A DNA stretch of 64,000 nucleotides, from assembly GCA_016183565.1 (NCBI GenBank), contig JACPEJ010000001.1, forward strand, positions 293,241 to 357,240, written 5' to 3'. Shown one piece after another: positions 1-64,000 of this stretch; within the stretch, counting starts at the first letter, position 1; every line of letters starts with the position of its first letter. Source of the stretch: Candidatus Blackburnbacteria bacterium. GTDB taxonomy: Bacteria; Patescibacteriota; Microgenomatia; UBA8517; UBA10165. Under the pieces are notes generated by a model that did no database searches, was not told the DNA's origin, and saw nothing but the letters and a program-made list of their open reading frames with translations. The translations under genes were made by a program, and so were the position numbers.

Positions 1-13
1 GATTACCTTGGGA

Positions 14-50
14 TTTCCACATCGGGAGTGGAACAGGTTTGCACATCGGG
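14..50. repeat. 37-nt direct repeat, copy A (tttccacatcgggagtggaaCaggtttgcacatcggg); 36/37 identical to 1740..1776
   Basis: Compared the two stretches directly: one C/T mismatch. On the minus strand the repeat encodes MCKP[V/I]PLPMWK plus leader, i.e. the start of an ORF running off the left window edge. Confidence 0.8.
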
Positions 51-82
51 GAATTCTGCTTTTCATGCTACTGATTTGAACC

Positions 83-418
83 TTAGGACAATGTGAATAG
101 TCTACGAACTTTTTGTAAAATCACATTTTTAATCTTTGTAGTTAACTTCCCTGCGATATTCTTAATAATAGATGCATCGGCTGTGAATAATTTATCTGGT
201 CTGACAAAGCTTACAACTGGTAGACCTCCTTGGGTAAAATCAGATGGTTTAATACAGATTGCTGTTTTACTGGAGTAAGGCTTTGAAGTGATTTGACATA
301 AAATCAAGTTATCGAATTCAACTTGAGCTAAAACCAGAGCTGGGCGGATTTTCTTACCCTTTAAATTAGAAAAAGGGAAAGTAACCAAAACAACACTACC
401 TACTGTAAACTTGCCCAT
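83..418 (-). CDS. mazF: MazF/PemK-family type II toxin (mRNA interferase)
   Basis: 111 aa; PemK/MazF-like sequence (GSVVLVTFPFSNLKGKKIRPALVL...). 19-nt overlap with the upstream antitoxin ORF. Confidence 0.7.
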   Translation of the reverse strand: MGKFTVGSVVLVTFPFSNLKGKKIRPALVLAQVEFDNLILCQITSKPYSSKTAICIKPSDFTQGGLPVVSFVRPDKLFTADASIIKNIAGKLTTKIKNVILQKVRRLFTLS

Positions 419-639
419 GCTTTATCCTCTTCTGGTTTATTCCAATCAGCTCCAAGTGTTTTTTCTGCCAGTAAAAGAATATCGTTTGCAGGACTCTTTT
501 TTTTGGGAGCTGCAATAATTCTTATTTCACCCTTTTTTACCTGTATCTCAACATCATTACCCAAACCACTTTCATTAAGAAGCGGTTTTGGAATACGGAC
601 ACCACGGGAATTTCCTATTGGAATTAATGTAGTTATCAT
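400..639 (-). CDS. mazE: AbrB/MazE-family antitoxin (SpoVT/AbrB swapped-hairpin domain)
   Basis: 79 aa; IGNSRGVRIPKPLL motif typical of the AbrB/MazE fold. Translationally coupled to the mazF-like ORF. Confidence 0.65.
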   Translation of the reverse strand: MITTLIPIGNSRGVRIPKPLLNESGLGNDVEIQVKKGEIRIIAAPKKKSPANDILLLAEKTLGADWNKPEEDKAWASLQ

Positions 640-844
640 AAGTAATTACATTGTACATACACGTAAAAAGGATGTCAAGTTTTCCTGTTGACTATATGGG
701 AACTTATTATTCCTCTTTTTCTTACTGGCTGGACAAATGGAACGATTTTAGGTTAGCAAACTGGTTAGACATCCTGGAATTTCTAGAAATAACACTGAAA
801 TTTACCCAGCAACTTCTGGCAGTAGCTTAAAATGCTTACAACAA

Positions 845-1510
845 TTAAAGCAGACCGCCCCTTAATAGCCTAAACTCCTTTTTGGTATTCCAGACCTTCT
901 GCAACTCCTCAAAATTGTCATCTGGCTTCTGCATGAGCTTTGCAAGACTATCAATCTCTGCTAATTGCTCTTCAGGAAGTTTTTCAAACTTTCCAAAGTG
1001 AGTTATTTCTGGAGTGTGGAAGTAAATAACTTCATCGTTCATTAGACAGTGGAAGTCATAGAACAGTCCCCATGCGATAACAATTAAGCCACCGTTGCCT
1101 CCAGCATTCCAAAAATGCTGACCATTAACTTTGCCACTTCTCACTGAAAGCCAAGCATCAGCAGAAAAGTCAAAAGTGCCTTCAGGAATATCGTATAGGT
1201 CAAACTTGATATAATTTTCCAAGCTCCTATCAACATCAATCATCACCCAGCGTGAGTCCTGCCCATTCCAATACTGGTTAATCCAATGGTCATCGCTTTT
1301 ACCGCCAGGCGACCCTTCAACCTTAAAATATGGGGCAAAACCAGAACGGACACGAGCTGGAGTACCCTTTATTTTCAAAAGCGAAGCCATAAGGATTGAT
1401 GTGAATCTGCAAGTAAGAATAAGTTTATTATCTGCTGCTCTATCCAAAGTGCCCCTTGGGGTCTCTTCGATACAACTCGGCAAGCATTGCTGAGGCGGTG
1501 ACGAAAACAT
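845..1510 (-). CDS. Transglutaminase-like cysteine protease superfamily protein (catalytic part)
   Basis: TCRFTSILMASLLKIKGTPARVRSGF matches the transglutaminase-core Cys motif (C..[FA]..L....R..GIPAR.V.G[FY]), followed by DHW (His) and DVD (Asp). Confidence 0.6.
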   Translation of the reverse strand: MFSSPPQQCLPSCIEETPRGTLDRAADNKLILTCRFTSILMASLLKIKGTPARVRSGFAPYFKVEGSPGGKSDDHWINQYWNGQDSRWVMIDVDRSLENYIKFDLYDIPEGTFDFSADAWLSVRSGKVNGQHFWNAGGNGGLIVIAWGLFYDFHCLMNDEVIYFHTPEITHFGKFEKLPEEQLAEIDSLAKLMQKPDDNFEELQKVWNTKKEFRLLRGGLL

Positions 1511-1772
1511 CGTCCTCTGGTTGCCTATACCAGGGAATTTTGGTCATGTCGCCATATCTCAAATCCTTATTTGATCCCGTATTGCCATTTTTCAGAGTCA
1601 TCCTGTGAATGAGCTGCTTTCTTACCAATAAACCAATCTCTCTAACATCATCAGGTAAGGTTTTTTTGAGAACATCACCATATAATCCAGGGTTAGTATA
1701 CTGGCTAAATTGAAGATAAAAGTCTTGATTTTTTGAGAGTTTCCACATCGGGAGTGGAATAGGTTTGCACAT
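1440..1772 (-). CDS. N-terminal segment of the same transglutaminase-like gene, in a different frame (probable frameshifted gene)
   Basis: 110-aa ORF overlaps the downstream 221-aa ORF by 70 nt. 1772-845+1 = 928 is not a multiple of 3. Its start codon lies inside repeat copy B. Confidence 0.45.
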   Translation of the reverse strand: MCKPIPLPMWKLSKNQDFYLQFSQYTNPGLYGDVLKKTLPDDVREIGLLVRKQLIHRMTLKNGNTGSNKDLRYGDMTKIPWYRQPEDDVFVTASAMLAELYRRDPKGHFG

Positions 1773-1776
1773 CGGG
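1740..1776. repeat. 37-nt direct repeat, copy B; 7 nt from the 3' end of tRNA-Gln
   Basis: Direct comparison with 14..50. Confidence 0.8.
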
Positions 1777-1783
1777 AGGTGAG

Positions 1784-1854
1784 TTCCGGGACAGGGAGTT
1801 GAACCCCAATTTCCGCTTCCAGAGAGCGGCGTCCGACCATTAGACGATCCCGGA
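1784..1854 (-). tRNA. tRNA-Gln (anticodon CTG)
   Basis: Reverse complement folds as a cloverleaf. Acceptor TCCGGGA/TCCCGGA; D stem GTCT/GGAC; anticodon stem CCGCT/AGCGG with loop CTCTGGA (U33, CTG, G37); T loop TTCAACT; T stem has two G-U pairs. Plus strand is GC-rich in an AT-rich region. Confidence 0.7.
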
Positions 1855-1863
1855 GTATATCTA

Positions 1864-1872
1864 ATTTTACCA
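1864..1872 (-). promoter_or_regulatory. Extended -10 (TGgTAAAAT) about 9 nt upstream of the tRNA-Gln 5' end
   Basis: Reverse complement of 1864..1872 reads CATGGTAAAAT. Confidence 0.35.
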
Positions 1873-1918
1873 TGTATGAGGTTGGAACGGAAGTATTGGG
1901 GTGTGGTAGACTGGGTTT

Positions 1919-2317
1919 ATGGAAAAGCCTAAGGCGCATTCGAAATCACTTCGTCTGTTTTTCTTTTGGTCAGGAATAATTGCGACGTTTGCTTATCGTA
2001 TTATCGTAGTGGTTAATAATTACAGTAAGTTTTGGGCACAGATAGCTTGGTATGTTGGAACGATAGGTTTTGTAATTTACTTTGCACATCGGTATCAGAT
2101 TTCTGAGAAACGGGCTCGGCTTATTAAAGAACACGGTTTGGAGGAGAAAATTAGCAAGGTTAGTTCTCTTAGTGAGGACGATCGTCTTATTATGTCTTAT
2201 ATTTTTTCTACTCTCAAGACTTCTTTGGAGAAGTGGAACTATATATTTATATTTGCAGCTTCAGCAGTTGCTTTATTTTTGGGGGTATACCTGGATTTTC
2301 TTCGACCCTTGCTCTAA
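1919..2317 (+). CDS. Hypothetical small membrane protein (3 predicted TM helices)
   Basis: 132-aa ORF with hydrophobic helices; converges on the LPXTG gene. Confidence 0.45.
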   Translation: MEKPKAHSKSLRLFFFWSGIIATFAYRIIVVVNNYSKFWAQIAWYVGTIGFVIYFAHRYQISEKRARLIKEHGLEEKISKVSSLSEDDRLIMSYIFSTLKTSLEKWNYIFIFAASAVALFLGVYLDFLRPLL

Positions 2318-2688
2318 TTTTTCTTGAAGCTGGAGAGTTTGAGGCCGCCTCCAAGGGCTAGGAGTAACACAGGGATTGCAAGGACTACTGGAAAGCCTGT
2401 TTTTGGGAGGTTTGATGTTACAGCTGTGGGTGTAGGTGTTGCTGTAGGTGTACCTCCTAGACTAATAGTTGCTTTTGGTTGTTCTGATTCTCCAAGAGGA
2501 GTGGGTGTAGGAGTGAGCGAAAGTCCTAATTGGTTTGGAGTGGGTTCTCCCACTTTGGGAAGGTTTCTCCAAACAGTATACCCTCCTACCAATAACAATA
2601 GGATAACGACAGCTCCGATTACTCTTGGCCCGTAGTAAGGCCAGCCTTCTACTAGCTGCTGCCTGACTATTTGAAATCTTTCTCGCAT
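2314..2688 (-). CDS. Small LPXTG-anchored cell-surface protein with Pro/Thr-rich linker
   Basis: N-terminal TM/signal (VIGAVVILLLLVGG). C-terminal sortase signal: LPKTG, then hydrophobic FPVVLAIPVLLLALGGGL, then basic tail KLSSFKKN. Confidence 0.6.
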   Translation of the reverse strand: MRERFQIVRQQLVEGWPYYGPRVIGAVVILLLLVGGYTVWRNLPKVGEPTPNQLGLSLTPTPTPLGESEQPKATISLGGTPTATPTPTAVTSNLPKTGFPVVLAIPVLLLALGGGLKLSSFKKN

Positions 2689-2818
2689 ATAGTCTTATGG
2701 CAGGTTAAAAGTATTATACCCCTCTTTTTTAAAATATCAAGCACTAGGCTTTTTTGTAAAATTGTCAAATTTGACAACTCGCAATAGAAGTCCTTACTAT
2801 GGAAGGCGAGGGGAAAAC

Positions 2819-3514
2819 GTGTCCAAATTTTTTAAGAAATCCTTTTTGTTTTTACTGCTCCCTGTTGTTTTAGTTGTTGCATTGGGAGTGTTGGTATTAA
2901 GTGGTCGTAGTACTGCGACTGTGACCACAGGTTGTACTTCATCTGATTTTTCGGGTCTTTTTAAGCCGGATGATAAACTAGCTTACATTGGAAGTGAGAG
3001 TGCTAAAGTTCCTCCGGAGGAGAAAGTTGGAAGAGAGGGTACGGAGATAGCAAGAGTTCTATCTTCTACTTCATTTTTAGGAGAACGTTGGGTTGAGGTG
3101 GATTTGTCGGAGCAAAAACTTACAGCTTGGGAAGGTGATAAGATGTTTTTAACTACGTCGATTTCTTCTGGTTTGCCTTGGACGCCGACCCCACAGGGAG
3201 AGTTTAAGGTTTGGATTAAGGTACGTTACACAAAGATGGAGGGCGGCGAGGGTAGATATTACTATTACTTACCCAATGTTCCTTATGTTATGTTTTTTGA
3301 GAATGGGGCAACTCCGGGGTTTCGCGGGTATGGTTTACATGGTACATATTGGCACAATGATTTTGGTACACCAAGGAGTCATGGTTGTGTGAATTTGCCC
3401 ACGCCAATTGCTAAGGAGATTTTCTATTGGTTGGGGCCAGTTTTGCCAGATGGTAAGTCTATTGTGAAGGCAAGTACTGATAATCCTGGTGGACGGATTG
3501 TTATTCACGATTAA
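2819..3514 (+). CDS. L,D-transpeptidase (YkuD domain) with N-terminal membrane anchor
   Basis: Catalytic motif HGT...SHGCVNL. The start is more likely GTG 2819 (GGAAGGCGAGGGG RBS just upstream) than the TTG at 2762 used by the ORF track. Confidence 0.8.
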   Translation: MSKFFKKSFLFLLLPVVLVVALGVLVLSGRSTATVTTGCTSSDFSGLFKPDDKLAYIGSESAKVPPEEKVGREGTEIARVLSSTSFLGERWVEVDLSEQKLTAWEGDKMFLTTSISSGLPWTPTPQGEFKVWIKVRYTKMEGGEGRYYYYLPNVPYVMFFENGATPGFRGYGLHGTYWHNDFGTPRSHGCVNLPTPIAKEIFYWLGPVLPDGKSIVKASTDNPGGRIVIHD

Positions 3515-3537
3515 CCTCTAATGTCCCAATTGATCCC

Positions 3538-3566
3538 TTGACACATAGCACTCATTATGCTAGACT
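3538..3566 (+). promoter_or_regulatory. Sigma70-like promoter for lon (TTGACA-N17-TAGACT)
   Basis: Seen in sequence 16 nt upstream of the lon ATG. Confidence 0.4.
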
Positions 3567-3581
3567 GCTAATCGTTTACAT

Positions 3582-6026
3582 ATGGCAGAAGTATCTCAAG
3601 ACCCAAAGGAATTTGTACTTCCAATAGTTGCTCTGCGCGGTTCTGTTGTTTTTCCCCGGACTGAGGCTATTTTAACTTTTGGTAGGTCGAAGACGAAGCT
3701 TGCTGTGAATGCCTCTTTCTCAGGCGATAGACTTCTGGGTATATTTACACAAAAGGATGCAAGGATATCTGATCCTGTTGCTGGTGATCTGTACCCTGTT
3801 GGAACTCTAGTTTCTATAAGTCAATTGATGCCAACTGAGAATGAAATTCATGTGTTGGTGCAGGGGAAATCAAGAATAAGGATAAAGGGAGTGGTGTCTC
3901 ATGATCCGTTTGCTATTTATAGAATAGAGGTTCTTCAGGAAAATATCGAGAGTTTTGGTGAAGAAGAAACGCAAGCTAAGCATTTGGTTGGACTTTTTGA
4001 AAAGGCTATTCGTTTAGGAAAGGCTGCTGATGTGCAAACGGTTATGCGGCTTCTTTCTAATAAAATTGATCCGGCAGAGCTTGTTGATCAAATTGCATAT
4101 CTTCTTGATATAAAAACTCCCCAAAAGCAGGAACTTCTAGAAACTTTGTCTTTGGAAACAAGACTTAAGAAAGTGGCTGACAATCTTTCTCGGGAAGTTG
4201 GGATATTGGAACTTGAGCGGACAATTTCCAGTAAAACCCAAAAGAGATTTGAGGAGCAGATGCGCAAGGCCATGTTGAAGGAGCATCAGAAGACTATTGA
4301 ACAGGAACTGAAGGGGTTAGGTGAGGAGGGAGGGGATGATGAGGCAGAGGAGTTAAGAAAGAGGGTAAGGGAAGCGCAAATGCCTAAGGATGTGCGCAAG
4401 AAGGCAGAGAAAGAACTTAAACGGCTTATACAAATGTCGCCAAACCATCCCGAAAGTGGTTATGTGAGGAATTATTTGGATTGGCTTGTTGATATGCCTT
4501 GGAGCAAGAGGACTCCCAACAATATTTCTATAAGACACGCTGCGACGATTTTAGATCAAGATCACTATGCTTTAGAGAAAACCAAAGAGAGAATATTGGA
4601 GTTTTTGGCGGTTATGAAACTTAAGAGTAGTCGTCCTGTGAAGGAAGATGTTGGTGAGTTAGAAAAAGGTATGGAGGGCGGAACTCCGACTATACTTTGT
4701 TTTATTGGGCCTCCTGGAGTGGGAAAAACCTCGATTGGTCGTTCAATAGCTCGTGCTTTGGGAAGGAAGTTTGTAAGAGTGTCTCTTGGGGGCGTGAGAG
4801 ATGAAGCGGAAATTAGAGGTCATAGGAGGACATATGTTGGGGCACTTCCTGGAAGGATTATACAGGGTATTAAAAATGTTGGGACTAAAAATCCTGTGTT
4901 TATGCTTGATGAGATTGATAAGTTAGGCAATGACTTTAGAGGAGATCCTTCTTCGGCACTTTTAGAGGTTTTAGATCCCGAGCAAAACAAAGAGTTTTCA
5001 GATCATTACCTTGAGGTGCCATTTGATCTTTCTGAGGTAATGTTTATATGTACTGGTAATGTTTTGGATACTATTCCTCCTGCTCTTCGTGATAGGATGG
5101 AGATAATTAGGTTTGCTGGTTACACTGAAGATGAGAAATATAATATTGCAAGGAGCTTTCTTTGGCCGAAGCAACTAAAGAATAATGGTTTGACTTCTAA
5201 TATTCAAATGACACCTTCGGCGTTTCGGGAGATAATAAATCGGTACACCCGGGAAGCTGGTGTAAGAAGTTTGGAAAGAAATCTTGCTACTGTGGCAAGA
5301 AAAATCGCAAGGGAAGTAGCGGAGGGTAAAAAGGCTCTAAAGATAATTCAAAAAGAAAATATCCGAAGGCTTTTGGGGCCAGCTCAGTTCTCTTCTCTTT
5401 TGGCTGAGAAAAAGGATGAGGTTGGAATTGCGACTGGACTTGGGGTGACTCCTGTTGGAGGGGAGATAATGTTTATTGAAACAGCCCTGATGCCTGGGAA
5501 GGGAAGTCTTACCTTGACGGGTCAGCTTGGTGACGTTATGCGCGAGTCTGCGATGGCGACCTTTTCTTATGCCAGGAGTCATTGGAAAGAGCTGGGGATA
5601 GATAATGAATTTGCAAAACGGACTGATGTGCATGTGCACGTTCCGGAGGGTGCGGTTCCGAAAGATGGTCCATCGGCAGGTGTTGCAATGGCAACTTCTC
5701 TAATTTCGGCTCTAACGGATGTTAAAACCAGAAAGGATATTGCGATGACAGGAGAGATTACGCTTAGAGGTAGGGTGATGGAAATAGGTGGAGTTAAGGA
5801 TAAGGTAATTGCTGCACACAGAGCTGGAATAAAGGTGGTTATTTTACCCAAAGATAACAGAAAAGATATGGAAGATGTGCCGGAGAAGGTAAAGAAAGAT
5901 ATAAAATTTGTTTTTGTAAATCACTTGGATCAGGTGCTTGATGTAGCGCTCCCTGGGTTTGCACAGCGGCAAATTCAACGGAAGATATCTACTCCGTCTC
6001 ATACCCCAACTTTTCTTGCAGGGTAG
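3582..6026 (+). CDS. lon: ATP-dependent protease Lon (La)
   Basis: 814 aa. Lon N-domain, AAA+ Walker A GPPGVGKTS, protease domain with PKDGPSAGVAMATSL catalytic Ser and downstream Lys. Confidence 0.95.
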   Translation: MAEVSQDPKEFVLPIVALRGSVVFPRTEAILTFGRSKTKLAVNASFSGDRLLGIFTQKDARISDPVAGDLYPVGTLVSISQLMPTENEIHVLVQGKSRIRIKGVVSHDPFAIYRIEVLQENIESFGEEETQAKHLVGLFEKAIRLGKAADVQTVMRLLSNKIDPAELVDQIAYLLDIKTPQKQELLETLSLETRLKKVADNLSREVGILELERTISSKTQKRFEEQMRKAMLKEHQKTIEQELKGLGEEGGDDEAEELRKRVREAQMPKDVRKKAEKELKRLIQMSPNHPESGYVRNYLDWLVDMPWSKRTPNNISIRHAATILDQDHYALEKTKERILEFLAVMKLKSSRPVKEDVGELEKGMEGGTPTILCFIGPPGVGKTSIGRSIARALGRKFVRVSLGGVRDEAEIRGHRRTYVGALPGRIIQGIKNVGTKNPVFMLDEIDKLGNDFRGDPSSALLEVLDPEQNKEFSDHYLEVPFDLSEVMFICTGNVLDTIPPALRDRMEIIRFAGYTEDEKYNIARSFLWPKQLKNNGLTSNIQMTPSAFREIINRYTREAGVRSLERNLATVARKIAREVAEGKKALKIIQKENIRRLLGPAQFSSLLAEKKDEVGIATGLGVTPVGGEIMFIETALMPGKGSLTLTGQLGDVMRESAMATFSYARSHWKELGIDNEFAKRTDVHVHVPEGAVPKDGPSAGVAMATSLISALTDVKTRKDIAMTGEITLRGRVMEIGGVKDKVIAAHRAGIKVVILPKDNRKDMEDVPEKVKKDIKFVFVNHLDQVLDVALPGFAQRQIQRKISTPSHTPTFLAG

Positions 6027-6061
6027 CTAAGGTCTCTTTTGCTTCTTAGTGGTGTGTTGAC

Positions 6062-6607
6062 TTGGGTTTGGAAAGATGGGTTAATCTAGTGGTGATGGGG
6101 AAAATTCAAGGGTGGTTTAAGGGAATGGGTGAGCATGGGAATTTGAGATTCATTGTTGGGGTTTCTTTGCTTTCTGTTTTTCTCAAGGTAGTAATACTGT
6201 CTGTTAGTGATACACTTTTTAGTTTGTTGGGTTTTGGGGAGCTTGTTGAGATTTCTTCGGATTTGCAAATACCGGACTTGACCATTTTTGACTTCTTTAT
6301 TTCTGTTTTGGCTGTGCCTCCTATAGAAACAATATTTGGTCAATGGCTTCCGATTGCTTTTGCTTCTATGTTTTCGAAGACTACGAGAGTGCTGGTGATT
6401 TTTTCAGCATCAGTTTTTGCACTTTTGCATTATCCGGCGATAGCGTTTTTCCCCGGTGCTTTTGTTGTTGGTTTGTTTTTAGCTTGGAGTTGGGTATTAA
6501 GACGTAAGAATGGTCGCTGGGAGGCGTTTTGGGTAACTACTTCTATACACATGACGCACAACCTGCTTGCTTTCCTTGCTCTTTTCCTTTTGGCTTCTTT
6601 GGAGTAA
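6062..6607 (+). CDS. CPBP-family (CAAX/Abi-like) intramembrane metalloprotease
   Basis: Polytopic. Motifs FALLHY (FxxxH) and HMTHNLLAF (HxxxN). The true start is probably an internal Met. Confidence 0.55.
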   Translation: MGLERWVNLVVMGKIQGWFKGMGEHGNLRFIVGVSLLSVFLKVVILSVSDTLFSLLGFGELVEISSDLQIPDLTIFDFFISVLAVPPIETIFGQWLPIAFASMFSKTTRVLVIFSASVFALLHYPAIAFFPGAFVVGLFLAWSWVLRRKNGRWEAFWVTTSIHMTHNLLAFLALFLLASLE

Positions 6608-7036
6608 GTTTGGTTACTTTGTGTCAACTAACTCTATTTTTTCCGCTGACTAAATCTATTTCAATAATGAGGTTGCCAACTATTGGATTGGCTTTTATCT
6701 AAATGCAGGGTTGGGCTCCATCGTTGCCTGTTGTCCAAGAGCCAGTGTGGTCCTGTAGCTTACCTTCTTCGTAATTGTCAACATCTTCCCCAAGGTACCA
6801 AACGTTTCCCTTTTTGTCTTGGGCTAAATAATCCCTAATGTTTTAACACCCACAATCTCTTTTGTCTTGTTTGTTACTGATTCTATAAAAGGTAAGGAAA
6901 GGATGTGGAACTATTCTTTCTCTATCTTCTGCCTCTTTTCCAAACACTGACAAAACTTCTTGGGTGACCCCGGAGGGATTTGCCCTCGCTGCAGGCGAGC
7001 CGAGCGAAGCGATTTACCCTCAGTCTGCTAAGTTTG

Positions 7037-7109
7037 TGACGCTACTGGGATTTGAACCCGGGTTTGTAGGATGAGAACCTACTGTCCTGGACCACTAGAC
7101 GATAGCGCC
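7037..7109 (-). tRNA. tRNA-Glu (anticodon CTC)
   Basis: Reverse complement GGCGCTATCGTCTAGTGGTCCAGGACAGTAGGTTCTCATCCTAC...TTCAAAT...TAGCGTCA. Its D-arm sequence (TCGTCTAGTGGTCCAGGACA) is close to the canonical tRNA-Glu D arm. Anticodon loop TTCTCAT. One C-A mismatch in the T stem. Confidence 0.75.
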
Positions 7110-7120
7110 TCACGCTCCCA

Positions 7121-7149
7121 ATTATATCTCTAATTTACTTTCCAGACAA
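7121..7149 (-). promoter_or_regulatory. Sigma70 promoter for tRNA-Glu (TTGTCT-N17-TATAAT)
   Basis: Read on the minus strand; the -10 ends about 11 nt before the tRNA 5' end. Confidence 0.5.
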
Positions 7150-7164
7150 ATTTTTGCCTTGATC

Positions 7165-7240
7165 TTGACACATCAAACGGATAGTCTTACAATATCCCTC
7201 TGTGGCACTCTTGACTTTTCTTAGGAGTTAAGCCTAATAT
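7165..7240 (+). promoter_or_regulatory. Two tandem sigma70-like promoters upstream of greA (TTGACA-N17-TACAAT and TTGACT-N18-TAATAT)
   Basis: Seen in sequence. P1 shares the extended -35 TTGACACAT with the lon promoter. Confidence 0.45.
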
Positions 7241-7351
7241 TAATTTTGTTTGGATTCACTTATTCTATAGCGTCAGTAAAATACAGGAACTAGTTTTCTT
7301 CTTAAGATTCCCTGATGTAAATGATTATTATATTGCCCTAATTTAGCTAAT

Positions 7352-7822
7352 ATGAACAAATTGAAAGGAATACAAATAACACGAGAGGGATACGAAAGGT
7401 TAAAAAAGGAACTCGATGAGCTAGTCAATAAAAAAAGACCGCTAGCTGTTGATCGGCTTTCTCATGCTCGTTCAATGGGAGATTTAGCAGAGAACAATGA
7501 TTATCATCAAGCTAAAGAGGCTTTAGAGTTCATAGATGGGAAGATCTCGGAACTAGAAAGCGTTATTGGACAGGCAGTTGTGATACGTTCTAATTCTGGT
7601 AAAAGGGCAGCGGTGGAGGTTGGTGCAAAGGTTAAAGTTGGTATAAACGGCAATCAGCAAACTTTTCATATTGTTGGTGAGTGGGAAGCAGATCCGAAGG
7701 AAAAAAAAATTTCTCATGAGTCGCCTCTTGGTAAGGCTTTAGTTGGTCGAAGAGTAGGCGAGAAAGTAATGGTTGAGGCTCCGGTTGGGAGTGTGGAATA
7801 CACTATTTTGGAGATAGAGTAG
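7352..7822 (+). CDS. greA: Transcription elongation factor GreA
   Basis: 156 aa; N-terminal coiled coil and C-terminal FKBP-like domain typical of GreA. Confidence 0.9.
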   Translation: MNKLKGIQITREGYERLKKELDELVNKKRPLAVDRLSHARSMGDLAENNDYHQAKEALEFIDGKISELESVIGQAVVIRSNSGKRAAVEVGAKVKVGINGNQQTFHIVGEWEADPKEKKISHESPLGKALVGRRVGEKVMVEAPVGSVEYTILEIE

Positions 7823-7857
7823 CTTTAGAAATTTCCCCCTGGTATACTATTCACGCT

Positions 7858-9300
7858 GTGGCAAAAAGACTGGATAATTTGCGAGAAGTGCGTCTGGCTA
7901 AGCTCCAAAAAGCACAAGCACGAGGTATTAACCCTTATCCTGCGAGTTATAACAAAACTCATACTGTTTTGGATGCTCGCGAGGTTTTGGGAGAGATTGT
8001 TAGTGTTGCTGGTAGGGTTTGGGGGTGGAGGGAGCATGGAGCTTTTGTTTTTGCAGATATTAGGGATGAGACAGGACAGATGCAACTTTGGTTTCAGAAA
8101 GGTGTACTTGGAGAAGATTTTGAAACACTTGAGCTTTTTGATATAGGGGATTTTATTGGAGTAAAAGGAGAAGTTGTTAAGACGCAGGCTGGAGAGGTAA
8201 CTATTAATGTTTCAACTTTTGCGCTTTTGGCGAAAGGTCTTCGGCCGCTTCCGTCTTCTTGGTATGGTCTAAAAGATGTAGAAGAGCGGTATAGAAAAAG
8301 ATACTTGGATCTTCTTTTGAATCCTGAGGTTCGTGAGAGATTTAATGTACGGACAAAACTTGTTCGGGAAACAAGGAGATATTTGGATAATTTGGGCTAC
8401 TGGGAAGTTGAGACGCCTGTTCTTCAACCTCTTTACGGAGGTGCTAATGCTAAACCTTTTAAGACCCATGTTAATGTGCTAGATGAGGATTTTTATTTGC
8501 GAATAGCTCCGGAGCTTTATCTCAAGCGATTGATTGTTGGAGGGTATGAGAAGGTTTATGAAATTGCAAAAGATTTTCGAAACGAGGGTATGGATTTAAC
8601 CCACAATCCGGAATTTACAATGATTGAGTATTACGAAGCGTACGTAGATTATCGACGTATGATGCAGGTGACGGAGGGTTTGTTCAAGCAGCTTGCAAAA
8701 GTAATTTTTGATGATACTAAAATGCAGGTAGGAGAGCATATGGTAGATATTGGTAAAGAATGGAGAAAAATTACGATGGTTGAACTTATGAAGGAGCAAT
8801 TGGGTATTGATGTGGAGAGTGCCACAGAGGAAGAACTGGTAGAGTATTGCCGAAAAGAGGAGATTGCTCTTTTAGGAGGAGAGACTAGGGGGCAGCTTAT
8901 TTTTGTTATTTTTGAACACAAGATTCCGGGGAGTTTAATAGAGCCAACCTGGGTGTTGGATTATCCGAAGGATGTTAGTCCTTTGGCCAAGGATCATCCG
9001 GTAAAAGAGGGTTGGGTGGAAAGGTTTGAAGGTTATATAGGTGGTAAGGAAATTTGTGATGGATGGTCAGAGTTGACAAACCCTATTGAACAAAGGGCGC
9101 GATTTGAGCGAGATGTTAAAGCGGCGAGGAAAGATAGGGAAGAAGCGCAGTATACGGATGAGGATTTTTTGGAGGCTATGGAGTATGGGATGCCTCCTCT
9201 TGGGGGAATAGGGATAGGGATTGATAGATTATCTATGTTTTATACGAACACTTGGTCAGTTAAGGAACTTATTTTATTTCCTACAATGCGCAAAAGATAA
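7858..9300 (+). CDS. lysS: Lysyl-tRNA synthetase (class II)
   Basis: 480 aa; OB-fold anticodon-binding domain plus class II core with motifs 1-3. GTG start; TGgTATACT extended -10 at 7841..7849. Confidence 0.95.
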   Translation: MAKRLDNLREVRLAKLQKAQARGINPYPASYNKTHTVLDAREVLGEIVSVAGRVWGWREHGAFVFADIRDETGQMQLWFQKGVLGEDFETLELFDIGDFIGVKGEVVKTQAGEVTINVSTFALLAKGLRPLPSSWYGLKDVEERYRKRYLDLLLNPEVRERFNVRTKLVRETRRYLDNLGYWEVETPVLQPLYGGANAKPFKTHVNVLDEDFYLRIAPELYLKRLIVGGYEKVYEIAKDFRNEGMDLTHNPEFTMIEYYEAYVDYRRMMQVTEGLFKQLAKVIFDDTKMQVGEHMVDIGKEWRKITMVELMKEQLGIDVESATEEELVEYCRKEEIALLGGETRGQLIFVIFEHKIPGSLIEPTWVLDYPKDVSPLAKDHPVKEGWVERFEGYIGGKEICDGWSELTNPIEQRARFERDVKAARKDREEAQYTDEDFLEAMEYGMPPLGGIGIGIDRLSMFYTNTWSVKELILFPTMRKR

Positions 9301-9864
9301 ATGATTAGAGAAGAAGCTTTAAAAATTCTTCATGACAATATGCAGTTTGTTAATCTGCGTCGACATTGTTATGCAGTTGAAGCGGTTATGCGGGCATTAG
9401 CAGGGCGCTTGGGTGGAGATATGGCGAAGTGGGGAGTTGTTGGATTGTTACACGATGGAGATTACGAAAAAACCAAAGACACAGCAGGAGAACATACACT
9501 TTTGATGCATGAGTGGCTTAAAAATGCTGGTGAGACTGATGAGGAGATATTAAATGCAATTCTCTCTCATAATTATTCAGTTACAGGTAAAAGAGCGCCT
9601 GGTTCAAGAATGGAATGGGCGTTGTACTGTTGTGATGAGTTAACTGGATTTATTGTTGCTGTAGCTCTGGTCCGGCCAGACAGGAAATTGGCGTCTGTTA
9701 CTGTTGAGTCTATAATGAAAAAGTGGGATCAACTTGCGTTTGCAGCAGCAGTTGATAGAAAGCAAATAGAGATGTGTGAAGAAAAATTGGGCATACCTTT
9801 GCAGGAGTTTGTAGGGATTGCTTTAGGAGCTATGCAGGGCATAGCTAATGATTTGGGATTGTAG
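9301..9864 (+). CDS. HD-domain (HDIG-type) phosphohydrolase
   Basis: RHCYAVE (His) and LLHDGDYE (HD) motifs. Starts right after the lysS stop. Confidence 0.65.
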   Translation: MIREEALKILHDNMQFVNLRRHCYAVEAVMRALAGRLGGDMAKWGVVGLLHDGDYEKTKDTAGEHTLLMHEWLKNAGETDEEILNAILSHNYSVTGKRAPGSRMEWALYCCDELTGFIVAVALVRPDRKLASVTVESIMKKWDQLAFAAAVDRKQIEMCEEKLGIPLQEFVGIALGAMQGIANDLGL

Positions 9865-9875
9865 CATATATTTTT

Positions 9876-11126
9876 ATGATCGATATTAATCTTATTAGAG
9901 AGAATCCGGAAAAGGTAAAAGAAGGAGTTAGGAGAAAACAGTATGATCCTTCTGTTGTTGACTGTGTTTTAGAACTTGACAAGAGGAGGTTGGGTTTACT
10001 TCAACAGACTGAAGAGCTGCGTCGTGAGAGGAATGAGATTAGCAAGGAAAAATCTGAGGAAAACATAGCAAGAGGCAAGGAAATTAAGGCGAAACTTCAG
10101 GAGTTAGAACCGCAACTTAAGGTTTTAGAAGGGGAGTATGTTGAGGCTTTAGCTGAGGTGCCAAACTTGCCGTTTGAAGATGTTCGAGTTGGGAAAGGGG
10201 AAGAGGAAAATGTGGAAATTAGAAAGTGGGGAGAAGTTCCGCAGTTTTCTTTCAGTCCAAAAGATCACGTAGATCTAGGTCGGCAATTGGACATAATCGA
10301 CTTTGAGGCAGGAGCTAAGGTTGCCGGGTCTGGATTTTATTATTTGAAAAACGAGGGAGCTTTGCTAGAAGTAGCATTAGTGCAGTACGGCTTTCAATTT
10401 TTGGTTAAGAAAGGTTTTACACCAATTGTTACACCCGATCTTGCTAAAGAAAGGTTTTACTTGGGGACTGGATATCAACCCCATGGGGAAGAGGCGCAGA
10501 CCTTTACTGTAATAGACTCTGATTTGGGGTTGATAGCAACAGCAGAGATAACACTTGCTGGTTACCATGCTGATGAGGTTTTGAATAAAAAAGATTTACC
10601 AAGAAAATATGCGGGCTATTCTCATTGTTTTCGTCAAGAGGCAGGGGCGTATGGAAAGTACTCAAAGGGTCTTTATAGAGTGCACCAGTTTACTAAGGTA
10701 GAGATGTTTGCTTTTACAACCCTTTATGGATCGCAAAAGGTGCATGAGGAGTTTCTAGCTCTTGAAGAAGAATTTTGGAAGAGTTTAGAGATTCCTTATC
10801 GAGTGATTGAGATGTGTACGGGGGATTTGGGTGCACAAGCTGCTCGGAAGTATGATTTGGAAGCTTGGATGCCTGGACGGAAAGATTATGGTGAGGTTAC
10901 TTCGACTTCTAATACGACCGATTACCAAGCAAGAAACTTGGGTGTAAGATATCGCGATGGAGATGAGACAGAGTATGTGCATACACTAAACGGAACTCTT
11001 GTTGCGACATCCCGTGCAATAATCGCGATTCTTGAAAACTACCAGCAAGAAGATGGATCTGTTGTTGTTCCTGAAGCTCTTCGCCAGTATATAGGTAAGG
11101 ATAAAATTATTCTACCTTCTGCTTGA
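9876..11126 (+). CDS. serS: Seryl-tRNA synthetase
   Basis: 416 aa; N-terminal coiled-coil arm plus class II catalytic core. Confidence 0.95.
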   Translation: MIDINLIRENPEKVKEGVRRKQYDPSVVDCVLELDKRRLGLLQQTEELRRERNEISKEKSEENIARGKEIKAKLQELEPQLKVLEGEYVEALAEVPNLPFEDVRVGKGEEENVEIRKWGEVPQFSFSPKDHVDLGRQLDIIDFEAGAKVAGSGFYYLKNEGALLEVALVQYGFQFLVKKGFTPIVTPDLAKERFYLGTGYQPHGEEAQTFTVIDSDLGLIATAEITLAGYHADEVLNKKDLPRKYAGYSHCFRQEAGAYGKYSKGLYRVHQFTKVEMFAFTTLYGSQKVHEEFLALEEEFWKSLEIPYRVIEMCTGDLGAQAARKYDLEAWMPGRKDYGEVTSTSNTTDYQARNLGVRYRDGDETEYVHTLNGTLVATSRAIIAILENYQQEDGSVVVPEALRQYIGKDKIILPSA

Positions 11127-12387
11127 GTTTGTTGGTGATGTATTTTTTACCTTTCAGTTTTTCTGGCAAGTAATTTATTTCAGATTTCTTTTCCCCAGTT
11201 GGGCTGTGGTAATAGTCATAATTTTTGCCGTATCCTAGTTCTTTCATAAGTTTTGTGGGAGTATTTCTTATATGCATGGGTACTGGTAAGTTACCATGCT
11301 GATGGACATCTGCTGCGGCTTGGTTGTATGCCATGTATAAAGCATTTGATTTAGGCGCTTTAGCCAAATAAACAACCGCTTGGGCTAAAATTACATTACA
11401 TTCCGGCATTCCGATTTTGTTGCACGACTCAAAAGCTGTGTTTGTTATCGCAAGTGCTTGAGGATCAGCAAGCCCAATGTCTTCCGCAGCAGCGCGTATA
11501 AGTCTCCGTGCAATATACAGAGGATCTTGTCCTGCTTCTAACATTCGGGCAAGCCAGTAAAGAGCAGCATCCGGGTCGGAACCGCGAATAGATTTGTGCA
11601 ATGCAGAGATTGTGTTGTAGAACTCTTCTCCTTGTAGGTCAAAAGATAGCTGTCTTTTCTGTAAAGCTTGTTCAAGTGTGGTAAGAGAAATTGGAGAACT
11701 GGGGGAAATTTGGACAGAAATTTCAAGGACATTGAGCATAACCCGAGCGTCGCCGTTTGAAGATCCAATTAAAAAGTTGTGTGCGTTTTCTTCGAGGGTA
11801 ACTTCTAGGTGTTTAGTCGCACGACTTAGAATGTTTTCTAAGTCTTCTGTGGAATGCTGATTTAAAACTAAAACACGGGTTCGAGATAAAAGTGGACCAA
11901 TAACTTCAAAGGAGGGGTTTTCTGTTGTTGCCCCAATAAATATCAAGTTTCCTTTTTCAATATGAGGAAGTAATTTATCTTGTTGAGCTTTGTTGAATCT
12001 ATGGATTTCGTCAATGAAAATCAGTGGTGGCTGCAGGACGCTTGTTGGGGAAGTAGGAGAAGAGAGCATTTCTAATTGGGGAGATGGATACCCTCGGACA
12101 GTGGGATGTTGGGGGCGCGGAATCACATTTTCGATTTCCTTGGTTGATGTATTGACCGCTGAGAATTCGTAAAAGGTTGTGCCTAGTTCTTTTGCAATAA
12201 GGCGTGCAAGAGTTGTTTTCCCTGTGCCAGGAGGACCCCAGAAAATTAGGGAAGGGAAACTGCCTGTTTTTTTTGCGTGATTTAGGAGTTTTGAGATGAT
12301 TGCATTTTTGCCTACTAGGTGCTCTTGGCCTGCATACTCGGAAAGAGTTTTTGGACGTAGTTGTTCTGCTAGGGGTGCTTGTGTCAT
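11107..12387 (-). CDS. rarA: Replication-associated recombination protein A (RarA/MgsA AAA+ ATPase)
   Basis: Walker [10 protein letters not shown], Walker [16 protein letters not shown], conserved C-terminal MgsA domains. About 30-aa Pro/Ser/Thr-rich insertion between Walker A and Walker B. Confidence 0.9.
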
Positions 12388-12461
12388 ATTTATATTGTAT
12401 ACCCCAAGAAAAGGCGAAGCAATGCCAGCTGTTTATGATTTTGTGGTAAACTCAAAGACGT

Positions 12462-13091
12462 ATGTCTTTGTTTTTTAAAGTTTTAGAAGAAATTGATTCG
12501 CCTTATAACGGTAATATAAGAGTAGTAAGCAACCTTGAGGGGGTTAGGATTTTAGTGGGAGGGATTTCGCAAAGCGGGTGGCTTGTAAGGAAAATTTGGC
12601 AGGCAGCCATAAGGAGGATAGCCAAAGAGAAGGAGAGTGTTGGTAGGGTTCTTGTACTTGGATTAGGGGGTGGTTCGGTTGCAGAGCTTGTGCAAAGACA
12701 GTGGCCTAAGTCGAAAAAGGTGGGGATTGATATTGACGGGACGATGGTTGAATTAGGAAAGAAGTATTTGGGGTTGGGAGAGGTTCAAAACTTGAAGGCA
12801 GAGATATTGGATGCAAGGAAGTGGTTGCGAGATAACAAGAACAAGAAGTTTGATCTTGTGCTGGTGGATATTTATAAAGGTGAAGATATTCCACAGGAGT
12901 TTAGGAAAGAAGGTTTTATAAGAGATGTTTTGAGGGTGTTAAAGAAAGACGGTATAGCTGCTTTTAATCACCTTTATTCAGCTAGGGAACGCAGGGGTGC
13001 GAATGAGTTTTCGCAAAAGTTGCATCATGTTTTTCCTTCTGTTACGGTAGTTACCCCAGAAGCAAATATTATCTTCCTCTGTCGTAGTTAA
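12462..13091 (+). CDS. Spermidine-synthase-family (polyamine aminopropyltransferase-like) methyltransferase-fold protein
   Basis: VLVLGLGGGSVAELV ... VGIDIDGTMVELGKKYL ... FDLVLVDIY pattern of the spermidine synthase family. Confidence 0.5.
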   Translation: MSLFFKVLEEIDSPYNGNIRVVSNLEGVRILVGGISQSGWLVRKIWQAAIRRIAKEKESVGRVLVLGLGGGSVAELVQRQWPKSKKVGIDIDGTMVELGKKYLGLGEVQNLKAEILDARKWLRDNKNKKFDLVLVDIYKGEDIPQEFRKEGFIRDVLRVLKKDGIAAFNHLYSARERRGANEFSQKLHHVFPSVTVVTPEANIIFLCRS

Positions 13092-13259
13092 AAAGATCGC
13101 ACTTTAAGGTATTTTGTTCCACCAATCATTTTAGGATCATTAAAGGTCAAAAAGGAACAAATATTATCAGACTAGTACTTTGATTGCTATTTCAATGGCC
13201 TATTACTTACGGACTGATTTGTCGCCCCGTTTGAGCTACTTTTGCCTCGGTGTTTTTTG

Positions 13260-13289
13260 TTGACATGAATTTCGAATAACTCGTTAAAT
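13260..13289 (+). promoter_or_regulatory. Sigma70-like promoter (TTGACA-N18-TTAAAT) upstream of the 26-aa basic peptide gene
   Basis: Seen in sequence. Confidence 0.35.
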
Positions 13290-13313
13290 GAATATGGAAA
13301 GGAGGATTGTTTA

Positions 13314-13394
13314 ATGCCTGCACGAAAGAAGCGCGCAACACGAAAGCGCACAACAACAAAAAAGAGAGCAACAACACGACGAAAGAGAAGATAA
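13314..13394 (+). CDS. 26-aa ultra-basic peptide (MPARKKRATRKRTTTKKRATTRRKRR); bS22-like ribosome-associated or protamine-like small protein candidate
   Basis: Not in the ORF track (under 60 aa). GGAGG RBS 8 nt upstream of the ATG. Own promoter upstream; strong intrinsic terminator follows at 13451..13482. Confidence 0.5.
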   Translation: MPARKKRATRKRTTTKKRATTRRKRR

Positions 13395-13450
13395 AGAGAT
13401 TTAGTCTTTTTCTTTCGTACACTCAAAAATATTTTTAGAGTGTTGTTTTT

Positions 13451-13482
13451 AGTGCCCGCAGAAAAGCGGGCACTAAGTTTTT
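13451..13482 (+). terminator. Rho-independent terminator (AGTGCCCGC-AGAAAA-GCGGGCACT followed by AAGTTTTT)
   Basis: 9-bp GC-rich stem plus T-tract, seen directly. The T-tract is on the plus strand only. Confidence 0.6.
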
Positions 13483-13504
13483 AAAAACAAGGTATAATTG
13501 GAGG

Positions 13505-16231
13505 ATGTTAAACATATTTTTTAGTGCATTTGACGCGAACAAAAGAGAAGTAGATCGGCTTACAGTAGTTCTTGAAAAAATAAACAGTTTTTCAAGCAAG
13601 GCTGAGGAGCTCAAAGGAGAGGATTTTTTGGAAAAAACTCAGGAGTTTAGGAGAAGGATTCAGAAAGGGGAAGTCTTAGAGGAGATTTTACCGGAGGTGT
13701 TTGCGGTGGGGCGTGAGGCGTCGTGGAAGGCTATTGGTCTTAGGCATTATGATACTCAGCTTATTGCAGGTGTTGCACTATCGCAAGGGAAGATAGCTGA
13801 GCAAAGAACCGGGGAGGGTAAGACGTTGTCGGCAATACTTCCTTTGTATTTACATGCGTTGACGGGTAAGAATGTGCATCTTGTTACTGTAAATGATTAC
13901 CTTGCAAGATTGGGAGCCGGGTGGAACGGCCCTGTGTTTAGTTTGCTTGGGATTTCTGTGGGGATAATAGTCCAAGAGGGAAAATCCTTTTTATATGATC
14001 CTGGTTACACGGACGACTCACACGGAGATGAACGTTTAGCACATCTCCGTCCTGTAGAAAGGCAAGAAGCGTACAAAGCAGACATTGTTTATGGAACTAA
14101 TAATGAATTTGGTTTTGATTATCTTCGTGACAATATGGTTTCGGATCTTTCGCAAATGGCTCAACGGGGTCATTACTATGCGATTGTTGATGAAGTTGAC
14201 TCGGTTTTGATTGATGAGGCTCGTACTCCTTTGATAATTTCTGCGCCAGACACTGAGCCTACTGATAAGTATTATAAATTTGCAGAGATTATAAATAGGT
14301 TGTCTTCTGATACAGATTACGTGATTGACGAGAAACTAAAAACTGCGAATTTAACAGAGCATGGAGTTACAAAGGTAGAAAAGATTCTTGGGGTAGATAA
14401 TCTTTATGAAAAAGATTTTGATGTTATCCACCATATTGAGAATGCATTGCGAGCAAGAACCTTATTTCTTATAGATAGGGACTATGTAGTTAAGGATGAT
14501 CAAGTTACTATAGTTGATGAATTTACAGGTAGGTTGATGTTTGGTCGACGCTGGAGTGATGGATTGCACCAGGCTGTTGAGGCAAAGGAAGGTGTTTCTA
14601 TACAACAGGAGAGTAAGACTCTTGCAACCATATCGTTTCAAAATTACTTTAGGATGTACGAGAAATTAGCAGGAATGACTGGTACTGCAGCAACTGAGGC
14701 AGAAGAATTTCACAAGATATATGGGTTAGATGTTGTAGTAGTTCCCACTTACAAACCGGTGGTTAGAAGAGATTATCCTGATGTTATATATAAGACTACT
14801 GGGGCTAAATATTCTGCGATCGTTGATGAAATAATTGAAGTTATAAAACTTGGTAGACCTGTCTTGGTGGGTACCACCTCTATTGAGAAAAATGAGATAG
14901 TTTCTAGTTTCTTAAAGAAAAAAGGTATTCGCCACAACGTACTTAATGCTAAGAATCACGAGAGAGAGGCCTTGATTATTGCGGAGGCGGGAGAGCCGGG
15001 TGCTGTAACAGTTGCTACAAATATGGCAGGTCGCGGGGTGGATATTATACTTGGTGGTGCAAAGCCGGATGTTCCTCCTGGAGTAGATCGAGAAAGGTAT
15101 AAAGAGAGTAAGGAGTATAAACAGTGGGAGAGTGATCATGAAAGTGTTGTTAGTAGAGGAGGCTTGCATGTTATTGGAACAGAGAGACATGAATCAAGAA
15201 GAATAGACAATCAACTTCGGGGAAGATCAGGTCGACTTGGTGATACTGGTTCTAGTAAGTTTTTCTTAGCACTTGATGATGATTTAATGCGAATATTTGG
15301 TGGAGAAAAAATTGCATCTCTTATGACTACCCTTCAGATACCGGAAGATCAACCTATAGAAAACGGTTTAATAACTCGAGCGATTCAACAAGCGCAAGTT
15401 AAAGTTGAGACTTTTCATTTTGATGCTAGAAAAAGGGTTGTAGAATATGACGACGTTGCTAACCAACAGCGTGAGATTATCTATAAACTTAGGAAGCAAG
15501 TATTAGAGGAGGAAAACTTTAAGGATAAAGTTGAAGGTAAACTGGAGGAACAAGTAAAAGGAGTAGTTAACCTTGTTTATTCAAACAAAGAGGATAAAAT
15601 AGGTAACGAACAACTTCTTTTGATGTTTTTGGAAATAGTTCCTTTTGATGATCAGTCTCATAAGTCATTGCTTCAGCAACTTGACCAGATTACGAGTGAA
15701 CAAAAAGCAGAGAAGTTCTTACTTCAATTAATTAAACAAGCGTATGAGTCGCGAGAGAAACAATTGGGATCTAACTGGATGCGACAAGTTGAAAGGTTTG
15801 CATATCTTTCAGCGATTGATTCGTTGTGGATTGAGCACTTGACTAATCTTGATGATTTAAGAGAAGGGGTGGGGTTGCGTGGATATGGCCAGAAAGATCC
15901 TCTTGTAGAGTTTAAAAATGAAGCGTTCGAATTGTTTGATAAGTTGATGGTGGATATTGATGCTGGCTTGGCTCGTAGGTTGTTTAGGATTGTTCCCGCA
16001 AATACTGCTTCTCCTACGATAGGTATTGATGAAGCGCAAACAAATATGGATACTGCGGATGACACGGGTTTGATGGAGACTCCTATCACGAAGACACTTT
16101 CGAAGAATAGTAATAATCAACAATCGAAAAAATTGGGTAGGAATGATCCTTGTTGGTGTGGGAGAAAAGATGCGAGTGGAAAGCCTATCAAGTGGAAGAA
16201 GTGTCATTATCCACAACTATCTTCTGGGTAA
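13505..16231 (+). CDS. secA: Preprotein translocase ATPase SecA
   Basis: 908 aa; DEAD-like motor domains and C-terminal zinc-binding CWCGRKDASGKPIKWKKCH. Confidence 0.97.
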   Translation: MLNIFFSAFDANKREVDRLTVVLEKINSFSSKAEELKGEDFLEKTQEFRRRIQKGEVLEEILPEVFAVGREASWKAIGLRHYDTQLIAGVALSQGKIAEQRTGEGKTLSAILPLYLHALTGKNVHLVTVNDYLARLGAGWNGPVFSLLGISVGIIVQEGKSFLYDPGYTDDSHGDERLAHLRPVERQEAYKADIVYGTNNEFGFDYLRDNMVSDLSQMAQRGHYYAIVDEVDSVLIDEARTPLIISAPDTEPTDKYYKFAEIINRLSSDTDYVIDEKLKTANLTEHGVTKVEKILGVDNLYEKDFDVIHHIENALRARTLFLIDRDYVVKDDQVTIVDEFTGRLMFGRRWSDGLHQAVEAKEGVSIQQESKTLATISFQNYFRMYEKLAGMTGTAATEAEEFHKIYGLDVVVVPTYKPVVRRDYPDVIYKTTGAKYSAIVDEIIEVIKLGRPVLVGTTSIEKNEIVSSFLKKKGIRHNVLNAKNHEREALIIAEAGEPGAVTVATNMAGRGVDIILGGAKPDVPPGVDRERYKESKEYKQWESDHESVVSRGGLHVIGTERHESRRIDNQLRGRSGRLGDTGSSKFFLALDDDLMRIFGGEKIASLMTTLQIPEDQPIENGLITRAIQQAQVKVETFHFDARKRVVEYDDVANQQREIIYKLRKQVLEEENFKDKVEGKLEEQVKGVVNLVYSNKEDKIGNEQLLLMFLEIVPFDDQSHKSLLQQLDQITSEQKAEKFLLQLIKQAYESREKQLGSNWMRQVERFAYLSAIDSLWIEHLTNLDDLREGVGLRGYGQKDPLVEFKNEAFELFDKLMVDIDAGLARRLFRIVPANTASPTIGIDEAQTNMDTADDTGLMETPITKTLSKNSNNQQSKKLGRNDPCWCGRKDASGKPIKWKKCHYPQLSSG

Positions 16232-16233
16232 TT

Positions 16234-16261
16234 TCCTACACTCCTACGTAGGAGTGTAGGA
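16234..16261. repeat. Perfect 28-nt palindrome (TCCTACACTCCTAC|GTAGGAGTGTAGGA) 3 nt after the secA stop; possible terminator or protein-binding site
   Basis: Seen in sequence. No clear T-tract on either side. Confidence 0.4.
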
Positions 16262-16393
16262 TAAGATTTATACGTAGCTGAAGACAAATTCCGATTTGTT
16301 TTATGACCTTGTGATTAATACGCAGGAATTGAATCCGCGAGCTGTTGCCCAAAGGGTGAAAGAGAAGGTTGATCAGCTTCTCTCATTCTAATG

Positions 16394-17929
16394 TTATATT
16401 TTCTGGCGTTTTTGAACAGTTACGGTTCCAAAGCTTTTTTCTTCTTCGATCCGTGTAAAGTAATTCTCCTCTTCAAAGAATTTTTCTATGGTTTGGTTTC
16501 TTATGCCAACAGTGGGCTCGATGATTAGAAATTGTGTTGAGGGCAAGGAAGATCTATTGTCTATAACAGGAATGTTTCCTGGGTACCCTTTTGCAACAGG
16601 TCCTATCCATAGTGGTAGTTTGCCGTATTTTTTATTCCCATACCATTCAAAAATGTAACTCCAGGTAGTATTTATATTAAACGGTATTGTTAAGCTGCGG
16701 ACGGCAAATGGTTCTCCTTTAGTATTTGTATAGATGTAATCTAACGCTTGTTTTTCGGAGGATAAAAGCATGCCGGGTTGAATAACTATATCGGAGTTTG
16801 GTCCTTTGTGGTTTATGGTTGATATTAGGTAAATATTGTTAACAATGATACCTATGGTAATTGTTAATGCAACTATTGAATATCTTTTGTAAAGCTTGTG
16901 GATTAGGTAGGCTGCCAACAAAAACAAGCTGACTGATGCAGCGGCGCTGTAATAGTAACTAGGGGTGCCAGATAGAAAATATGGGAGTAGTCCTCCTAAG
17001 AGCCAAATACATAGAAATGCCAGTTTTTTCCTAGTTTCTTTTTTGAAAAGAAGAAGACTAGCAGAGACTATAAGGAGGATACCTGGAATAAAAGTTAATG
17101 AGAAATTTGCGAGAAAACTGTCATGTAAAAATCGGTTTGTTGTAAAAATAATGGAACTAGGGTATATATCTGGACCGGATGTATTGCTTGTGGTGAACTT
17201 TGTTAGAAACCCTGAAAATAGTTCTAAGGTAAGGCGAAAATCAAATTTTATTTCAGACAAGATATATGTACTTACTGTTGTTAGAAAAGTGAATACTGAG
17301 ATGATGATGATTTTGTGGTTAATTCTTGGGAGCTTATGACGGAAAAGCAGAGCGAGGAGAAAGAGGCCTACTCCCAGAAGAATGTATACGTAGTGAAACT
17401 GTATTGATGTTCCCCAACCGAGGGTTGTTAAGATTAGACCTCGTTTGTCTTTTTTAAAAAATAGTAAATTTAAACCGAGATAAAATATTAGTACCGGAAT
17501 GACTGCCAATGGTTGGTGGCTAATAAAAAGAGAATACTGTGATTGTTCATATGAGACTGCAAAAAACAAAGCAGTTATTAAACCAATGTATCGGTTGAAC
17601 ATTAAGGAGCCAATAAGAAAGACCAGGAATATTCCTAATGCATTAAAGATTCGCAGGAATGCTGCTACTATCTCCGGGCTGTTTCCTCCGAGCCAGTATA
17701 GTGGTGCATAAACGTAAAAGATTAATGGACCAGGAAAGAGTTTGTCGCTTGCTGCAGAGGGAGGGCCGACTATCTTAAAATCTCCTTTTAAGATTTCTAG
17801 AGATGTGAAAGAATCACGTGCTTGGTCATACGCGAAGTAAATATTTTGGGGGAAGTACAAAAAGCGGATTATCAATCCAATGAAGAAAATTAGAAATATT
17901 AATTTGTTGTTTCTTGGGAAGTTTCTCAT
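16394..17929 (-). CDS. GT-C glycosyltransferase, GT39/PMT/ArnT-like polytopic membrane protein; paralog of 62064..63602
   Basis: 511 aa. N-terminal FxYDQARD...GPP...GPL motif shared with 38488, 41071 and 62064. Full-length similarity to 62064..63602, including C-terminal IEPT.G.R motifs. Confidence 0.75.
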   Translation of the reverse strand: MRNFPRNNKLIFLIFFIGLIIRFLYFPQNIYFAYDQARDSFTSLEILKGDFKIVGPPSAASDKLFPGPLIFYVYAPLYWLGGNSPEIVAAFLRIFNALGIFLVFLIGSLMFNRYIGLITALFFAVSYEQSQYSLFISHQPLAVIPVLIFYLGLNLLFFKKDKRGLILTTLGWGTSIQFHYVYILLGVGLFLLALLFRHKLPRINHKIIIISVFTFLTTVSTYILSEIKFDFRLTLELFSGFLTKFTTSNTSGPDIYPSSIIFTTNRFLHDSFLANFSLTFIPGILLIVSASLLLFKKETRKKLAFLCIWLLGGLLPYFLSGTPSYYYSAAASVSLFLLAAYLIHKLYKRYSIVALTITIGIIVNNIYLISTINHKGPNSDIVIQPGMLLSSEKQALDYIYTNTKGEPFAVRSLTIPFNINTTWSYIFEWYGNKKYGKLPLWIGPVAKGYPGNIPVIDNRSSLPSTQFLIIEPTVGIRNQTIEKFFEEENYFTRIEEEKSFGTVTVQKRQKI

Positions 17930-17936
17930 TCTGTTG

Positions 17937-18662
17937 TTATCTAGCGAAGAACTTGCCTCCTAGGCTTAGGTAGATTGCTAAATCGCGTAGAATTGAAAGT
18001 CCGTATACAAGTGATCTAGTGAGGTTTATAGAAGAGGCTTCAGGGAAGTATCGTACTGGGACTGGAGTTTCTCCGATTCTGGCGTTTCTGGCGATTGCGC
18101 CGAAAAGGATTTGTTGGTCGAAAACAAAATCATCTGAATATTTATGAAAGGGAATCTTTTGAAGGATTTCTCGACTGTAAGCTCTGAATCCGGTGTGGTA
18201 CTCAGAAAGATTCTGGCCTAATACGAGGTTTTCCGCAAGGGTTAAGAACCTGTTGGCAGTGTATTTCCAGGCGGGCATCCCTCCTTTTAATGCTTCTTCT
18301 CTGGTTCTGATTCGTGATCCCAGCATGACATCAAATCTTTTTTGCAAGATTGGGCGGATTAATTCGCCGGTTAGACTACTGTCATATTGGTAGTCCGGAT
18401 GGATCATTACCACAATGTCTGCTCCTTCGGAAAGTGCTAGTGTGTAGCAGGTTTTTTGATTTCCTCCGTATCCTCTGTTTTGGGGATGAACTGTGACCTT
18501 AAGACCAAGTTTTTTGGCGATTTTTACTGTGTGGTCGCTTGACCCATCATCTACAACTATTACTTCATCCACGGTGCCTTTGGGTATGTCTTTATATGTC
18601 TTAGCTATGGTTCTTGCGGCGTTATATGCTGGCATTACTGCGATGATTTTAGGTTTTCGCAT
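17937..18662 (-). CDS. GT2 glycosyltransferase, polyprenol-phosphate sugar synthase (DPM1/GtrB-like)
   Basis: AVMPAYNAA...VVDDGSSD...D.D motifs of a GT-A fold GT2 enzyme. Confidence 0.8.
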   Translation of the reverse strand: MRKPKIIAVMPAYNAARTIAKTYKDIPKGTVDEVIVVDDGSSDHTVKIAKKLGLKVTVHPQNRGYGGNQKTCYTLALSEGADIVVMIHPDYQYDSSLTGELIRPILQKRFDVMLGSRIRTREEALKGGMPAWKYTANRFLTLAENLVLGQNLSEYHTGFRAYSREILQKIPFHKYSDDFVFDQQILFGAIARNARIGETPVPVRYFPEASSINLTRSLVYGLSILRDLAIYLSLGGKFFAR

Positions 18663-20328
18663 GATTTTTCCTCCATAGGAAGAGGAGGGCTAGTATTGAA
18701 AAGATGCTAGTTAGTTTACTTATCTTTATTAAAAATGTCTCTTCGAATTTTACCACTATATTGTGCTGTCCGGCTTGGGTCTCAAATTGGATCCTTCCAC
18801 TTTTTTCTTTTGTAAAGGCCTTTTTTTGTTCGTCTTCATAGAGAACTATACCGGGAAAGACTAGGTGTTTAATGGTTACTGTTGTTTTTTCTGGAGCAGA
18901 AAAGGAAAACGCTAGAAGATTTGTGTTTCTTATTATTTTTTCTGGTTTAATATTTTCTGGTTCTATTAGAGGTACCTGGGGACCATAGATTAGGTTTAAG
19001 TTAGCAGTAAGTGGGAGGTATTCATGGAAAGAGTTTGTTGTTGTTTCTGCTGCAACATAGTCGGGAACAGAAAACGAAGTATACATATTGACTCTCAGAT
19101 GGTTGCGGTTTGTATAAAATGCTATAGCAAGCAAACTTGTGAATAAAAGAATTTTAAGTTTTTTGTTGGTAATAACATAGAGCGTTCCGCTCAAGATTGA
19201 TGCTGTAAAAGTTGCAGGCAGCATAAACATAGTTGGAGAATCTAGAGTGATGACTTTACTTAGAAGATCCCAAGCGGGGTGTGAGTAGTCGAGTATTGCG
19301 AAAATACTAAGTGCAAATCCGACTAATGAAGAAAGGATTAAGGGTGTAAATTTTTTATAGATCGATTCATTGACTAAGAATGTAAAAGTGGTTTTTAGTT
19401 TTTTGAACTCTTTAAATAAGAGAAACCACGTTACTACTAGTACTGAACTTAAAACAGTTAGCCATTGAGCGATGCCGATTTGCAGAGAGAAAGCACCTTC
19501 TTTGATGCTTTCTTTGTAAATTCCATAACCCCATTTGGAATAGATAAGTTGTGAGAAGTTTGCAAATCCGTGTTGGTAAAGATTGTCAAATGCGCCGGTT
19601 GAGACTTGTGTGAATTTACTGTAATAAACTGCGGGTATTAGATAAAAAGCTGACAGGCCGATTCCTAGAAGTAGCCCTTTTCCCGTAGCGGCTTTGTTGG
19701 TTTTTTGTGAAGACAGAATGAACAAAAATAGTATAGGAATAATTGAGAGGGTGGTCATCAGATGGGAAAGCAGTAGAGTACTTAATCCTACTGCTGTGAG
19801 TATTATTCCCGATCGTGTGGTTTTGTTGTTTGAAGTTTTTAATATTCCCAAGAACAGGAGAGGTAGGAAAGTGAATATGAAGGCTGTGCCGATAGAGCCG
19901 TAGACAAAAATAGTAACAAACCTGTAGGGTGCCCAGAGATAGAGCAGACTTGAAAGCAGGCTTGCCAATTTATTTTTAAGTAGATTGAATGCAAATATGT
20001 ACATAAAGATGCCAGATAGTAAATAGGAGATTACAAAGAGGGTTTTTAGGGAAATGGGTATGCTGTTGCTGATCCACAAGATGGGTAAGCCTATTATCCA
20101 GGGTAGATGGTAGGAGAAGAAAAATAGAGGGTAACCTAACCCGTGAGCTAGTGTTCCAATCCAGTAGGGTGGGTATTGACCTTCGCTTACTGCTTTTTGG
20201 TAGTGGTAAAACCGTGCAACTTGATGCCAGATATCGTGGGCTGAAAAAAGGCTGGTATGGAAGAGGGCCTTTGTGCCTATTAAGGCAAAGACTAAGATTA
20301 AGGTGAGAGGAATAGTGTGCTTTCTCAC
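18649..20328 (-). CDS. Polytopic membrane protein, YfhO/GT-C-like (HD..H..R...G.YP..W motif family)
   Basis: 559 aa, more than 10 TM helices. N-terminal loop HDIWHQVARFYHY...GQYPPYWIG...GYPLFFFSYHLP resembles the loop in 44900..46615 and YfhO proteins. Confidence 0.45.
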   Translation of the reverse strand: MRKHTIPLTLILVFALIGTKALFHTSLFSAHDIWHQVARFYHYQKAVSEGQYPPYWIGTLAHGLGYPLFFFSYHLPWIIGLPILWISNSIPISLKTLFVISYLLSGIFMYIFAFNLLKNKLASLLSSLLYLWAPYRFVTIFVYGSIGTAFIFTFLPLLFLGILKTSNNKTTRSGIILTAVGLSTLLLSHLMTTLSIIPILFLFILSSQKTNKAATGKGLLLGIGLSAFYLIPAVYYSKFTQVSTGAFDNLYQHGFANFSQLIYSKWGYGIYKESIKEGAFSLQIGIAQWLTVLSSVLVVTWFLLFKEFKKLKTTFTFLVNESIYKKFTPLILSSLVGFALSIFAILDYSHPAWDLLSKVITLDSPTMFMLPATFTASILSGTLYVITNKKLKILLFTSLLAIAFYTNRNHLRVNMYTSFSVPDYVAAETTTNSFHEYLPLTANLNLIYGPQVPLIEPENIKPEKIIRNTNLLAFSFSAPEKTTVTIKHLVFPGIVLYEDEQKKAFTKEKSGRIQFETQAGQHNIVVKFEETFLIKISKLTSIFSILALLFLWRKNHAKT

Positions 20329-22098
20329 AAGGTAATTCTACTCTTTTGTGATTTGCTGAGGTATTATATTTTTATGATGGTGGAGAAGATTGACTCCTTA
20401 AAAACTTCTACTGTGGTACTTATTATCGCAATTGTTGGGTTTTTGGCTTTTGCGAATATGCTTGGCAATGAGTTTGTATGGGATGACGAGGAACTTATTG
20501 TCGGAAATTCTGCACTTTTGCAACTTAGAAACGTGCCAGCTCTTTTTTCTCAATCAGTGTTTAATACTGGTGGGCCGAGCCTTTCAGGATGGGTTTATCG
20601 CCCGTTGCTTATGACCTTTTTCTCGTTGATTAATAGTTTGTTTGGATTGTGGCCGCCTGGTTTCCATCTAGTTCAACTTGCTTTTCATCTTACTAATGCG
20701 AGTCTCTTGTTTGTTCTATTAAAGAGGCTTTTGGGAGAGGTGAATAGGAAATTTGCAAAACCAGTTGCTTTTTTAATGGCGTTGATTTTTGCTGTTCATC
20801 CGGCTGGTGTCGAGGCAATATCTTATATTGCTCAACTTCCAGAATCTCTTCATACTTTTTTTGTGTTACTCTCATTTATCTTACTGCTTAATTCACTAGA
20901 CTGTCCTTCGAGGAATCGCTTGGTTGTGGTAGGATTTCTTTTTTTGCTTGGGTTGTTAACTAAAGAAAATGCGGTTGTATTTTTACCCATAGTTTTTTTC
21001 TATTTATTTTTGTTTGCAAGGGAAAAGCTTAAGGTATGGGGGTCTCTTTTTGTCGGTAGTTTTATTACCTACCTTGGAATAAGATTTGTTTTTTACGGGA
21101 TTCAAACTGAAAGACCACATTTTATTGCGCCGATATCTGATGCAAGTTTTTTTGAGAGATTGCTGACAGCTCCTTTTATATTCTTTACTTATTTAAAGAT
21201 ATTCTTTTTCCCTAATGTCTTATCAATTGCACAACATAATGTTATAAAGGACATGGTAGATAGTTCCTTTTTGGTTTCTCTGGTAGTTGTAGTTTTGTTT
21301 TGTTTAGTTTGCTTAGGGATTATATACAAGAAAAAATCTAAACTCGGGCTTTTCTTTTTTGTTTCTTTTCTTATCTCGCTTGGACCAACTCTTAATATAA
21401 TAATGCCTCTTGATATGTCTATAGCGGAACATTGGTTTTATTTTCCAATGACTCTCTTGATTGGGTTTTTGAGTGTGGTAGTGATTTCGACTAAGTTTTT
21501 GGTAAAACATTCTTCGGTTTTTGTAGTGGTTCTGTCAATGTTAATTGTTTTATTGGCAGGAAGAACCGTTGTGCGCAATGCAAACTGGAAAAATGGCCTT
21601 ACGCTTTACGGACATGATTTGCAATATCAACCAAATAATTTTGATTTAGAGAATAATTATGGTGTTGAAATTTTTAGAGTGGGGAGAGCGGAGGAGGCAT
21701 TAGTTCATTTTCAAAAGTCAGTAGAATTGCGTCCTCAATGGGATGTGTCAAATAATAATTTGGGGGCGGTATACGAACGTTTAGGAGACATTGGAAACGC
21801 GAAAGTTTATTACAAGCGATCAGTGCAACTTTCAGATTACTATATTGCTTATGATAATCTTTCTTCTTTGTTTGCTAAAACAGAGGAGCCGGATGAGGCG
21901 TTGAAATTTTTGGATGTGGCAATACGCAAGTTTCCGAACAGCGAACGTGTGAATAGTGCTTTGGCAATTACTTATTATAAAAAAGGTAATGTTGAGTCTG
22001 CTCTATACTTTGCTCGACAGGCAGTTTCTGTTTCTCCTACACAGCAGAATTTGTTTATATATGACACTATACTAAATAAGAAGAAGCTTGAGTTGTGA
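20317..22098 (+). CDS. TMTC/PMT-like GT-C membrane glycosyltransferase with C-terminal TPR repeats
   Basis: N-terminal FVWDDEELIVGN motif (DUF1736/PMT-like loop), multiple TM helices, then TPR-like repeats. Confidence 0.55.
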   Translation: MLSHKVILLFCDLLRYYIFMMVEKIDSLKTSTVVLIIAIVGFLAFANMLGNEFVWDDEELIVGNSALLQLRNVPALFSQSVFNTGGPSLSGWVYRPLLMTFFSLINSLFGLWPPGFHLVQLAFHLTNASLLFVLLKRLLGEVNRKFAKPVAFLMALIFAVHPAGVEAISYIAQLPESLHTFFVLLSFILLLNSLDCPSRNRLVVVGFLFLLGLLTKENAVVFLPIVFFYLFLFAREKLKVWGSLFVGSFITYLGIRFVFYGIQTERPHFIAPISDASFFERLLTAPFIFFTYLKIFFFPNVLSIAQHNVIKDMVDSSFLVSLVVVVLFCLVCLGIIYKKKSKLGLFFFVSFLISLGPTLNIIMPLDMSIAEHWFYFPMTLLIGFLSVVVISTKFLVKHSSVFVVVLSMLIVLLAGRTVVRNANWKNGLTLYGHDLQYQPNNFDLENNYGVEIFRVGRAEEALVHFQKSVELRPQWDVSNNNLGAVYERLGDIGNAKVYYKRSVQLSDYYIAYDNLSSLFAKTEEPDEALKFLDVAIRKFPNSERVNSALAITYYKKGNVESALYFARQAVSVSPTQQNLFIYDTILNKKKLEL

Positions 22099-22152
22099 TT
22101 TAGGGTGGTGCTTGATGAATGTTCTTAAGTGCGGTAACATTGTGGTGTAAAT

Positions 22153-23382
22153 ATGCGATATTCAGATCTTTTTCCAAAGACGCGAAGAAATGCACCTAAA
22201 GAAGCGGAGTCTTTGAACCATCGGATTCTTGTTCGCGGGGGTTTTATAGATCAACTTATGAGTGGTTCTTGGACCCTTCTTCCGTTGGGTTTTAAAGTGG
22301 TTCAAAAGGTAGTCGATATTATTCGGGAGGAGATGAATGCAACGGGTGCACAAGAAGTTTTAATGCCCCTGTTGCATCCTAAGGAGATTTGGAATCAGAC
22401 AGGTAGGTGGGAAACGGCTCGTGATGTGATGTATCAGTTTAAGGATTCTAGAGACCGTGAGTATGCACTTTCGTTTACACATGAAGAAGTCGTAATGGAC
22501 TTAGTAAGAAAACACCTTCGATCATACAAGGATTTGCCAATTAAGATTTATCATTTTTCTACTAAGTTTAGAAATGAACCAAGAGCAAGATCTGGTATAT
22601 TACGAGGTCGAGAGTTTCTTATGAAAGATTTGTATAGTGTTCATTCTAATGAAGAAGATATGTATAAGTACTACTGGGAAGTGAAAGATGCATATCTTCG
22701 ATCTTTTGGAAGAATTGGTTTTAAGGACGTTAAGGTGGTGGAGGCAGCGGGCGGTGTTTTTACAGATAAACATACTCACGAATTTCAGGTGTTATCAGAA
22801 GGTGGGGAGGATGTTGTTTATTATTGCGACAGATGCGATTGGGCGCAGAATAAAGAAATTTTTCAAGATAAAGCTGGAGATTCTTGTCCGTCCTGTAAAA
22901 AAGGAAAGGCTGTAGAAGCTCGTTCTATTGAGGTGGGGAATATTTTTCCACTGGGTGTATGGTATGCAGAGAAGATGGGTGTTTATTTCATTGACGAGGA
23001 TGGGAGACAAAAGCTTCCTTGGTTTGCAAGTTATGGTATAGGTCCTTCGAGGATACTGGGTACGTTGGTTGAAGTTTACGGTACTGAAAAAGGGATGCTT
23101 TGGCCCGATTCAGTATCTCCCTTTACTGTTCACCTTATAAACATTAACACAGATGCCTTGTTTGTGTATGAGCAGTTGCAGAAGGTAGGTATAGATGTTC
23201 TATATGATGATAGAGATGTTTCTGCTGGGGAGAAATTTGCCGACAGTGATCTTATAGGGATTCCGATAAGACTTGTTGTTTCCAAAGAGACAGGCGAGAA
23301 AATTGAATGGAAGAGACGAGATACTGAGGAAATAGAAATTTTGGGAATTGAAGATGTGATAGAAAGATTAAAAAACAAGTAA
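22153..23382 (+). CDS. proS: Prolyl-tRNA synthetase, minimal form without INS editing domain
   Basis: 409 aa, collinear with bacterial ProRS catalytic core motifs. No editing-domain insertion. Cys cluster CDRCDW...CPSCKKG. Confidence 0.9.
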   Translation: MRYSDLFPKTRRNAPKEAESLNHRILVRGGFIDQLMSGSWTLLPLGFKVVQKVVDIIREEMNATGAQEVLMPLLHPKEIWNQTGRWETARDVMYQFKDSRDREYALSFTHEEVVMDLVRKHLRSYKDLPIKIYHFSTKFRNEPRARSGILRGREFLMKDLYSVHSNEEDMYKYYWEVKDAYLRSFGRIGFKDVKVVEAAGGVFTDKHTHEFQVLSEGGEDVVYYCDRCDWAQNKEIFQDKAGDSCPSCKKGKAVEARSIEVGNIFPLGVWYAEKMGVYFIDEDGRQKLPWFASYGIGPSRILGTLVEVYGTEKGMLWPDSVSPFTVHLININTDALFVYEQLQKVGIDVLYDDRDVSAGEKFADSDLIGIPIRLVVSKETGEKIEWKRRDTEEIEILGIEDVIERLKNK

Positions 23383-23400
23383 TGCAAGATTTTTCTAGAG

Positions 23401-24573
23401 ATGTTATCGAAAACAATAACTTCCTCTTGCTGGAAAAGGAGTGGATGCAGTAAAAAGAGTTTAGTGATTCCTTACTCTAAGCTAGGAAAGTATTTTATAG
23501 CCTCAAGAATCCTTTTTCTTCTTTTTGCCTTTCTTGCGATTTTTTTTGTTCCACTTCAGGAGGGGTATATCGGGAGGCAAGTTTCTACTCAGGAAGCTTC
23601 CTTTTTAACGTGGTCTTGGGCTAATTTTGATGGTAGGCATTTTATAAATATTGCAAGGCTTGGCTATAGAAATTTTGATTTTGCATACTTTCCTTTATAC
23701 CCGATCTTGATTTCCTTACTTGGTTATATAGTACCGCATGTTTGGGCGGGAATTATTATTTCCACTGTTGCCTTGGTGTTGGCAATTTATGTTGTATATA
23801 AACTAATTGAACTTGATTTTAGCAAGGAGACTGCCAATTTAGCAGTGTTTTTAATTCTTCTTTTTCCATTAAGTTTTTTTTATCATTCGGTTTATCCGGA
23901 TTCACTTTTCTTGCTTTTTTCAACTACCTCTTTTTATTTTGCAAGGAAAGACAAATGGTGGTTGGCTGGGATTTTTTGCGGGTTGACTATCGTAACAAGA
24001 TTATCGGGTGTTGCACTAGTAACCGCTTTAGCAGTTGAGTGGTATCTGCAATACAAGAATAGACCTCTTTATTTAAATAAACTGGTTGGTGCCTTGACAC
24101 TAGGAACATCGGGCCTTGTTGGTTACATGGTTTACCTGTGGTACTACTTTGGTGACCCGCTTCTGTTCCAAAAATCGATGAGTGCTTGGAATCAAGGTGC
24201 TTGGGTGTTTCCTCCACAGGTAGTTTTTAGATATCTTAAGATTTTCTTTTTCGTTAACAAAAATCTTGTAGTTTATTGGATAGCAGCTTTGGAATTTGTA
24301 AGTTTTTTTGCTTATTTGCTACTCGCGTTTTTTGTGTATAAGAGAGTAAGGAGGTCTTATGGGGTGTTTATGTTTGTTCTTCTTTTATTGGTAACTTTTA
24401 CAGGAACTTTTGCGGGAACTCCACGCTACATGCTTCATCTTTTCCCAGGTTTTATAGGAATGTCTTTGATTTTTCAAAAAAGTAATGTGGTGAAGTATGG
24501 CTTATTAGTATTATTCTTGGCGCTTGGTTTTGTGTTGACAGGCTTATTTACTCGGGGCTATTTTGTTGGGTAA
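23401..24573 (+). CDS. GT-C-type polytopic membrane protein (PIG-V/DUF2029-like mannosyltransferase family)
   Basis: 390 aa. FLTWSWANFDGRHFINIARLGY...YFPLYPILI pattern; 9-10 TM helices. Confidence 0.4.
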   Translation: MLSKTITSSCWKRSGCSKKSLVIPYSKLGKYFIASRILFLLFAFLAIFFVPLQEGYIGRQVSTQEASFLTWSWANFDGRHFINIARLGYRNFDFAYFPLYPILISLLGYIVPHVWAGIIISTVALVLAIYVVYKLIELDFSKETANLAVFLILLFPLSFFYHSVYPDSLFLLFSTTSFYFARKDKWWLAGIFCGLTIVTRLSGVALVTALAVEWYLQYKNRPLYLNKLVGALTLGTSGLVGYMVYLWYYFGDPLLFQKSMSAWNQGAWVFPPQVVFRYLKIFFFVNKNLVVYWIAALEFVSFFAYLLLAFFVYKRVRRSYGVFMFVLLLLVTFTGTFAGTPRYMLHLFPGFIGMSLIFQKSNVVKYGLLVLFLALGFVLTGLFTRGYFVG

Positions 24574-24595
24574 TACAAAAGTGCTAAAATGAAAT

Positions 24596-25042
24596 GTGAT
24601 AGATTCACTGCCCCAGGATATACTAGTTAATTTGCCTGCATTTGAAACCCTAGATCCCTCTGTTCTTAAGATAGCGTTTGTTGTAGTGTTTGTTTTTATT
24701 TTCCTCCTTCTTCTTGCTTTCACTCGTCATCATATAATTCACACGTCGCTTAAGGGGTTGAGAGCTGGGTTGATAACGGGAGTTCTTGGTGTACTTATTA
24801 TAGAGGGTGCTCTTCTTGTTGTGGTTAAAGATTATATTCTTGGAGAAAAAGCCGCTGTATTGCCTCAGAATGTGCAGACTGTTCTTGAAGATAGCAGGTC
24901 TAGTGTGACTAAGGTTATGGGTACAAGCACTGAGAGAAAGAGGCCGACTGCGCAAGAAGTAGTTTCTGATTATAAGATTTTGTCTCCAATAGACGCGGAG
25001 CTTGTTCGGAGTTCTGTTTGTAAACAAGAAGATGGGTATTGA
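24596..25042 (+). CDS. Hypothetical membrane protein
   Basis: 148 aa with 2 strong TM helices. Confidence 0.3.
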   Translation: MIDSLPQDILVNLPAFETLDPSVLKIAFVVVFVFIFLLLLAFTRHHIIHTSLKGLRAGLITGVLGVLIIEGALLVVVKDYILGEKAAVLPQNVQTVLEDSRSSVTKVMGTSTERKRPTAQEVVSDYKILSPIDAELVRSSVCKQEDGY

Positions 25043-25373
25043 TTTTGTCTGGAAAGCTTTATTATTATTGTCAGCTGGTGCGTTGGGTGCTTTGGTGTTG
25101 GTTAAGGTTTTGTCTCCAGGTTCTACCAATCCGGTTCTGGGTCAGAAGGTTTCGATTAGTGAGCGAGTAAGAAGTACTGTGCAAAAGCAAGAGAAAGATC
25201 AGATAAATTCTATTAAGAGTAGAATTGTGGATAAAGTTTTGCCAGCAATTACTGAAAATCCTATTCTTTCACCAATTCTCCGGACGTCGCGGGAAGTAGA
25301 GGAAGCGGTCCAAACGGTTAGGAGTTTACCTGACGACCAAAAGAATGCGATTTGTCAGCAAGTTTGTCAGTAG
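25002..25373 (+). CDS. Hypothetical membrane-anchored protein
   Basis: ORF with one TM; probable start at the internal Met (MGIDFVW...). Confidence 0.3.
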   Translation: MFGVLFVNKKMGIDFVWKALLLLSAGALGALVLVKVLSPGSTNPVLGQKVSISERVRSTVQKQEKDQINSIKSRIVDKVLPAITENPILSPILRTSREVEEAVQTVRSLPDDQKNAICQQVCQ

Positions 25374-25414
25374 CCTCTCTTGCTTGTTGTATTAGGTGGT
25401 AAAATGTCATTCAT

Positions 25415-26494
25415 ATGGAATCGTTGCGCGAAAAATTAGGTGAGTTGAGGGGCCGTTTGGGTGTGCTTCTTACTGCTTCAGATTTGGACCAGAAGCGCAA
25501 AAGTTTGCGGGAACTTGAAGCGCGAGCGATAAAACCTGACTTTTGGGATGATGCTGAACAAGCAAGAGGGGTGATGTCGGAGATAAGCGTGCTTCAAGAG
25601 GAAATTGCGATTCTAGAGGGTTTGGAGCAGCAAATTTCGGATGCTTTTTCTGTTGTAGATGAGCCTGAACTTGAGCAAGAGTTATACGAAGCGATTGGAA
25701 AAATAAATAGAGATATTTCCCGGCTTGAGGTTTCTACTTTTCTTTCTGGTGAATACGATAAGAATGATGCGATTCTTGCAATTCATTCTGGCCAGGGTGG
25801 AACGGAAGCTATGGATTGGGCACAGATGCTTTTTCGTATGTATGTGAGGTATGCACAGAGTAGAGATTGGAAAGTGGAGGTTTTGGAAGAGAATTCGGGT
25901 GAGGAAGCTGGAATAAAATCTGCAACTCTTCTTGTCTCTGGTCGTTGGGCGTATGGTTATTTACGGGGAGAATCGGGTACTCATCGGCTTGTTCGACAAT
26001 CACCTTTTAATGCGGATAAATTGCGTCAAACATCGTTTGCTTTGGTTGAAGTGTTGCCGAAGATTGAGGAGGCCCCGGATATAGAGATAAAGGAGGATGA
26101 TCTCGAGTGGCAGTTCTTCCGCGCCTCAAGCCAGGGTGGGCAGAATGTGCAAAAGGTTTCAACAGCTGTAAGGGTTGTACACAAGCCAACTGGAATTATT
26201 GTTACTTCTCAGACTGAGAGATACCAGGAACAAAACAGGAAGATAGCCTTGAGTCTTTTGCGGGCAAAGCTTTGGTTGCGACAAAAGATACAGAGGGAGG
26301 AGAATCTTAAGGAGATTAAGGGGGATTATCGTCCTGCTGCTTGGGGTACACAAATTCGTTCGTATGTGCTGCATCCATACAAAATGGTTAAGGATTTGCG
26401 TACTAGCGTTGAGACTGGTGACACAGAGGGAGTTTTGGATGGGAAACTTGATGAGTTTATCGATGCAGAGCTTCGCTTATTGGCCGGTGTTTAA
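25415..26494 (+). CDS. prfB: Peptide chain release factor 2; contiguous ORF, no programmed +1 frameshift
   Basis: SPF tripeptide motif (RQSPFNA), GGQ motif (SSQGGQNVQKV). Collinear with E. coli RF2. Confidence 0.9.
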   Translation: MESLREKLGELRGRLGVLLTASDLDQKRKSLRELEARAIKPDFWDDAEQARGVMSEISVLQEEIAILEGLEQQISDAFSVVDEPELEQELYEAIGKINRDISRLEVSTFLSGEYDKNDAILAIHSGQGGTEAMDWAQMLFRMYVRYAQSRDWKVEVLEENSGEEAGIKSATLLVSGRWAYGYLRGESGTHRLVRQSPFNADKLRQTSFALVEVLPKIEEAPDIEIKEDDLEWQFFRASSQGGQNVQKVSTAVRVVHKPTGIIVTSQTERYQEQNRKIALSLLRAKLWLRQKIQREENLKEIKGDYRPAAWGTQIRSYVLHPYKMVKDLRTSVETGDTEGVLDGKLDEFIDAELRLLAGV

Positions 26495-26519
26495 AAGGGT
26501 GTTGTTGCAATTTCTTTAA

Positions 26520-26984
26520 TTGTGGTATATTAAAGTGATGGTAGATCAAAATGTTCCTTTGGGATCAGTTCCCCAGGAGGGAAATTTGCTAAAAGATATT
26601 CTGTTGCCTTCTGTACTTATACTTTTTGTGATAACAGTAGGGATAGGAACTGGTTGGAAGCTGTCGGGGAGTACGAGTTTCATTCCTGGTTCTGTGTTGA
26701 ACTCTAATGCGAAAGCCCCTGATCCGGGGAAAGAAGTTGGGTCTAAGGATGAGAAGACTTTTAGGGATAGGGCGGAGGGTGTTATGGAAAAGGGGGGAGT
26801 GGATGGAGAGGGGACACATCATTTGACTCGAGATGGTGGACCGTCACAAAATGTTTACTTAACATCTTCGGTGGTTGATCTTGACCAGTTTGTGGGTAAA
26901 AAGGTTGAAGTTTGGGGAGAAACGTTTAATGGTGAGAAAGCTGGGTGGTTGATGGATGTGGGGCGAATTAAAGTTTTAGAGTGA
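26520..26984 (+). CDS. Hypothetical membrane-anchored protein
   Basis: 154 aa; one TM then a soluble domain. Confidence 0.35.
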   Translation: MWYIKVMVDQNVPLGSVPQEGNLLKDILLPSVLILFVITVGIGTGWKLSGSTSFIPGSVLNSNAKAPDPGKEVGSKDEKTFRDRAEGVMEKGGVDGEGTHHLTRDGGPSQNVYLTSSVVDLDQFVGKKVEVWGETFNGEKAGWLMDVGRIKVLE

Positions 26985-27007
26985 GCCTCCTTAAGTAGAA
27001 TATATGT

Positions 27008-27691
27008 TTGTGTATGATCAAGTTCGAGAATGTAACGAAAAAGTTTGGTTCTACTGTAGCACTTGAAGATATTTCCTTCGAAATAGAAAAGGGAGAGTTT
27101 GTATTTTTGACTGGTCATTCTGGTAGTGGAAAAACTACCCTGATTCGTCTTTTATTGAGGGAACTTTCTCCGACTTCAGGCAAGATTTTAATAGAAGGTA
27201 AAGAGTTGGGTATGGTGAGAAAGCATGAACTCCCTTTTTACAGGAGAAAGGTAGGTGTTGTTTTTCAGGACTTCAAGTTGTTATCTAATATGACGGTTTA
27301 TGAGAATGTGCGTTTGGCTTGTGAGATTGATGGCCACGTAAGCGATGTTGAAGAGAAAAAGATTCAAGAGGTGTTGCACGAGGTTGGTATGACAGCTAAG
27401 CAAGGTCTTTTTCCACGACAGCTTTCTGGGGGTGAAACACAACGGGCGGTTATTGCTCGAGTTTTGGTTATGCAGCCGAAAGTGATTTTGGCTGATGAAC
27501 CCACTGGCAATCTAGATCCTCAAACTGCACGGCAAATTATCGATCTTCTTGAAAAAGCCAGTGAAGGGGAGACTACGGTTCTTGTTGCTACACACAACGC
27601 TCTTATAGTTAATGATCTCAAGCGTCGTGTAATACAGCTTAAAGAAGGTAAGTTAGTTGGAGATTGTAAAAAGGGAAAGTATATTGATTAA
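27008..27691 (+). CDS. ftsE: Cell-division ABC ATPase FtsE
   Basis: Walker [13 protein letters not shown] signature LSGGETQR, Walker [12 protein letters not shown]. Confidence 0.9.
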
Positions 27692-28592
27692 TATGCATAC
27701 TGCCTGGAAACATATTAGGCGTTCTCCTTATCAAGCACTTACTGCGGTGTTTATAATGACGCTGACCTTTTTTGTAGCAACTGTGTTGGTTGTGTTGGCT
27801 TACGGTACTTCGACTGTTTTGCGTTACTATGAAACTCGGCCTCAAGTTATAGCCTATCTTAAGGCGGACGTAACTCCTTCTGATGTTTCTTCGCTCCAGG
27901 TGAAACTTGAGTCGGATTCGAGGGTGGAGGGAGTGAAGTATGTTTCAAAAGAGCAAGCTTTGGATATATATAAGCAAGCTACTTCTAGTAATCCACTCCT
28001 TGCGGAATTTGTAAGTCCTAAGATATTTCCTGCTAGCTTGGAGTTTTCTGTTCGTGATCTTGCTTTTGCGCAAGAAGTTATTTCCCAGCTTGGTGAAGAA
28101 GCGACAATAGAGGAAGTTGCGTTTACTGCTAATTTAGGTGATTCTAAAAATTTAAATCAAGTTGTGGAGAGATTAAGTAGTGTGGCTAATTACGTTAGGA
28201 TAGGAGGAGCAGTGGTTTTGGGCTTTCTTCTTGCGTCATCCTTTCTTGTACTTTTGATAATTATTGGGATGCGGATATCTTCTAGGCGGGAGGAGATAGA
28301 AATACTTCAGTTGATAGGGGCAACCTCTGGTTTTATCAGGAGCCCTTTTATTCTAGAAGGCATGTTTTATGTTGTTGTGGGAAGCGTTGTTGGTTGGCTT
28401 TTGACTCTTTTGCTAACTCTTTATGTGTCGCCGTCGTTGATTTCCTTTTTTCAGGGAGTTCCTTTTTTACCACAGGATCTTTTTTCTTTGTTGGAACTTT
28501 TTGGGGTAGTGCTTGCTGGAGAGTTTTTGCTTGCTATAATACTGGGTGCTTTAGGTAGTTTAATAGCGATTAAGAGATATCTTAAAATATGA
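27657..28592 (+). CDS. ftsX: Cell-division permease FtsX
   Basis: N-terminal TM, periplasmic domain, 3 C-terminal TMs. Overlaps and is coupled to ftsE. Confidence 0.85.
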   Translation: MEIVKRESILINMHTAWKHIRRSPYQALTAVFIMTLTFFVATVLVVLAYGTSTVLRYYETRPQVIAYLKADVTPSDVSSLQVKLESDSRVEGVKYVSKEQALDIYKQATSSNPLLAEFVSPKIFPASLEFSVRDLAFAQEVISQLGEEATIEEVAFTANLGDSKNLNQVVERLSSVANYVRIGGAVVLGFLLASSFLVLLIIIGMRISSRREEIEILQLIGATSGFIRSPFILEGMFYVVVGSVVGWLLTLLLTLYVSPSLISFFQGVPFLPQDLFSLLELFGVVLAGEFLLAIILGALGSLIAIKRYLKI

Positions 28593-28593
28593 T

Positions 28594-29790
28594 ATGGGTT
28601 TTCGAAAAATTCATTTAAACAGAATACTTCTTGTAGTTTTTACCTCATTTGCAATTGCACTTTTGTCATTTTCTCAGGTAATAGATCCGCCTCTAACTTT
28701 GGCGCTGGAGAATGAGTCGCCCGACCAAAAACTTGAGAGGATAAGAAAGCAGATTGAGGAAGCACAAAAGCTTCTTGATCAAACAAAACTTCGGAAAGTA
28801 ACTCTTCAAAACGAGATTGTATACCAGGATCAGCAAATTCAGCTGACTACACTTAAGATTCAAGAAACCGAGGAGGAAATAACTGCTCTTACGGGACAGA
28901 TTAGTCGCTTGGAGAACGCGTTGACAGACTTGTCGGAGATTTTTACACAACGTGTTGTAGAGACTTACAAAATAAAGAGGTTGGGGGATTCTCTTACATT
29001 ACTTATTTCTTCGAGTAATGTTTCAGATTTTATTTCGCGTTTTTATTACCTTCAAAAAATTGCTCAACAGGATAGAAATACTTTAATCCAGATGCAGACC
29101 ACTCAGACAAATTACGAGGGACAGAGAGAGAAGAGAGAGGAGTTACGTAAAAAGTTGGAGGGTCAAAAAACTCAATTGGCAGCTCAAAAGATCCAAAAAC
29201 AGAATCTTTTGGAGGTTACAAAAAATGACGAGAAGCGCTTCCAACAAATGTTATCGGCGGCTAGGGCGGAGCTGGAGGCTATTCAGGCAATTATTGCTGG
29301 TCGGGGGAAGGAGACAGAGGTGGGTAAAGTTAGTGCGGGGCAAAGGATTGCTTCGATGATACCTGGTACTTCCTGTAATTCTAGTGGGACCCACCTCCAT
29401 TTTATAGTTAGTCAAAATGGGGCAACGCAAAATCCGTTTGGGCATCTAAGGGGAGGAATAGATTATGAAAATTGTTCGGGTTCAGGTGCTTGTTCGGAAG
29501 GGGATCCATTTAATCCTAGTGGTTTTTGGGATTGGCCGATAAGTCCCAAAATCCGCTTTTTCCAAGGTTACGGATCTACGTGGGCGGTTACAAATACTTG
29601 GGTTGGAGGTATTTATAAGTTTCACAATGGTATTGATGTAAATAGTGCATCTTCTAGTGAAGTAAGAGCAGTAAGGTCTGGAACACTTTATAGGGGAAGT
29701 TATGCTGGTAGTAGTTGTAGTCTAAGGTACGTTCGGGTAGATCACGAAGATTCAGATTTAGATACGTTTTATTTGCATGTGGATTATTAG
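28594..29790 (+). CDS. EnvC/PcsB-like coiled-coil protein with C-terminal M23/LytM-like domain
   Basis: Long N-terminal coiled coil. C-terminal SGTHLHF... M23-like motif. Immediately downstream of ftsEX. Confidence 0.65.
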   Translation: MGFRKIHLNRILLVVFTSFAIALLSFSQVIDPPLTLALENESPDQKLERIRKQIEEAQKLLDQTKLRKVTLQNEIVYQDQQIQLTTLKIQETEEEITALTGQISRLENALTDLSEIFTQRVVETYKIKRLGDSLTLLISSSNVSDFISRFYYLQKIAQQDRNTLIQMQTTQTNYEGQREKREELRKKLEGQKTQLAAQKIQKQNLLEVTKNDEKRFQQMLSAARAELEAIQAIIAGRGKETEVGKVSAGQRIASMIPGTSCNSSGTHLHFIVSQNGATQNPFGHLRGGIDYENCSGSGACSEGDPFNPSGFWDWPISPKIRFFQGYGSTWAVTNTWVGGIYKFHNGIDVNSASSSEVRAVRSGTLYRGSYAGSSCSLRYVRVDHEDSDLDTFYLHVDY

Positions 29791-30648
29791 GTGAGAATGC
29801 TGAAACTTTTTAGGGCGACAATAATAAGTGGAATATTATTTTTTTTGATGGTTTCTCCTGCTTTTGCTGCTTTCGCCATCAGCGGTGTACCTGCAAGTAT
29901 AACTTCTGAGCAGGAGTTCCAGGTTACGGTTTCACTATCCATTAGCGGTTCTGCTGGTAACGTCTACTACTTGAGAGCTGCCTTTGCTCATCTGGACACC
30001 CCGAGTTCATATTTTGGTTACACAAAGGATAATGTCGGTGCTTGGTACAATGGAACACCATCGATCGATCACACAAAGTTTTACCAAGTTACAATGGACT
30101 CTTCAGGAACTTGGAATGGAACTGTTTCAGTTAAACCGGATTCACAAAGTTCTGCTTTCAAAGGTTCTGGAGATTATACACTTAAGGTGGGGAGGTATAC
30201 GGCGGCAGGTAGTGGTCCAACTTGGTCTGATGATTCGGTAACCATAACGATCTCTGCACCACCCACTTCTACTCCTACACCAACATCTACCCCGACGCCT
30301 ACTTCCGGGCCTACGTCAACTCCTACTCCGACTAATACTCCCACCCCTACGATGGGAAGTTTGGCGACTCCGACGCCTACTCGGGTGCCTACGAAAAAAC
30401 CGACTCCTACTCCGACTAAAGAATCCGTTGAGGAAGAGGACGGAGAAGTCTTTGTACTTGGTGCTCAAGACGTAAGTGCTTCTGTGACATCTACGCCGGA
30501 AGTAGTGGTTGAGGCGACAACTTCTGCGCAAGGAAAGAATTGGAAAACTCCTGTGTTTGCTGGTGTTTTGATAGTTGCTGGTGTTTCTCTTATTGGAATT
30601 TCTGCTTATTCCTTCCTTGCGAAGGGTAAAACTGGTAGAATTATGTGA
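29791..30648 (+). CDS. Secreted/cell-surface protein with signal peptide, Pro/Thr-rich repeat linker and C-terminal TM anchor
   Basis: Signal peptide ending PAFAAFA. (PTxTPT)n linker encoded by imperfect 18-nt repeats. C-terminal hydrophobic helix plus KGKTGR. Confidence 0.55.
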   Translation: MRMLKLFRATIISGILFFLMVSPAFAAFAISGVPASITSEQEFQVTVSLSISGSAGNVYYLRAAFAHLDTPSSYFGYTKDNVGAWYNGTPSIDHTKFYQVTMDSSGTWNGTVSVKPDSQSSAFKGSGDYTLKVGRYTAAGSGPTWSDDSVTITISAPPTSTPTPTSTPTPTSGPTSTPTPTNTPTPTMGSLATPTPTRVPTKKPTPTPTKESVEEEDGEVFVLGAQDVSASVTSTPEVVVEATTSAQGKNWKTPVFAGVLIVAGVSLIGISAYSFLAKGKTGRIM

Positions 30649-31061
30649 GTATGAAGCATGTGGTGTATTGGGTGCCGGTTTTTGTTTGGGCCGGCGTTAT
30701 TTTTTTCTTTTCATCTTTGCAGGTGGAGATTTCTCCTGAGTTTGATTTGCAAGATTTTTTGGTTAAGAAGACTGCTCACATTATTGAATATGCAATTCTT
30801 TTTACACTTATCTATAGAGCTTTAATCAATGCGGCTGGTTTTACTGTTAGCAAGTCATTCAAGGTTGCATTTATACTTATTTTTCTTTATGCAATAAGTG
30901 ATGAGTATCATCAATCGTTTACTCCAGGGAGAACTCCAAGCATACGAGATGTTGGTTTTGACAGTTCAGGGGCTGTTCTTGCGTGGATAGGATTATGGAA
31001 GTATTTACCAAAAGCGCCCAAGAAACTTTTGAGTTGGGCAAGAACTTTGCAGCTTCTTTAA
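30645..31061 (+). CDS. VanZ-family membrane protein
   Basis: 138 aa; conserved DEYHQSFTPGR and D.GFD..G motifs of the VanZ-like family. Confidence 0.6.
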   Translation: MSMKHVVYWVPVFVWAGVIFFFSSLQVEISPEFDLQDFLVKKTAHIIEYAILFTLIYRALINAAGFTVSKSFKVAFILIFLYAISDEYHQSFTPGRTPSIRDVGFDSSGAVLAWIGLWKYLPKAPKKLLSWARTLQLL

Positions 31062-31459
31062 AAGGCGGGGAGGTAGTAGCTCTTGTGGGAGATTTAGGGA
31101 GCGGTAAGACTACATTTGTTCAAGGTCTTGCTCGTGGTTTAGGAATAAAAGAGAGAATTTTGAGCCCCACTTTTATTTTGATGCGCCAGTACGATATAAA
31201 AACCAAAAATCAAAACAAAAATGCTTCCTTCGGAAGGGCAAAACTTAAAAATTTGTACCATATTGACTTGTACCGATTGGTTGGGAATATTGAGCAAGAA
31301 TATAGAAGTCTTGGGTTGGAAGAAATTGTAGGGGAGAAGGAAAATATAGTTGTGATTGAGTGGGCGGAGAAGGTGAGGGGGTTGCTGCCTGCTGATACGA
31401 TTTGGATTAGGTTTGGGATTGTGGGTGAGGATGGCAGAAAGATTATTATTAAGCGATAA
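30983..31459 (+). CDS. tsaE: tRNA t6A37 threonylcarbamoyl-adenosine biosynthesis ATPase TsaE (YjeE) with about 14-aa inserted segment
   Basis: Walker A GDLGSGKTTF, SPTFILM, LYHIDLYRL motifs. Inserted segment DIKTKNQNKNASFGRAKLKN is encoded by the repeat element 31197..31254. Confidence 0.8.
   Translation: MDRIMEVFTKSAQETFELGKNFAASLKGGEVVALVGDLGSGKTTFVQGLARGLGIKERILSPTFILMRQYDIKTKNQNKNASFGRAKLKNLYHIDLYRLVGNIEQEYRSLGLEEIVGEKENIVVIEWAEKVRGLLPADTIWIRFGIVGEDGRKIIIKR
31197..31254. repeat. Repeat element copy 1: 22-nt hairpin core TGCTTCCTTCGGAAGGGCAAAA flanked by degenerate CAAAA(A)T heptamers, inside tsaE
   Basis: Core 31222..31243 is identical to 38519..38540. Stem CTTCC/GGAAG. Confidence 0.7.
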
Positions 31460-31460
31460 C

Positions 31461-31500
31461 GCTATGGAGCTATAGAGCTATGAGGCTATGAAGCTATATA
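31461..31500. repeat. Tandem 8-nt repeat (GCTATRRR x5) at the tsaE/tsaB junction, overlapping the tsaB start codon
   Basis: gctatgga gctataga gctatgag gctatgaa gctatata. The ATG of tsaB (31488) lies inside the 4th unit. Confidence 0.7.
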
Positions 31501-31799
31501 TAGATACAAGCAATTCTGAAGAGATTGTTGTGGGTGTAGATCATGAGCTTATTCACGACACGGCTCGAGAGCAGAGAGCGCAAAGGCTTTTGGGTTTGAT
31601 AAGAGAAGAACTAGAAAAAAGGAATTTGGGGTTAGAGGATGTAACTGAGATAAAAGTTAATACTGGCCCAGGTTCTTTTACAGGTCTTAGAGTTGGTGTG
31701 GCAGTTGCTAATTCCCTAGGGTGGTCTTTGGGAGTGCCTGTTAACGATAAAGATATCAGTGGGGATGGTCCAATAGAGCCGCGATACGCAAACACTTAA
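31488..31799 (+). CDS. tsaB: TsaB (YeaZ) homolog, N-terminal domain only (103 aa)
   Basis: GPGSFTGLRVGVAVANSLGWSLGVPV motif of YeaZ/Kae1 family N-lobe. About half the length of E. coli YeaZ. Confidence 0.65.
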   Translation: MKLYIDTSNSEEIVVGVDHELIHDTAREQRAQRLLGLIREELEKRNLGLEDVTEIKVNTGPGSFTGLRVGVAVANSLGWSLGVPVNDKDISGDGPIEPRYANT

Positions 31800-31822
31800 A
31801 GTGTGCTATAACTTATAAAGAG

Positions 31823-32689
31823 ATGTCTTTTTTCGGAACATTAGTCCATCTTTTTATACCGCATTCAAGTAACAACCATAGAGCCAAATTTCTTCATCCT
31901 TTCTTTGTCGGGATTTTTATTTCTGTTTTTGTAGGTAGCCAGTTACTCGCATCATTTTTGCCTTTTTTTGCGCCTATTGTTTTAGGATATTCCTCGAAAA
32001 TAACACCGGAGAAGATAGTTGAGCTTACTAACCAAGAAAGGACAAAAAGTGGCCGGAAGGTTTTGCAGATGGACGATGATCTTAATAGAGCTGCTCTTCT
32101 TAAGGCTGCGGATATGTTCGCGAGGGACTATTGGGCTCACAACTCGCCAGATGGGCAAGAACCTTGGCATTTTTTTATAGAGGCTGATTATCAGTATAAA
32201 TATGCGGGGGAAAATTTAGCTCGGGATTTTACGAAAGATGAAGATGTGGTTCTAGCTTGGATAGCATCTCCTTCTCATAAGGAAAACTTGCTTTCGTCAC
32301 GTTATGAGGATATGGGGATTGCTGTTGTTGAAGGGGAGTTGGGGGGGATAAAGACAACGCTAGTTGTTCAGTTATTTGGAACAAGGATTAATTTGGCGGC
32401 TGTGTTGCCGAGAGTAGAGGCTCAGACTGAGAAATCTTCGGTTGTACCATATTTGAATTTGGGCAGCGAGCAAGTAGCAGGTAAAATTGTGAGTATTTCG
32501 CCGTTTTCTATTAAAAAGTCTTTGGCGATTTTCCTTATTTCTGTTTTTGTTTTTATTTTTGTTTTAGACATACTTCTTATTTCCAGGAACAATGTACAAA
32601 GACGCTCGTCAAGAAGTTTTGCACATCTTTCCTTTTTGGTAGTGATACTTGCAATAGTTTTGCTTTCGCGTTCGGGGGTTATAATGTAG
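31823..32689 (+). CDS. CAP-domain (SCP/PR-1-like) protein with N- and C-terminal TM segments
   Basis: DYWAHNSPDG...YAGENLAR...W..SP.H..N CAP signature motifs. Confidence 0.65.
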   Translation: MSFFGTLVHLFIPHSSNNHRAKFLHPFFVGIFISVFVGSQLLASFLPFFAPIVLGYSSKITPEKIVELTNQERTKSGRKVLQMDDDLNRAALLKAADMFARDYWAHNSPDGQEPWHFFIEADYQYKYAGENLARDFTKDEDVVLAWIASPSHKENLLSSRYEDMGIAVVEGELGGIKTTLVVQLFGTRINLAAVLPRVEAQTEKSSVVPYLNLGSEQVAGKIVSISPFSIKKSLAIFLISVFVFIFVLDILLISRNNVQRRSSRSFAHLSFLVVILAIVLLSRSGVIM

Positions 32690-32702
32690 AAGCTATTTCA
32701 AA

Positions 32703-32966
32703 ATGAAAAATGTTTTTCACGATATTACTCGTCATATGCCCCATTATCTGAGTCTTTTTGGGATAGTTGGGCTGGGGTGCTTAGGGCTTATAGTCTTTTC
32801 TTATGATCAGGGTTTTCGAATGGCGGTGACTGTTGCCTTGGGTGCGGCCTTTGTTGCTTGGGGGGTGGTTCATCATTGGTTGCACGATGACTTGCATTTT
32901 AAGATTGTACTTGAATACCTTTTTACAGCGATCTTGGGAGTTATTGTTCTTCTTTCGCTCATTTGA
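32703..32966 (+). CDS. Small hypothetical membrane protein (3 TM)
   Basis: 87-aa hydrophobic ORF. Confidence 0.3.
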   Translation: MKNVFHDITRHMPHYLSLFGIVGLGCLGLIVFSYDQGFRMAVTVALGAAFVAWGVVHHWLHDDLHFKIVLEYLFTAILGVIVLLSLI

Positions 32967-33001
32967 AAGGAGATGTGAAGTAGGCGATTTAGCTTCGAAA
33001 T

Positions 33002-33529
33002 ATGCTATACTACTCTTATCTTAATATGGGTGGTGATACGGGTGAAAAATTTATTAGTCCTACCTTGGGTGAGTTATCGATAAGTGAAGTTGTTAATGAG
33101 GTCTGCAAGTTTGTAGGTCTTGATTGCTATGCTTTCTACCGTCTTATTATAGGTACTGACTCTCAAACCAGAAAATCAAACAGCGAGGCAGAGATTGATT
33201 TTGTTACTGCAATTGTTATTCATAGACGAGGGAGCGGAGGCCGTTATTTTTGGATACGAGAAAGACAGAGGAAACACTACGTGCTAAGGCAAAAGATATA
33301 TACCGAGACTGCCAAGTCGCTTGCGCTTGCCGAGGAACTTGTGCCTTTGATAAGAAGTAAGATACCTCCGGGTGTCTATGATTTGGAAATTCATATAGAC
33401 GTAGGGACTGTGGGGCCGACGAGGGAGATGATAAAAGAGGTTGTGGGAATGGTTACTGGTAGTGGTTATACTGCAAAAACAAAACCTGAGTCATATGGGG
33501 CTTCATCTGTTGCGGATAGACATACATGA
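33002..33529 (+). CDS. DUF458/YkuK-like RNase-H-fold protein
   Basis: IGTDSQ....A.VIHRRG.GG..F pattern. Confidence 0.45.
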   Translation: MLYYSYLNMGGDTGEKFISPTLGELSISEVVNEVCKFVGLDCYAFYRLIIGTDSQTRKSNSEAEIDFVTAIVIHRRGSGGRYFWIRERQRKHYVLRQKIYTETAKSLALAEELVPLIRSKIPPGVYDLEIHIDVGTVGPTREMIKEVVGMVTGSGYTAKTKPESYGASSVADRHT

Positions 33530-33537
33530 TGAGTTAG

Positions 33538-34245
33538 CTATTTTAGGAGGTCTGGGCGGTTTTGACGAGTTCGTTCGATTGAAGCGCTCTTTTTCCACCC
33601 CTCAATTTTTTTGTGGTTCCCTGACAGAAGAGTTTCTGGTACTTTCCACCCTTTAAAATCTTCAGGTCTTGTGTACTGTGGATACTCCAGTAAACCACTC
33701 GCTTTGCTCGGGACTGTTTTCTGCGAAAATAAATTTTCAGTTAATCCAGAAAATGACTCGAACTGTGTGGCCTCGACTTTTGCAAGAACCCCAGGGATTA
33801 ACCTGACTACTGCGTCGACGATTACCATTGCGGGGAGTTCTCCGCCTGTTAGAACATAGTCTCCTATTGAAATTTCTTCGTCTATCAGGTGTTCGCGTAC
33901 TCTGTGATCGACTGTTTCATAGTGACCTGCGATAAGGATTAGGTGGTCAAGTTGTGCAAACCCTCTTGCTTTTTCCTGGTTAAAAACTTTTCCACCGGGA
34001 TCAAGTAGAATTGTTTTTCGTTTTGCCTTTTTCGTTTTGCGTTTTAGCTCTGTGAGAGCTTTATATAAGGGTTCTACCATTAAGACCATGCCAACTCCAC
34101 CTCCGTAGGGTTTGTCGTCCACTGTTTTGTGTCGACCTTTAGCCCAATCTCGTAGATTGTGGATATTGATTTCCACTAGTGACCTGTCCTGCGCTCGCCG
34201 GATAATACTTTCCCTGAACGGACCCTCAAACATTTCAGGAAACAA
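33538..34245 (-). CDS. trmD: tRNA (guanine37-N1)-methyltransferase TrmD
   Basis: SPOUT knot motifs (DPGGK, ILIAGHYETVDHRV, TGGELPAMVIVDAVVRLIPGVL). True N-terminus extends about 8 codons upstream (in-frame ...YIDILTLFPEMF, non-ATG start). Confidence 0.9.
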   Translation of the reverse strand: MFPEMFEGPFRESIIRRAQDRSLVEINIHNLRDWAKGRHKTVDDKPYGGGVGMVLMVEPLYKALTELKRKTKKAKRKTILLDPGGKVFNQEKARGFAQLDHLILIAGHYETVDHRVREHLIDEEISIGDYVLTGGELPAMVIVDAVVRLIPGVLAKVEATQFESFSGLTENLFSQKTVPSKASGLLEYPQYTRPEDFKGWKVPETLLSGNHKKIEGWKKSASIERTRQNRPDLLK

Positions 34246-34334
34246 TGTTAGGATATCTATATATTGCGTATGGTATATTTTACCATTACCGTTGGTACTT
34301 GTGATACATTTGGTGTCTGTGTTACCTTTCTATC

Positions 34335-35291
34335 ATGCGACTTGTGATAGTTATTCCCACTTATAACGAGAAAGAGAATATAGTAAACCTTTTGCACAGG
34401 ATCAATTTAACTTTTCGTGATATACGCGGTTGGACGTTGCGGGTTTTGATTGTTGATGACAATTCTCCTGATGGAACTGCGGATGCTGTGAGAGATGTTA
34501 TGAGACGTAATAGAAAAGTGTTTTTGTTATCTCGGAGTAAAAAAACTGGTTTAGGAGGGGCATACTTTTCGGGTATGGAAAGGGCGTTTAAGGAGATGGG
34601 TGCTGATGTAGTTGGGATAATGGACGCTGATTTATCGCACAACCCTGCCTATATTCCCGCTTTCTTAGGGAAGATACAGAGAGGATATGAGTTTGTGGTT
34701 GGGGCTCGGTATGTTCGAGGGGGTTCGATTCCTTCTGATTGGCCGTTATATCGGAAATTTCTTTCGGTATTTGGTAATACTATGGTTTCGGTTTTTCTTG
34801 GTAAGACTACACTAACTGATTGGACGTCCGGATATCGCTTTTTTAATAAAGACGTGTATGTGAAGGTGAGGCCTGAGATAATTGAAGATCGTGCGGAGTA
34901 TAGGGGGTATACGTTTAACATTTCTTTTGCGTATCATGCTGTGAGTGAGGGTTTTAAGATTGGCCAGGTTCCTATTAAGTTTTCCGATAGGAAAAAGGGG
35001 AAATCGAAACTTGGGTTGGAGTATCTTTTCCACACCCCTATTTTTTTATTGAAGACTCGACTTTCTATATTGAGAAAAGGTATAGTGAAAAGATCGAGAG
35101 TTGTAATTAGAGTTTGTTCCAGAACTCAATCTGTGGGGCCTGTCGGGAGCTCGTCCTCGGCCCGTATATCCTCGTCCGCCAGCTGGCGGACTGCGGGCGC
35201 TCGGCGGGACTCCTCGTTCGAGTCTGAGCCTGAGGGCTCATCCCTCAGAGTCGAAGACCTCCGCTCCCGACACCCACTTAGAAATTTTTAG
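34335..35291 (+). CDS. GT2 polyprenol-phosphate mannose/glucose synthase (DPM1/Ppm1-like), 3' end replaced by a GC-rich element; probably truncated
   Basis: VIVIPTYNEKENI...VDDNSPDGT...DAD motifs. Collinear with 35293..36519 to about residue 255, then a low-complexity Ser/Arg/Ala tail encoded by the GC-rich element. Lacks the paralog's GtrA-like TM domain. Confidence 0.75.
   Translation: MRLVIVIPTYNEKENIVNLLHRINLTFRDIRGWTLRVLIVDDNSPDGTADAVRDVMRRNRKVFLLSRSKKTGLGGAYFSGMERAFKEMGADVVGIMDADLSHNPAYIPAFLGKIQRGYEFVVGARYVRGGSIPSDWPLYRKFLSVFGNTMVSVFLGKTTLTDWTSGYRFFNKDVYVKVRPEIIEDRAEYRGYTFNISFAYHAVSEGFKIGQVPIKFSDRKKGKSKLGLEYLFHTPIFLLKTRLSILRKGIVKRSRVVIRVCSRTQSVGPVGSSSSARISSSASWRTAGARRDSSFESEPEGSSLRVEDLRSRHPLRNF
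35133..35278. other. GC-rich (~65%) palindrome-dense structured element; candidate ncRNA or small inserted element
   Basis: 10-bp closing helix TGTCGGGAGC (35141..35150) / GCTCCCGACA (35263..35272). Internal hairpins: perfect 16-nt palindrome TCCGCCAGCTGGCGGA (35175..35190), GACTC/GAGTC (35208..35224), CTGAGGG/CCCTCAG (35230..35248). Translation in the host ORF frame is low-complexity. Confidence 0.45.
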
Positions 35292-35292
35292 T

Positions 35293-36519
35293 ATGAAAAT
35301 TGTTGTTATTATTCCAACTTACAATGAGCGAGAAAATATTGGCCGGATGCTTGATATTTTGGTGAAAGATGAATTTTCCAAGATTAAAAACCATAAGATG
35401 GAGGTGTTGGTAGTTGATGGTCAATCCCCTGATGGTACCTCGGAGGTAGTTAATGAGAAGATGAAGAAATATAAGCAGGTTAATCTTCTTTTGACTAATA
35501 AGGGTGGTTTGGGTGCTGATTATGCGAAGGGAATGAAATATGCTATTGAGAAAATGAAAGCGGATGCGGTGTTTGAGTTTGATGCGGATTTTCAGCATGA
35601 CCCAGGGGATATAAAGCGGTTAGTTGCGGCAATGGATCTTGGTGCTGATTATGTTATTGGATCTCGGTATATTCCCGGGGGGGCAATACCGAAAGAGTGG
35701 GGGATGCATAGAAAGTTCTTAAGTTTTTTTGGAAGTCTTTTTGCGCGAGTAGTTCTTCTTATGCTTAATGTTCATGATATGACTTCTGGTTTTAAGTTAA
35801 CCAAGACTGAGTTTTTGAAGAAGGTGGATTTGGATCATTTGTTGTCAAGGTATTATGCGTACAAGATTCATATATTGCACGATGTAGTGAAACTTGGGGC
35901 CAAGATTGTGGAGGTGCCGATTGTTTTTTACGAAAGGAAAGAAGGTTCAAGCAAGATAAGTCGGAAGGATTTGTTTGACTCTTTTCGTGTGGTGATTTTG
36001 TTGAGGCTGCGTGATTCTAAACGTTTTATCAAGTTTGGCATAGTTGGGACGGTCGGTTATATGTTGAATGCTCTTGGGTTAGAGTTTTTCTCTGGGGTGA
36101 AGGTTACCCAGGATTTGGCAAATTTCTTTCTTGAGTGGAAGGGAAGTTGGCCTCTTAGTATAGCTTCTGAGCCTTCGGCTTGGGCGGCGGCTTTTGCCGC
36201 GGAGGTAGCTATATTGTCTAATTTTATCCTGAACAATTATTGGACGTTTGCTTCTAAGAGAATTACAAATCCTTTGCGTTTCCTTTGGAAGTTTAGCCAT
36301 TTTAATTTGACGTCGGCGGGTGCTGTTGTGATACAGTTTTTGGTTGTTGGTTTAGCTGTTAGTTTGTTTGGTGACACTCCACTTGTGCGTCAGCTTTCTT
36401 TGGTTGTTGCAGTAGGGGTGTTTATCGTTCCGTATAACTATACGATGTACAATGTTTTTATCTGGAAAACATGGAAAGTTCCAGGGCTTCGGTGGCTACA
36501 GAATCGCAGAGTGGATTAG
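35293..36519 (+). CDS. GT2 polyprenol-phosphate mannose synthase (Ppm1-like) with C-terminal GtrA-like TM domain
   Basis: 408 aa. VVIIPTYNERENI...VVDGQSPDGT...DADFQHDP GT2 core plus 4 C-terminal TMs. Tandem paralog of 34335. Confidence 0.8.
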   Translation: MKIVVIIPTYNERENIGRMLDILVKDEFSKIKNHKMEVLVVDGQSPDGTSEVVNEKMKKYKQVNLLLTNKGGLGADYAKGMKYAIEKMKADAVFEFDADFQHDPGDIKRLVAAMDLGADYVIGSRYIPGGAIPKEWGMHRKFLSFFGSLFARVVLLMLNVHDMTSGFKLTKTEFLKKVDLDHLLSRYYAYKIHILHDVVKLGAKIVEVPIVFYERKEGSSKISRKDLFDSFRVVILLRLRDSKRFIKFGIVGTVGYMLNALGLEFFSGVKVTQDLANFFLEWKGSWPLSIASEPSAWAAAFAAEVAILSNFILNNYWTFASKRITNPLRFLWKFSHFNLTSAGAVVIQFLVVGLAVSLFGDTPLVRQLSLVVAVGVFIVPYNYTMYNVFIWKTWKVPGLRWLQNRRVD

Positions 36520-37697
36520 AGCAGGGGTCCCCAGTCTGCAATTGGAGTTACGTTGTTTGTTATAAAAGTAATAGAAAAAAGATAGATTGGTAGGAGTAGT
36601 AGTAATGAGATCCACTTGAATTCTGGGCTTTCTAGGACTTTGTGAAATGCTATAAAAAGGAATGGTATTATTGGTAGACTGTAACGTGCTATGTCTCTGT
36701 GGGATACAAATAAGAGAGATAGGAAGAATATGCCTACAAAGGATGCTATAGCGATTTGTTTCTGTTTAATTAAATAAACTACTCCTACTGCTGCGAATAG
36801 ATAGATCCATATGACTTCTTCCAGCCAAAAAGTTCCCACCCAAGTTTGTTTGGGGTTGAAAATTTGAAAAGGTGGAAACATTAGGTGGACATTGTCGCCC
36901 GAGTTGAAATAGGCAAAAAAGTTGCCATATTGTTTGCCGTACCAAAAATAAAGTCCAACCAGACTTAAGGGAATTAAGAGAAGTGGGTAGGATTTCCACG
37001 GTAGTTTTTTGACCCATGCTGCTGCATTAGTTAGAGCTAGTTGATTCCAGGAGGAAACTATTATGGCTACAGTGTAAGAAAAGAATAAAAGTATTGCTGG
37101 AGGTTTAGTCCATTGGGCTAGAATTCCAAAAAGTGCGGCGAGCCAGAAGTTGTTTTTTCTAAAAAAGAAAATAGACGCCATGATTACCAGTAGGAACAGT
37201 GGTTCAGGAGAGCCGATGGAGCGGGTGATTAGCCAACGTGCAGGAAAAAATGAAAACAAAGTTGCTAACCATAAGCTGTGTTTTTGTAGTCCAATGTCTT
37301 CTAGTAAGAAGTAGAACATCCAGACTGCTAATATTGATGTTACTACTGTTACTGTGATCATTGCATATGGGTAACCCATAAAAGGAAAGGCTGTGGTGAC
37401 ACTTCTTATTAAGAGAGGGAAAAGAGGATAGTGTGCTGAGTAATAGATAGAGGGAAGGGGAAAAGAGAAGTTATTTTCGATTTGTTCAGGATTATAGAGG
37501 GTTTTTGCGGCAACTATATAGTAGGGTCCGTCGTAATTGCGAATTATAGTTGCCATACCCTCTTGGTTTAGTTTAATTCCCCAAATGGTAGGAATGTTTA
37601 ATATAAAGGGTAACCACAGAGCCATAATTCCTGCCAAGGATACGATAGCTAAGAGTAGGGGATTTTGGAATTTGATAAAAATTTCAGAAATCTTCAT
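36516..37697 (-). CDS. Polytopic membrane protein (about 11 TM), probable GT-C-type glycosyltransferase
   Basis: 393 aa, highly hydrophobic, in a glycosyltransferase context. No definitive motif. Confidence 0.4.
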   Translation of the reverse strand: MKISEIFIKFQNPLLLAIVSLAGIMALWLPFILNIPTIWGIKLNQEGMATIIRNYDGPYYIVAAKTLYNPEQIENNFSFPLPSIYYSAHYPLFPLLIRSVTTAFPFMGYPYAMITVTVVTSILAVWMFYFLLEDIGLQKHSLWLATLFSFFPARWLITRSIGSPEPLFLLVIMASIFFFRKNNFWLAALFGILAQWTKPPAILLFFSYTVAIIVSSWNQLALTNAAAWVKKLPWKSYPLLLIPLSLVGLYFWYGKQYGNFFAYFNSGDNVHLMFPPFQIFNPKQTWVGTFWLEEVIWIYLFAAVGVVYLIKQKQIAIASFVGIFFLSLLFVSHRDIARYSLPIIPFLFIAFHKVLESPEFKWISLLLLLPIYLFSITFITNNVTPIADWGPLL

Positions 37698-37771
37698 ACT
37701 AGCTAAGTATACAACAGCACGGAGAGTTTGTGATGGCCTGACGGCTTTTTGTGTGGTATGATTTTTGAAGT

Positions 37772-38515
37772 ATGGCTCAGAAACTTACGTTGAGTGTTAT
37801 TTTGCCTGTTTATAATGAGGAGAAGGATGTACCTAGAAATGTTCCTATTCTCTATAAGTATCTGAAAGAGAATTTTACTCAATATTCTTGGGAACTTATC
37901 ATTGCTGATAATGGTCCTTCTAAAGATAGAACTCCGGAAATCTCGAAAGAACTAACTAAGAACTATAGGAGTTTGTTTTATATTTGTATTCCACGGCCAG
38001 GGCGTGGGGGTGCGTTAAAAGAAGTTTGGCAAAAGCGAAAAAGTGACTACCTTTGCTATATGGATGTTGATTTGTCTTCAGATCTTTCCTTTTTGTCTCA
38101 ACTTATTTCCTTTCTAGAGAATGGTGCTGATATTGCTATCGGTTCACGTCTTAAGAGGGGGGCTAAGGTGTATGGTCGGACACTCTTACGTGAGATAATG
38201 TCCAGAGGCTATAATATCTTGATCCGAACCTTCTTTTGGACAAGCTTCTGCGATGCTCAGTGTGGATTCAAAGCGATTAGAAAAGAAGCAGCGATGAAGC
38301 TTTTACCGTATGTGGAGGATAAAGGTTGGTTTTTTGATTCAGAACTTTTGATAACTGGCGAGAAAGCGGGGTTTAAAATTAAAGAAGTTCCTATAGTTTG
38401 GCGTGATGATCCTGCTTCAACTGTTAAGGTTGCAAAAACTGCTTGGGGGGATATTAAGGGACTAGCAAGGCTTTTTATCACCAGGCCATGGAAAAAAATT
38501 CAAAATTCAAAATAA
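37772..38515 (+). CDS. GT2 glycosyltransferase (DPM/DPG-synthase-like); last 7 codons and stop lie in heptamer repeats
   Basis: ILPVYNEEKD...IIADNGPSKD...DVDLS motifs. C-terminus ...PWKKIQNSK* is encoded by AAAATTC repeats. Confidence 0.85.
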   Translation: MAQKLTLSVILPVYNEEKDVPRNVPILYKYLKENFTQYSWELIIADNGPSKDRTPEISKELTKNYRSLFYICIPRPGRGGALKEVWQKRKSDYLCYMDVDLSSDLSFLSQLISFLENGADIAIGSRLKRGAKVYGRTLLREIMSRGYNILIRTFFWTSFCDAQCGFKAIRKEAAMKLLPYVEDKGWFFDSELLITGEKAGFKIKEVPIVWRDDPASTVKVAKTAWGDIKGLARLFITRPWKKIQNSK

Positions 38516-40074
38516 AATTGCTTCCTTCGGAAGGGCAAAATTCAAAATTAAAATTCAAAATTCAAAATTTTCAGAAGTGGATGTCAACAAACAGATATGA
38601 ATTTGCTCTTCTAGTTTTTATCCTCATTCTGGCCACCCTTTTTAGACTTTGGAGAATAGATGAGTACTTGCCATTTTTAGGTGACGAGGGGCGAGACGTA
38701 AGGGTAGTAAGACGTTTTGTGACGGATTTTGATTTGATGTTTATAGGGCCGAGAACTTCGATTGGTGATATGTACCTTGGCCCCTTGTTTTACTATCTTA
38801 TTGCCCCTGGGCTTTTGTTTGCTAATTTCTCACCAGCTGGCCCAGCTACCACTGTAGCACTTTTTGGTGTTGCAACGGTTTTTTTGATTTGGCGGGTTGC
38901 TCGCGAATGGTTTGGTAGGGAAGCTGCAATTATTTCATCTTTTCTTTTTGCGATTTCTCCCTTGGTGGTAAATCTATCGAAGCATTCCTGGAATCCGAAC
39001 ATCATGCCCTTTTTTGCTCTTTTGTCAGTTTATAGTATTTGGAGGGTGTGGAGTAAAGGAGAGTATCTGTGGTTTTTAGTACTTGGAGGAGCGTACGCTT
39101 TTGTTCTTCAGTCTCACTATCTGGGTTTGCTTCTGGGACCTGTGTTAGGGCTGTCGGGGTTGTTAGGGTGGTTGGGAGCAAGAAGGGCACGCACAACAAA
39201 AAGTTTTCTTGTTTTCTTGTTTTCAGGTTCCTTAGTTTTTATCGTTTTAATGTCCCCTTTGTTTATTTTTGATTCCAAGCATGGTTGGCATAATACGCAG
39301 GCTATAGCCACTTTTTTTACCAAGAGACAAGAAACTGTTTCTGTCAAGCCGTGGAATGCTGTACCTCTAACATGGCCTATTTGGAAAGATAAGGTTGTTA
39401 ATGATCTTTTGACAGCTGGTAATCAAAACCTGGCTTTATATGTAGCGTTAGGTTTGTTGCTTGCTTGTCTTTGTGTGTTTCTCGAAAGCAGGAGAAAGCT
39501 TTCCTCTCTTGTACCTTTTGGTCTGACTGTTTTTTGGATATTAGTGGGTCTTTTGGGTTTGGGGTCTCTTAAACAAAATGTTTATAGCCATTATTTTGGA
39601 TTTATGTTTCCGGCGGTATTTCTTTTGATTGGGGCTATTACCGGGTTTTTTTGGAAAGGCAGGACGAGATGGGTGGTTGTACTTGCTATAGCTGTGTTGA
39701 TAACGATCAACTTACAAAAAAATCCCCTTTTCCTGCCTCCCCAGAGGCAGATGCAGAGAGTTCAAGAAATTGATAAAAAAATTCTCAAAGAAGCGGATAG
39801 CGAGCCCTTTAATTTTGCTTTAATTGCTAAGAGAAATTATGAGGAAGGTTATCTTTATTTCTTTGAATTATGGAATTCGCCGGTTCGGGAAATCAACGCT
39901 CAGAATACTCGTGATACTTTAACTGAGCAACTTTTTGTTGTTTGCGAAGACCCTGTTTGTGAGCCGATTAATAATGCTAAAGCTGAAATTGCGAATTTTG
40001 GTTGGGCGAAAATAGAAAGTGAAGAGCAAATTGGGGGTGTAAAATTGTACAAACTAGTTCACACAAAACAATGA
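38488..40074 (+). CDS. GT-C glycosyltransferase, GT39/ArnT-like
   Basis: FLGDEGRD...IGP.TSIGD...GPLFYYLIAPG motif and 11+ TMs. The ATG at 38488 adds a Lys-rich 31-aa leader from the repeat element; the native start may be the Met at ~38581 (MSTNRYEF...). Confidence 0.75.
   Translation: MEKNSKFKIKLLPSEGQNSKLKFKIQNFQKWMSTNRYEFALLVFILILATLFRLWRIDEYLPFLGDEGRDVRVVRRFVTDFDLMFIGPRTSIGDMYLGPLFYYLIAPGLLFANFSPAGPATTVALFGVATVFLIWRVAREWFGREAAIISSFLFAISPLVVNLSKHSWNPNIMPFFALLSVYSIWRVWSKGEYLWFLVLGGAYAFVLQSHYLGLLLGPVLGLSGLLGWLGARRARTTKSFLVFLFSGSLVFIVLMSPLFIFDSKHGWHNTQAIATFFTKRQETVSVKPWNAVPLTWPIWKDKVVNDLLTAGNQNLALYVALGLLLACLCVFLESRRKLSSLVPFGLTVFWILVGLLGLGSLKQNVYSHYFGFMFPAVFLLIGAITGFFWKGRTRWVVVLAIAVLITINLQKNPLFLPPQRQMQRVQEIDKKILKEADSEPFNFALIAKRNYEEGYLYFFELWNSPVREINAQNTRDTLTEQLFVVCEDPVCEPINNAKAEIANFGWAKIESEEQIGGVKLYKLVHTKQ
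38494..38572. repeat. Repeat element copy 2: AAAATTC-type heptamer repeats on both sides of the hairpin core TGCTTCCTTCGGAAGGGCAAAA (38519..38540)
   Basis: Seen in sequence. Spans the stop of GT2 37772..38515 and the first ~28 codons of ORF 38488..40074. Confidence 0.75.
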
Positions 40075-41069
40075 CGACCTACAATGAGGCAAAACCGATT
40101 TTGGGAAAAATTAGGGCTGCGCGAAGGATTTTGCTTTCCTTGCATCGTAGTCCAGACGCTGATAGTGTTGGTTCGAACCTAGCCTTGCTGTTGGCCCTTG
40201 AAAAAATTGGCAAAACAGACGTGGAGGTAATTTCTCCTGATAAAGTACCAGAGTATGTTTTGTTTTTGCACGGTGCAGATAGGGTTAGACAGGAGGATAT
40301 TGTTTATAAGGATTTGCAGGGTTTTGACCTTTTTATAACTCTTGACGCATCTGCTCCTCATATGCTGACTCGTAATGTTGCAGTGCCCACTTTTCCGGAT
40401 ACTTTGGCAGTTATCGTTATTGACCATCACGCCACAAACACAAAATACGGTCAAATTAACCTAGTTGATGATAAGGTTAGTTCAACGTCGGAGTTGTTGT
40501 TTAATTTGACTGACCAGTGGAATGTTGAACTGGATAAGGATATAGCAACATGCTTGTTGACAGGTATAGCTGGGGATACAGGAACTTTTAGGTGGGCTAT
40601 AACAAAGGATACGTTATCTGCTGCGGGTAGTCTCTTAGAGTGTGGAGCTGACTTTGGGGAAATTAACTTTAACCTTTACCAGAGGGTACCAATTGAATGT
40701 TTTCGCTTTGCTGCAAAGGTTTTTGAAAAGCTTCAATTTGAGAAGATGGGAAAGTGCACTTTTGCTTGGGTTTCTATTTCAGCAGCAGAGGGGGACGGAC
40801 GGGTGGAAAAAGACAGTTCGTTTAGAGTTATTGATCTTCTAAAAAGCATAGAGGGGGTGGATTTTGCCTTACTGGTTACACAAGATAAAGATGAGCCGGG
40901 GCTTATAAAAGGCAATTTGCGTTCGAGAACTGATTTTGATGTGTCCAAGATTGCAGTTTCTTTGGGTGGAGGGGGGCACAAGGCAGCGGCCGGTTTTGCA
41001 ATAAGGGGAGAGTTTGAAGATGTTGTTAAGAGAGTTTTGGGGACAATCAAAGATGTTGTGAAAGGTTGA
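40071..41069 (+). CDS. nrnA: DHH-family phosphoesterase NrnA (oligoribonuclease / pAp phosphatase)
   Basis: DHH motifs (PDADSVGS, DHHATN) and DHHA1 GGGGH motif. Confidence 0.8.
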   Translation: MTTYNEAKPILGKIRAARRILLSLHRSPDADSVGSNLALLLALEKIGKTDVEVISPDKVPEYVLFLHGADRVRQEDIVYKDLQGFDLFITLDASAPHMLTRNVAVPTFPDTLAVIVIDHHATNTKYGQINLVDDKVSSTSELLFNLTDQWNVELDKDIATCLLTGIAGDTGTFRWAITKDTLSAAGSLLECGADFGEINFNLYQRVPIECFRFAAKVFEKLQFEKMGKCTFAWVSISAAEGDGRVEKDSSFRVIDLLKSIEGVDFALLVTQDKDEPGLIKGNLRSRTDFDVSKIAVSLGGGGHKAAAGFAIRGEFEDVVKRVLGTIKDVVKG

Positions 41070-41070
41070 T

Positions 41071-42633
41071 ATGATTGAGAAAACAGCGAGAGGGTGGCAA
41101 AAATCTTTAGGGAAAGAAATTTCTAGAAATAAGCTTTTGTATTTTTTGCTCTTTTTGGTTTTGGCCTTAGGGTTTTTCTTCCGGGTTTATCGAACAGATG
41201 AGATTTTGGGTTTTTATTATGATCAGGGTCGGGATGGTTTAGTTATCTGGGACTTTTTGCATAAAGGTAAGCTGTTTTTGATAGGACCAACAACAGGGAT
41301 AGAGGGAATTTTTAGAGGGCCTTGGTACTACTGGCTTATTGCGCCTTTTTACTTCTTCGGAGGAGGTGATCCTGTTTGGCCAGCAGTGTTTTTGGCGTTT
41401 ACCACTATTGTTGCCACAATACTAGCTTATTACTTTGGAACTCTAATATCAGGAAGGCTTACGGGTTTTGTCGCTGCGGTAATCTCTGCTTTCTCCTTTT
41501 TCTTTATAGTTGGGGCCCGGTGGCTTTCAAACCCAACTCCAATGTTTCTTATAAGTATGCTTTTTGTTTGTTCGCTTTTTCTTATTATGACAGGCAAGCG
41601 TTGGGCATGGATTGCTGTTGGGTTTTTCTTGGGTATGGCAATGCAATTTGGGAGTGCAGCGGAAATATTTTACTTTCCTGTTGTATTAGGGTTTGCTGTT
41701 TGGCTCGCCTCGCGAAGCGGGCAAAGACGGAATTTGCCATCCTTGAGAGTGCTGGTTGTGGCTTTGGCAGCGTTTGTTGTAGCTTTTCTTCCTCAGATAG
41801 TTTTTGACTTAAAGCACGATGGTGTTTTGAGTGTAGCTATTAAAAAGTTTTTGTTTAGCGGGGAAAGTTTTAAGTTGTCATTTTGGGAAATAGTGAAAGT
41901 TCGTTCTTTGTTCTACTTTACGACTTTTTCTGCGAAACTATTTCCGACGAATTCTGAACTTAGGGAGATTTTTGGTTGGTTTCTCATTCCGATTTTTTTG
42001 ATAAATATAAAATCTTTATTCAGAAACTCACGTTTTGTGTTGGTGTTGGCTTTGTTGGTTACTCCTATGGTTGGTATGTTTTTTTTCCAGGGGAATTACA
42101 AAAATGTTTATGACTATTATTTTACTGGTTATTATTTGATCTTTGTTCTTGTTTTTTCGGTCATTTTGACAAGCTTTGGCAAAAGAGAGATAACGAAATT
42201 GTTAGTTGGATTATTTTTAGTATTTTTCTTATTTGACAACTTATCTATGGTTAAAAAGCTTATTTATACGGATGTTAACCGTGAGACAAGTATCGTACTA
42301 GGTAGTCAGCTTCAAGCTATCACTTGGGTTTTTAATAATTCACGAGGAGAGCTTTTTAATGTGGATGTTTATGTACCTCCTGTTATTCCTTGGGCGTACG
42401 ACTATCTTTTTCTGTGGCAGGCAAACAGACGCTGTGGCCAAAACCTATGTCAAATGCAGATGGTCGAGCAAGCCCCGTTACTATATACTTTATACGAGAT
42501 TGACCCGCCACATCCCGAGAGACTTGAGGCATGGCTTGAGAGACAAAGGGGGATAGGGAAAGTTGAGGATAGAATCAAGTTTGGCGGGATTACTGTTGAA
42601 AGGAGAACTCGTTTAGTAAATGTCCAAGAGTAA
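41071..42633 (+). CDS. GT-C glycosyltransferase, GT39/ArnT-like (paralog family of 38488/16394/62064)
   Basis: FYYDQGRD...IGPTTGIEG..GPWYYWLIAP motif; 12+ TMs. Confidence 0.75.
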   Translation: MIEKTARGWQKSLGKEISRNKLLYFLLFLVLALGFFFRVYRTDEILGFYYDQGRDGLVIWDFLHKGKLFLIGPTTGIEGIFRGPWYYWLIAPFYFFGGGDPVWPAVFLAFTTIVATILAYYFGTLISGRLTGFVAAVISAFSFFFIVGARWLSNPTPMFLISMLFVCSLFLIMTGKRWAWIAVGFFLGMAMQFGSAAEIFYFPVVLGFAVWLASRSGQRRNLPSLRVLVVALAAFVVAFLPQIVFDLKHDGVLSVAIKKFLFSGESFKLSFWEIVKVRSLFYFTTFSAKLFPTNSELREIFGWFLIPIFLINIKSLFRNSRFVLVLALLVTPMVGMFFFQGNYKNVYDYYFTGYYLIFVLVFSVILTSFGKREITKLLVGLFLVFFLFDNLSMVKKLIYTDVNRETSIVLGSQLQAITWVFNNSRGELFNVDVYVPPVIPWAYDYLFLWQANRRCGQNLCQMQMVEQAPLLYTLYEIDPPHPERLEAWLERQRGIGKVEDRIKFGGITVERRTRLVNVQE

Positions 42634-43375
42634 TTTACCATTTTTGTCTGTTGTTGTACCAGCATATAACGAAGAACAGAACATTAGGAAAGGTGCTCCT
42701 GATCGGCTGATCTCGTATTTGGAAAAGCAGAACTATTCTTGGGAGGTACTTTTCGTTGATGACGGCTCGGTTGATGATACAGCAAAACTTCTTGAGAAAT
42801 ATAAAGACAAGAATAAGCGAATTTGTCTGATTAAAAATGCTCACCAAGGCAAGGCGGCGACAGTAATGACAGGGGTTATGGCTGCAACAGGACAGATTAT
42901 TTTGTTTACGGACACAGATCAGGCAACCCCAATAAAAGAGGTTGAAAAGTTCCTGCCTTATTTTGAGCAAGGATATGATGTGGTTATTGGTTCAAGACAC
43001 GGCAGGGCAGGGATGCCGTTTTTAAGAAAGGTAATGGCGTATGGATTTGTGATTCTAAGGACATTGGTATTGCGGCTTCCGTTTAAAGATACGCAAACTG
43101 GGTTTAAAGCTTTTTCAAAAGTTGCTGCTCATAAAATATTTAAGTCCTTGAGAATTTTTGGGCAAAGTGGAGTTATTAAAGGGGCTGCAGTGAAGGCAGG
43201 ATTTGACATAGAAATTCTTTTTGTGGCGAGAAAATTAGGACATAAAATTAGAGAAGTGCCTGTTGAGTGGCACCATCCTGGAACTACGAGAGTAAACCCC
43301 CTGAAGGATTCTATTGAGGCCTTAGGTGATATGCTACGTATTCGCTGGTATGCTCTTAGAGGTGAGTACAAATGA
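42620..43375 (+). CDS. GT2 polyprenol-phosphate sugar transferase (ArnC/DPM-like)
   Basis: VVVPAYNEEQNI...FVDDGSVDDT...DTDQ motifs. Directly upstream of and overlapping the ArnT-like GT83 gene. Confidence 0.85.
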   Translation: MSKSNLPFLSVVVPAYNEEQNIRKGAPDRLISYLEKQNYSWEVLFVDDGSVDDTAKLLEKYKDKNKRICLIKNAHQGKAATVMTGVMAATGQIILFTDTDQATPIKEVEKFLPYFEQGYDVVIGSRHGRAGMPFLRKVMAYGFVILRTLVLRLPFKDTQTGFKAFSKVAAHKIFKSLRIFGQSGVIKGAAVKAGFDIEILFVARKLGHKIREVPVEWHHPGTTRVNPLKDSIEALGDMLRIRWYALRGEYK

Positions 43376-44946
43376 GGAAAGCTGCTTTGCCCAATTTGTT
43401 CGATCACTGGAAAGAATTTACTATCGTAGGAGTTGGTATTTTGGTAGTTGCTTTCTTTCTTCGTACTTATAACTTGCTGTCAATTCCGATTTTTGCTGAT
43501 GAGGCAATTTATGTTCGTTGGGCTCAAGTTATGAAAGCGGAGCCTGCACTCCGTTTCTTGCCGCTTTCTGATGGGAAACAACCTTTGTTTATGTGGGTCA
43601 CTATGCCCTTTTTTAAGATCTTCTCTGATCCTTTGGTGGCAGGAAGGATGGTTTCGGTTTTTGCTGGAATGGGGAGTATAGTGGGATTATTTTTGGTAGG
43701 TTTTTTTCTTTTTCGTAGTTTAAGGGTTGGGATTTTGGCATCACTTCTTTGGTCTGTTTCTCCCTTTTCTGTATTTTTTGACAGAATGGCTTTGGTTGAT
43801 GCTTTGCTTGCATCTTTTGGGATTTGGGTATTGCTTTTTGCTGTTTTGACAGCACGGACTATGCGTCTTGATTTTGCAATGATAACTGGTTTTTTTCTAG
43901 GGGGTGCTTGGCTTACGAAATCTCCTGCGATTTTCTTTCTTCTTCTTTTGCCTTCCACTGCTTTAGTGGCTGATTGGACCAAACGGTGGAGGTGGGGGAG
44001 ATTAGGGAAGTTGGGGGGATTATGGATAGTTTCTTGGGTTATAGCTTTTGCGATGTATAATATTTTGCGCCTTGGAACGAATTTCCATATGATAGCTCTT
44101 CGCAACAAGGATTATGTTTTTGGTTTTGAGGAAGTTTTAAAGCATCCCCTTGATCCGTTCCAATTCCATGTAAAAGAGATAGTCCAGTGGTTTTGGATAC
44201 TTTTGCCGGGTACTGTTTTAATTGCTTTTCTTGTGGGTTTGTTTTTATGTTATAGAAAATATTGGAGAGAGATTCTACTTCTTCTTTCTTGGATGCTGTT
44301 TCCGCTTTTGGTTCAATCAGAGTTTGCAAAAGTGTTTACTGCTCGCTATATATTGTTTACGAGTCCCCCTTTGTTTTTGATTGCGGCGCTTGGTTTGACC
44401 TATATTCCCAAGAAGTTTTTCCTACCTCTTGTTCTTCCTATGCTTATTGTGCCTTTGTATCTTGATTATCTTTTATTGGTTCAGACAGAGAAGGCGTTGT
44501 TGCCGCGGGTTGAACGGTCCGGATATCTTGAGGAGTGGACATCTGGGACGGGAATTCGCGAGGTTGCAACTTATGTCAAGAAAGAGAGGGAGCAAAACCC
44601 TAATCAGAAAATAATAGTTGGTACTGAGGGTTTTTTTGGTACTCTGCCTGATGGACTTCAGATTTATGTTTCGGATATACCGGGTGTAGTTGTAAAAGGA
44701 GTTGGGATTTCTATATCAGAGGTTGATGAGTCCCTAGTGAATGCTAAAAAAGCAGGGGATAGAGTGCTCCTTGTAGTTAATTCTTCTAGGTTTAACGTTG
44801 TGAAGCCGGAGGATATTGGGACACAGCTTCTAGAGTCATATCATAAGGCGCAGAGGCCAAATGGTACTCGTGATAGTTTATTGTTGCTGGAAGTAACAAA
44901 TGAGGCTATTAAATTTTATGATATTAAACATGGTAAAACTGGTTAG
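43372..44946 (+). CDS. GT83 ArnT-like lipid-linked glycosyltransferase
   Basis: PIFADEAIYVRWAQ motif (ArnT DEaxY loop); 12+ TMs; C-terminal soluble domain. Confidence 0.8.
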   Translation: MRKAALPNLFDHWKEFTIVGVGILVVAFFLRTYNLLSIPIFADEAIYVRWAQVMKAEPALRFLPLSDGKQPLFMWVTMPFFKIFSDPLVAGRMVSVFAGMGSIVGLFLVGFFLFRSLRVGILASLLWSVSPFSVFFDRMALVDALLASFGIWVLLFAVLTARTMRLDFAMITGFFLGGAWLTKSPAIFFLLLLPSTALVADWTKRWRWGRLGKLGGLWIVSWVIAFAMYNILRLGTNFHMIALRNKDYVFGFEEVLKHPLDPFQFHVKEIVQWFWILLPGTVLIAFLVGLFLCYRKYWREILLLLSWMLFPLLVQSEFAKVFTARYILFTSPPLFLIAALGLTYIPKKFFLPLVLPMLIVPLYLDYLLLVQTEKALLPRVERSGYLEEWTSGTGIREVATYVKKEREQNPNQKIIVGTEGFFGTLPDGLQIYVSDIPGVVVKGVGISISEVDESLVNAKKAGDRVLLVVNSSRFNVVKPEDIGTQLLESYHKAQRPNGTRDSLLLLEVTNEAIKFYDIKHGKTG

Positions 44947-46615
44947 AGATCCTCTTTTGATACTAGTGGTATTGCTTGGTCTATGGGCTGGGTGGTGGCT
45001 TCTTAAACCTGGCTATTTTAATATGCACGATGATCTTCAAATGATGAGACAGCTTGCCATGGAGGGGTGTTTTAAAGACTTGCAATTCCCCTGTCGGTGG
45101 ACACAATATATGGGTTATGGTTTTGGTTTTCCCCTTTTTAATTATTATCCGCCACTCCCCTATCTAGTAGGGGAGGTAATCAGGCTTGCAGGATTTTCTT
45201 TTGTGACGACCGTCAAGATAACTTTTTTGTTGTCGGTTGTTATTTCAGGTGTGGCAATGTATATATTTGTGCGTGAGCTTTGGGGTCGTCTTGGTGGTTT
45301 GGTGTCGGCAGCTTTCTATATTTGGGCGCCTTATCATTCTTTGGATGTGTTTGTGAGAGGGGCAATGAATGAGGCGTGGGCGCTTTCTTGGTTTCCGCTT
45401 ATTCTTTGGTCCTCGTATAAATTAGTTAAAGAACATCGATTTAAATACATTGTTATTCTCGCCTTGTCGTGGTTTGCATTGTTTACGTCGCACAATCTTA
45501 TGGTGATGATCTTCGCTCCTGTTTTTGCTGGGTGGGTTTTACTTTGGCTTGTGCGAGAAAAGGCGTGGTTTGTTATCCCTCGGCTTGTAGTTTCGGGAAT
45601 TTGGAGTTTTGGCCTTGCTGCGTTTTTTACCCTACCGGTGTTTTTAGAAAAAGGGTTAGTTAAGGTCGAAAGCATGTTTGTTGGCTATTATGAATATGTT
45701 GCGCACTTTGCGAGTATTCGCCAGCTTCTATTTTCCCGCTTTTGGGGTTATGGTGCATCGGCCTGGACAGAAGCCGATGGTATGTCTTTTTATGTGGGTC
45801 ATACCCATTGGGTTTTGGCTATTGTCATATTTCTTTTGGTACTATTACGTTATCTTAAAAGAAGAAAGCTGGACAATTTGTTACTTATTACTTGTTATTT
45901 TTTTGCTCTAGGTTGGTTTGCAACCTTTATGGCTCATTCGCGTTCGACGCCGATTTGGCTGGCCTTCCCTTTTCTTAAGTTTGTTCAGTTCCCGTGGCGT
46001 TTTATAACTTTGTCTATATTTTCTTTCTCTATTTTGGCTGGTGGCTTAATTATGCTCTTGCAGAGTTTGAAAAGGTCGACTTTGCTTGGGTTTGTTACGG
46101 TGGTTTTAGTTGTTACTGTAATTGTTGCCAACAGAGAGTTTTTTCGCCCTGAGAAAATGGGGCCTTTGACTGATAAGGAGAAATTTTCGGCGGCTGCTTG
46201 GGAGTTGCAGCAGACAGCTGGTATTTATGATTATCTTCCAAGAGGTGCGAAAACTGCTCCTAAAGAATCACAGAAAACGGTTGCTGACGTGATTTATAGC
46301 GAAGGCCAGATAACTGATTCCTCGCAAGGGACTAGCTGGGCAAAATTTAATGTAAATATTGGAAGCGATGAAGCGAAAGTGAGAATTAATATTTTTCAAT
46401 TTCCAAATTGGAAAGTTTTTGTTGACAAGAAGGAGGTAGAGACTTATATCGACGAGAAGGAGGAATGGGGGCGTATGTATATAACTATTCCTCAAGGTGA
46501 ACATGAGATTGCTGTGCATTTATATAACACTCCTGTTCGAACTCTAGGAAATACTATCTCTCTAGTTTCTTGGCTTGCACTTTTGACGGCTCCTGTTTGG
46601 AGAAAAAAGAGGTAG
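44900..46615 (+). CDS. Polytopic membrane protein, YfhO/GT-C-like
   Basis: MHDDLQMMRQLAME...GYGFGFPLFNYYPPLPYLVG loop resembles 18649..20328. C-terminal extracytoplasmic beta-rich domain. Confidence 0.45.
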   Translation: MRLLNFMILNMVKLVRDPLLILVVLLGLWAGWWLLKPGYFNMHDDLQMMRQLAMEGCFKDLQFPCRWTQYMGYGFGFPLFNYYPPLPYLVGEVIRLAGFSFVTTVKITFLLSVVISGVAMYIFVRELWGRLGGLVSAAFYIWAPYHSLDVFVRGAMNEAWALSWFPLILWSSYKLVKEHRFKYIVILALSWFALFTSHNLMVMIFAPVFAGWVLLWLVREKAWFVIPRLVVSGIWSFGLAAFFTLPVFLEKGLVKVESMFVGYYEYVAHFASIRQLLFSRFWGYGASAWTEADGMSFYVGHTHWVLAIVIFLLVLLRYLKRRKLDNLLLITCYFFALGWFATFMAHSRSTPIWLAFPFLKFVQFPWRFITLSIFSFSILAGGLIMLLQSLKRSTLLGFVTVVLVVTVIVANREFFRPEKMGPLTDKEKFSAAAWELQQTAGIYDYLPRGAKTAPKESQKTVADVIYSEGQITDSSQGTSWAKFNVNIGSDEAKVRINIFQFPNWKVFVDKKEVETYIDEKEEWGRMYITIPQGEHEIAVHLYNTPVRTLGNTISLVSWLALLTAPVWRKKR

Positions 46616-46618
46616 AAA

Positions 46619-47209
46619 TTATTCAACTTTCAGGAGTTCTACTTCGAAGATAAGTGGGGAATTTGGAGGGATGTTGCCCACGCCTCTTTCGCCGTATGCG
46701 AGATTAGCAGGGATTAAAAGTTTTCTTTTGCCTCCGACCTTCATTCCCAAAACTCCCATGTCCCAACCTTGTATAACTTCGCCTGCTCCCAGATTGAAAG
46801 TAAAAGGAGCGTTTCGGTCATAGGAACTATCGAATTTTTGTCCGTTTGTCAGAGTTCCTACATAATTTACTGTAACTCTTGCGCCGGAGGTTGCTTCGGG
46901 TCCTTCTCCGACTACAAGGTCTGCGGCTTTTAGTTGGGTAATTTGTTCTTCTGTTTTCATTTCTTTGTCTGGTTCTGGTGTGGTTTTATTTTTTTGACTG
47001 GTTTGGTTTTGCTCGGCGGATAACTGGGTGGACAAGACAGGATTTGCTGATGCATTGGTGGATTCTTCTCCAAGTATAGTACTTGGCTGTTTTTTAGTAC
47101 TGTTTTGTCCGAAAACAAGTGCTCCAATGCCTCCAATTGCAATAATCATTACGAGGATCAGTATGGTATTTCTTGCAACTTGATCCGATCTTGATTCCTC
47201 CACGCTCAA
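46619..47209 (-). CDS. FKBP-type peptidyl-prolyl cis-trans isomerase with N-terminal TM anchor
   Basis: C-terminal FKBP domain (GQKFDSSYDRNAPFTFNLGAGEVIQGWDMG...LIFEVELL). Confidence 0.85.
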   Translation of the reverse strand: MSVEESRSDQVARNTILILVMIIAIGGIGALVFGQNSTKKQPSTILGEESTNASANPVLSTQLSAEQNQTSQKNKTTPEPDKEMKTEEQITQLKAADLVVGEGPEATSGARVTVNYVGTLTNGQKFDSSYDRNAPFTFNLGAGEVIQGWDMGVLGMKVGGKRKLLIPANLAYGERGVGNIPPNSPLIFEVELLKVE

Positions 47210-47247
47210 AATACTATCACTATTTCTTTTTCTTAGGAAGTGGTAAA

Positions 47248-48099
47248 TTAGGTAATGATGAAAATGTCTTGTTTTGAGTCACTTGTTCCTATGAATTCTC
47301 CTCCTCTACGATAGACTATCTCGAAGGGTTGGCATACGAAACAACCCACCTCTCCTTTTGGACACTTAAAACTTTGAAGTTGTCTTGCGAGTTTCATCCT
47401 TTTTGCAGTTTCGAGGACTTTTTCGTAGGCTTCGCTTGCATTGGGTAATCCAACTTCTTTTGGTGTGTTTTCTCGATCTAGGTACCAGTAACTTGCTTTG
47501 CTGACTTTTCTTTTTTGGAGGTTTGTTGCAAGGAGAAGATAGATGGGTAGTTGTAGAGAGTTTTCATCTTCGTCATGCTTCCCAGTTTTGAAGTCAACAA
47601 CATGGACGCTATCCTCTTCTTGTAGATATTCTAACCAATCGATTTTTCCACAAAGGATGATATTGTCTTTTTCCGATAGTAAGTAGTGTGGAGGGAGCCC
47701 TGAATCTTGTTTAATCTTTATGGCTTTATTGAGGAGCATACCGGGGTTTTCTAAAACTCTTTTTATCATACCCTTACCTCTTTCTTTGTACTCTGACTCC
47801 TCGTTCTCGTTTTTAAACCCTCCCGCTTTTCCTGAGATTTTACTCCACACTTCCTCAAATTGGTTGTGAAGCGATCTGTTAAGTCGCTGTTGGGCAGGTA
47901 GAACTGATAAGGATTCCAGTACGTCATGAACTGCTTGGCCTAAAGCCAGAGGTGGTTGCATTATGCTTATTCGATTGCCTGTTTTTGGGTTTTTGTAAAC
48001 GTGAGCAAGATAGTAGGCGCGCGGACACTGAAGGAACTTTACGATTGATGAGTGCGATACCCAGACAGTAGAATAGGGGTCCCGATTCACAAGCCTCAA
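47248..48099 (-). CDS. Cas4-like / RecB-family PD-(D/E)XK nuclease with 4-Cys (Fe-S) cluster, stand-alone
   Basis: N-terminal Cys in VKFLQCPRAYYL. Motifs IDWLEY and VVDFKTGK (D...D/ExK). QLPIYLLL (QhxxY). C-terminal CPKGEVGCFVC. No CRISPR array nearby. Confidence 0.6.
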   Translation of the reverse strand: MRLVNRDPYSTVWVSHSSIVKFLQCPRAYYLAHVYKNPKTGNRISIMQPPLALGQAVHDVLESLSVLPAQQRLNRSLHNQFEEVWSKISGKAGGFKNENEESEYKERGKGMIKRVLENPGMLLNKAIKIKQDSGLPPHYLLSEKDNIILCGKIDWLEYLQEEDSVHVVDFKTGKHDEDENSLQLPIYLLLATNLQKRKVSKASYWYLDRENTPKEVGLPNASEAYEKVLETAKRMKLARQLQSFKCPKGEVGCFVCQPFEIVYRRGGEFIGTSDSKQDIFIIT

Positions 48100-48250
48100 T
48101 TTACTCTTGGATTAATCAACCGTCAATTGGGTCAAACTGGGTCTTTTTAGTGCATTGACTGGGTGGTTTTAGACCGTTCGGGGAGTAAACAGGTAGACTA
48201 GAACCCCGAGGGCTAATACAACTCGTTTCAAAACTTGTAGATTAGTCTTA

Positions 48251-48451
48251 TTAGATTTTTTGAAACGAGATTGGAGAATTGGTTCTGATTATCATGATTG
48301 GTATTTCATTGTCTGATGTAATCACGACCGGTCTATCGAGCCCAGGCCTGTCATATATTAGATGGTCCCCTTTTGTTCTTTTTAATTTACACCCGATAAA
48401 CTTAAGAAACTTTTCAAATTTTCTTCTTTTGATTGGGGACAGCTGAGGCAT
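48251..48451 (-). CDS. hicA: HicA-family type II toxin (mRNA interferase)
   Basis: FLKFIGCKLKRTKGDHLIYDRPG...PVVIT resembles the HicA KGSHxxY core. 1-nt gap from the upstream hicB-like gene. Confidence 0.65.
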   Translation of the reverse strand: MPQLSPIKRRKFEKFLKFIGCKLKRTKGDHLIYDRPGLDRPVVITSDNEIPIMIIRTNSPISFQKI

Positions 48452-48452
48452 T

Positions 48453-48743
48453 TCAACAAGTTGGGTGGATTGTAAAATCTTGAGTTGCGCTTTCTACTAC
48501 GATTGGAGGGACCCACTCTTTCCTCTGTTTTTGCCAGCCTAGTTCAGACAGGACTTTATTGAGAGTACCCTTTTCTGATAACTCCTCGAGAAATACTTCG
48601 ACAACTTCTGCAAATCTTTTTTTCGCCTGGCCGAATGTTTTTCCTGAAGTGGCAAGATCCAGAGCTGGTGTATAGGCAACATAGTGTTTGCCTTCCTTAA
48701 GGACTAGAACGTGCAGAGAGATGTTGTAGTTTAACTGTGGCAT
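48453..48743 (-). CDS. hicB: HicB-family antitoxin (UPF0150 RNase-H-like fold)
   Basis: VLKEGKHYVAYTPALDLATSGKTFGQAKKRFAEVVEVFLEEL matches the HicB N-domain pattern. TTATACT -10 just upstream. Confidence 0.65.
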   Translation of the reverse strand: MPQLNYNISLHVLVLKEGKHYVAYTPALDLATSGKTFGQAKKRFAEVVEVFLEELSEKGTLNKVLSELGWQKQRKEWVPPIVVESATQDFTIHPTC

Positions 48744-48927
48744 GGTGAGTTTAGTATAACACTGGTTTGTAAGGATTGCATTTTTATCGTACCTGGAACC
48801 CTAATTTAAACCTTTTCCACATGTCTTCGGAGACTACGGAGACCTCCTCGCCGTCTACCCTAATTGCGTCTTGATCGTCGGGAGCATAGAAAGTTAAGGG
48901 TTGGGTTAGAATTTGGTAAGTACGTGG

Positions 48928-49737
48928 CTAATTTTTCTTTTGAAGATTTATCTTAAGCTGGTTAAGCCTTTTTATAGATAGGTCTAGATATTTTTGATTT
49001 ACGTCAATTCCTACAAACTTTCTGCCGTAAAGGTATGCTTCAAGGCCTGTGGTTGAGCTGCCGGTAAAAGGATCAAGGACGAGATCGCCTTGAAGGGTCG
49101 ATGCAAGAATGATTCTTCGCAAAAGTGCTGTGGGTTTTTGAGTTGGGTGTTTTCCAAATTTTTGCTCTTCTGGTCTAACGGAGTTTATTGCCCAAACACT
49201 TCTCATTTGCTCTCCAGGACTTTTTAGAAAATCTTCATTCCAGTTTGCATCTTTTACATATTTGTAATTGAATCTGTGTTTGGCGTTTTTATTTTTCTTT
49301 GCCCAGATGAGGGTTTCGTGGCTTGCTGTAAAAAACCTTTGACTTAAGTTGTAAGGAGCATTGGGTTTATACCACACAATTTCATTTAGTATGTGGAACC
49401 CTAGTTTTTGGAGCGCAAAGCCACAGGTGTGGATTGAGTGATAAGTGCCGCTTACCCAGATAGTGCCGTTGGGCTTTAAAACTCTTTGGCATTCCTTGAG
49501 CCAGGTCCGGTGGAATTCGAAATCTTTCTCTAGTCCTTGGCTCTTGTCCCATCCTCCCTTGTTGACAATTGTTTTGTGTCCAGAGTAAACACTAAATCCG
49601 TTATTTGATAGTCTATATGGAGGATCGACAAAGATAAGATCGAATTGTTCTCCAGTAAAATGGGGTAGTAGTTTTATGCAATCGCCAAGATAGAGTTTGA
49701 AGTTGTTGTTTTCAAAGTATGCTTTTGGCATGCTCAA
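48928..49737 (-). CDS. Beta-class DNA methyltransferase (N6-adenine or N4-cytosine), orphan
   Basis: Motif IV FVDPPY precedes motif I DPFTGSSTTG (beta-class order). ParB-less MTase_D12/N6_N4 family. Confidence 0.85.
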   Translation of the reverse strand: MSMPKAYFENNNFKLYLGDCIKLLPHFTGEQFDLIFVDPPYRLSNNGFSVYSGHKTIVNKGGWDKSQGLEKDFEFHRTWLKECQRVLKPNGTIWVSGTYHSIHTCGFALQKLGFHILNEIVWYKPNAPYNLSQRFFTASHETLIWAKKNKNAKHRFNYKYVKDANWNEDFLKSPGEQMRSVWAINSVRPEEQKFGKHPTQKPTALLRRIILASTLQGDLVLDPFTGSSTTGLEAYLYGRKFVGIDVNQKYLDLSIKRLNQLKINLQKKN

Positions 49738-49745
49738 ATATATAA

Positions 49746-51290
49746 TTGTGTCCAGTTATTGTCAAAGTGATGCTAAAATTAAGTGTGAGGAAAATATTAC
49801 CTTTTGTTGTAATTTTTGGTGTGGTTCTAGCGTTTTATTATCCGGCTCTTTCTACTTTTTTTAGCCAGGATGATTTCTTTCATATTAAGATAAGTCAAAC
49901 TGATGGGAGTATTAAAAGTTTTCTTGGTCTTTTTGGTTTTTACCCTTTTGAAGAAAAAGGGATTGCTTTTTACAGACCGGTTTTTCGTGAACTCTTGTTT
50001 AATGTTTTTTATTCCATTTTTGGTTTAAATCCTTTTCCGTATAGGGTTTTATCTTTTGGAATACATTTTATAAACATTATTCTTGTTTATTGTTTGATCA
50101 AAAGACTTTTTAACAAAACTGCCATTTCTTTGTTTACTGCTTTTTTCTTTAGCATAAGTTCGGCAAACGTTGCGACTTTTTATTACTTCACTGGAGGTAT
50201 ACAGATATTAGGGGCAACAATGTTCATGCTTTTGGCTTTGATTTTGTTTTGGGATTACCTAAAAACAAATAATAAAAATAGGAAGAAGCTTGCATTAGCT
50301 CTATCGATACTTGCACTGGGTTCTCACGAACTTTCTGTTGTTACGCCCGTTTTGTTGTCGGGGATGATTTTCATATTTAAACCTTTTAAGAAGACATTAA
50401 GGCAGATAGTAAAGGACTTGTGGCCGCTTGGAGTTTTAATTATTATATATCTGTGGTTAGAGGTAAATGTAATTGGTTTTTCTAAAGCAGAGGAACAGTA
50501 CCAAACTGTTTTTTCAATTAAAAGAACCCTAAATACTTTATCTTGGTATTATGTTTGGGCGTTAGGATTGCCTGAGATGTTGATAGATTTTGTTTTTCCA
50601 GGGTTGAAGTTAAATCCCAGCCTGATAAGATACTGGGGTGGATATTTTAAAATAATTTTCCCAACTTTTTTTGTATCTACTATAATTTTTTTGTCTTCGT
50701 GTTTTTATTTGCTTTCTAAACACTTTTCTGTTTTAAAAAACAGGCGATTGGTTTTTTTGGTAGTTTGGTTTCCTTTGGTAATGTTGCCTGTTCTTTTATT
50801 GCCACTTCATAAATCCACATATTATCTGATGCCGGCATTGACTGCTTTTTGGGGAGTAGTTGGGTTTATTACCCTTTCAGCCTACTCTTTATTTTCGAAG
50901 AAGTGCCGAATGTTAGGAAGGTTTATATTGGGGGTTCTTTTGGTAGCGCTTTTTCTTTTGTCTGGAACATCTGCGGTTCTTGGTCGAACTACTTATTGGG
51001 CGGCATCTAGGGGTAAAATTGCCGCGGGAATTATTGGGCAAGTGAAATCTCTTTATCCAGATATTCCAAAAGGGAGTGTTTTTTATTTTACTAACGACCC
51101 CTCTTATCCTTTTGTTGCAAAAGATTGGGGAGGGACATCAAAGCAAGCCGCGTTTGTTTTAAATGGAAGTGATGCCTTACAGCTTCTTTACAAAGATCCC
51201 ACTATTCAAGTTTTTTATGAAGATCTAGGTAAACCTTCTTTTTATATTCCTCCGGAGAAGATATATACGCTGGTTGCCAGGATCCGGTAG
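49746..51290 (+). CDS. GT-C-type polytopic membrane protein (PMT/TMTC-like DD motif)
   Basis: FSQDDFFHI motif in the first loop (compare FVWDDEEL in 20317). 12+ TMs. Confidence 0.45.
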   Translation: MCPVIVKVMLKLSVRKILPFVVIFGVVLAFYYPALSTFFSQDDFFHIKISQTDGSIKSFLGLFGFYPFEEKGIAFYRPVFRELLFNVFYSIFGLNPFPYRVLSFGIHFINIILVYCLIKRLFNKTAISLFTAFFFSISSANVATFYYFTGGIQILGATMFMLLALILFWDYLKTNNKNRKKLALALSILALGSHELSVVTPVLLSGMIFIFKPFKKTLRQIVKDLWPLGVLIIIYLWLEVNVIGFSKAEEQYQTVFSIKRTLNTLSWYYVWALGLPEMLIDFVFPGLKLNPSLIRYWGGYFKIIFPTFFVSTIIFLSSCFYLLSKHFSVLKNRRLVFLVVWFPLVMLPVLLLPLHKSTYYLMPALTAFWGVVGFITLSAYSLFSKKCRMLGRFILGVLLVALFLLSGTSAVLGRTTYWAASRGKIAAGIIGQVKSLYPDIPKGSVFYFTNDPSYPFVAKDWGGTSKQAAFVLNGSDALQLLYKDPTIQVFYEDLGKPSFYIPPEKIYTLVARIR

Positions 51291-51305
51291 TGGTACAATC
51301 ATTCT

Positions 51306-52796
51306 GTGGTACAAGTTGAGGCTGCCTCGCATCTTGATTCTGTGGAAGTTTCTTTGGATGTTGTTAAAAAAAGAGCGATTTCTGGTGTATTGACGCTTAC
51401 TGGAAGAACATTTATTTTACAAGCTGTTAATCTTGTGGCGTTTTCCTTGCTCACGGTCTTCTTGGATCCAGTACAGTATGGGTTGTTTTTTTTGATTTCT
51501 GCGGTGGTGAACTTTTTTAATTATTTTTCCGATGTTGGCCTGGCGGCGGCACTTATTCAAAAGAAAGATAGAGTTACAAAAGAGGATTTACGAACAACTT
51601 TTACTGTTCAACAGGTGCTTATTGGGGTTTTGCTGATTGCTGTTTTTTTGCTTACTCCACTGTTTCGTCGATGGTACAACTTAGAAAATGAAGCAGTGTC
51701 TCTTCTTTGGGTACTTGCCTTTTCTTTGTTCTTGTCGTCACTAAAGACAATTCCATCTGTTCTTCTTGAGAGGCGTCTTGATTTTAACAAACTTGTTCTA
51801 CCACAAATAGTTGAAACTATACTTTTTAATGTTGTGGCAGTTTACCTTGCTTGGAAGGGATTTGGCATAACAAGTTTTACTATTGCTGTTTTAGTTAGAG
51901 GGATTTCTGGTCTTGTGTTGATTTATGTACTCCAGCCATGGGTTCCAGGTTTTGGGTTTGCAAAAGACTCTCTTAAGGGCTTGTTGCGATTTGGACTTCC
52001 TTATCAGGTAAATACATTTTTGGCACTTCTGAAGGATGATGGAATTACAATAGTGTTAGGGGGAATATTAGGACCTGCGGGAGTTGGACTGTTGGGCTGG
52101 GCACAGAAATGGGCTTTTGCTCCTTTGCGTTTTTTTATGGATCAGGTTATAAAAGTCACTTTTCCTGCGTTTTCTAGGATGCAGGATGGCAAGGAGGCTT
52201 TAATTCGAGCTGTTTCTCATGCAATCTTTTTTGTCTGTTTTTTAGTTTTTCCATCTTTGGTGGGTCTTTTGACTGTTGCGCCACTTTTGACGGAAATTAT
52301 TCCTCGGTATGAAAAGTGGCAGCCGGCGCTTGTTGCATTGGGGCTTTTTGGTGTTAACGCTGCCTTTGCTGCTATTACAACCCCCTTGACTAATATGTTT
52401 AGTGCAATTGGGAAAATAACTACTACGTTTCGGTTGATGATTATGTGGACTATTTTGACTTGGCTTTCTGTTCCGATACTGGCTATAAAGATGGGAGTTA
52501 ATGGAGCTGCTTGGGGAGCTGCCCTTGTTGGCTCAAGTTCGATAGTTGCTATTTGGATTGCTTATCGAGTTGTTCGGTTTAATTTTCTCTCTTCGGTTGG
52601 CAAGCCCTTTCTTGCGTCCGTCGTTATGGGTTTGGCTGTTTTGACTGCTCGTTCTGTACTTCCTGTTTCTGGTTATTCGGTAGCTGTAATTATTTTTTTG
52701 GGTATGTCTATATATAGTATAGTGAGTTTTGTTTTGATTGGGCCTACTTTGGTTTTGGATGCCAGAAAGGTTTGGAATGCGGTTCTTAAGAAGTGA
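51306..52796 (+). CDS. Wzx-like polysaccharide/oligosaccharide flippase (MOP/PST family)
   Basis: 496 aa, 12-14 TMs, typical PST-family topology and charged loops. Confidence 0.75.
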   Translation: MVQVEAASHLDSVEVSLDVVKKRAISGVLTLTGRTFILQAVNLVAFSLLTVFLDPVQYGLFFLISAVVNFFNYFSDVGLAAALIQKKDRVTKEDLRTTFTVQQVLIGVLLIAVFLLTPLFRRWYNLENEAVSLLWVLAFSLFLSSLKTIPSVLLERRLDFNKLVLPQIVETILFNVVAVYLAWKGFGITSFTIAVLVRGISGLVLIYVLQPWVPGFGFAKDSLKGLLRFGLPYQVNTFLALLKDDGITIVLGGILGPAGVGLLGWAQKWAFAPLRFFMDQVIKVTFPAFSRMQDGKEALIRAVSHAIFFVCFLVFPSLVGLLTVAPLLTEIIPRYEKWQPALVALGLFGVNAAFAAITTPLTNMFSAIGKITTTFRLMIMWTILTWLSVPILAIKMGVNGAAWGAALVGSSSIVAIWIAYRVVRFNFLSSVGKPFLASVVMGLAVLTARSVLPVSGYSVAVIIFLGMSIYSIVSFVLIGPTLVLDARKVWNAVLKK

Positions 52797-54480
52797 TTTT
52801 TCAGCAATATGCTTGGTTCTCCTCGGCTCTCTTGTATGGAGCCTTACTATGGTTAAGAGCGGTTGGGTTTACTCTTTTGGTATGGGGTTTTGGGGACCGA
52901 ATGGACACGATGGTGTTTGGCATTTGGCGCTTATTAATCATCTGGCTAAAAATTCTTTTCAGATGCCTGTTTTTGCAGGTGAAGTTTTGAAAAATTACCA
53001 CATTGGTTTTGATTTGTTACTAGCTCTGATTTATAAACTTACGCGTGTGCCTGTCAATATCCTGTACTTTCAGTTAATCCCTGTTTTTATAGCGGTTTCG
53101 ACTGGGGTATTAACGTACAAGTTCACCTATTTTTGGAGAAAATCCAATATTCAGGCATTTTGGGCAACTTTCTTTGTTTACTTTGGTGGAAGTTTTGGAC
53201 CATTTGTTACTCTAGCAAGAAGTGGAGAAATTGGTGGGGAGTCTATGTTTTGGGCTCAACAGTCTATCTCGACTTTGTTGAATCCTTCTTTTGCGCTTTC
53301 GTTTATTCTTTTATTAGCAGGACTGTTTATTTTATTGAAGTACGAGAGCCAACGGACAAGCAAGTTGTTGTTTTTAGCAGTTGTAGTTTTTGGGATTTTA
53401 GGACAAGTAAAAGTATATGCGGGTATTCTTTCGTTAGGGGCTCTTTTTATGGCTGGTGTTTTTCAGTTTTTGAAAGATAAGCGATTTGAATATTTAAAAG
53501 TTTTTGTTGGGTCCAGTGTATTTTTTGTACTTTTGTTTATTCCCTTAAACAGGAGTTCTTCGTCTCTTGTAGTTTTTCAACCATTTTGGTTTTTGGAAAC
53601 GATGATGGCAGTCTCTGATCGCTTTAGTTGGCCGAAGTTTTATGAGGCGATGATAAATTATCGGTTTGGAAATATTTGGTACAAGGCGTTTCCTGCATAT
53701 GTTATTGCATTTCTTATTTTTTGGATTGGGAATATGGGCACTAGGTTAATTAATGTATTTGCGGTTTTGGAGTGGGTAAAAAATCCTAAAAAGTTACTGC
53801 CGATTGAGATTTTTGTTTTGACAGTTATTGTTGCCGGGGTTATTTTTCCTATGCTATTTCTTCAGCGTGGAACTCCTTGGAATACAATTCAATTCTTTTA
53901 TTATTCCTTAATGCTTTCAGGTATCCTTGCCGGAATTGCCTTTGGGAATTGGGTTGACAAGAAAAGCAGTAGTGTGAGGAAAGCGAGTATAGTACTCTTG
54001 CTTGTTCTGACATTGCCGACTACTTATGCAACTCTTAAGCACTACTTGCCTTCACGTCCGCCGGCTAAATTATCTCAGGGCGAACTTGAGGCACTAAACT
54101 TTTTACGCAAACAGAAAGACGGTGTTGTTCTTACTTATCCGTTTGATTCTCATGCTTCTTCGGAGGCAGTTTCTAATCCTCCGAGGCCGCTTTATCTTTA
54201 TGAGTCGACTGCCTATGTTGCTGCTTTCTCTGGAAAGTCGGTTTTTCTTGAGGATGAGGTTAATTTAAATATCACTGGGTATGATTGGCGATCCCGACGC
54301 GAACAGACAGAGACATTTTTAGAGAGTTTGGATCAAGGAGAAGTAAGAAAATTCCTTGGAGAGAATGATATACGTTATATATATTGGATTGGGAAGCAGC
54401 GAGCAAGGTTGGGGGAAACTCAGCTGGGGATTACGCAAATTTTTGAAAACAAGGAAGTAAAGATTTACCAAGTTAACTAA
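52738..54480 (+). CDS. Large polytopic membrane protein with C-terminal soluble domain; candidate polymerase/ligase or GT-C
   Basis: 580 aa. N-terminal GFWGPNGHDGVWHLALINHL loop, 12+ TMs, in the glycan cluster next to Wzx. Confidence 0.4.
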   Translation: MGLLWFWMPERFGMRFLRSDFSAICLVLLGSLVWSLTMVKSGWVYSFGMGFWGPNGHDGVWHLALINHLAKNSFQMPVFAGEVLKNYHIGFDLLLALIYKLTRVPVNILYFQLIPVFIAVSTGVLTYKFTYFWRKSNIQAFWATFFVYFGGSFGPFVTLARSGEIGGESMFWAQQSISTLLNPSFALSFILLLAGLFILLKYESQRTSKLLFLAVVVFGILGQVKVYAGILSLGALFMAGVFQFLKDKRFEYLKVFVGSSVFFVLLFIPLNRSSSSLVVFQPFWFLETMMAVSDRFSWPKFYEAMINYRFGNIWYKAFPAYVIAFLIFWIGNMGTRLINVFAVLEWVKNPKKLLPIEIFVLTVIVAGVIFPMLFLQRGTPWNTIQFFYYSLMLSGILAGIAFGNWVDKKSSSVRKASIVLLLVLTLPTTYATLKHYLPSRPPAKLSQGELEALNFLRKQKDGVVLTYPFDSHASSEAVSNPPRPLYLYESTAYVAAFSGKSVFLEDEVNLNITGYDWRSRREQTETFLESLDQGEVRKFLGENDIRYIYWIGKQRARLGETQLGITQIFENKEVKIYQVN

Positions 54481-54490
54481 TTAGGCTACA

Positions 54491-55408
54491 ATGGCATATC
54501 AAATGGCAAAAATTTCAGTTGTAATAAATACAAGAAATGAAGAGAATAACCTCCCGCGTGCACTTGCTTCAGTTAGAAAATTGGCCGATGAGATTGTGGT
54601 TGTGGATATGGAGTCTTCAGATAAAACTGTTGAGATAGCAAAAGAAGAAGGAGCTAGGGTATGGAACCATCCGCAACTTGGATATGTTGAACCGGCAAGG
54701 AATTTTGCAATTGGGAAAGCTGTTGGAGATTGGATTTTAATACTTGATGCGGATGAGGAGATTGGACCAACTCTTATTAAAAAGTTGAGGGAAATTGTCT
54801 CAAAGAAGAAATCAGCAGACTTTTACCGTTTACCTCGGAAGAATTTGATTTTTGGTAAGTGGATAAGGCATGCAAGATGGTGGCCGGATTATAACATTAG
54901 GTTTTTTAAAAGAGGTGTAGTTTCTTGGAGCGAGATTATTCATTCTGTACCTGAGACCCATGTGGAAGGGATGGACCTGTTGGCACAGGAGAAGTTTGCT
55001 ATTATTCATCACAATTATACGACTGTTTCTCAGTACTTGGAGAGGATGATGCGGTATACAGATATACAGGCAAAGTTTCAGGTAAAAGATGGGTATGTTT
55101 TTGCGTGGCAGGATTTGATTAAAAGACCGGCAAGTGAATTTATTAGTCGCTTTTTTGCAGGTGGGGGTTATAAAGATGGAACACATGGACTTGTCTTGGG
55201 TATTTTGCAGGCTTTTTCGGAAGCAGTGGTGTGTGTAAGAGTGTGGGAGATTCAGAAATTCAGGGATATGCCCATAAAAGATGAAGATCTAAACAAAGAA
55301 TTGAATAAGATTGCTTTGGAATTTGATCATTGGCTAATACAAACAGGCATGAAGACGTATACTTTAACGAATCGCTTCTTAAGAAAACTTCTGAGTACCG
55401 GAAACTAA
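54491..55408 (+). CDS. GT2 glycosyltransferase
   Basis: SVVINTRNEENNL...VVDMESSD...DADEE motifs. Confidence 0.85.
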   Translation: MAYQMAKISVVINTRNEENNLPRALASVRKLADEIVVVDMESSDKTVEIAKEEGARVWNHPQLGYVEPARNFAIGKAVGDWILILDADEEIGPTLIKKLREIVSKKKSADFYRLPRKNLIFGKWIRHARWWPDYNIRFFKRGVVSWSEIIHSVPETHVEGMDLLAQEKFAIIHHNYTTVSQYLERMMRYTDIQAKFQVKDGYVFAWQDLIKRPASEFISRFFAGGGYKDGTHGLVLGILQAFSEAVVCVRVWEIQKFRDMPIKDEDLNKELNKIALEFDHWLIQTGMKTYTLTNRFLRKLLSTGN

Positions 55409-55414
55409 TCTAAT

Positions 55415-56335
55415 ATGATTAAAGTTTTTGCTGTTATCCTAAATTGGAACAGAAAGCAGGATACTATTGAATGTCTCGAGAGTATTAAAAAGTTAACTAT
55501 TTCTGGTTTTCAGTTTTCGGTTGTAGTTGTAGACAATGGTTCGATGGATGGATCTTGGGAGGTTCTTCAGTCTATCAAACTGCCGAGGATAGATTATCAC
55601 TTTATAGAAAACAAAGAGAATCTTGGGTATGCTGGGGGAAATAATGTTGGAATGAAGTATGCGCTTGACGCGGGGGCTGATTATGTTTTGGTGCTTAACA
55701 ACGATACTATTGTTAGTAGGGATTTAGTTGCCAATTTTTTGAATGCTGCAGAAGAACATAAAGAAGTGGGGATATTTTCACCCAAGATCTATTTTGCTCC
55801 TGGGTTTGAGTTTCATCAGGAAAGATACAAGAAGGATGAAACCGGAAGAGTTATTTGGTATGCAGGTGGTAAGTTTGATTGGAAGAATATTTTAGGGACA
55901 AACAGGGGGGTGGATGAGGTTGATAAAGGGCAATATAACAAGAGGATCAAGATAGATTTTGCCACAGGTGCATGTATGTTTATACGAAGAGAGTTGTTGG
56001 AGGCAGTGGGGTTATTTGATGAGAAGTATTTTTTGTATCTCGAGGATGTTGATCTTTCTAGTAGAGCAAAAAGACACAACTGGAAAATACTTTATTTGCC
56101 TAAAGCCCAACTTTGGCATAAAGTTTCTAGAAGTTCTGGTATTGGCAGTCAATTGAATGATTATTATATAACTCGTAACCGTCTCTTGTTTGGCAGGCGG
56201 TATGCTTCCTTCAGAGCTAAAATTGCATTGTTTCGTGAAGCTTTAGTGTTGCTTGTTTTTGGGCGAGAGTGGCAAAAGATTGGTGTTGCTGATTTTCTTT
56301 TGGGAAAGTTTGGTAGAGGCAGTTATTCTCCATGA
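55415..56335 (+). CDS. GT2 glycosyltransferase (rhamnosyltransferase WbbL-like)
   Basis: AVILNWNRKQDT...VVVDNGSMDGS...NNDT motifs. Confidence 0.85.
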   Translation: MIKVFAVILNWNRKQDTIECLESIKKLTISGFQFSVVVVDNGSMDGSWEVLQSIKLPRIDYHFIENKENLGYAGGNNVGMKYALDAGADYVLVLNNDTIVSRDLVANFLNAAEEHKEVGIFSPKIYFAPGFEFHQERYKKDETGRVIWYAGGKFDWKNILGTNRGVDEVDKGQYNKRIKIDFATGACMFIRRELLEAVGLFDEKYFLYLEDVDLSSRAKRHNWKILYLPKAQLWHKVSRSSGIGSQLNDYYITRNRLLFGRRYASFRAKIALFREALVLLVFGREWQKIGVADFLLGKFGRGSYSP

Positions 56336-57093
56336 AGACCAATGTGTCTGTGATTATTATTGCCAAAAATGCTGCAGATAAAATAGGTGATGCGATAGAT
56401 TCTGCAAAGGGTTTAACTTCTGATGTAGTTGTACTGGAGGGCGGTTCAGTCGATCAAACAGTTATGGTGTCTAAGAGTCATAATGCTCGTGTTGTAAAAC
56501 AGACTGGAAAGAATTTTTCGGAGTGGAGAAATCAGGGTATGGAAATATCTAAGGCCCCTTGGGTTCTTTATCTAGATCATGATGAGCGATTGATACCAGA
56601 GCTCAAGACGGAGGTAGAGAAACAGATAGAGGGCAGCAAGTTTGTGGCTTATGCTATACCAAGAAGGAATTTTATTTTAGGGAGAGAGTTTAAACATGGA
56701 GGTGAGTGGCCAGATTACCAACAACGATTGTTTTTTAGGGAAAGGTTTAAGAGGTGGGAAAAAGAATTACACGAGGAACCTCGGTTTGAGGGTAAACTTG
56801 GGTATCTTAAAAGCCCACTTATTCACTTGAAGCATGATAGTATTTCTGAGATGGTGGAGAAAACTAACAATTGGTCTGAAGTTGAGGCAAAACTACTTTT
56901 TGGGGCGAAGCATCCTCGGATGTCTTGGTGGAGATTTATACGGATTATGCTGATGGAGTTGTGGGATAGGTTGATATTGAAAAAAGGGATTTTAGATGGC
57001 GGAGAAGGGGTGGTATATTCACTTTATCAAATGTGGAGTAGGTATTTGACATATGCTAAATTGTGGGAAATACAACAAGGAGGTGGTAGGTGA
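56332..57093 (+). CDS. GT2 glycosyltransferase
   Basis: SVIIIAKNAADKI...YLDHDE motifs. Confidence 0.8.
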   Translation: MKTNVSVIIIAKNAADKIGDAIDSAKGLTSDVVVLEGGSVDQTVMVSKSHNARVVKQTGKNFSEWRNQGMEISKAPWVLYLDHDERLIPELKTEVEKQIEGSKFVAYAIPRRNFILGREFKHGGEWPDYQQRLFFRERFKRWEKELHEEPRFEGKLGYLKSPLIHLKHDSISEMVEKTNNWSEVEAKLLFGAKHPRMSWWRFIRIMLMELWDRLILKKGILDGGEGVVYSLYQMWSRYLTYAKLWEIQQGGGR

Positions 57094-58123
57094 TATGCGT
57101 GCTGTAATTTATGATCCCTATCTTGATACTGGTGGTGGCGGGGAGCGTTATATTTTAACTGTTGCCAGCCTTTTAATAAAAAAGGGTTGGCAGGTTGACG
57201 TATGCTGGCCGGATCCTAAGATAGGCAATTGGCTTAAGGAAAGACTAGGTATCGATCTTTCAAAAGTTACTTTTGTAGACAATACGTCACGAGGGGCTGG
57301 TTATGATTTAGTTTTCTGGCTTTCGGATGGGAGCATTCCTTTGTTGTTTGGTAAGAAAAATATTTTACACTTTCAGACGCCTTTTCAAAATGTAGGAGGT
57401 AAATCTATTTTAAATAAGGTAAAGTTCTTAAGGGTTAGTAGTGTTGTTTGTAATTCAAAGTTTACAAAGAGTTTTATAGATAAGGAATATGGAGTAACGA
57501 GCGTTGTTGTTTACCCGCCGGTTGATACCGAATTATTTAAACCGGGGAGGAAAGAAAATATTATTCTTTTTGTTGGTAGGTTTTCCCAATTGCAACAGTT
57601 AAAGCGCCAGGATGTTTTAGTTGAAAATTTTGGAAGGATGTGTGGTGCGGGTCTTAAGAATTGGAGACTGGTTTTGATTGGTGGTAGTGAAGTTGGTGGT
57701 AGGGAGTATGTTAAAGAACTAAGAGAGAAGGCAGTTTCTTTGCCGATTGATATCCTTGAGAATTTGCCTCTTCAAGAGGTGCAAAAATATTATGCTGAGT
57801 CAAAGATATTTTGGTCTGCTGTTGGGTATGGGGTAGATGAATTAGAATCACCTTATCAAGTCGAGCATTTTGGAATGAGTGTTGTGGAGGCACAGGCGGC
57901 TGGTTGTGTTCCTGTGGTTATTTCTAAGGGTGGACACAAAGAGATAATAGTAAATGGAGAGAATGGGTTGTTGTGGGTGGAAGACGGGGAGTTGAGAGAA
58001 GCAACACTTCAATTGATTAAAGACGAAAGGAGGATGAGAGAAATTGCCAAGAAAGCAAAAGAGGATGCGGAGAGATTCTCAGTCCAAGAGTTCAAGAGGA
58101 AAATTTTGGAAACTATTAGTTAG
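57053..58123 (+). CDS. GT4 glycosyltransferase (GT-B fold)
   Basis: C-terminal E...FGMSVVEAQAAGCVPVVISKGGHKEII GT4 signature. Confidence 0.85.
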   Translation: MLNCGKYNKEVVGDMRAVIYDPYLDTGGGGERYILTVASLLIKKGWQVDVCWPDPKIGNWLKERLGIDLSKVTFVDNTSRGAGYDLVFWLSDGSIPLLFGKKNILHFQTPFQNVGGKSILNKVKFLRVSSVVCNSKFTKSFIDKEYGVTSVVVYPPVDTELFKPGRKENIILFVGRFSQLQQLKRQDVLVENFGRMCGAGLKNWRLVLIGGSEVGGREYVKELREKAVSLPIDILENLPLQEVQKYYAESKIFWSAVGYGVDELESPYQVEHFGMSVVEAQAAGCVPVVISKGGHKEIIVNGENGLLWVEDGELREATLQLIKDERRMREIAKKAKEDAERFSVQEFKRKILETIS

Positions 58124-59207
58124 AATATGGCCGACATTTGCAATTATCGCAGTTGTATTAATTTTCTTCTATCCTGTTTGGGTTAAAAATTTAATACCTC
58201 TTCCTGCTGACTTTGTTGTGGGTGTTTATTATCCTTGGCTTGACTATAAGTGGGGGTTTTCTGTAGGGGTACCGGTTAAGAACCCCATGACTACGGATGT
58301 TGTTTCGTTTGTATATCCAATGCAAATGTTGGCTATTGATCTTATTAAGAGTGGACAATGGCCTTTGTGGAATCCTTATATCTTAACCGGAACTCCTCTT
58401 CTTGCTAATTTTCAGTCAGCTCCGTTTTCTCCAACGAACTTTGTTTATTTCCTTTTTGACAGATTGACGGCGTGGAGTGTGCAGGTTGCTTTGCAGCATT
58501 TTTTGGCGGCGATATTTACCTATCTCCTGCTTCGTTACTGGAAAGTTTCAAGATTGTCATCTGTTTTAGGAGGTGTGATTTTTGCTTTTAGCGGATTTAA
58601 TACTATTTGGTCTCAGTGGAATGGGCATGCCTTATCAGGAGCGTTTATACCTTTATTAATTCTTCTTGAAGATAGGTGGTTAAAAATTGGCAAATGGCGA
58701 GATGGTGCGTTGTTTTCGGTTGTACTATCGGCACAAATCTTGTCAGGTTATCCACAAGTGGTTTTTTATACAGGAGTTGCGTTAGTGTTATTGGCAATTT
58801 TTAGGTTTGAGAAAACAACAAGATGGTTGGGAAGATTGGGTGGATTGGGGATATTTGGATTGTTGGGAATTGGGTTGTCGTCTTTTCAAATTTTACCCGG
58901 TGCGGAGCTTCTTTCTCTATCTCAGCGAGAGATAGAGCCACATCCTTATGGGTGGGCTTTTTTGCCTTGGGTTAAAATAATTACATTTTTGGCTCCTGAT
59001 TACTTTGGAAATCATGCAACTCAGAATTACTGGGGGCCTCAAGATTATACGTCAAATACTGGTTTTGTAGGGGTAGTGGCATTTAGCTTAGCTGTGGCGG
59101 GAGCTATGCTATTGAGAAAAAAGCGAGAAGTTATTTACATTGTGCTTGTGTTAGTGTTTGCACTCCTTTTATCTTTTCCTACCCCAATCTCAGTGTTTTT
59201 ATGGTAA
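58044..59207 (+). CDS. YfhO-family membrane protein, N-terminal part (ends at in-frame TAA 59205..59207)
   Basis: GQWPLWNPYILTGTPLLANFQSAPFSP matches the YfhO LPLWNPY..G.P motif. Confidence 0.6.
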   Translation: MPRKQKRMRRDSQSKSSRGKFWKLLVRIWPTFAIIAVVLIFFYPVWVKNLIPLPADFVVGVYYPWLDYKWGFSVGVPVKNPMTTDVVSFVYPMQMLAIDLIKSGQWPLWNPYILTGTPLLANFQSAPFSPTNFVYFLFDRLTAWSVQVALQHFLAAIFTYLLLRYWKVSRLSSVLGGVIFAFSGFNTIWSQWNGHALSGAFIPLLILLEDRWLKIGKWRDGALFSVVLSAQILSGYPQVVFYTGVALVLLAIFRFEKTTRWLGRLGGLGIFGLLGIGLSSFQILPGAELLSLSQREIEPHPYGWAFLPWVKIITFLAPDYFGNHATQNYWGPQDYTSNTGFVGVVAFSLAVAGAMLLRKKREVIYIVLVLVFALLLSFPTPISVFLW

Positions 59208-59279
59208 AGCGGTCTCTTTGGTTTTCAAGCTGCGTCAGCACATAGGGCGTTAGTCCTATTTAATTTAAGTGTTGCTCTT

Positions 59280-60512
59280 TTGGCAGCGTTTGGAGCGGAC
59301 TGTTTTTTGGAGACAGGAAAACTGCGACTGAGAACACTTTTGCCGGCTTTTTCGATTTTGATAGTTTTTAGTGTTATATCTGTCTATTTTTATCTTAACC
59401 CTCCTTCTGTTATTGATCCTACCAACAACAATCTTTTTGGGGCGGAGCGGGCTGATTACCGGGTAGGATTGCGGAACTTAGTTTTGCCAATTCTTGCATT
59501 TTTTTCGTCTCTCCTGGTTTTTAAGGTGACTGGTGGCGTGAACAGAGTTCGTCAGTTGAGTCTTGTACTAGTTTTTTTGATTATGCTAACAGAGCTTTAC
59601 TGGTTTTGGGCGAAATTTACGCCTTTTTCTCCAAGAAGGATTGTATTCCCCAAAACACCAGTTTTAGAGTTTTTGGAAAAACAGGAAAAGCCCTTTAGAA
59701 CTACTGGTTATAAAGTAATTCCGATAAACATGAGGATGCCGTACAAAATTGAAACTTTAGAAGGTTATGATGCAATCTATCCACTTTCGCTATCGCAGTT
59801 TGTTGCCGCTATAACTAGTGGAAAAAGTGGGACTCAGCCTGTTGGTAGGTATGCCACAATAGGTGACGAAACGGTCAAAGCGTTGGATTTGGTGAATGTT
59901 AAGTATGTTATTGCTGTAAAAAGAGATGAGCGGAGTAGGCCGTCTCCCGAAGGGAAGATTGCTTCCTCTTTGGAGAATCCAAAGCTGCAATTGGCTTACG
60001 AGGATAAATCAGTTGTAGTTTTGGAGAGCCGGAATGTTTTACCTCGTGCTTTTGTGGTTTACTCTTGGGAAAGGTCATTAGGGAACAAGACGCTAGATCG
60101 TTTTCTTGATCCAGATTTTCCGATTAGTGAAAAAGTTTTTCTAGAGGAAGAACTTGGGTTTGTAAATAAGGCAGCAGGAAAAGGAGAATCTAGTGTGCTC
60201 TACGAAAAATATAGTGATCAAGAAAGTATGTTTAAGGTGAGAACCTCAAAGGATGGTCTTTTGTTTGTTTCTGATACATACTATCCAGGTTGGAAGGCAT
60301 ATGTAGATGATGTTGAAACGAAGATATATAAGGCCAATTTCGCGTTTAGGGCTATAGCAGTTCCAGCTGGAGAGCATGTTGTGAAGATGACTTATAAACC
60401 TGACTCCTTTTTTAATGGATTGAGGCTATCAGCTATTTCTTTGACGTTTCTTTTGTTGGGTGGAGTTACTAAGGTACTTATTGGCAGGAAACATGGAAAA
60501 GCCTATACTTGA
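59280..60512 (+). CDS. YfhO-family membrane protein, C-terminal part; same frame as 58044..59207
   Basis: 59280-58044 = 1236 = 3x412. No other stop between 59208 and 59279 (SGLFGFQAASAHRALVLFNLSVALLAAFGA...). Combined length 822 aa is typical for YfhO. Confidence 0.55.
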   Translation: MAAFGADCFLETGKLRLRTLLPAFSILIVFSVISVYFYLNPPSVIDPTNNNLFGAERADYRVGLRNLVLPILAFFSSLLVFKVTGGVNRVRQLSLVLVFLIMLTELYWFWAKFTPFSPRRIVFPKTPVLEFLEKQEKPFRTTGYKVIPINMRMPYKIETLEGYDAIYPLSLSQFVAAITSGKSGTQPVGRYATIGDETVKALDLVNVKYVIAVKRDERSRPSPEGKIASSLENPKLQLAYEDKSVVVLESRNVLPRAFVVYSWERSLGNKTLDRFLDPDFPISEKVFLEEELGFVNKAAGKGESSVLYEKYSDQESMFKVRTSKDGLLFVSDTYYPGWKAYVDDVETKIYKANFAFRAIAVPAGEHVVKMTYKPDSFFNGLRLSAISLTFLLLGGVTKVLIGRKHGKAYT

Positions 60513-60520
60513 ACAGTTAA

Positions 60521-61195
60521 ATGGGGAACTTAGCTGTTTCGGTAACTTACAAGAGAGCTGTAGATTTGCATCAACACGTGCCTCCTGATTGGTATGCAAG
60601 ATCTATTAAAGAGAATGTCCTTCAATGGTTTTGGCACACAACGAGGTTTAAGGAAGTGAGTGGTTTAATTGAGAAGGCTGGAGGTAGGGTACTTGATATT
60701 GGTTGTGCAGATGGAACTTTTACAAAGGTAGTTCTTAGTCAGTCTGGTGCTTCGGAAGTTGTGGGTATAGATATACTTCCAAAGTCGGTTGCTTATGCAA
60801 AACGTCGTTTTGCCCGAAGCAAAAAACTTTCTTTTAGGGTTGCTGATGCTCATAAGTTGCCATTTCCCAGTAGATCCTTTGATGCTGTATTTTGTCTTGA
60901 GACGCTGGAACATGTAGCAGATCCGGATATGGTAATTTCTGAAATCTACAGAGTTTTAAAAGATGATGGTTATGCAATAATTTTAGTACCCTCCGAAAAT
61001 CTTATTTTTCGCTTTGCGGTCTGGCCTCTGTGGACGCTTTGGCGTGGTAGAATCTGGAAAGGTACCCATATACAAAATCTATCTACAAAGGAGCTTCTTG
61101 CAAAAATGGATAACGGAAAATTTGAGATTAAGGAATATAAAAAGTTTTTATTGGGGATGCTTCAAGTAATTAAAGTAGCCAAAAAACAGTTATGA
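60521..61195 (+). CDS. Class I SAM-dependent methyltransferase
   Basis: VLDIGCADGTF (motif I), DAVFCLETLEHVADP. Confidence 0.8.
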   Translation: MGNLAVSVTYKRAVDLHQHVPPDWYARSIKENVLQWFWHTTRFKEVSGLIEKAGGRVLDIGCADGTFTKVVLSQSGASEVVGIDILPKSVAYAKRRFARSKKLSFRVADAHKLPFPSRSFDAVFCLETLEHVADPDMVISEIYRVLKDDGYAIILVPSENLIFRFAVWPLWTLWRGRIWKGTHIQNLSTKELLAKMDNGKFEIKEYKKFLLGMLQVIKVAKKQL

Positions 61196-62070
61196 CAACT
61201 GTAGTTGTAATTCCAAATTGGAATGGTCTGGTGCTTTTAGAAAGGAACCTGCCGGCGGTAATGAAGCTAAAAGCTGACGAGATTATTGTTGTTGATGATT
61301 GCTCTTCTGATGAAAGTGTTGCTTTTTTGGAAAAGAATTATCCTCAAGTTATTCTGATTAAAAATGAGAAAAATTTAGGGTTTTCGAGAAGCGTCAACAA
61401 AGGAGTATTGGCAGCTTCTTCAGACATAGTGTTTTTACTTAACTCTGATGTTATTCCAAGTTTGGGAATTGTAAAACCTGTTCTTGCTCATTTTAAAAAG
61501 CCCGATGTTTTTGGTGTGTCGTTTGCGGAGGTTGGGTATTCTTGGGCGAAGCCGAAGCTCACGCATGGTTATTTAGGGCATGAGTCTGGCGAGAAGACAA
61601 ACAAAGCGCATGACACTTTTTGGGTAAGTGGTGGTAGTGGAGCTTTCAGGCGATCTATGTGGTTAGAACTTGGTGGGATGGATACTCTTTTTACCCCATT
61701 TTATTGGGAGGATGTTGATCTTTCTTTAAGGGCTCTTAAAAAGGGGTGGAAACTTATTTGGGAGCCTAAGGCGATAGTGGAACACAAACACGAGTCAACG
61801 ATTAATACTACTTACTTTTCCAGAAGATATTTGCATTATATTAAAGAAAGAAACGAGCTTTTGTTTAATTGGAAATACTTAGACAAAAAATATCTTTTTC
61901 GACAGCATTTTCCAGGGATTATTTGGAGGTTGAAACATCCGGGTTATTTGATAGTTTTATTGTTGGCTCTTTCCAAATTGCCTTTTGTTTTACGCCAGCG
62001 AGTACTGGTGAGACAAGAGAGCTTCTTGAGTATTAAGGATGTATTGTTGAAATTTGGTGTTAAATGTTAA
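61192..62070 (+). CDS. GT2 glycosyltransferase
   Basis: VVVIPNWNG...VVDDCSSDES...NSD motifs. Confidence 0.85.
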   Translation: MTTVVVIPNWNGLVLLERNLPAVMKLKADEIIVVDDCSSDESVAFLEKNYPQVILIKNEKNLGFSRSVNKGVLAASSDIVFLLNSDVIPSLGIVKPVLAHFKKPDVFGVSFAEVGYSWAKPKLTHGYLGHESGEKTNKAHDTFWVSGGSGAFRRSMWLELGGMDTLFTPFYWEDVDLSLRALKKGWKLIWEPKAIVEHKHESTINTTYFSRRYLHYIKERNELLFNWKYLDKKYLFRQHFPGIIWRLKHPGYLIVLLLALSKLPFVLRQRVLVRQESFLSIKDVLLKFGVKC

Positions 62071-63602
62071 AAAGCAAAAGCTGTTTTCTTCTTTTGGCAA
62101 TATTTATACTAGGTGTTGTCCTGCGAGTTTTATTTTTTCCTGGGAATATTTATTTTGGTTTTGATCAAGCAAGAGATGCATACGAGTCCCAAAATATTTA
62201 CGAAAACTTTGACTTAAAGTTAATTGGACCGTCGACAGCTTTGGAAAACCTATTTCATGGTCCTCTTTACTGGTATTTGATTGGTCCATTGTATCTGATG
62301 GGGAATGGAAATCCAGAATTTCCTGCGCTTTTTCTTTTGATTCTTAATGCCGTTGGGGTGTTTATAATTTATTGTATTGGTGCTGTTTTGGCAAATAAAC
62401 TAGTTGGGTTTTTGGCAGCTTTCCTTTACGCTGTTTCTTTTGAACAAACGCAATATGCCCTTTATTTTGGCAACCCTGGCCCTGCGGTTATCTGCATACT
62501 TTTGTTTTATTTGGGCATCTTGCTTTTTGGGATTAGGAAAAAATGGTGGGGTATTCCTCTTTCGATGTTTGCATGGGGAATGTCGATCCAGTTTGAGTTT
62601 TTCCTTGTATATCTAGGTGTTATTTTTTTGGCGTTGGTTTTTGTTTTCAGGAGAAGGTTACCAGTGGTTCTTAGGCCATCGAGAATTTTTGTTTCTGTCC
62701 TCTCTTTTTTAGTTCCACTTTCCACTTTTATACTGGCGGAGATTAAATATGGTTGGAGGACTGTATTGACGCTAGCTCATTTGATAAGTAGTAGTGGGGG
62801 TTCTAGAGATTTGGGCAAGATAATAACAGTTTACTTTTCTAATTTGACTTTGCACATACGGCACAATCTCTTTTCCTTTAATGAAAATTTAGCACGAGTG
62901 GTATTGATTTTTTTGGTGGGTTTGGGATTTTACTTTTTGTTAAGGAGAGGAAAAGAGAGACGAGTAGCTGTGTTTTTGTTAATTTGGTTTTTTTCGAGTA
63001 GTGTTATATTAATATTTGGCAATCCTGAGTTGTATTATTCTGATATCGGTGTTTCGGCGGGAGTATTGCTTTTAGTGGCATATTTTCTTGTAAAATTGTT
63101 TAAGAAAAGCGTGTTAATTTCTAGCGTTTTATTGGGAGTTTTAGTTATAAGTAATTTCTCTTTGATTCGTAAGCAGAATCCGCAGGGAATAATAAATGGT
63201 ATTTATGTTCAGGAAGGGATGTTGTTGTCTAGGGAAAAAGAGATGATAGATTACATCTATAGGGAGGCCCGTGGTCGACCAATTGTGGTTTCTGGGAGCA
63301 CGATGCCTTTGAAAATCAACACAACTTGGGCGTATTTGTTTAACTGGTATGGAAAGGGGGAATATGGATATTTACCGTACTGGACAGGAGAGGTGGCACT
63401 TGGATATCCGGGTAGTTTGCCTTCTTGGAAGTCCCAAGAAACGGAGTATGTGATGTTTAGCATAATAGAGCCTACAAGAGGTGTGAGAGGAGCGTTTATA
63501 GAAAACTTTTTAGTGGAACAAGAACAATATGGTGTTGTACGAGAAGAGAGGATTTTTGGCGTGAATCCCCAAGCGCAGTTTGTTGTGCAAAGAAGGCAAT
63601 AA
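62064..63602 (+). CDS. GT-C glycosyltransferase GT39/ArnT-like; inverted paralog of 16394..17929
   Basis: FGFDQARD...IGPSTALENLFHGPLYWYLIGP and C-terminal IIEPTRGVRG motifs, collinear with 16394..17929. Confidence 0.75.
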   Translation: MLKSKSCFLLLAIFILGVVLRVLFFPGNIYFGFDQARDAYESQNIYENFDLKLIGPSTALENLFHGPLYWYLIGPLYLMGNGNPEFPALFLLILNAVGVFIIYCIGAVLANKLVGFLAAFLYAVSFEQTQYALYFGNPGPAVICILLFYLGILLFGIRKKWWGIPLSMFAWGMSIQFEFFLVYLGVIFLALVFVFRRRLPVVLRPSRIFVSVLSFLVPLSTFILAEIKYGWRTVLTLAHLISSSGGSRDLGKIITVYFSNLTLHIRHNLFSFNENLARVVLIFLVGLGFYFLLRRGKERRVAVFLLIWFFSSSVILIFGNPELYYSDIGVSAGVLLLVAYFLVKLFKKSVLISSVLLGVLVISNFSLIRKQNPQGIINGIYVQEGMLLSREKEMIDYIYREARGRPIVVSGSTMPLKINTTWAYLFNWYGKGEYGYLPYWTGEVALGYPGSLPSWKSQETEYVMFSIIEPTRGVRGAFIENFLVEQEQYGVVREERIFGVNPQAQFVVQRRQ

Positions 63603-64000
63603 TGAAGGAACTATCTGTAGTAATTGTTAATTATAATACTGGTGAGTTGTTGGGAAAATGTGTTGATTCAGTCAAAAAAACAGCAGGGTTCGCTGAAATT
63701 ATAGTTGTTGATAATGCATCGACTGATGGATCGGGCCGCGCTTTGCGGAATTTTCAATTTTCAATTTTCAATTTTCAATTTATAGAAAACAAAAAGAACT
63801 TGGGGTTTGCAAGGGCTGTAAATCAGGGAATAAAAAAAGCGAAGGGGGAATATATTCTGCTTCTCAACCCTGATACTGTTGTTGAGCCAAAGGCGATTGA
63901 TAATATGCTTCAGTTTGCAAAGCTGGAACCTTCTGTGGGTGCAATAGGTGCTAGGTTGTTGAATCCAGACGGTTCGGTTCAGGGGTCTGTTATGCACTTT
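63602..64000 (+). CDS. GT2 glycosyltransferase (3'-truncated by window edge) containing an in-frame heptanucleotide repeat tract
   Basis: ATG at 63602 overlaps the upstream TAA (TAATG). MKELSVVIVNYNTGELL...VVDNASTDGS...ENKKNLGFARAVNQG. Not in the ORF track because there is no stop within the window. Confidence 0.8.
   Translation, partial: MKELSVVIVNYNTGELLGKCVDSVKKTAGFAEIIVVDNASTDGSGRALRNFQFSIFNFQFIENKKNLGFARAVNQGIKKAKGEYILLLNPDTVVEPKAIDNMLQFAKLEPSVGAIGARLLNPDGSVQGSVMHF
63740..63772. repeat. Heptanucleotide tandem repeat (AATTTTC)x4 plus a partial unit inside the GT2 coding sequence
   Basis: Encodes NFQFSIFNFQF between the DGS and ENKKNLGFA motifs. Unit length is not a multiple of 3. Confidence 0.85.

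What the first reader, a model, noticed from the sequence alone, without database searches (positions are those of the whole stretch)
31197..38572. Hairpin-core mini-element with heptamer flanks, found twice inside coding DNA in different reading frames (RPE/MITE-like)
The 22-mer TGCTTCCTTCGGAAGGGCAAAA (stem CTTCC/GGAAG) occurs identically at 31222..31243 inside tsaE and at 38519..38540 at the GT2/GT-C gene junction. Both copies are flanked by A-rich heptamer repeats (CAAAAAT / AAAATTC). In tsaE the core reads aat-gct-tcc-ttc-gga-agg-gca-aaa (NASFGRAK). At 38.5 kb it reads ttg-ctt-cct-tcg-gaa-ggg-caa-aat (LLPSEGQN). So the conservation is at the DNA level, not the protein level. In tsaE the element lies exactly where E. 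coli YjeE has only ~6 residues between the PTYTLV and YHFDLYRL motifs, giving a ~14-aa Lys/Asn-rich insertion that keeps the frame. This resembles Rickettsia palindromic elements that colonise ORFs in-frame, and it could be a previously undescribed selfish mini-element in this lineage.
Basis: seen in the sequence. Interest (0 to 1): 0.7.

Follow-up and report, generated by a model that had tools for sequence, protein, structure and literature searches.

The report
Tiny hairpin repeat living inside genes
A 21-base GC hairpin sitting in A-rich seven-base repeats occurs twice in this Candidatus Blackburnbacteria window, and similar hairpins in the same kind of repeat turn up in metagenome contigs inside essential genes such as rpoB, read in all three frames.

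Summary
The 22-mer is exact at 31222-31243 and 38519-38540, with none expected by chance. Copy 1 adds 7 codons to an older A-rich heptamer tract in a disordered TsaE surface loop. Copy 2, with its (AAAATTC)n arrays, is a ~75-nt lineage-specific insertion between GT2 and GT-C, which overlap, abut or are fused in relatives. It is probably intergenic or an N-terminal extension.

The exact core was found nowhere else I could search, and the rest of this genome was out of reach. A metagenome scan for the architecture gave 39 GC-hairpin cores in (AAAATTC) tracts. All have the A-rich strand as the open strand, and 35 lie in long ORFs (LepA, TopA, enolase, RecJ, MurB, RpoB, RpoC). One core type is read in all three frames. 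One 10.6-kb contig holds four identical cores with differing flanks. Empty orthologous sites show clean 21-nt insertions without target duplication.

The RPE-like idea is upheld and widened; the MITE idea (terminal inverted repeats, target duplication) is not. The closest known things are cyanobacterial small dispersed repeats, Rickettsia palindromic elements and yeast mitochondrial GC clusters. How the element spreads, and its copy number in this genome, remain unknown.

The parts
30983..31459 (+). tsaE ORF (158 aa, PF02367), host gene of copy 1
   Evidence: ORF. Homologues carry PF02367 and are named TsaE. AF2 model has mean pLDDT 87.7.
31198..31218 (+). Left A-rich heptamer tract of copy 1 (AAAAACC AAAAATC AAAACAA). 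It encodes KTKNQNK.
   Evidence: (D3, D7). L004 has an equivalent tract, AAAAATCAAAGATCAAAAATCAAAGATCAAAAATT, without any hairpin.
31219..31239 (+). Copy 1 core block: 21 nt, equal to 3 heptamer units and 7 codons (AAATGCT TCCTTCG GAAGGGC). The hairpin CTTCC-TTC-GGAAG is at 31224-31236. The exact 22-mer is 31222-31243.
   Evidence: The TsaE loop is 7 aa longer than in L004. Residues 72-89 form a low-confidence loop between strands 67-71 and 90-95.
31240..31253 (+). Right A-rich tract of copy 1 (AAAACTT AAAAATT). It encodes KLKN and overlaps the conserved CPR TsaE motif x-F/L-K-N before YH.
37772..38515 (+). GT2 glycosyltransferase ORF. Its last codons (..KKIQNSK) and its stop TAA (38513-38515) are supplied by the left array of copy 2.
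   Evidence: Logan annotation gives PF00535. Orthologues end ..TRPWKKVAK* (L006) and ..TRPWKKLKNEWKV* (L004).
38495..38514 (+). Left (AAAATTC)n array of copy 2 (AAAATTC AAAATTC AAAATA..)
38515..38535 (+). Copy 2 core block: 21 nt between the last left unit and the first right unit, so the arrays stay in phase (38495+42=38537). The hairpin is at 38521-38533. The exact 22-mer is 38519-38540.
   Evidence: Phase was read directly from the sequence.
38536..38572 (+). Right (CAAAATT)x5 array of copy 2
   Evidence: TRF score 61.
38581..40074 (+). GT-C (PMT_2 / GT39-like) gene from the start favoured by orthologues (MSTNRYEF..). The database gene call starts at 38488 and reads through the element as MEKNSKFKIKLLPSEGQNSKLKFKIQNFQKW.
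   Evidence: (P0121, 528 aa).

Best explanation
The 22-mer is the core of a very small dispersed palindromic repeat. It is a 21-nt GC-rich block (3 heptamer units, 7 codons) containing a short hairpin, lodged in phase inside A-rich heptanucleotide tracts of the AAAATTC type.

It belongs to a class that I could not find described for CPR bacteria. In that class, GC-hairpin cores, mostly of 21 or 30 nt, sit in such tracts with the A-rich strand as the sense strand, mostly inside conserved genes.

How it persists (shown or directly readable):
- (AAAATTC)n has no stop codon in any forward frame, and the window core and the frame-translated core A have none either.
- Most core blocks are a multiple of three in length. 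A copy therefore adds 7-10 residues to a tolerant loop whichever frame it lands in.
- The reverse orientation, (GAATTTT)n, puts TGA in every frame, and it is not seen.

How it spreads (inferred):
- Cores appear as clean insertions at a heptamer-unit boundary, with no target-site duplication.
- Cores stay identical within a genome while their flanks differ.
- I think the most likely route is copying of the hairpin into A-rich heptamer tracts. This could be done by a hairpin-recognising single-strand DNA activity like that of IS200/IS605 or REP-RAYT. Alternatively it could happen by ectopic gene conversion or template switching between tracts.
- The tracts themselves are slippage-prone repeats seeded by Lys/Phe/Ile/Asn codons (YKIK, KFKN).

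In this window, one copy extended a disordered surface loop of TsaE. The other split the tightly coupled GT2/GT-C gene pair and supplied the new GT2 stop codon.
For: Window:
- The 22-mer is exact twice, with 0 expected by chance.
- The core block is 21 nt and in phase with the flanking heptamers in both copies.
- tsaE is 21 nt longer than in L004, which has the A-rich tract but no hairpin.
- The GT2/GT-C junction is an ATGA overlap in L006, abutting in L004 and fused in L085. The window has ~75 extra nt there.
- The TsaE insert is a low-confidence loop in the AF2 model.

Family:
- The scan AAAATTCAAAATN{8,38}SSSAAAATTCAAAATT found 71 metagenome loci.
- 39 of the hits have GC-rich cores. All 39 have their longest open frame on the A-rich strand, and 35 lie in open spans of 178-1118 codons.
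- Hosts confirmed by Pfam are LepA, TopA, RecJ, MurB, TatD, a TrxB-like reductase, GT4, RpoB and RpoC.
- The core CCTGCCT-N7-AGGCAGG is read as CLAGRQA, LPRRQAG or PASPAGR in different genes.
- L155 has four identical 21-nt cores in 10.6 kb: two in rpoB in different frames, one in rpoC and one just after the rpoC stop. Their flanks differ from copy to copy. The window shows the same pattern.
- Enolase L145 reads KKKFKI[PASPAGR]QNSKFKIPVP. Its closest homologues without the core read KKTFKIQNSKFKIPVP, exactly 7 aa shorter.
- L167 carries the identical core at the same codon with non-array flanks, and L166 is the empty site.
- Most cores fold better than shuffles.
- The window's hairpin module recurs with a changed outer pair: ATTCC-TTC-GGAAT in L108 (twice, in two frames of one gene) and GATTCC-TTC-GGAATC in the tsaE loop of L087, in another frame.
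Against: - Only two copies occur in 64 kb. The exact 20-mer core has no match in the genome, metagenome or viral collections.
- The rest of this MAG could not be read, so multi-copy status in this genome is unproven.
- The window hairpin is weak: 5 bp, about -5 kcal/mol, z about 0 with flanks and p=0.06 for the core alone.
- No transposase or HUH nuclease is encoded in the window (Logan annotations).
- The scan demanded AAAATTC flanks, so it cannot show how common the architecture is overall.
- The taxonomy of most host contigs was not determined.
- A six-frame peptide search for further copies found only GT-C itself and missed the known TsaE copy, so it is uninformative.
Confidence: 0.72

Rival explanations
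1. A one-off local event. A single ectopic gene conversion or template switch between two pre-existing A-rich heptamer microsatellites copied a ~22-nt segment from one locus to the other, 7.3 kb away. On this reading there is no element family in this genome.
For: - Only two copies occur in the window.
- The core is absent from all searched collections.
- The tsaE tract predates the core (L004).
- Flank similarity of 5-6 of 7 bases per unit is no higher than L004's core-less tract shows against AAAATTC, so only the core is demonstrably shared.
Against: - The same architecture recurs in many unrelated contigs. Up to four identical cores occur per 10.6 kb, with copy-specific flanks.
- The window's hairpin module recurs in L108 and L087.
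- The whole array at the GT2/GT-C junction is absent from L004 and L006, so that tract was not pre-existing there.
Confidence: 0.15
2. A selected nucleic-acid signal rather than selfish DNA, namely an orientation-specific terminator of antisense transcription. On the antisense RNA the GC hairpin is followed by a U-rich tail (AAUUUUGAAUUUU). On the sense RNA it is followed by A-rich sequence and is read through. This does not exclude a mobile origin.
For: - Both window copies are picked up as terminator-like sites on the minus strand only (CTTCCGAAGGAAG + CAATTTTATT / CATTTTTGTT).
- All 39 family members have the A-rich strand as the sense strand.
- Stems are kept while loops vary in core A.
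- Identical cores occur in enolases only 78% identical.
Against: - The number of terminator-like sites in the region is not above shuffles (7 vs 6.7).
- The window stem is only 5 bp, and the T-tract starts after CA/AA and is interrupted.
- The orientation bias is already explained by TGA in every frame of the reverse strand.
- No transcript data are available.
Confidence: 0.15
3. At the GT2/GT-C junction, copy 2 acts as a -1 programmed frameshift cassette. The ribosome slips on A_AAA_TAA (38509-38515) at the GT2 stop, with the hairpin 5 nt downstream. The result is a GT2-linker-GT-C fusion like the fused gene in a relative.
For: - The long GT-C frame, open from 38488, is the -1 frame of GT2.
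- The hairpin at 38521-38533 starts 5 nt after the stop codon.
- L085 encodes a natural GT2-GT-C fusion of 731 aa.
Against: - The hairpin is weak.
- The same core in tsaE has no useful -1 frame, which hits a stop straight away.
- The -1 relation of the two frames is inherited from the ancestral ATGA overlap plus a 75-nt insertion, which is a multiple of 3.
- The open frame follows from the stop-free nature of the array.
- There is no experimental support.
Confidence: 0.05
4. Ordinary low-complexity coding sequence that looks similar by chance or through codon and composition bias.
For: The flanks are Lys/Asn/Ile/Gln/Phe codons, common in a 40% GC genome. The conserved motifs YKIK and KFKN make A-rich heptamer-like DNA on their own.
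Against: - A 22-nt exact GC-rich match is not expected by chance (0 in 100 shuffles).
- The two copies are read in different frames.
- Both sites are empty in the closest relatives found.
Confidence: 0.01

Closest known systems
Small dispersed repeats (SDR1-8) of Nostocaceae cyanobacteria (Elhai et al. 2008, Genome Res 18:1484). The paper is not held in the library. Its content is recalled from memory; it is cited in PMC3116915 and PMC5861425.
   Same: As I recall the paper, these are very small (21-27 nt) dispersed repeats with a hairpin supported by compensatory changes. They are often embedded within tandem heptameric repeats, lack classical transposon features and have no known mobilising protein. 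Here the core block is 21 nt, lies in phase inside heptamer tracts, and is identical between copies while the flanks differ.
   Different: - The host phylum is CPR/Patescibacteria rather than Nostocaceae. PMC5861425 states that SDRs were not found outside Nostocaceae.
- The heptamer is A-rich (AAAATTC), not the cyanobacterial STRR type.
- The copies recovered here sit mostly inside conserved ORFs and are translated in any frame.
- Sequence relatedness to the SDR families could not be tested.
Rickettsia palindromic elements (RPE)
   Same: Palindromic repeats that insert into unrelated protein-coding genes in frame and are tolerated as extra peptide segments (PMC10969869). Here the host genes are tsaE, rpoB, rpoC, lepA, topA and eno.
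   Different: - RPEs are ~100-150 bp, and each family encodes a conserved peptide. These cores are 21-30 nt, and one core is read in all three frames.
- These are embedded in heptanucleotide tracts.
- The bacterial lineage is different.
GC clusters of yeast mitochondrial genomes (e.g. GC42, GC18)
   Same: Short GC-rich hairpin elements scattered in an AT-rich genome. Changes concentrate in loops rather than stems, units merge into double hairpins, and flanking tracts are co-converted (PMC4478555). Here core A keeps its stem while the loop varies. Double-hairpin 30-nt cores exist. Orthologous sites carry the tract with or without the core.
   Different: GC clusters are mostly intergenic and carry putative target-site duplications (AG/TAG). 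No duplication is seen here, and the copies recovered by the scan are mostly intragenic.
REP / REPIN elements mobilised by RAYT (IS200/IS605-like Y1 transposases)
   Same: Both are 20-40 nt GC-rich imperfect palindromes with many identical copies per genome, no terminal inverted repeats and no target duplication. A hairpin-recognising single-strand DNA mechanism would fit the clean boundaries and the single orientation.
   Different: REPs are extragenic and carry a GTAG or CGTC head (PMC3733652). The cores here start GCTT.. or CCTG.. and lie inside genes. No RAYT-like gene is present in the window.
Heptanucleotide simple sequence repeats (over-represented in many bacteria; cyanobacterial STRR)
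   Same: The flanks are period-7 tandem arrays. Period 7 is the commonest tandem-repeat period that is not a multiple of 3 in the 1.32 Mb of related loci: 121 arrays, against 40 of period 6 and 56 of period 8. Over-representation of heptameric repeats and a polymerase-slippage explanation are described in PMC4692102.
   Different: A simple repeat does not explain an identical 22-nt GC hairpin shared by two arrays 7.3 kb apart.

Membership tests
Rickettsia palindromic elements (RPE) | Inserted in frame inside protein-coding genes and tolerated | tested here: met
   Copy 1 lies in frame in tsaE, in a low-confidence loop. Family members lie in LepA, TopA, enolase, RpoB and RpoC.
Rickettsia palindromic elements (RPE) | Length ~100-150 bp, with a family-specific conserved peptide in a fixed frame | tested here: not met
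   The core is 21-22 nt and the whole similarity spans 53 nt. The same core is read in different frames.
MITE | Terminal inverted repeats | tested here: not met
   The flanks are direct A-rich heptamer repeats on both sides. The only inverted repeat is the central 5-bp stem.
MITE | Target-site duplication | tested here: not met
   Filled versus empty sites differ by exactly 21 nt with no duplicated residues: enolase L145 vs P0125/P0129, L167 vs L166, window tsaE vs L004.
REP / REPIN-RAYT | 20-40 nt GC-rich imperfect palindrome in multiple copies | tested here: inconclusive
   Size and hairpin fit. There are only 2 copies in this window. L155 has 4 identical copies of another core. The genome-wide count is not obtainable.
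REP / REPIN-RAYT | Conserved GTAG or CGTC tetranucleotide at the foot of the hairpin | tested here: not met
   The core is TGCTTCC..GGAAGGGCA, and core A is CCTGCCT..AGGCAGG. Neither has a GTAG or CGTC head. The criterion is from PMC3733652.
REP / REPIN-RAYT | Extragenic location | tested here: not met
   Copy 1 is intragenic. 35 of 39 family members lie in long open frames.
REP / REPIN-RAYT | A RAYT / Y1 HUH transposase gene in the genome | not testable with these tools
   None is present in the 64-kb window (Pfam; Logan Pfam lists). The rest of the MAG could not be fetched.
Cyanobacterial SDR elements | Core of about 21-27 nt that can form a hairpin | tested here: met
   The block is 21 nt with a 5-bp stem. 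Family cores of 21 nt have 7-bp stems.
Cyanobacterial SDR elements | Embedded within tandem heptameric repeats | tested here: met
   TRF finds period-7 arrays on both sides of copy 2, with the core in phase. Degenerate heptamers flank copy 1.
Cyanobacterial SDR elements | Compensatory changes that maintain the hairpin | tested here: inconclusive
   The outer pair is C-G in the window and A-T in L108 and L087, on the same TTCC-TTC-GGAA module. That is only three sequences. Core A stems do not vary.
Cyanobacterial SDR elements | Sequence relatedness to SDR1-8, and occurrence in Nostocaceae | not testable with these tools
The hosts here are CPR bacteria.
Intrinsic terminator (antisense strand) | GC-rich stem followed directly by a T-run | tested here: inconclusive
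   Both copies match the simple consensus on the minus strand, but such sites are not enriched over shuffles. The stem is only 5 bp.
-1 programmed ribosomal frameshift site | Slippery heptamer, 5-9 nt spacer, downstream structure, and an open -1 frame leading to a functional product | tested here: inconclusive
   A_AAA_TAA, a 5-nt spacer, the hairpin and the open -1 frame into GT-C are all present. A fused homologue exists. The structure is weak, and frameshifting itself cannot be tested here.

The most novel reading that the evidence does not exclude
CPR/Patescibacteria harbour a widespread, undescribed class of the smallest known in-frame mobile elements. These are 21- or 30-nt GC hairpins that insert, without target duplication, at unit boundaries of A-rich heptanucleotide tracts. 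They are designed to be stop-free in all three sense frames, so they can colonise even rpoB, rpoC, lepA, topA, eno and tsaE. They would be mobilised by an unknown hairpin-specific activity. They may also be co-opted as orientation-specific antisense terminators or, at gene junctions, as frameshift or coupling modules.
Probability: 0.4. Interest if true: 0.85.

Novelty: new variant of a known kind. Interest (0 to 1): 0.72.

Why it matters
If the family is what it appears to be, very small palindromic repeats are not confined to Nostocaceae, Rickettsia or fungal mitochondria. They would also shape the proteins of ultra-small CPR bacteria, including core enzymes such as RNA polymerase, enolase, LepA and TsaE.

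- This would explain some of the odd Lys/Asn/Gln/Phe-rich loop insertions and length variation in CPR proteins.
- It would give a marker for recent genome dynamics in lineages thought to be streamlined.
- It would pose a concrete mechanistic question: what copies a 21-nt hairpin into heptamer tracts without any footprint?
- It has practical consequences for annotation. Examples are the GT-C start site here and gene calls that read through the elements.
- It also affects assembly. Both Logan contigs fetched for the upstream gene (L089, L090) end inside the heptamer array at 63.75 kb.

Tried and rejected
1. Exact search for the 20-mer core GCTTCCTTCGGAAGGGCAAA in genome contigs, metagenome contigs and viral contigs gave 0 hits each. 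Copy number outside the window therefore stays unknown.
2. Look-ups of the window's own proteins returned only Logan contigs 100% identical to the window. The NCBI 686-kb contig that carries P0121 could not be fetched. Two look-ups failed on start-codon choice and one more found nothing.
3. A six-frame peptide query of the element against the protein database found only GT-C itself. It missed the known TsaE copy, so the negative result means nothing.
4. Rfam at gathering thresholds found nothing but tRNAs, in the window and in 20 family loci.
5. Folding shows the window hairpin with flanks is no more stable than shuffles. A strong structured RNA is therefore not supported for this copy.
6. A strict scan for perfect stems of 6 bp or more next to lag-7 periodicity in 1.4 Mb of tsaE loci found almost nothing. 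The architecture is rare around tsaE, apart from its loop.
7. A GC-island-in-A-rich-flanks scan of the window found no further element. The hit at 39724-39763 is a protein motif conserved in L006.
8. Viral collections contain neither the architecture nor core A.
9. Shine-Dalgarno inspection could not settle the GT-C start, because this genome shows almost no SD motifs.
10. Literature searches for the sequences themselves, and for in-frame palindromic elements in CPR, found no prior description. The Elhai 2008 paper could not be read.
11. A diversity-generating retroelement was considered from memory. I rejected it because the flank differences are not adenine-specific and the segment is far too short.
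12. MITE and classical REP membership were rejected on tested features; see the membership table.

Full report
**1. Observation**

The 22-mer TGCTTCCTTCGGAAGGGCAAAA occurs exactly at 31222-31243 and 38519-38540 on the + strand. There is no third match even with 3 mismatches, and none is expected in shuffles. The gapless similarity runs for 53 nt at 87% identity (31198-31250 vs 38495-38547).

Copy 2 is flanked by clean period-7 arrays: AAAATTC x2.7 on the left and CAAAATT x5 on the right. Copy 1 is flanked by degenerate A-rich heptamers. The hairpin CTTCC-TTC-GGAAG exists but is weak, at about -5 kcal/mol, and with its flanks it is no better than shuffles. Rfam finds only two tRNAs in the window.

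The two copies are read as NASFGRAK (tsaE) and LLPSEGQN (long GT-C ORF), so they are in different frames.

**2. Source organism**

Logan contigs from six SRR121133xx/4xx runs are 100% identical to the window over 2.5-15 kb, apart from one with a single mismatch. The 528-aa GT-C protein is also in NCBI, as a GT39-family protein of a Candidatus Blackburnbacteria MAG on a 686-kb contig. The closest tsaE locus among the species representatives is Candidatus Blackburnbacteria, L004, at 62% identity. The organism is therefore a Microgenomates-group CPR bacterium.

The window is 40% GC and has almost no Shine-Dalgarno motifs. It encodes only housekeeping and cell-envelope genes and no transposase (Pfam lists).

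**3. Copy 1, in tsaE**

The segment lies between the SPTF and YHxDLYR motifs. In an AlphaFold model (mean pLDDT 87.7), residues 72-89 form an unstructured, low-confidence loop between strands 67-71 and 90-95.

Across TsaE homologues this loop varies from 0 to about 30 extra residues. The SPTF-to-HxDxYR segment is 23-25 aa in the loci whose record titles name non-CPR groups and 38 aa here.

L004 has an A-rich heptamer tract at the same place (AAAAATCAAAGATCAAAAATCAAAGATCAAAAATT) but no hairpin, and its loop is exactly 7 codons shorter. The tract is therefore older than the core. The conserved residues YKIK and KFKN on either side are themselves heptamer-like A-rich DNA.

Other lineages carry other hairpins at this same loop:
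- L084 has a loop of the same length holding a different 10-bp hairpin between GTAAAAAG direct repeats.
- L014 carries CCTGCCTGCCGGCAAGGCAGG.
- L017 and L027 carry CACCTCCGAGG.
- L087 carries GATTCC-TTC-GGAATC. This is the window's own module with a different outer pair, read in another frame.

**4. Copy 2, at the GT2/GT-C junction**

In L006 the two genes overlap by ATGA, in L004 they abut, and in L085 they are fused into one 731-aa ORF. The window has about 75 extra nt (38498-38572), made of array, core and array.

The GT2 stop codon TAA (38513-38515) comes from a variant unit, AAAATAA, of the left array. GT-C orthologues begin where ATG 38581 lies. ATG 38488 arises from the conserved Pro-Trp codons of GT2. 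The core is therefore most likely intergenic, or part of a fortuitous N-terminal extension, although the database gene call (P0121, held from NCBI and Logan) reads through it.

**5. What the two copies share**

In both copies the block between the last left unit and the first right unit is 21 nt. That equals three heptamers or seven codons, and the arrays stay in phase across it. The flanks match at only 5-6 of 7 bases per unit. L004's core-less tsaE tract matches AAAATTC about as well. Only the ~22-nt core is demonstrably shared.

**6. Searches beyond the window**

The exact core was absent from the genome, metagenome and viral collections. I then searched metagenomes for the architecture, using AAAATTCAAAATN{8,38}SSSAAAATTCAAAATT, and obtained 71 loci. 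Of the hits, 39 have a GC-rich core between the arrays.

Main findings from these hits:
- One core type, a 7-bp stem CCTGCCT/AGGCAGG with a variable 7-nt loop (21 nt in all), occurs in at least 15 loci with unrelated outer flanks.
- Other core types, mostly of 21 or 30 nt, recur as well. Most fold better than shuffles.
- All 39 have their longest open frame on the A-rich strand, and 35 lie in open spans of 178-1118 codons.
- Pfam confirms the hosts as LepA, TopA, RecJ, MurB, TatD, a TrxB-like reductase, GT4, RpoB and RpoC.
- The same core is translated as CLAGRQA, LPRRQAG or PASPAGR in different genes, so all three frames are used.
- L155 carries four identical cores within 10.6 kb: two in rpoB in different frames, one in rpoC, and one 18 nt after the rpoC stop. 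Their flanks are AAAATTC, AAAATCC or AAATYCC. This is the window's own pattern of an identical core with divergent flanks.
- L108 carries the window's hairpin module (ATTCC-TTC-GGAAT) as part of a 30-nt double hairpin, twice in one gene and in two frames.
- No viral contig has the architecture, and Rfam has no matching family.

**7. Insertion anatomy**

Enolase L145 is Moranbacteria-like by its homologues. It reads KKKFKI[PASPAGR]QNSKFKIPVP. The closest homologues without the core read either KKTFKIQNSKFKIPVP, a pure heptamer tract exactly 7 aa shorter, or KKTYKIPGKKYELPIP, which looks ancestral.

L167, an enolase 78% identical, has the identical 21-nt core at the same codon with non-array flanks. 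L166 is an empty site.

Together with tsaE versus L004, this shows three things. The insertion is a discrete 21-nt unit. There is no target-site duplication. The same sites are used repeatedly.

**8. Why it is tolerated and why orientation is fixed**

This can be read directly from the sequence. (AAAATTC)n cycles through AAA ATT CAA AAT TCA AAA TTC in every frame and has no stop codon. The window core and core A are also stop-free in all three forward frames. The reverse strand, (GAATTTT)n, contains TGA in every frame. Most core blocks measure a multiple of 3 after array trimming. A sense-oriented copy therefore simply lengthens a loop by 7-10 residues.

**9. Mechanism of spread (inferred)**

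Clean boundaries, no duplication, a hairpin, a sequence-defined target and a single orientation fit a hairpin-recognising single-strand DNA 'peel and paste' activity of the IS200/IS605 or RAYT kind. No such gene is in the window, and the cores lack the GTAG/CGTC head of REPs (PMC3733652).

The alternative is ectopic gene conversion or template switching between heptamer tracts. It is supported by orthologous sites where an ancestral sequence has been replaced by a pure tract of the same length. It also resembles the co-conversion tracts reported around yeast mitochondrial GC clusters (PMC4478555).

The tracts themselves are heptameric simple repeats, a class known to be over-represented in bacteria and attributed to polymerase slippage (PMC4692102). 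Period 7 is also the commonest tandem-repeat period that is not a multiple of 3 in the 1.32 Mb of related loci.

**10. Possible functions (speculative)**

On the antisense strand both window copies match a simple terminator consensus, a hairpin followed by CAATTTTATT or CATTTTTGTT. Such sites are not enriched over shuffles, however.

At the junction, the long GT-C frame is the -1 frame of GT2. The GT2 stop sits in A_AAA_TAA, 5 nt before the hairpin, and a relative has the two genes fused. A frameshift cassette is therefore conceivable but unsupported.

**11. Comparison with known elements**

The closest known kinds are:
- Cyanobacterial small dispersed repeats. As I recall Elhai et al. 2008, these are 21-27 nt hairpins, often within tandem heptameric repeats. 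The paper is not held. PMC5861425 states that they are known only in Nostocaceae.
- Rickettsia palindromic elements, which colonise ORFs in frame but are ~150 bp (PMC10969869).
- Yeast mitochondrial GC clusters.
- REP/REPIN elements.

The element fails the MITE tests, having no terminal inverted repeats and no target duplication. It also fails three REP tests, on the head motif, extragenic location and any RAYT gene in the window. I found no description of such elements in CPR bacteria.

**12. Verdict**

The RPE-like interpretation is upheld in substance, corrected in detail, and widened from 'this lineage' to a broad family.

The main gaps are the copy number of this particular core in its own genome, the taxonomic spread of the family, and the mobilising mechanism.

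I rate it a new variant of a known kind, namely very small palindromic dispersed repeats, with high interest for bacterial mobile-DNA and CPR genomics.

Noticed in passing
window 63749-63781: A perfect (AATTTTC)x4.7 array, the reverse complement of GAAAATT, lies inside a GT2 ORF that starts at 63602 and reads RNFQFSIFNFQF. It replaces a segment of equal length in the paralogue at 55415 (IKLPRIDYHF). Both Logan contigs that reach this point (L089, L090) end inside the array, at window 63775.
   Followed up: partly
window 34013-34060 (minus-strand gene trmD): On the trmD sense strand, a small hairpin (AGCTC-TCACA-GAGCT) is followed by an A-rich heptamer array (AAAACGC AAAACGA AAAAGGC AAAACGA AAAACAA) that encodes LKRKTKKAKRKT. 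This is the same hairpin-plus-tract theme with a different core. There is no obvious net insertion.
   Followed up: partly
L043 10084, 10908, 11531 (Parcubacteria bacterium Gr01-1014_20): A ~45-nt double-hairpin repeat, TTTTTCCTCCGGAGGAGGATCCGCCTTTGGCGGAAGGTTAAAG, lies in frame in the N-terminal part of tsaE (GFSSGGGSAFGGRLK) and in an adjacent 873-aa ORF that I read by eye as polA (IFSSGGGSAFGGGLK). An inverted partial copy in that ORF reads SSKGGSSSGGK. This is an independent case of a hairpin repeat shared between two genes.
   Followed up: partly
L155 979, 2013, 3987, 7168 (same organism as L165): Four identical 21-nt cores, CCTGCCTGTCCGGCAGGCAGG, occur within 10.6 kb. Two are in rpoB in different frames, one is in rpoC, and one lies 18 nt after the rpoC stop. 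Each has its own heptamer type in the flanks.
   Followed up: yes
L052 9200-9290; L160 12303-12390; L026 and L087 tsaE loops: A second heptamer family (TCCGAAA / CGAAATC / AAATACG) flanks the same CCTGCC..GGCAGG core type. It is shared between contigs labelled as different phyla (Margulisiibacteriota, Saccharibacteria, Microgenomates). L026 and L087 share 17-nt and 13-nt identical stretches in the tsaE loop.
   Followed up: partly
L100 and L124: Two unrelated membrane/GT proteins share a longer low-complexity composite (..NF.F.ISNF.SNSN.RISNEKKEINN.KL.NL..NQNSKFLP.RQAGKIQNS) upstream of the hairpin core. This suggests larger composite repeat units.
   Followed up: no
L044 10203-10293 and 11108-11330: The tsaE-loop insert of this contig is an array of GCCAGNA-type heptamers followed by inverted CTGGCAA units. 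The same array sequence (CCAGTGGCCAGAAGCCAG) recurs 0.9 kb downstream, next to an assembly gap of Ns.
   Followed up: no
window 38488-38515 vs L006 18665-18668, L004 ~11460, L085 19512-20480: The GT2 and GT-C genes overlap (ATGA), abut or are fused in relatives. In the window the GT-C frame is the -1 frame of GT2 and stays open through the inserted element.
   Followed up: partly
window 14-50 and 1740-1776: A 37-nt direct repeat at 97% identity (TTTCCACATCGGGAGTGGAAYAGGTTTGCACATCGGG) occurs 1.7 kb apart. The second copy lies immediately next to tRNA-Gln (1783-1854, minus strand). It may mark the ends of a small integrated segment that contains a transglutaminase-like ORF.
   Followed up: no
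window, start-codon contexts of ~35 ORFs: Hardly any Shine-Dalgarno motifs are present. Several starts have TATAAT-like boxes 6-10 nt upstream (for example 11107-12387, 13505, 31823, 37772), which suggests leaderless or SD-independent initiation.
   Followed up: no
window 30241-30411: Degenerate 12-nt/45-nt repeats encode a Thr/Pro-rich (TPTPTSTPTPT) linker in a 285-aa secreted or membrane-anchored protein just upstream of the VanZ-like gene and tsaE.
   Followed up: no

What the first reader, a model, noticed from the sequence alone, without database searches (positions are those of the whole stretch)
35133..35278. GC-rich multi-hairpin element replacing the 3' end of a DPM-synthase gene; candidate structured ncRNA or small mobile insertion
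In a ~40% GC region, this 146-nt block is ~65% GC and almost entirely palindromic. A 10-bp long-range helix (TGTCGGGAGC / GCTCCCGACA) encloses three hairpins, one of them a perfect 16-nt palindrome TCCGCCAGCTGGCGGA. ORF 34335..35291 is collinear with its tandem paralog 35293..36519 up to ~residue 255. It then reads through this element as a Ser/Arg/Ala low-complexity tail instead of the paralog's GtrA-like TM domain. That suggests the element inserted into, or replaced, the gene's 3' part. Short motifs from it (GTCGGGAGC, AGACCTCC) recur in the GC-rich spacer 48838..48885 between hicB and the orphan methyltransferase, hinting at a dispersed family. It does not match SRP, RNase P, tmRNA or tRNA features I can recognise.
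Basis: seen in the sequence. Interest (0 to 1): 0.65.

Follow-up and report, generated by a model that had tools for sequence, protein, structure and literature searches.

The report
Orphan GC-rich palindromic insert between genes
A 145-base, GC-rich, strongly self-pairing stretch of DNA has been inserted exactly between two neighbouring sugar-transferase genes in one uncultured groundwater bacterium; no other copy was found, so it is most likely a stray piece of selfish or foreign DNA, not a new RNA gene.

Summary
The sequence observation holds. Window 35133-35277 is the most GC-rich 100-nt stretch of the 64 kb (0.71 against a mean of 0.40). It folds into a 15-bp interrupted terminal helix enclosing three hairpins (-82 kcal/mol, z = -5).

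The interpretation needs correcting. Orthologs of ORF 34335-35291 in four Blackburnbacteria lineages are all about 250 aa and never carry a GtrA domain. The order GT2 followed by GT2-GtrA is ancestral. In relatives the two genes overlap (ATGA) or lie 8-31 nt apart. So the element is a lineage-specific insertion at the stop/start junction, not a replacement of a 3' domain. The 64-aa tail is read-through that ends 1 nt before the ORF2 ATG.

No second copy was found in the window, 185,579 species genomes, JGI metagenomes, IMG/VR, phages or plasmids. A six-frame peptide search against 5.8 billion proteins found only the source protein. There is no Rfam match. The motifs at 48.8 kb are chance matches.

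Both strands fold equally well, which fits a DNA-level palindrome. No target-site duplication is present.

Best reading: a solo MITE/RPE-like or captured foreign palindromic module. A functional RNA cannot be tested without homologs. Interest is low.

The parts
35133..35277 (.). The GC-rich palindromic element itself (145 bp, 68% GC). The composition boundary coincides with the ends of the terminal inverted repeat.
   Evidence: GC outlier; fold, z about -5 on both strands and in the larger context.
35133..35150 (.). Left terminal inverted repeat / 5' arm of the closing helix: GTGGG-(GCC bulge)-TGTCGGGAGC.
   Evidence: helices 35133-37/35273-77 (5 bp) and 35141-50/35263-72 (10 bp), all Watson-Crick.
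35263..35277 (.). Right terminal inverted repeat / 3' arm of the closing helix: GCTCCCGACA-CCCAC.
35153..35159 (.). Inner helix P2, 5' arm (GTCCTCG). It pairs with 35252-35258 (CGAAGAC). There is one C-A mismatch on the + strand, which becomes a G-U pair on the - strand.
35160..35198 (.). Hairpin 1: a 5-7 bp basal stem, an AU-rich internal loop (UAUAUCCUC), and the 18-nt perfect palindrome GTCCGCCAGCTGGCGGAC (35174-35191, contains CAGCTG).
35199..35223 (.). Hairpin 2. This is the weakest hairpin: it has 3 G-U pairs on the + strand and an alternative pairing on the - strand.
35228..35251 (.). Hairpin 3: CTGAGGG-CTCAT-CCCTCAG (core 35230-35248).
34335..35291 (+). ORF1, a GT2 polyprenol-phosphate mannose synthase-like gene. 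The catalytic part is conserved to about 35096 (residue about 254). Residues 255-318 are a read-through tail across the insert. The stop TAG is at 35289-35291.
   Evidence: orthologs 243-260 aa; all invariant residues are kept in the window protein; two of three + frames are open across the insert, and an open frame arises by chance with P about 0.13.
35088..35132 (+). Left flank. AAAAGATCGA is where relatives have ...AAAAGATGA (ORF1 stop overlapping or abutting the ORF2 start). About 38 nt follow that may be a decayed duplicate of the ORF2 5' end.
   Evidence: alignments; p = 0.03 against the window's own ORF2 and 0.09-0.45 against relatives, so only suggestive.
35278..35292 (+). AT-rich 15-nt spacer TTAGAAATTTTTAGT between the element and the ORF2 ATG. 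It contains the ORF1 stop and no Shine-Dalgarno-like motif.
   Evidence: Relatives carry GGAGG/AAGG 10-17 nt upstream of the ORF2 start.
35293..36519 (+). ORF2, a GT2 + GtrA/DPMS-TM fusion protein. It is intact at 408 aa (406-415 aa in relatives).

Best explanation
A discrete 145-bp palindromic DNA module of foreign base composition was inserted, in this lineage only, at the stop/start junction of two tandem glycosyltransferase genes. It has 15-bp interrupted terminal inverted repeats that begin TG and end CA at the 10-bp core. It has no coding capacity of its own.

The most likely source is a non-autonomous (MITE-like) element moved in trans by a transposase. Capture of an already discrete palindromic unit is the close alternative.

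Shown:
- The insertion removed the ancestral ATGA/short-spacer junction.
- ORF1 lost its stop, reads through the GC-rich insert (which has few stop codons) and ends at a TAG 1 nt before the ORF2 ATG. It thereby gains a non-conserved 64-aa Ser/Arg/Ala tail.

Inferred:
- The new ORF2 start has no Shine-Dalgarno motif and sits 15 nt behind a -82 kcal/mol structure. ORF2 is therefore probably expressed by termination-reinitiation from ribosomes that translate, and unwind, the insert. This would make the open frame tolerated or favoured.
- The element itself has no dedicated cellular function.
For: - Insertion: four lineages with the same gene order have ORF1-ORF2 spacing of -4, +8, +25 and +31 nt. 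The window has about 200 nt.
- Ortholog length: orthologs end at residue about 254 and none has the tail.
- Foreign and discrete: GC is 0.68-0.71 against 0.40, and the composition step coincides with the ends of the inverted repeat.
- DNA-level symmetry: minimum free energy is -82.0 (+) against -82.5 (-) kcal/mol. 49 of 54 pairs (+) and 49 of 50 pairs (-) are Watson-Crick. The 18-nt palindrome is perfect through its centre.
- Not coding: there is no period-3 GC signal. A six-frame peptide search against 5.8e9 proteins returns only the source protein. The open frame is not significant (P about 0.13).
- Not a known RNA.
- Not an artefact of the MAG (metagenome-assembled genome) assembler alone: an independent Logan contig (SRR12113424) carries the last 33 nt of the element (window 35245-35277) joined to ORF2.
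- Size, terminal inverted repeats and stable transcript structure fit the MITE description in PMC10969869. In-frame palindromic inserts of about 150 bp are known as RPEs (same source).
Against: - No target-site duplication. The best is a 4-nt AGAA at shifted boundaries, which is chance level.
- Only one copy in 64 kb.
- No copy with these repeat ends elsewhere. There were 23 hits in 185,579 species genomes, 27 in JGI metagenomes and 1 in IMG/VR, and all are chance matches without inner similarity.
- MITEs are typically AT-rich and multi-copy, and this element is neither.
- No transposase among the 10 ORFs sampled in the window.
- The rest of the 686-kb genome could not be searched.
Confidence: 0.45

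Rival explanations
1. Captured foreign DNA without mobility of its own. A short fragment from a high-GC organism (for example an intergenic palindrome or terminator cluster) was taken up and integrated by illegitimate recombination or repair at a junction that is prone to rearrangement. It now sits there as neutral filler.
For: - Single copy and no target-site duplication.
- Un-ameliorated high GC.
- The same junction was rearranged independently in another lineage: L004/L005 have a 17-nt direct repeat (15/17 identical) flanking 18 new nt. It is also a scaffold gap in L003.
- There is a marginal hint of a duplicated ORF2 5' end on the left flank.
Against: - The inverted repeats lie exactly at the two ends of the GC-rich block. 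This is unexpected for a random fragment.
- No donor sequence was found. Plasmids gave only E >= 0.2 hits and phages gave none. An exact 24-mer is absent from JGI metagenomes.
Confidence: 0.25
2. Functional structured RNA. A four-way-junction RNA sits in the operon transcript and acts in cis as a leader, processing or stability element for ORF2 (RNase III site, riboswitch-like sensor), or is released as a small RNA.
For: - Fold z = -5, stable in the larger context.
- GC-rich island in an AT-rich genome, a classic ncRNA signature.
- Weak promoter-like site TCGACT-18-TATAGT at 35057-35086, just upstream.
- Hairpin 2 uses G-U pairs only on the + strand.
Against: - No Rfam match even at E<=10.
- No homolog anywhere, so no covariation can be tested.
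- Absent from all four related lineages at this locus.
- The two strands fold equally well.
- No terminator-like end.
- It lies inside a translated frame.
Confidence: 0.12
3. Assembly or sequencing artefact. A chimeric or mis-joined stretch was introduced into the MAG at a repeat-prone junction.
For: - Singleton with foreign composition.
- A Logan contig from the same project stops inside the element, at window 35245.
- The exact ORF1 protein is not on record in the contig index.
- Another Logan contig of this population ends in a Nextera adapter.
Against: - The right 33 nt of the element (window 35245-35277) are joined to ORF2 identically in an independent assembly.
- Both junctions are clean, inside a 686-kb contig.
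- The insert leaves ORF1 open and ends it 1 nt before the ORF2 ATG.
Confidence: 0.07
4. Genuine protein-coding C-terminal extension of the mannose synthase (a disordered Ser/Arg-rich tail with a function).
For: The frame is open for 64 codons and is annotated this way in NCBI (MBI2268164.1).
Against: - No ortholog has the tail.
- No similar peptide among 5.8e9 proteins.
- No codon periodicity.
- The open frame is expected by chance at P about 0.13, and a second frame is open too.
Confidence: 0.03

Closest known systems
Prokaryotic MITEs (for example Correia/CREE of Neisseria, ERIC, QMITE of Coxiella)
   Same: - Under 500 bp, with terminal inverted repeats inside the 4-30 bp range.
- No coding capacity.
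- The transcript folds into a very stable stem-loop structure.
- It sits at a gene boundary where it can alter expression or create gene fusions (PMC10969869).
   Different: - Single copy in 64 kb, and no relatives in any collection searched.
- No flanking direct repeat.
- GC-rich in an AT-rich genome, whereas MITEs are usually AT-rich.
- No cognate transposase seen.
Rickettsia palindromic elements (RPEs)
   Same: - Palindromic inserts of about 150 bp that stay in frame with a host ORF and add a peptide segment to an otherwise intact enzyme (PMC10969869).
   Different: - RPEs form families with many copies per genome and a conserved peptide, and are usually internal to the protein.
- Here there is one copy and no related peptide.
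- The insert is at the extreme 3' end, where it replaces the stop codon.
REP/BIME elements mobilised by RAYT transposases, and IS200/IS605-derived palindromic elements
   Same: - GC-rich extragenic palindromes between convergent or co-transcribed genes.
- They act at the DNA hairpin level and can stabilise upstream mRNA (my own knowledge of these families).
   Different: - REPs are 20-40 nt units present in tens to hundreds of copies.
- No repeat family and no Y1 transposase were detected here.
GC-rich structured ncRNAs found in AT-rich genomes by the GC / intergenic-region approach
   Same: - A compositional island with a significant predicted fold.
   Different: - Those candidates are accepted only with conservation and covariation. 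Here there is no homolog and no Rfam match.

Membership tests
MITE | Length under 500 bp and no transposase gene inside | tested here: met
   145 bp. The only internal ORF is a 44-aa antisense frame with no homolog.
MITE | Terminal inverted repeats of about 4-30 bp at the element ends | tested here: met
   5 + 10 bp perfect inverted repeat with a 3-nt bulge, exactly at the edges of the GC-rich block.
MITE | Flanking direct repeats (target-site duplication), at least in young copies | tested here: not met
   The best exact flanking repeat over 340 boundary combinations is 4 nt (AGAA), which is about what chance gives. A longer degenerate duplication of the ORF2 5' end is only marginal (p = 0.03).
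MITE | Multiple related copies in the genome (a family) | tested here: inconclusive
   None in the 64-kb window, species genomes, metagenomes or viral contigs. The remaining 622 kb or so of the source contig could not be read.
MITE | AT-rich composition and insertion into AT-rich intergenic DNA | tested here: not met
   The element is 68% GC. The target site itself is AT-rich.
Rickettsia palindromic element (RPE)-type in-frame insert | Palindromic insert of about 100-150 bp that keeps the host ORF open | tested here: met
   ORF1 stays open through the whole insert, although this is not statistically unusual.
Rickettsia palindromic element (RPE)-type in-frame insert | Family of copies encoding a conserved peptide in many unrelated genes | tested here: not met
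   The concatenated six-frame translation finds only the source protein among 5.8e9 proteins.
Any Rfam RNA family (riboswitches, ribozymes, SRP, 6S, RNase P, tmRNA, group II domains and others) | Covariance-model score at the gathering threshold, or at least E<=10 | tested here: not met
   No hit on the element in the whole-window gathering scan, or in the 601-nt scan at E<=10. ARAGORN finds no tRNA or tmRNA.
Intrinsic terminator | GC-rich hairpin immediately followed by a U-run | tested here: not met
   No terminator-like site at the element on either strand. The T5 run lies 8 nt after the closing helix.
Diversity-generating retroelement variable region | A near-identical template repeat and a reverse transcriptase nearby | tested here: not met
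   No second copy in 64 kb.
REP/BIME | Short (20-40 nt) imperfect palindromes in many copies, with a RAYT gene | tested here: not met
   No repeated palindrome family in the window. No Y1 transposase among the sampled ORFs. A genome-wide check was not possible.

The most novel reading that the evidence does not exclude
The element is a horizontally acquired, so far family-less structured RNA: a four-way junction closed by a 15-bp helix. It would act as a cis-regulatory leader or processing module for the GtrA-fused mannose synthase gene in a CPR (Candidate Phyla Radiation) bacterium. That would make it a new RNA class seen here in its only sequenced instance.
Probability: 0.08. Interest if true: 0.55.

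Novelty: new member of a known kind. Interest (0 to 1): 0.22.

Why it matters
If it is a mobile palindromic element, it would be a rare example of such an element in the very small, repeat-poor genome of a CPR bacterium. It would also show how such an insert can be absorbed at an overlapping stop/start junction: the upstream gene is extended across the insert so that translational coupling to the downstream gene is kept.

On present evidence it is a one-off. It does not open a general question. Its main practical value is as an annotation caveat: the 318-aa 'mannose synthase' MBI2268164.1 carries a 64-aa non-homologous tail.

Tried and rejected
- Known RNA families: Rfam at gathering score on the whole window and at E<=10 on 601 nt gave nothing on the element. 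No tRNA or tmRNA.
- Second copy in the window: the repeat finder, motif searches with mismatches and blastn-short gave none.
- The 48.8-kb 'copy': chance motifs in an unstructured spacer.
- Family search by terminal repeats (TGTCGGGAGC N97-127 GCTCCCGACA): 1 viral, 23 genome and 27 metagenome hits. All lie in mostly high-GC DNA, and inner similarity is at the shuffle level.
- Exact sub-patterns: the left 18-mer and 24-mer, the hairpin 1 + hairpin 3 combination and the hairpin 3 23-mer gave zero hits. The 18-nt palindrome alone hit two viral contigs with no flanking similarity.
- BLAST against phages and plasmids: nothing below E = 0.2.
- Coding origin: six-frame peptides found only the source protein, and there is no period-3 GC signal.
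- Target-site duplication, and the idea that the L004 18-nt spacer is an excision footprint: not significant.
- Left flank as a duplicate of the ORF2 5' end: marginal only.
- GC-rich spot in relative L034 (1180-1280): ordinary coding sequence, z = +0.4.
- Hammerhead-like and attC-like motifs were checked by eye and are absent.
- Exact-protein look-ups to recover the source contig's left junction failed. The contigs found end in trmD or inside the element.
- Literature searches for CPR palindromic elements or MITEs found nothing relevant.

Full report
**1. The observation**

The block is real.
- Window 35133-35278 is 68% GC in a window averaging 40.2% (sd 5.4% for 100-nt windows). The single highest 100-nt GC value of the 64 kb (0.71) starts at 35131.
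- As RNA, 35120-35290 folds to -82.3 kcal/mol, z = -5.1, with none of 200 dinucleotide shuffles as stable. The reverse strand gives -84.4 kcal/mol, z = -4.9. DNA parameters give z = -4.7. The same structure appears when 311 nt are folded.

The anatomy is as follows.
- A closing helix of 5 + 10 Watson-Crick pairs: GTGGG-(GCC)-TGTCGGGAGC at 35133-35150 with GCTCCCGACA-CCCAC at 35263-35277.
- A short inner helix: 35153-59 with 35252-58.
- Three hairpins: 35160-98, 35199-223 and 35228-51. Hairpin 1 carries an 18-nt perfect palindrome, GTCCGCCAGCTGGCGGAC.

ORF1 (34335-35291) and ORF2 (35293-36519) are paralogs, 38% identical and collinear to ORF1 residue 251. ORF1 has only a GT2 domain. ORF2 has GT2 plus GtrA/DPMS-TM.

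**2.

The motifs said to recur at 48838-48885 are a 9-mer and an 8-mer in a different order.
- Matches to the 10-mer with one mismatch are at chance level.
- blastn-short of the element against the rest of the window finds nothing better than E = 0.58, and nothing at 48.8 kb.
- That spacer has no structure (z = +0.24).

The element also did not replace a GtrA domain.
- The source is a Candidatus Blackburnbacteria MAG (protein MBI2268164.1, contig 686,250 bp).
- Apart from that identical protein, the roughly 80 best homologs (52-62% identity) are 243-260 aa. They cover 76-80% of the query and end at '...RLKxLxxGxVKx', which is query residue about 254.
- GtrA-fused homologs appear only lower in the list and are orthologs of ORF2.
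- All residues invariant in the family are kept in the window protein, so the enzyme part looks intact.

**3. It is an insertion at a stop/start junction**

Syntenic loci from four lineages carry trmD(-), GT2 (243-260 aa), GT2-GtrA (406-415 aa) and the 388-aa membrane protein(-) in the same order. L034-37 even share the upstream CAP, 87-aa and RNaseH-like genes. The ORF1-ORF2 distances are:

| Locus | Distance |
|---|---|
| L001 | -4 nt (ATGA overlap) |
| L030-33 | +8 nt |
| L034-37 | +25 nt |
| L004/L005 | +31 nt |

Alignment of the junctions shows the following.
- The window matches relatives up to ...GGTATAGTGAAAAGAT. Relatives then continue with GA (ATGA) and the ORF2 codons.
- The window instead has CGAGAG..., about 38 nt of AT-rich sequence, the 145-bp GC-rich block, 15 nt (TTAGAAATTTTTAGT) and only then ATGAAAATTGTTGTT, the ORF2 start. 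About 200 nt are therefore extra.
- The 38-nt left flank may be a decayed duplicate of the ORF2 5' end. The evidence is marginal: p = 0.03 against the window's own ORF2 and 0.09-0.45 against relatives, and not significant with a stricter score.

The same junction was rearranged independently in the L004/L005 lineage.
- A 17-nt direct repeat (15/17 identical) flanks 18 new nt. This creates a 12-codon mini-ORF that again overlaps both genes through ATGA.
- In L003 the junction is a 100-N scaffold gap.
- The L004 spacer is not similar to the window's flanks, so I treat these as separate events at a fragile site.

**4. The tail is a by-product**

- The ancestral TGA is gone (ATGA has become ATCGA). 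ORF1 runs through the insert to TAG 35289-35291, 1 nt before the ORF2 ATG.
- Two of the three + frames are open across the insert.
- Shuffles of the 192 nt stay open in a given frame 12.8% of the time.
- There is no period-3 GC signal: 0.61, 0.69 and 0.75 for the three phases.
- A concatenated six-frame translation finds only the source protein among 5.8 billion proteins.
- Inference: relatives have GGAGG or AAGG 10-17 nt upstream of the ORF2 start, inside the 3' end of ORF1. The new start has no such motif and lies 15 nt behind a very stable structure. Termination-reinitiation by ribosomes that have translated the insert is therefore the most plausible way ORF2 is still expressed.

**5. Search for relatives of the element**

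- Rfam gives nothing at gathering score (only two tRNAs elsewhere), and nothing on the element at E<=10 in a 601-nt scan. No tRNA or tmRNA is found.
- The terminal-repeat pattern gave 1 hit in IMG/VR, 23 in 185,579 species genomes and 27 in JGI metagenomes. Most lie in 55-74% GC DNA. Inner alignment scores are at the shuffle level: local scores up to 16, against a null mean of 11 and maximum of 18.
- Exact 18-, 23- and 24-mers and a two-hairpin pattern gave no hits.
- The 18-nt palindrome alone occurs in two viral contigs with no flanking similarity.
- Phage and plasmid BLAST gave nothing below E = 0.2.
- The source genome itself is not in the genome collection, because the pattern did not find it. 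The other 622 kb or so of the contig remain unsearched.

**6. Independent support for the sequence**

The same population is present in Logan assemblies of SRR12113383, SRR12113385, SRR12113424 and SRR12113430.
- One 26.9-kb contig starts at window position 35245, inside hairpin 3. It then reads identically through the right repeat, the spacer and ORF2. The right junction is therefore not an invention of the MAG assembler.
- Why the contig stops inside the element is unknown. Low coverage of a GC-rich hairpin, a polymorphism or a repeat are all possible.
- The contigs found on the left side end in trmD, so the left junction has no independent support.

**7. Interpretation**

- The GC step coincides exactly with the ends of a 15-bp inverted repeat. 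The inserted unit is therefore discrete and defined by its termini, as for a transposon-derived miniature element. A closing RNA helix would look the same.
- The two strands fold equally well, and 49 of 54 (+) and 49 of 50 (-) pairs are Watson-Crick. The main palindrome is perfect through its centre. This pattern is more typical of DNA-level symmetry or a young insert than of an evolved RNA.
- Against membership in the MITE class as described in PMC10969869: no target-site duplication, no second copy, GC-rich rather than AT-rich, and no transposase in the ORFs sampled.
- The closest functional analogy is the Rickettsia palindromic elements, which are palindromes of about 150 bp that persist in frame inside genes. 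Those form families with conserved peptides, and this element does not.
- I therefore describe it as MITE/RPE-like in architecture and consequence, not as a demonstrated member of either.

My estimates for each reading are:

| Reading | Probability |
|---|---|
| MITE-like mobile element | about 0.45 |
| Captured foreign fragment | about 0.25 |
| Functional RNA | about 0.12 |
| Assembly artefact | about 0.07 |
| True coding extension | about 0.03 |

That it is a lineage-specific insertion and not a domain replacement I hold at about 0.9.

**8. Verdict**

This is a real and clean sequence feature, correctly spotted. It is a singleton with no homologs, no known family and no testable covariation. 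It is a mild curiosity and an annotation caveat, not a discovery. Interest 0.22.

Noticed in passing
L069:1-50 (= window 35245-35295); also L067: A 26.9-kb Logan contig of the same population (SRR12113424) begins inside hairpin 3 of the element. The gene caller therefore extended ORF2 to 423 aa. The cause of the break is unknown: low coverage, polymorphism or a repeat are possible. It could be a clue to copy number.
   Followed up: partly
L004:3780-3831 and L005 (same coordinates); L003:3797-3896: In another Blackburnbacteria lineage the same ORF1/ORF2 junction carries a 17-nt direct repeat (ATGAATATTGTTGTGAT / ATGAAAATTGTTGTTAT) around 18 new nt. This forms a 12-codon mini-ORF whose start and stop both overlap the neighbouring genes as ATGA. 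In a third assembly the spot is a 100-N gap. The junction looks like a rearrangement hotspot.
   Followed up: partly
window 35057-35086, and the GGTATAGT motif at 35079-35086: A promoter-like TCGACT-18-TATAGT lies inside the 3' end of ORF1. The (G/T)GTATAGT motif is kept in three lineages, including L034 where it is non-coding. It lies 8-17 nt upstream of the ORF2 start. It could be an internal promoter for a near-leaderless ORF2 transcript, or part of the ribosome-binding region.
   Followed up: no
window 14-50 and 1740-1776: A 37-nt direct repeat, 97% identical (TTTCCACATCGGGAGTGGAA(C/T)AGGTTTGCACATCGGG). The second copy lies 8 nt from the tRNA gene at 1784-1854 (-).
   Followed up: no
window 31198-31250 and 38495-38547: A 53-nt repeat, 87% identical, containing a CTTCC-TTCG-GGAAG hairpin. 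One copy lies at the 5' end of the PMT_2-type glycosyltransferase ORF 38488-40074. The other lies in ORF 30983-31459. It is either a shared N-terminal peptide or a shared 5' RNA hairpin.
   Followed up: no
window 30241-30411: A degenerate repeat with 12-nt periodicity, encoding a Pro/Thr-rich linker inside ORF 29791-30648. It is the second most GC-rich spot of the window.
   Followed up: no
window 47248-49737 (- strand): A cluster of a PD-(D/E)XK/Cas4-like nuclease (47248-48099), two small HicA/HicB-like ORFs (48251-48451, 48453-48743) and an N6/N4 DNA methylase with no adjacent restriction enzyme (48928-49737). It is a small defence or mobile-looking island inside the glycosylation gene region.
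   Followed up: partly
L068:2955-2973: A Logan contig of this population ends in the Nextera/Tn5 mosaic-end adapter AGATGTGTATAAGAGACAG, fused to ORF2 sequence. This is adapter contamination in that public assembly.
   Followed up: no

What the first reader, a model, noticed from the sequence alone, without database searches (positions are those of the whole stretch)
47248..49737. Minus-strand islet inside the glycosylation cluster: Cas4-like Fe-S nuclease, hicBA and an orphan DPPY methyltransferase
Four consecutive minus-strand genes interrupt a plus-strand glycosyltransferase run. They are a stand-alone Cas4/RecB-family PD-(D/E)XK nuclease with the 1+3 cysteine Fe-S signature (no CRISPR or cas genes nearby), a HicB-HicA toxin-antitoxin pair, and a beta-class DNA methyltransferase with no adjacent canonical restriction endonuclease. 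The GC-rich spacer 48838..48885 between hicB and the MTase shares motifs with the structured element at 35.1 kb. This could be a compact defence or addiction module: an MTase with a Cas4-like nuclease as unconventional restriction partner, stabilised by hicBA. Alternatively it is a remnant of a mobile element.
Basis: partly seen in the sequence, partly recalled or inferred. Interest (0 to 1): 0.55.

Follow-up and report, generated by a model that had tools for sequence, protein, structure and literature searches.

The report
Core nuclease beside unrelated accessory genes
The four genes are real, but they are not one defence module: a nuclease conserved across the phylum sits next to a lone DNA methylase of restriction-system ancestry and a recently inserted, partly broken toxin-antitoxin pair, which is ordinary genome patchwork.

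Summary
All four minus-strand ORFs exist at the stated coordinates, and the family calls hold: a PF12705 Cas4-family Fe-S nuclease, HicA, a HicB-like protein and a beta-class DPPY N6_N4 methyltransferase. A fifth minus-strand gene, an FKBP isomerase, belongs to the same run. The window comes from a Candidatus Blackburnbacteria (CPR/Patescibacteria) chromosome.

The module idea fails.
- **Nuclease:** it is a slowly evolving, vertically inherited CPR gene. It is 53-73% identical in the 80 best of at least 510 related stretches in species genomes. It sits between the same glycosyltransferase genes in Blackburnbacteria relatives, and it has its own conserved promoter-like site. Its neighbours elsewhere are essentially random.
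- **Methyltransferase:** it lies near the nuclease only in the window's immediate subclade. None of 50 methyltransferase-centred metagenome loci carries the nuclease. Its closest homologues are instead followed by dedicated Type II restriction enzymes, which this window lacks.
- **hicBA:** it is found only in this strain. It is a small mobile cassette seen in unrelated contexts elsewhere, and its hicA has lost the conserved 3' end.

The GC-rich spacer resembles the 35.1-kb element no more than chance, and it has no unusual fold. Verdict: ordinary mosaic, low interest.

The parts
46619..47209 (-). FKBP-type peptidyl-prolyl isomerase. This is the fifth gene of the minus-strand run, downstream of the nuclease. 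At this position it is found only in the window's own strain.
   Evidence: ORF. FKBP_C at 3.5e-36. Among 82 nuclease loci, an FKBP gene flanks the nuclease only rarely, and not in the syntenic relatives L001, L008, L010, L015 or L057.
47248..48099 (-). Stand-alone Cas4-family (PF12705) PD-(D/E)XK nuclease with a 4-Cys Fe-S signature, conserved across CPR. The likely true start is GTG at 48090, giving 280 aa.
   Evidence: The 280-aa gene call is on the same-strain contig L088. The homologues' N-termini align to M-x-RDPY.
48098..48126 (-). Promoter-like site TTGACG-17-TAAATT immediately upstream of the nuclease start. It is conserved in the sister genomes L001 and L008 as TTGACC-17-TTAAAG. The -10 element ends 7 nt before the GTG.
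   Evidence: Scan; three-way alignment. That it functions as a promoter is inferred.
48222..48269 (.). Perfect 12-bp inverted repeat (CTCGTTTCAAAA / TTTTGAAACGAG, 24-nt loop) spanning the hicA stop codon. It lies where homology to intact hicA genes breaks down.
48251..48451 (-). hicA toxin gene, truncated at its 3' end. It encodes 66 aa against 76 aa in all three distinct homologues. The conserved C-terminus NLRTLKMSPENFLEIIKKV is replaced by SPISFQKI.
   Evidence: HicA_toxin at 31.8 bits, covering model positions 2-49, against 2-56 in homologues. Nucleotide homology to L090 ends at window position 48278. Alignments.
48453..48743 (-). HicB-like antitoxin of 96 aa, with no recognisable DNA-binding domain. 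It lies 1 nt upstream of hicA.
   Evidence: NCBI and JGI name it a HicB family protein, and the family has only 25 members. Pfam HicB_lk_antitox reaches only E 0.15. The AF2 model has pLDDT 89, and its top PDB matches are 2yzt and the antitoxin 3k6q, both with weak E-values. A HicA gene lies directly downstream in L090, L091, L092 and L093.
48744..48927 (.). Non-coding spacer between the methyltransferase stop and the hicB start. It contains the 60%-GC patch at 48838-48885 and an extended -10-like TGTTATACT 9 nt before the hicB ATG. It occupies the slot where methyltransferase homologues carry a restriction enzyme gene.
   Evidence: Sequence. No similarity to the 35.1-kb element beyond chance. 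No unusual fold and no Rfam hit. No restriction-enzyme remnant by tblastn. No match to any fetched locus.
48928..49737 (-). Solitary beta-class (DPPY) N6_N4 DNA methyltransferase of Type II R-M ancestry. The likely start is ATG at 49731, giving 267 aa.
49737..49765 (-). Promoter-like site TTGACA-17-TATATT (11 of 12 matches) directly upstream of the methyltransferase ATG, with a 5-nt gap. It is back to back with the start of the plus-strand glycosyltransferase gene.
   Evidence: That it functions as a promoter is inferred.

Best explanation
The 'islet' is a mosaic that built up at a variable spot of a Candidatus Blackburnbacteria chromosome. It is not a functional unit.

1. **Nuclease.** It is the resident gene: a vertically inherited, strongly conserved, CPR-wide solo Cas4-family Fe-S PD-(D/E)XK nuclease, transcribed from its own promoter. 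By fold it matches the nuclease domains of AddB, AdnAB and RecB and the ssDNA endonuclease ACE1. It most likely processes single-stranded or end-containing DNA in housekeeping repair or recombination. This function is inferred, not shown.
2. **Methyltransferase.** It belongs to a horizontally spread Type II R-M lineage. It was acquired, or kept, without its restriction enzyme in the ancestor of the window's subclade. It now acts as a solitary m6A methylase, and its target sequence is unresolved.
3. **hicBA.** It is a small mobile two-gene toxin-antitoxin cassette. It inserted between the methyltransferase and the nuclease promoter in this strain's lineage only. Its toxin gene has since lost the conserved 3' end, so it is probably attenuated or decaying.
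4. **FKBP.** It is a further lineage-specific neighbour.
For: **Source.** The methyltransferase and HicB match 100% to proteins that NCBI assigns to Candidatus Blackburnbacteria, on a 686-kb contig. The window also encodes SecA, Lon, a class II tRNA synthetase and MgsA.

**Nuclease**
- 6263 homologues at E <= 0.001. The best 120 are 56-73% identical, and source names place many of them in several CPR classes.
- At least 510 related stretches in GTDB species genomes; the best 80 are 53-73% identical.
- Only 61 clusters at 50% identity reach E <= 1e-30 in 1.84 billion representatives, so the family is compact and slow-evolving.
- It lies between the same glycosyltransferase genes in L001, L008, L010, L015 and L057.
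- A neighbour-joining tree nests the window within L001/L003/L008, then within L010/L015/L057, then within a 27-member clade that includes several Woesebacteria.
- It is the most conserved gene of the locus against L001: 73%, compared with 52-67% for the flanking genes.
- 148 immediate neighbours from about 78 species fall into 182 Pfam families. None recurs more than 4 times, and N6_N4_Mtase is not among the families seen more than once.
- A promoter-like site is conserved upstream.
- Fold matches are ACE1, AdnAB, AddB and RecB.

**Methyltransferase**
- It is near the nuclease only in L001/L002, L008 and L003; L048 has a weak, distant relative.
- 0 of 50 methyltransferase-centred loci carry the nuclease.
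- Homologues at 60-66% identity are followed directly by DpnII-type, MutH/Sau3AI-like or DUF6996/6997 (PADLOC REase_II) enzymes, or by a 173-188-aa family with weak PD-(D/E)XK hits.
- None of these partner enzymes is encoded in the window.

**hicBA**
- It is present only in same-strain contigs L004-L007 and L088.
- Homologous pairs sit in unrelated contexts in L090-L093.
- The sister genome L001 has a 74-bp gap where the window has about 830 bp.
- hicA truncation is shown.

**Block as a whole.** No flanking repeats and no GC anomaly across it.
Against: - The methyltransferase lies within 2.5 kb of the nuclease in all four members of the nuclease subclade: the window, L001, L008 and L003. This is non-random as a raw count. 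It may reflect only one or two ancestral events, but a clade-specific functional link is not excluded.
- The nuclease's best PADLOC hit is the Argonaute-associated Cas4-like nuclease model (8.4e-14), and its best structural match is ACE1. ACE1 is a defence component, and solo Cas4 proteins have been reported to interfere with plasmids (cited in PMC12094033).
- No biochemical or methylome data exist for any of these proteins.
- The truncated HicA still passes the Pfam threshold and keeps the GDH histidine, so residual toxicity is possible.
- 'Core' status is inferred from conservation and distribution, not from a complete presence/absence census.
Confidence: 0.8

Rival explanations
1. Unconventional restriction-modification pair. 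In this Blackburnbacteria subclade the solitary methyltransferase marks self DNA, and the adjacent Cas4-family nuclease has been co-opted to degrade unmethylated incoming DNA.
For: The methyltransferase is adjacent to the nuclease on the same strand in the window, L001/L002 and L008, and 2.5 kb away in L003. These four form one nuclease subclade. No canonical restriction enzyme is present. Hudaiberdiev et al. note solo-Cas4 next to R-M genes in some DPANN archaea (PMC5704561).
Against: - The same nuclease occurs without any detectable N6_N4 methyltransferase within 8 kb in 76 of 80 species loci, with all catalytic and Fe-S residues invariant and no extra domain.
- 0 of 50 methyltransferase-centred loci carry it.
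- Methyltransferase homologues have their own dedicated restriction enzymes.
- The nuclease hits no PADLOC REase model.
- Each gene has its own promoter-like site.
- The hicBA insertion split the pair without any visible consequence.
- Structural relatives are ssDNA or end-processing nucleases, not sequence-specific dsDNA cutters.
Confidence: 0.04
2. The whole 2.5-kb block is the remnant of a single mobile element that carried the nuclease, hicBA and the methyltransferase together.
For: Strand inversion relative to the surrounding plus-strand genes. The block contains a TA pair and a methyltransferase, both typical cargo of mobile elements. The locus is variable among relatives.
Against: - The nuclease sits at the same position between the same glycosyltransferase genes in relatives that lack both the methyltransferase and hicBA (L010, L015, L057).
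- The three components have different phylogenetic depths.
- There are no terminal direct or inverted repeats beyond chance.
- GC content equals that of the flanks.
- No integrase or transposase ORF lies in or next to the block.
Confidence: 0.05
3. The nuclease is itself an innate, stand-alone defence enzyme (solo-Cas4 interference with foreign DNA) that became fixed across CPR. On this reading it acts independently of the methyltransferase and is not a repair enzyme.
For: The best PADLOC model is Aga_Cas4-like_Nuc. The top structural match is ACE1. MaACE1 alone modestly reduces plasmid content, and solo-Cas4 interference has been reported (PMC12094033). CPR genomes often lack CRISPR-Cas yet are rich in solo Cas4 (PMC5704561).
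Against: - The family shows very slow, vertical evolution with no arms-race signature. Only 61 clusters at 50% identity reach E <= 1e-30, and the tree is congruent with synteny.
- It is not found in defence islands; its neighbours are housekeeping genes of many kinds.
- No Argonaute partner appears among the neighbour families that recur.
Confidence: 0.12
4. The methyltransferase is a domesticated regulatory or epigenetic orphan, in the manner of CcrM or Dam, rather than a passive relic of an R-M system.
For: Its closest solved relative is CcrM (185 bits). It is retained without a restriction enzyme at the same position in the sister lineages L001 and L008 at 57-63% identity. It has a strong promoter-like site of its own. 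PADLOC's orphan-methyltransferase model also hits, at 2.3e-66.
Against: - It lacks the CcrM C-terminal domain and scores 226 bits against the 830-bit cut-off of the CcrM model.
- It is absent from this locus in the next-closest relatives L010, L015 and L057.
- Its closest homologues are in R-M pairs.
- The window and L001 copies are not each other's nearest relatives: rank 87 of 138, and rank 10 in the reverse direction.
Confidence: 0.25

Closest known systems
Solo Cas4-family nucleases of CPR bacteria (pfam12705 / Cas4-like; Hudaiberdiev et al. 2017, PMC5704561)
   Same: A stand-alone protein of about 280 aa with the D...DxK and QxxxY motifs and one N-terminal plus three C-terminal cysteines. 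It is encoded outside CRISPR-cas loci, inherited mainly vertically, and found in small-genome CPR bacteria.
   Different: Nothing separates it from this group; it is simply a member. Its biochemical role remains uncharacterised in the literature I could search.
[quoted passage not shown]
   Same: It is the best structural match (Foldseek E about 1e-7, TM 0.53-0.62) and the best PADLOC model. Size and the Fe-S 'iron staple' are similar.
   Different: Sequence identity is only 14-18%. No pAgo gene is adjacent here, and none appears among the neighbour families that recur across CPR loci. ACE1 was reported only from cyanobacterial pAgo operons.
Nuclease domains of AddB, AdnA/AdnB and RecB
   Same: The same PD-(D/E)XK fold, and in AddB and AdnAB the same 4-Cys cluster. 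This suggests a role in DNA end processing.
   Different: Those domains are fused to helicase or translocase modules of 800-1200 aa. This protein stands alone, and no conserved helicase neighbour was seen.
Type II R-M beta-class m6A methyltransferases (CcrM/M.HinfI-like and DpnA-like; PF01555)
   Same: The DPPY motif precedes the FxGxG motif. It scores 185 bits to the CcrM catalytic domain and 8.9e-96 to a PADLOC MTase_II model. Homologues at 60-66% identity sit in restriction-enzyme pairs.
   Different: No cognate restriction enzyme is present here and the CcrM C-terminal domain is missing. Specificity is unresolved, because partners of close homologues include GATC-type enzymes (DpnII, MutH/Sau3AI-like) as well as other, uncharacterised enzymes.
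HicAB type II toxin-antitoxin systems
   Same: The HicA_toxin domain passes the Pfam cut-off. A small upstream partner has a HicB-like N-terminal fold. The two genes are separated by 1 nt. The pair is conserved in four other loci.
   Different: The gene order is hicB then hicA. HicB is short, at 96 aa, with no recognisable HTH or RHH domain and no significant Pfam hit. HicA lacks the last 19 conserved residues of its own subfamily.

Membership tests
CRISPR-associated Cas4 (TIGR00372 / PF01930) | PD-(D/E)XK catalytic motifs plus a 4-Cys Fe-S cluster (1 N-terminal, 3 C-terminal) | tested here: met
   D154, D169-x-K171, QLPIY, C25, C246, C253 and C256 are invariant. The cysteines are present in 119 of 120 homologues.
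CRISPR-associated Cas4 (TIGR00372 / PF01930) | Score above the curated family threshold | tested here: not met
   TIGR00372 scores 39.5 bits against a cut-off of 65. PF01930 scores 24.8 against 22.7, which is marginal and far below PF12705 at 86.9.
CRISPR-associated Cas4 (TIGR00372 / PF01930) | Genomic association with cas1/cas2 or a CRISPR array | tested here: not met
   No CRISPR-like array in the 64-kb window. No cas family among the recurring families of 148 neighbours in CPR loci.
Type II restriction-modification system (methyltransferase plus nuclease as the restriction enzyme) | A methyltransferase with a Type II profile | tested here: met
   PADLOC MTase_II at 8.9e-96. PF01555 at 1.7e-59.
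Type II restriction-modification system (methyltransferase plus nuclease as the restriction enzyme) | The adjacent nuclease matches a restriction endonuclease family | tested here: not met
   The nuclease hits only Cas4-like and DruK models in PADLOC, and no REase model. The partner enzymes of methyltransferase homologues are absent from the window.
Type II restriction-modification system (methyltransferase plus nuclease as the restriction enzyme) | The two genes co-occur across genomes | tested here: not met
   An N6_N4 methyltransferase lies near the nuclease in only 4 of 80 GTDB species loci plus L001 and L003. The nuclease is near the methyltransferase in 0 of 50 loci.
Type II restriction-modification system (methyltransferase plus nuclease as the restriction enzyme) | Methylation-sensitive, sequence-specific cleavage | not testable with these tools
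   This needs biochemistry and methylome data.
HicAB toxin-antitoxin | HicA_toxin domain above the Pfam gathering score | tested here: met
   31.8 bits against a cut-off of 27.
HicAB toxin-antitoxin | Full-length toxin domain | tested here: not met
   The match covers model positions 2-49 of 58, against 2-56 in the three 76-aa homologues. Nucleotide homology ends 27 nt before the stop codon.
HicAB toxin-antitoxin | Partner with a HicB fold or family signature | tested here: inconclusive
   Pfam HicB_lk_antitox reaches E 0.15. The top Foldseek hits are 2yzt and the antitoxin 3k6q, at probability 1.0 but E 0.02-0.1. NCBI and JGI name it HicB.
HicAB toxin-antitoxin | Conserved adjacency of the two genes | tested here: met
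   A HicA homologue lies directly downstream of the HicB homologue in L090, L091, L092 and L093.
CcrM-type cell-cycle orphan methyltransferase | CcrM-like catalytic domain | tested here: met
   6PBD at 1.2e-53 and 185 bits.
CcrM-type cell-cycle orphan methyltransferase | CcrM C-terminal domain and an equivalog-level score | tested here: not met
   The protein ends at 269 aa. NF050803 scores 225.7 bits against a cut-off of 830, matching model positions 6-252 of 350.
ACE1 (Argonaute-associated Cas4 family enzyme) | Operon with a long-A pAgo | tested here: not met
   The neighbours here are FKBP and hicA. No Argonaute family appears among the recurring families of 148 neighbours.
AddB/AdnAB/RecB nuclease domain | Fusion to, or a conserved operon with, a helicase-translocase | tested here: not met
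   It is a stand-alone protein of 280-283 aa. No recurrent helicase neighbour was seen. The fold similarity itself is met.

The most novel reading that the evidence does not exclude
In the small Blackburnbacteria subclade that includes this genome, the phylum-wide core Cas4-family nuclease may have been functionally coupled to the solitary methyltransferase acquired next to it. Methylation would then tell self DNA from non-self DNA for a housekeeping end-processing nuclease. That would be a minimalist R-M-like arrangement built on a core repair enzyme.
Probability: 0.04. Interest if true: 0.7.

Novelty: new member of a known kind. Interest (0 to 1): 0.17.

Why it matters
As a defence-system lead it does not hold up, and this saves follow-up effort.

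Two smaller points remain of some use:
- **Nuclease family.** It is a strikingly conserved, apparently phylum-wide and still uncharacterised CPR enzyme. It is 53-73% identical in the 80 best species loci, and only 61 clusters at 50% identity reach E <= 1e-30. It may stand in for the nuclease part of AddAB/RecBCD-type end processing in these reduced genomes, and it is a reasonable target for biochemistry.
- **Locus history.** The locus is a clean small example of accessory genes accumulating and decaying around a core gene in a reduced genome: a restriction-less methyltransferase, then a TA cassette that has since lost part of its toxin gene.

Tried and rejected
- **Spacer versus the 35.1-kb element.** The local alignment score was 12, against 10.3 +/- 1.4 in shuffles, and 84 of 500 shuffles scored as high. 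Rejected.
- **Structured RNA in the spacers.** Fold z-score +1.1, and no Rfam hit at E <= 1 except a chance snoRNA match. Rejected.
- **Flanking direct or inverted repeats marking an element.** Only short matches at chance level.
- **Compositional island.** GC across the block (0.40-0.44) equals that of the flanks.
- **Remnant of a restriction enzyme gene.** tblastn of 13 partner proteins against the region and the whole window gave nothing below E 0.01.
- **Conserved operon partner for the nuclease.** None was found among 148 neighbours.
- **Sequence search of the PDB with the nuclease profile.** Only weak ACE1 hits. The fold search was more informative.
- **Methyltransferase specificity from motif depletion.** GATC is the most depleted 4-mer palindrome (169 observed against 228.6 expected, z -5.6). 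GANTC is mildly depleted (160 against 189.5), like several other palindromes. This is suggestive of a history of GATC restriction but not decisive. Partners of close homologues point to more than one specificity.
- **Window versus L001 methyltransferase as sister genes.** Identities are saturated at 60-68%, so this is unresolved.
- **Exact-protein lookup of the 283-aa nuclease.** It failed because public gene calls use other start codons.
- **Literature search for a characterised CPR homologue.** Nothing beyond the 2017 Cas4 phylogenomics paper.


Full report
**Observation**

The six-frame ORF list shows five consecutive minus-strand ORFs between plus-strand membrane glycosyltransferase genes:
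- 46619-47209, 196 aa
- 47248-48099, 283 aa
- 48251-48451, 66 aa
- 48453-48743, 96 aa
- 48928-49737, 269 aa

Pfam assigns them as follows:
- FKBP_C, 3.5e-36
- PDDEXK_1, 2.8e-24, with Cas_Cas4 marginal at 24.8 bits against a cut-off of 22.7
- HicA_toxin, 31.8 bits against a cut-off of 27
- nothing for the 96-aa ORF
- N6_N4_Mtase, 1.7e-59

The flanking genes are PMT_2-type glycosyltransferases and a Polysacc_synt flippase. The run has five genes, not four. HicB is not recognisable by Pfam (E 0.15). hicA is not intact, as described below. I found no CRISPR-like array. The minus-strand ORFs I tested elsewhere in the window gave no meaningful PADLOC defence hits.

**Source and context**

The methyltransferase and HicB are 100% identical to proteins that NCBI assigns to a Candidatus Blackburnbacteria MAG, on a 686-kb contig. 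Same-strain Logan contigs L004-L007 and L088 are 100% identical in nucleotide sequence across the region. Elsewhere the window encodes SecA, Lon, a class II tRNA synthetase, MgsA and many glycosyltransferases. It is an ordinary chromosomal region of a CPR bacterium.

**The nuclease**

Conservation and distribution:
- A database search returned 6263 homologues. The best 120 are 56-73% identical over 96-100% of the query (the one exception is a truncated gene call of the window's own protein). Several carry Patescibacteria, Saccharimonadales, Pacebacteria, Magasanikbacteria or Blackburnbacteria names.
- In a 24-sequence alignment C25, C246, C253, C256, D154, D169, K171 and the QLPIY motif are invariant. 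119 of 120 homologues keep the 1+3 cysteines.
- An exhaustive HMMER scan of 1.84 billion representatives at 50% identity found only 61 clusters at E <= 1e-30. Thousands of sequences therefore collapse into a few clusters, so the family is compact and evolves slowly.
- A scan of GTDB species genomes found at least 510 relatives. The best 80 are nearly all named as CPR or are CPR-like MAGs.

Synteny and inheritance:
- tblastn of the window's proteins against these loci shows the nuclease between the same glycosyltransferase genes in L001, L008, L010, L015 and L057.
- A neighbour-joining tree nests the window with L001, L003 and L008, then with L010, L015 and L057, then in a 27-member clade that includes several Woesebacteria. 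This pattern indicates vertical inheritance.
- Against L001 the nuclease is the most conserved gene of the locus: 73%, compared with 52-67% for the neighbours.

Neighbours and transcription:
- Pfam scans of 148 immediate neighbours from about 78 species gave 182 families. None recurred more than 4 times, and no methyltransferase, cas, Argonaute or helicase partner recurred.
- A promoter-like TTGACG-17-TAAATT lies 7 nt upstream of an in-frame GTG at 48090. It is conserved as TTGACC-17-TTAAAG in L001 and L008.
- The GTG start matches the N-termini of the homologues and the 280-aa public gene call.

Fold:
- An AlphaFold model (pLDDT 86.7) matches best the Argonaute-associated Cas4-family enzyme ACE1 (9IAB/9IAC, TM 0.53-0.62).
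- It then matches the nuclease domains of AdnAB, AddB and RecB, and more weakly RecE, MGME1 and Cas4.
- ACE1 is an ssDNA endonuclease that is homologous to repair-complex nuclease domains (PMC12094033).
- Hudaiberdiev et al. already reported that solo Cas4-family genes are common and mainly vertically inherited in CPR, with unknown function (PMC5704561).

I conclude that the nuclease is a resident, housekeeping-type gene. An ssDNA or end-processing role in repair or recombination is my inference from the fold.

**The methyltransferase**

Family assignment:
- It has the beta-class motif order, DPPY followed by FTGSSTTG.
- It scores 185 bits to the CcrM catalytic domain but lacks the CcrM C-terminal domain. 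It scores 226 bits against the 830-bit cut-off of the CcrM model.
- Its best PADLOC models are MTase_II (8.9e-96) and an orphan-methyltransferase model.

Association with the nuclease:
- Among nuclease loci it appears only in L001/L002 (adjacent, 74-bp gap), L008 (adjacent) and L003 (2.5 kb away). L048 carries a distant 26%-identical relative.
- The reciprocal test used 50 methyltransferase-centred metagenome loci at up to 66% identity. None carries the nuclease within 6 kb.

Partners of the homologues:
- Most homologues are followed at once, on the same strand, by a small gene.
- These partners include a DpnII restriction enzyme (9.6e-103), a MutH/Sau3AI-like enzyme, DUF6996/DUF6997 proteins that hit PADLOC REase_II (about 1e-32), and a 173-188-aa family with weak PD-(D/E)XK hits.
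- None of these partners is detectable anywhere in the window.

The methyltransferase therefore belongs to a Type II R-M lineage and is solitary here. The specificity is unresolved. GATC is the most depleted 4-mer palindrome in the window (z -5.6), and GANTC is mildly depleted.

A strong promoter-like site, TTGACA-17-TATATT, ends 5 nt before the ATG at 49731.

**hicBA**

Evidence that it is a real, mobile pair:
- The HicB-like family is small, at 25 hits, and NCBI and JGI name it HicB.
- A model with pLDDT 89 has as its top PDB matches 2yzt and the antitoxin 3k6q, though with weak E-values.
- Homologous HicB genes are each followed directly by a HicA gene, in unrelated contexts: next to Fic in L091, between fusA and NUDIX/dnaG in L092 and L093, and in a region of L090 carrying Bro-N, SLFN-type helicase and PDDEXK_1 genes.

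Insertion in this lineage only:
- The cassette occurs in this strain only.
- L001 has 74 bp between the methyltransferase and the nuclease, where the window has about 830 bp.

Damage to hicA:
- All three distinct homologues encode 76-aa HicA proteins ending in a conserved NLRTLKMSPENFLEIIKKV. The window's HicA is 66 aa and ends SPISFQKI.
- Nucleotide homology to L090 stops at 48278, which is 27 nt before the stop codon.
- Pfam coverage is model positions 2-49, against 2-56 in the homologues.
- A perfect 12-bp inverted repeat spans the junction.

The toxin gene is therefore damaged at its 3' end. That it is attenuated is my inference.

**Spacer and boundaries**

- The 48838-48885 patch is 60% GC, but its similarity to the 35.1-kb element is at chance level.
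- It has no unusual fold and no Rfam match.
- It has no counterpart in any fetched locus.
- The block has no flanking repeats and no GC anomaly.

**Synthesis**

The nuclease is the ancestral occupant of a variable gap between glycosyltransferase blocks. The content of that gap differs in every relative. I infer three later steps:
1. A methyltransferase without its restriction enzyme arrived in the ancestor of the subclade.
2. A hicBA cassette then inserted in this lineage.
3. The cassette has since begun to decay.

The mobile-remnant reading is only partly right.

Residual uncertainty:
- The clade-restricted proximity of the methyltransferase and the nuclease could still hide a functional link. 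I give this about 4%.
- The nuclease could be an innate defence enzyme rather than a repair enzyme. I give this about 12%.

**Novelty and score**

Every component is a new member of a known family, and standard pipelines already annotate each one as such. Interest is low. The only feature worth experimental attention is the uncharacterised, phylum-wide nuclease family, and its existence is already in the literature.

Noticed in passing
window 49746-51290: The glycosyltransferase gene immediately upstream of the methyltransferase, transcribed divergently from it, has markedly lower GC (0.31-0.35) than its surroundings (about 0.40-0.43). It is also the least conserved flank against L001, at 52% identity. 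It may be a replaced or fast-evolving gene.
   Followed up: no
window 35130-35280: A 67%-GC stretch lies at the 3' end of a Glycos_transf_2 ORF (34335-35291), beyond the Pfam domain. It contains an 18-nt perfect palindrome at 35174-35191. It is unrelated to the hicB-methyltransferase spacer.
   Followed up: partly
homologues P0002, P0010, P0011, P0040, P0064 and others (alignment A1): 15 of the 120 closest nuclease homologues carry a short C-terminal extension ending in a conserved [DEQ][ST]x[IVL]L tail, for example DSVIL. This could be a protein-interaction peptide. The window protein lacks it.
   Followed up: partly
window 48090-48126 and 49731-49765: Both the nuclease and the methyltransferase have -10-like hexamers ending only 5-7 nt before the likely start codon. 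This suggests leaderless or near-leaderless mRNAs.
   Followed up: no
L094, L097, L098, L100, L101, L103, L104, L106, L107, L115, L119, L121, L122, L124, L125, L136 (gene directly after the methyltransferase): A family of 173-188 aa sits directly downstream of methyltransferase homologues. It gives only weak PD-(D/E)XK (PDDEXK_11) or NucS_N hits and no PADLOC or NCBIfam hit. It is probably an unclassified small Type II restriction enzyme family.
   Followed up: partly
L001 7200-11450: In the closest relative the nuclease is surrounded by DNA-repair-type genes (UDG, NUDIX and HhH-GPD glycosylase) plus the methyltransferase. This fits a repair role but is not seen generally across CPR.
   Followed up: partly
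window 38536-38569 and 63749-63781: Short perfect or near-perfect heptamer tandem repeats, CAAAATT x5 and AATTTTC x4.7. The first lies just after the overlap of two ORFs (37772-38515 and 38488-40074).
   Followed up: no
L090 2169-4523: One hicBA homologue lies two genes from a different, 226-aa PDDEXK_1 protein that is not detectably related to the window nuclease. The context includes Bro-N and SLFN-type helicase genes. It may be a prophage or defence island.
   Followed up: no
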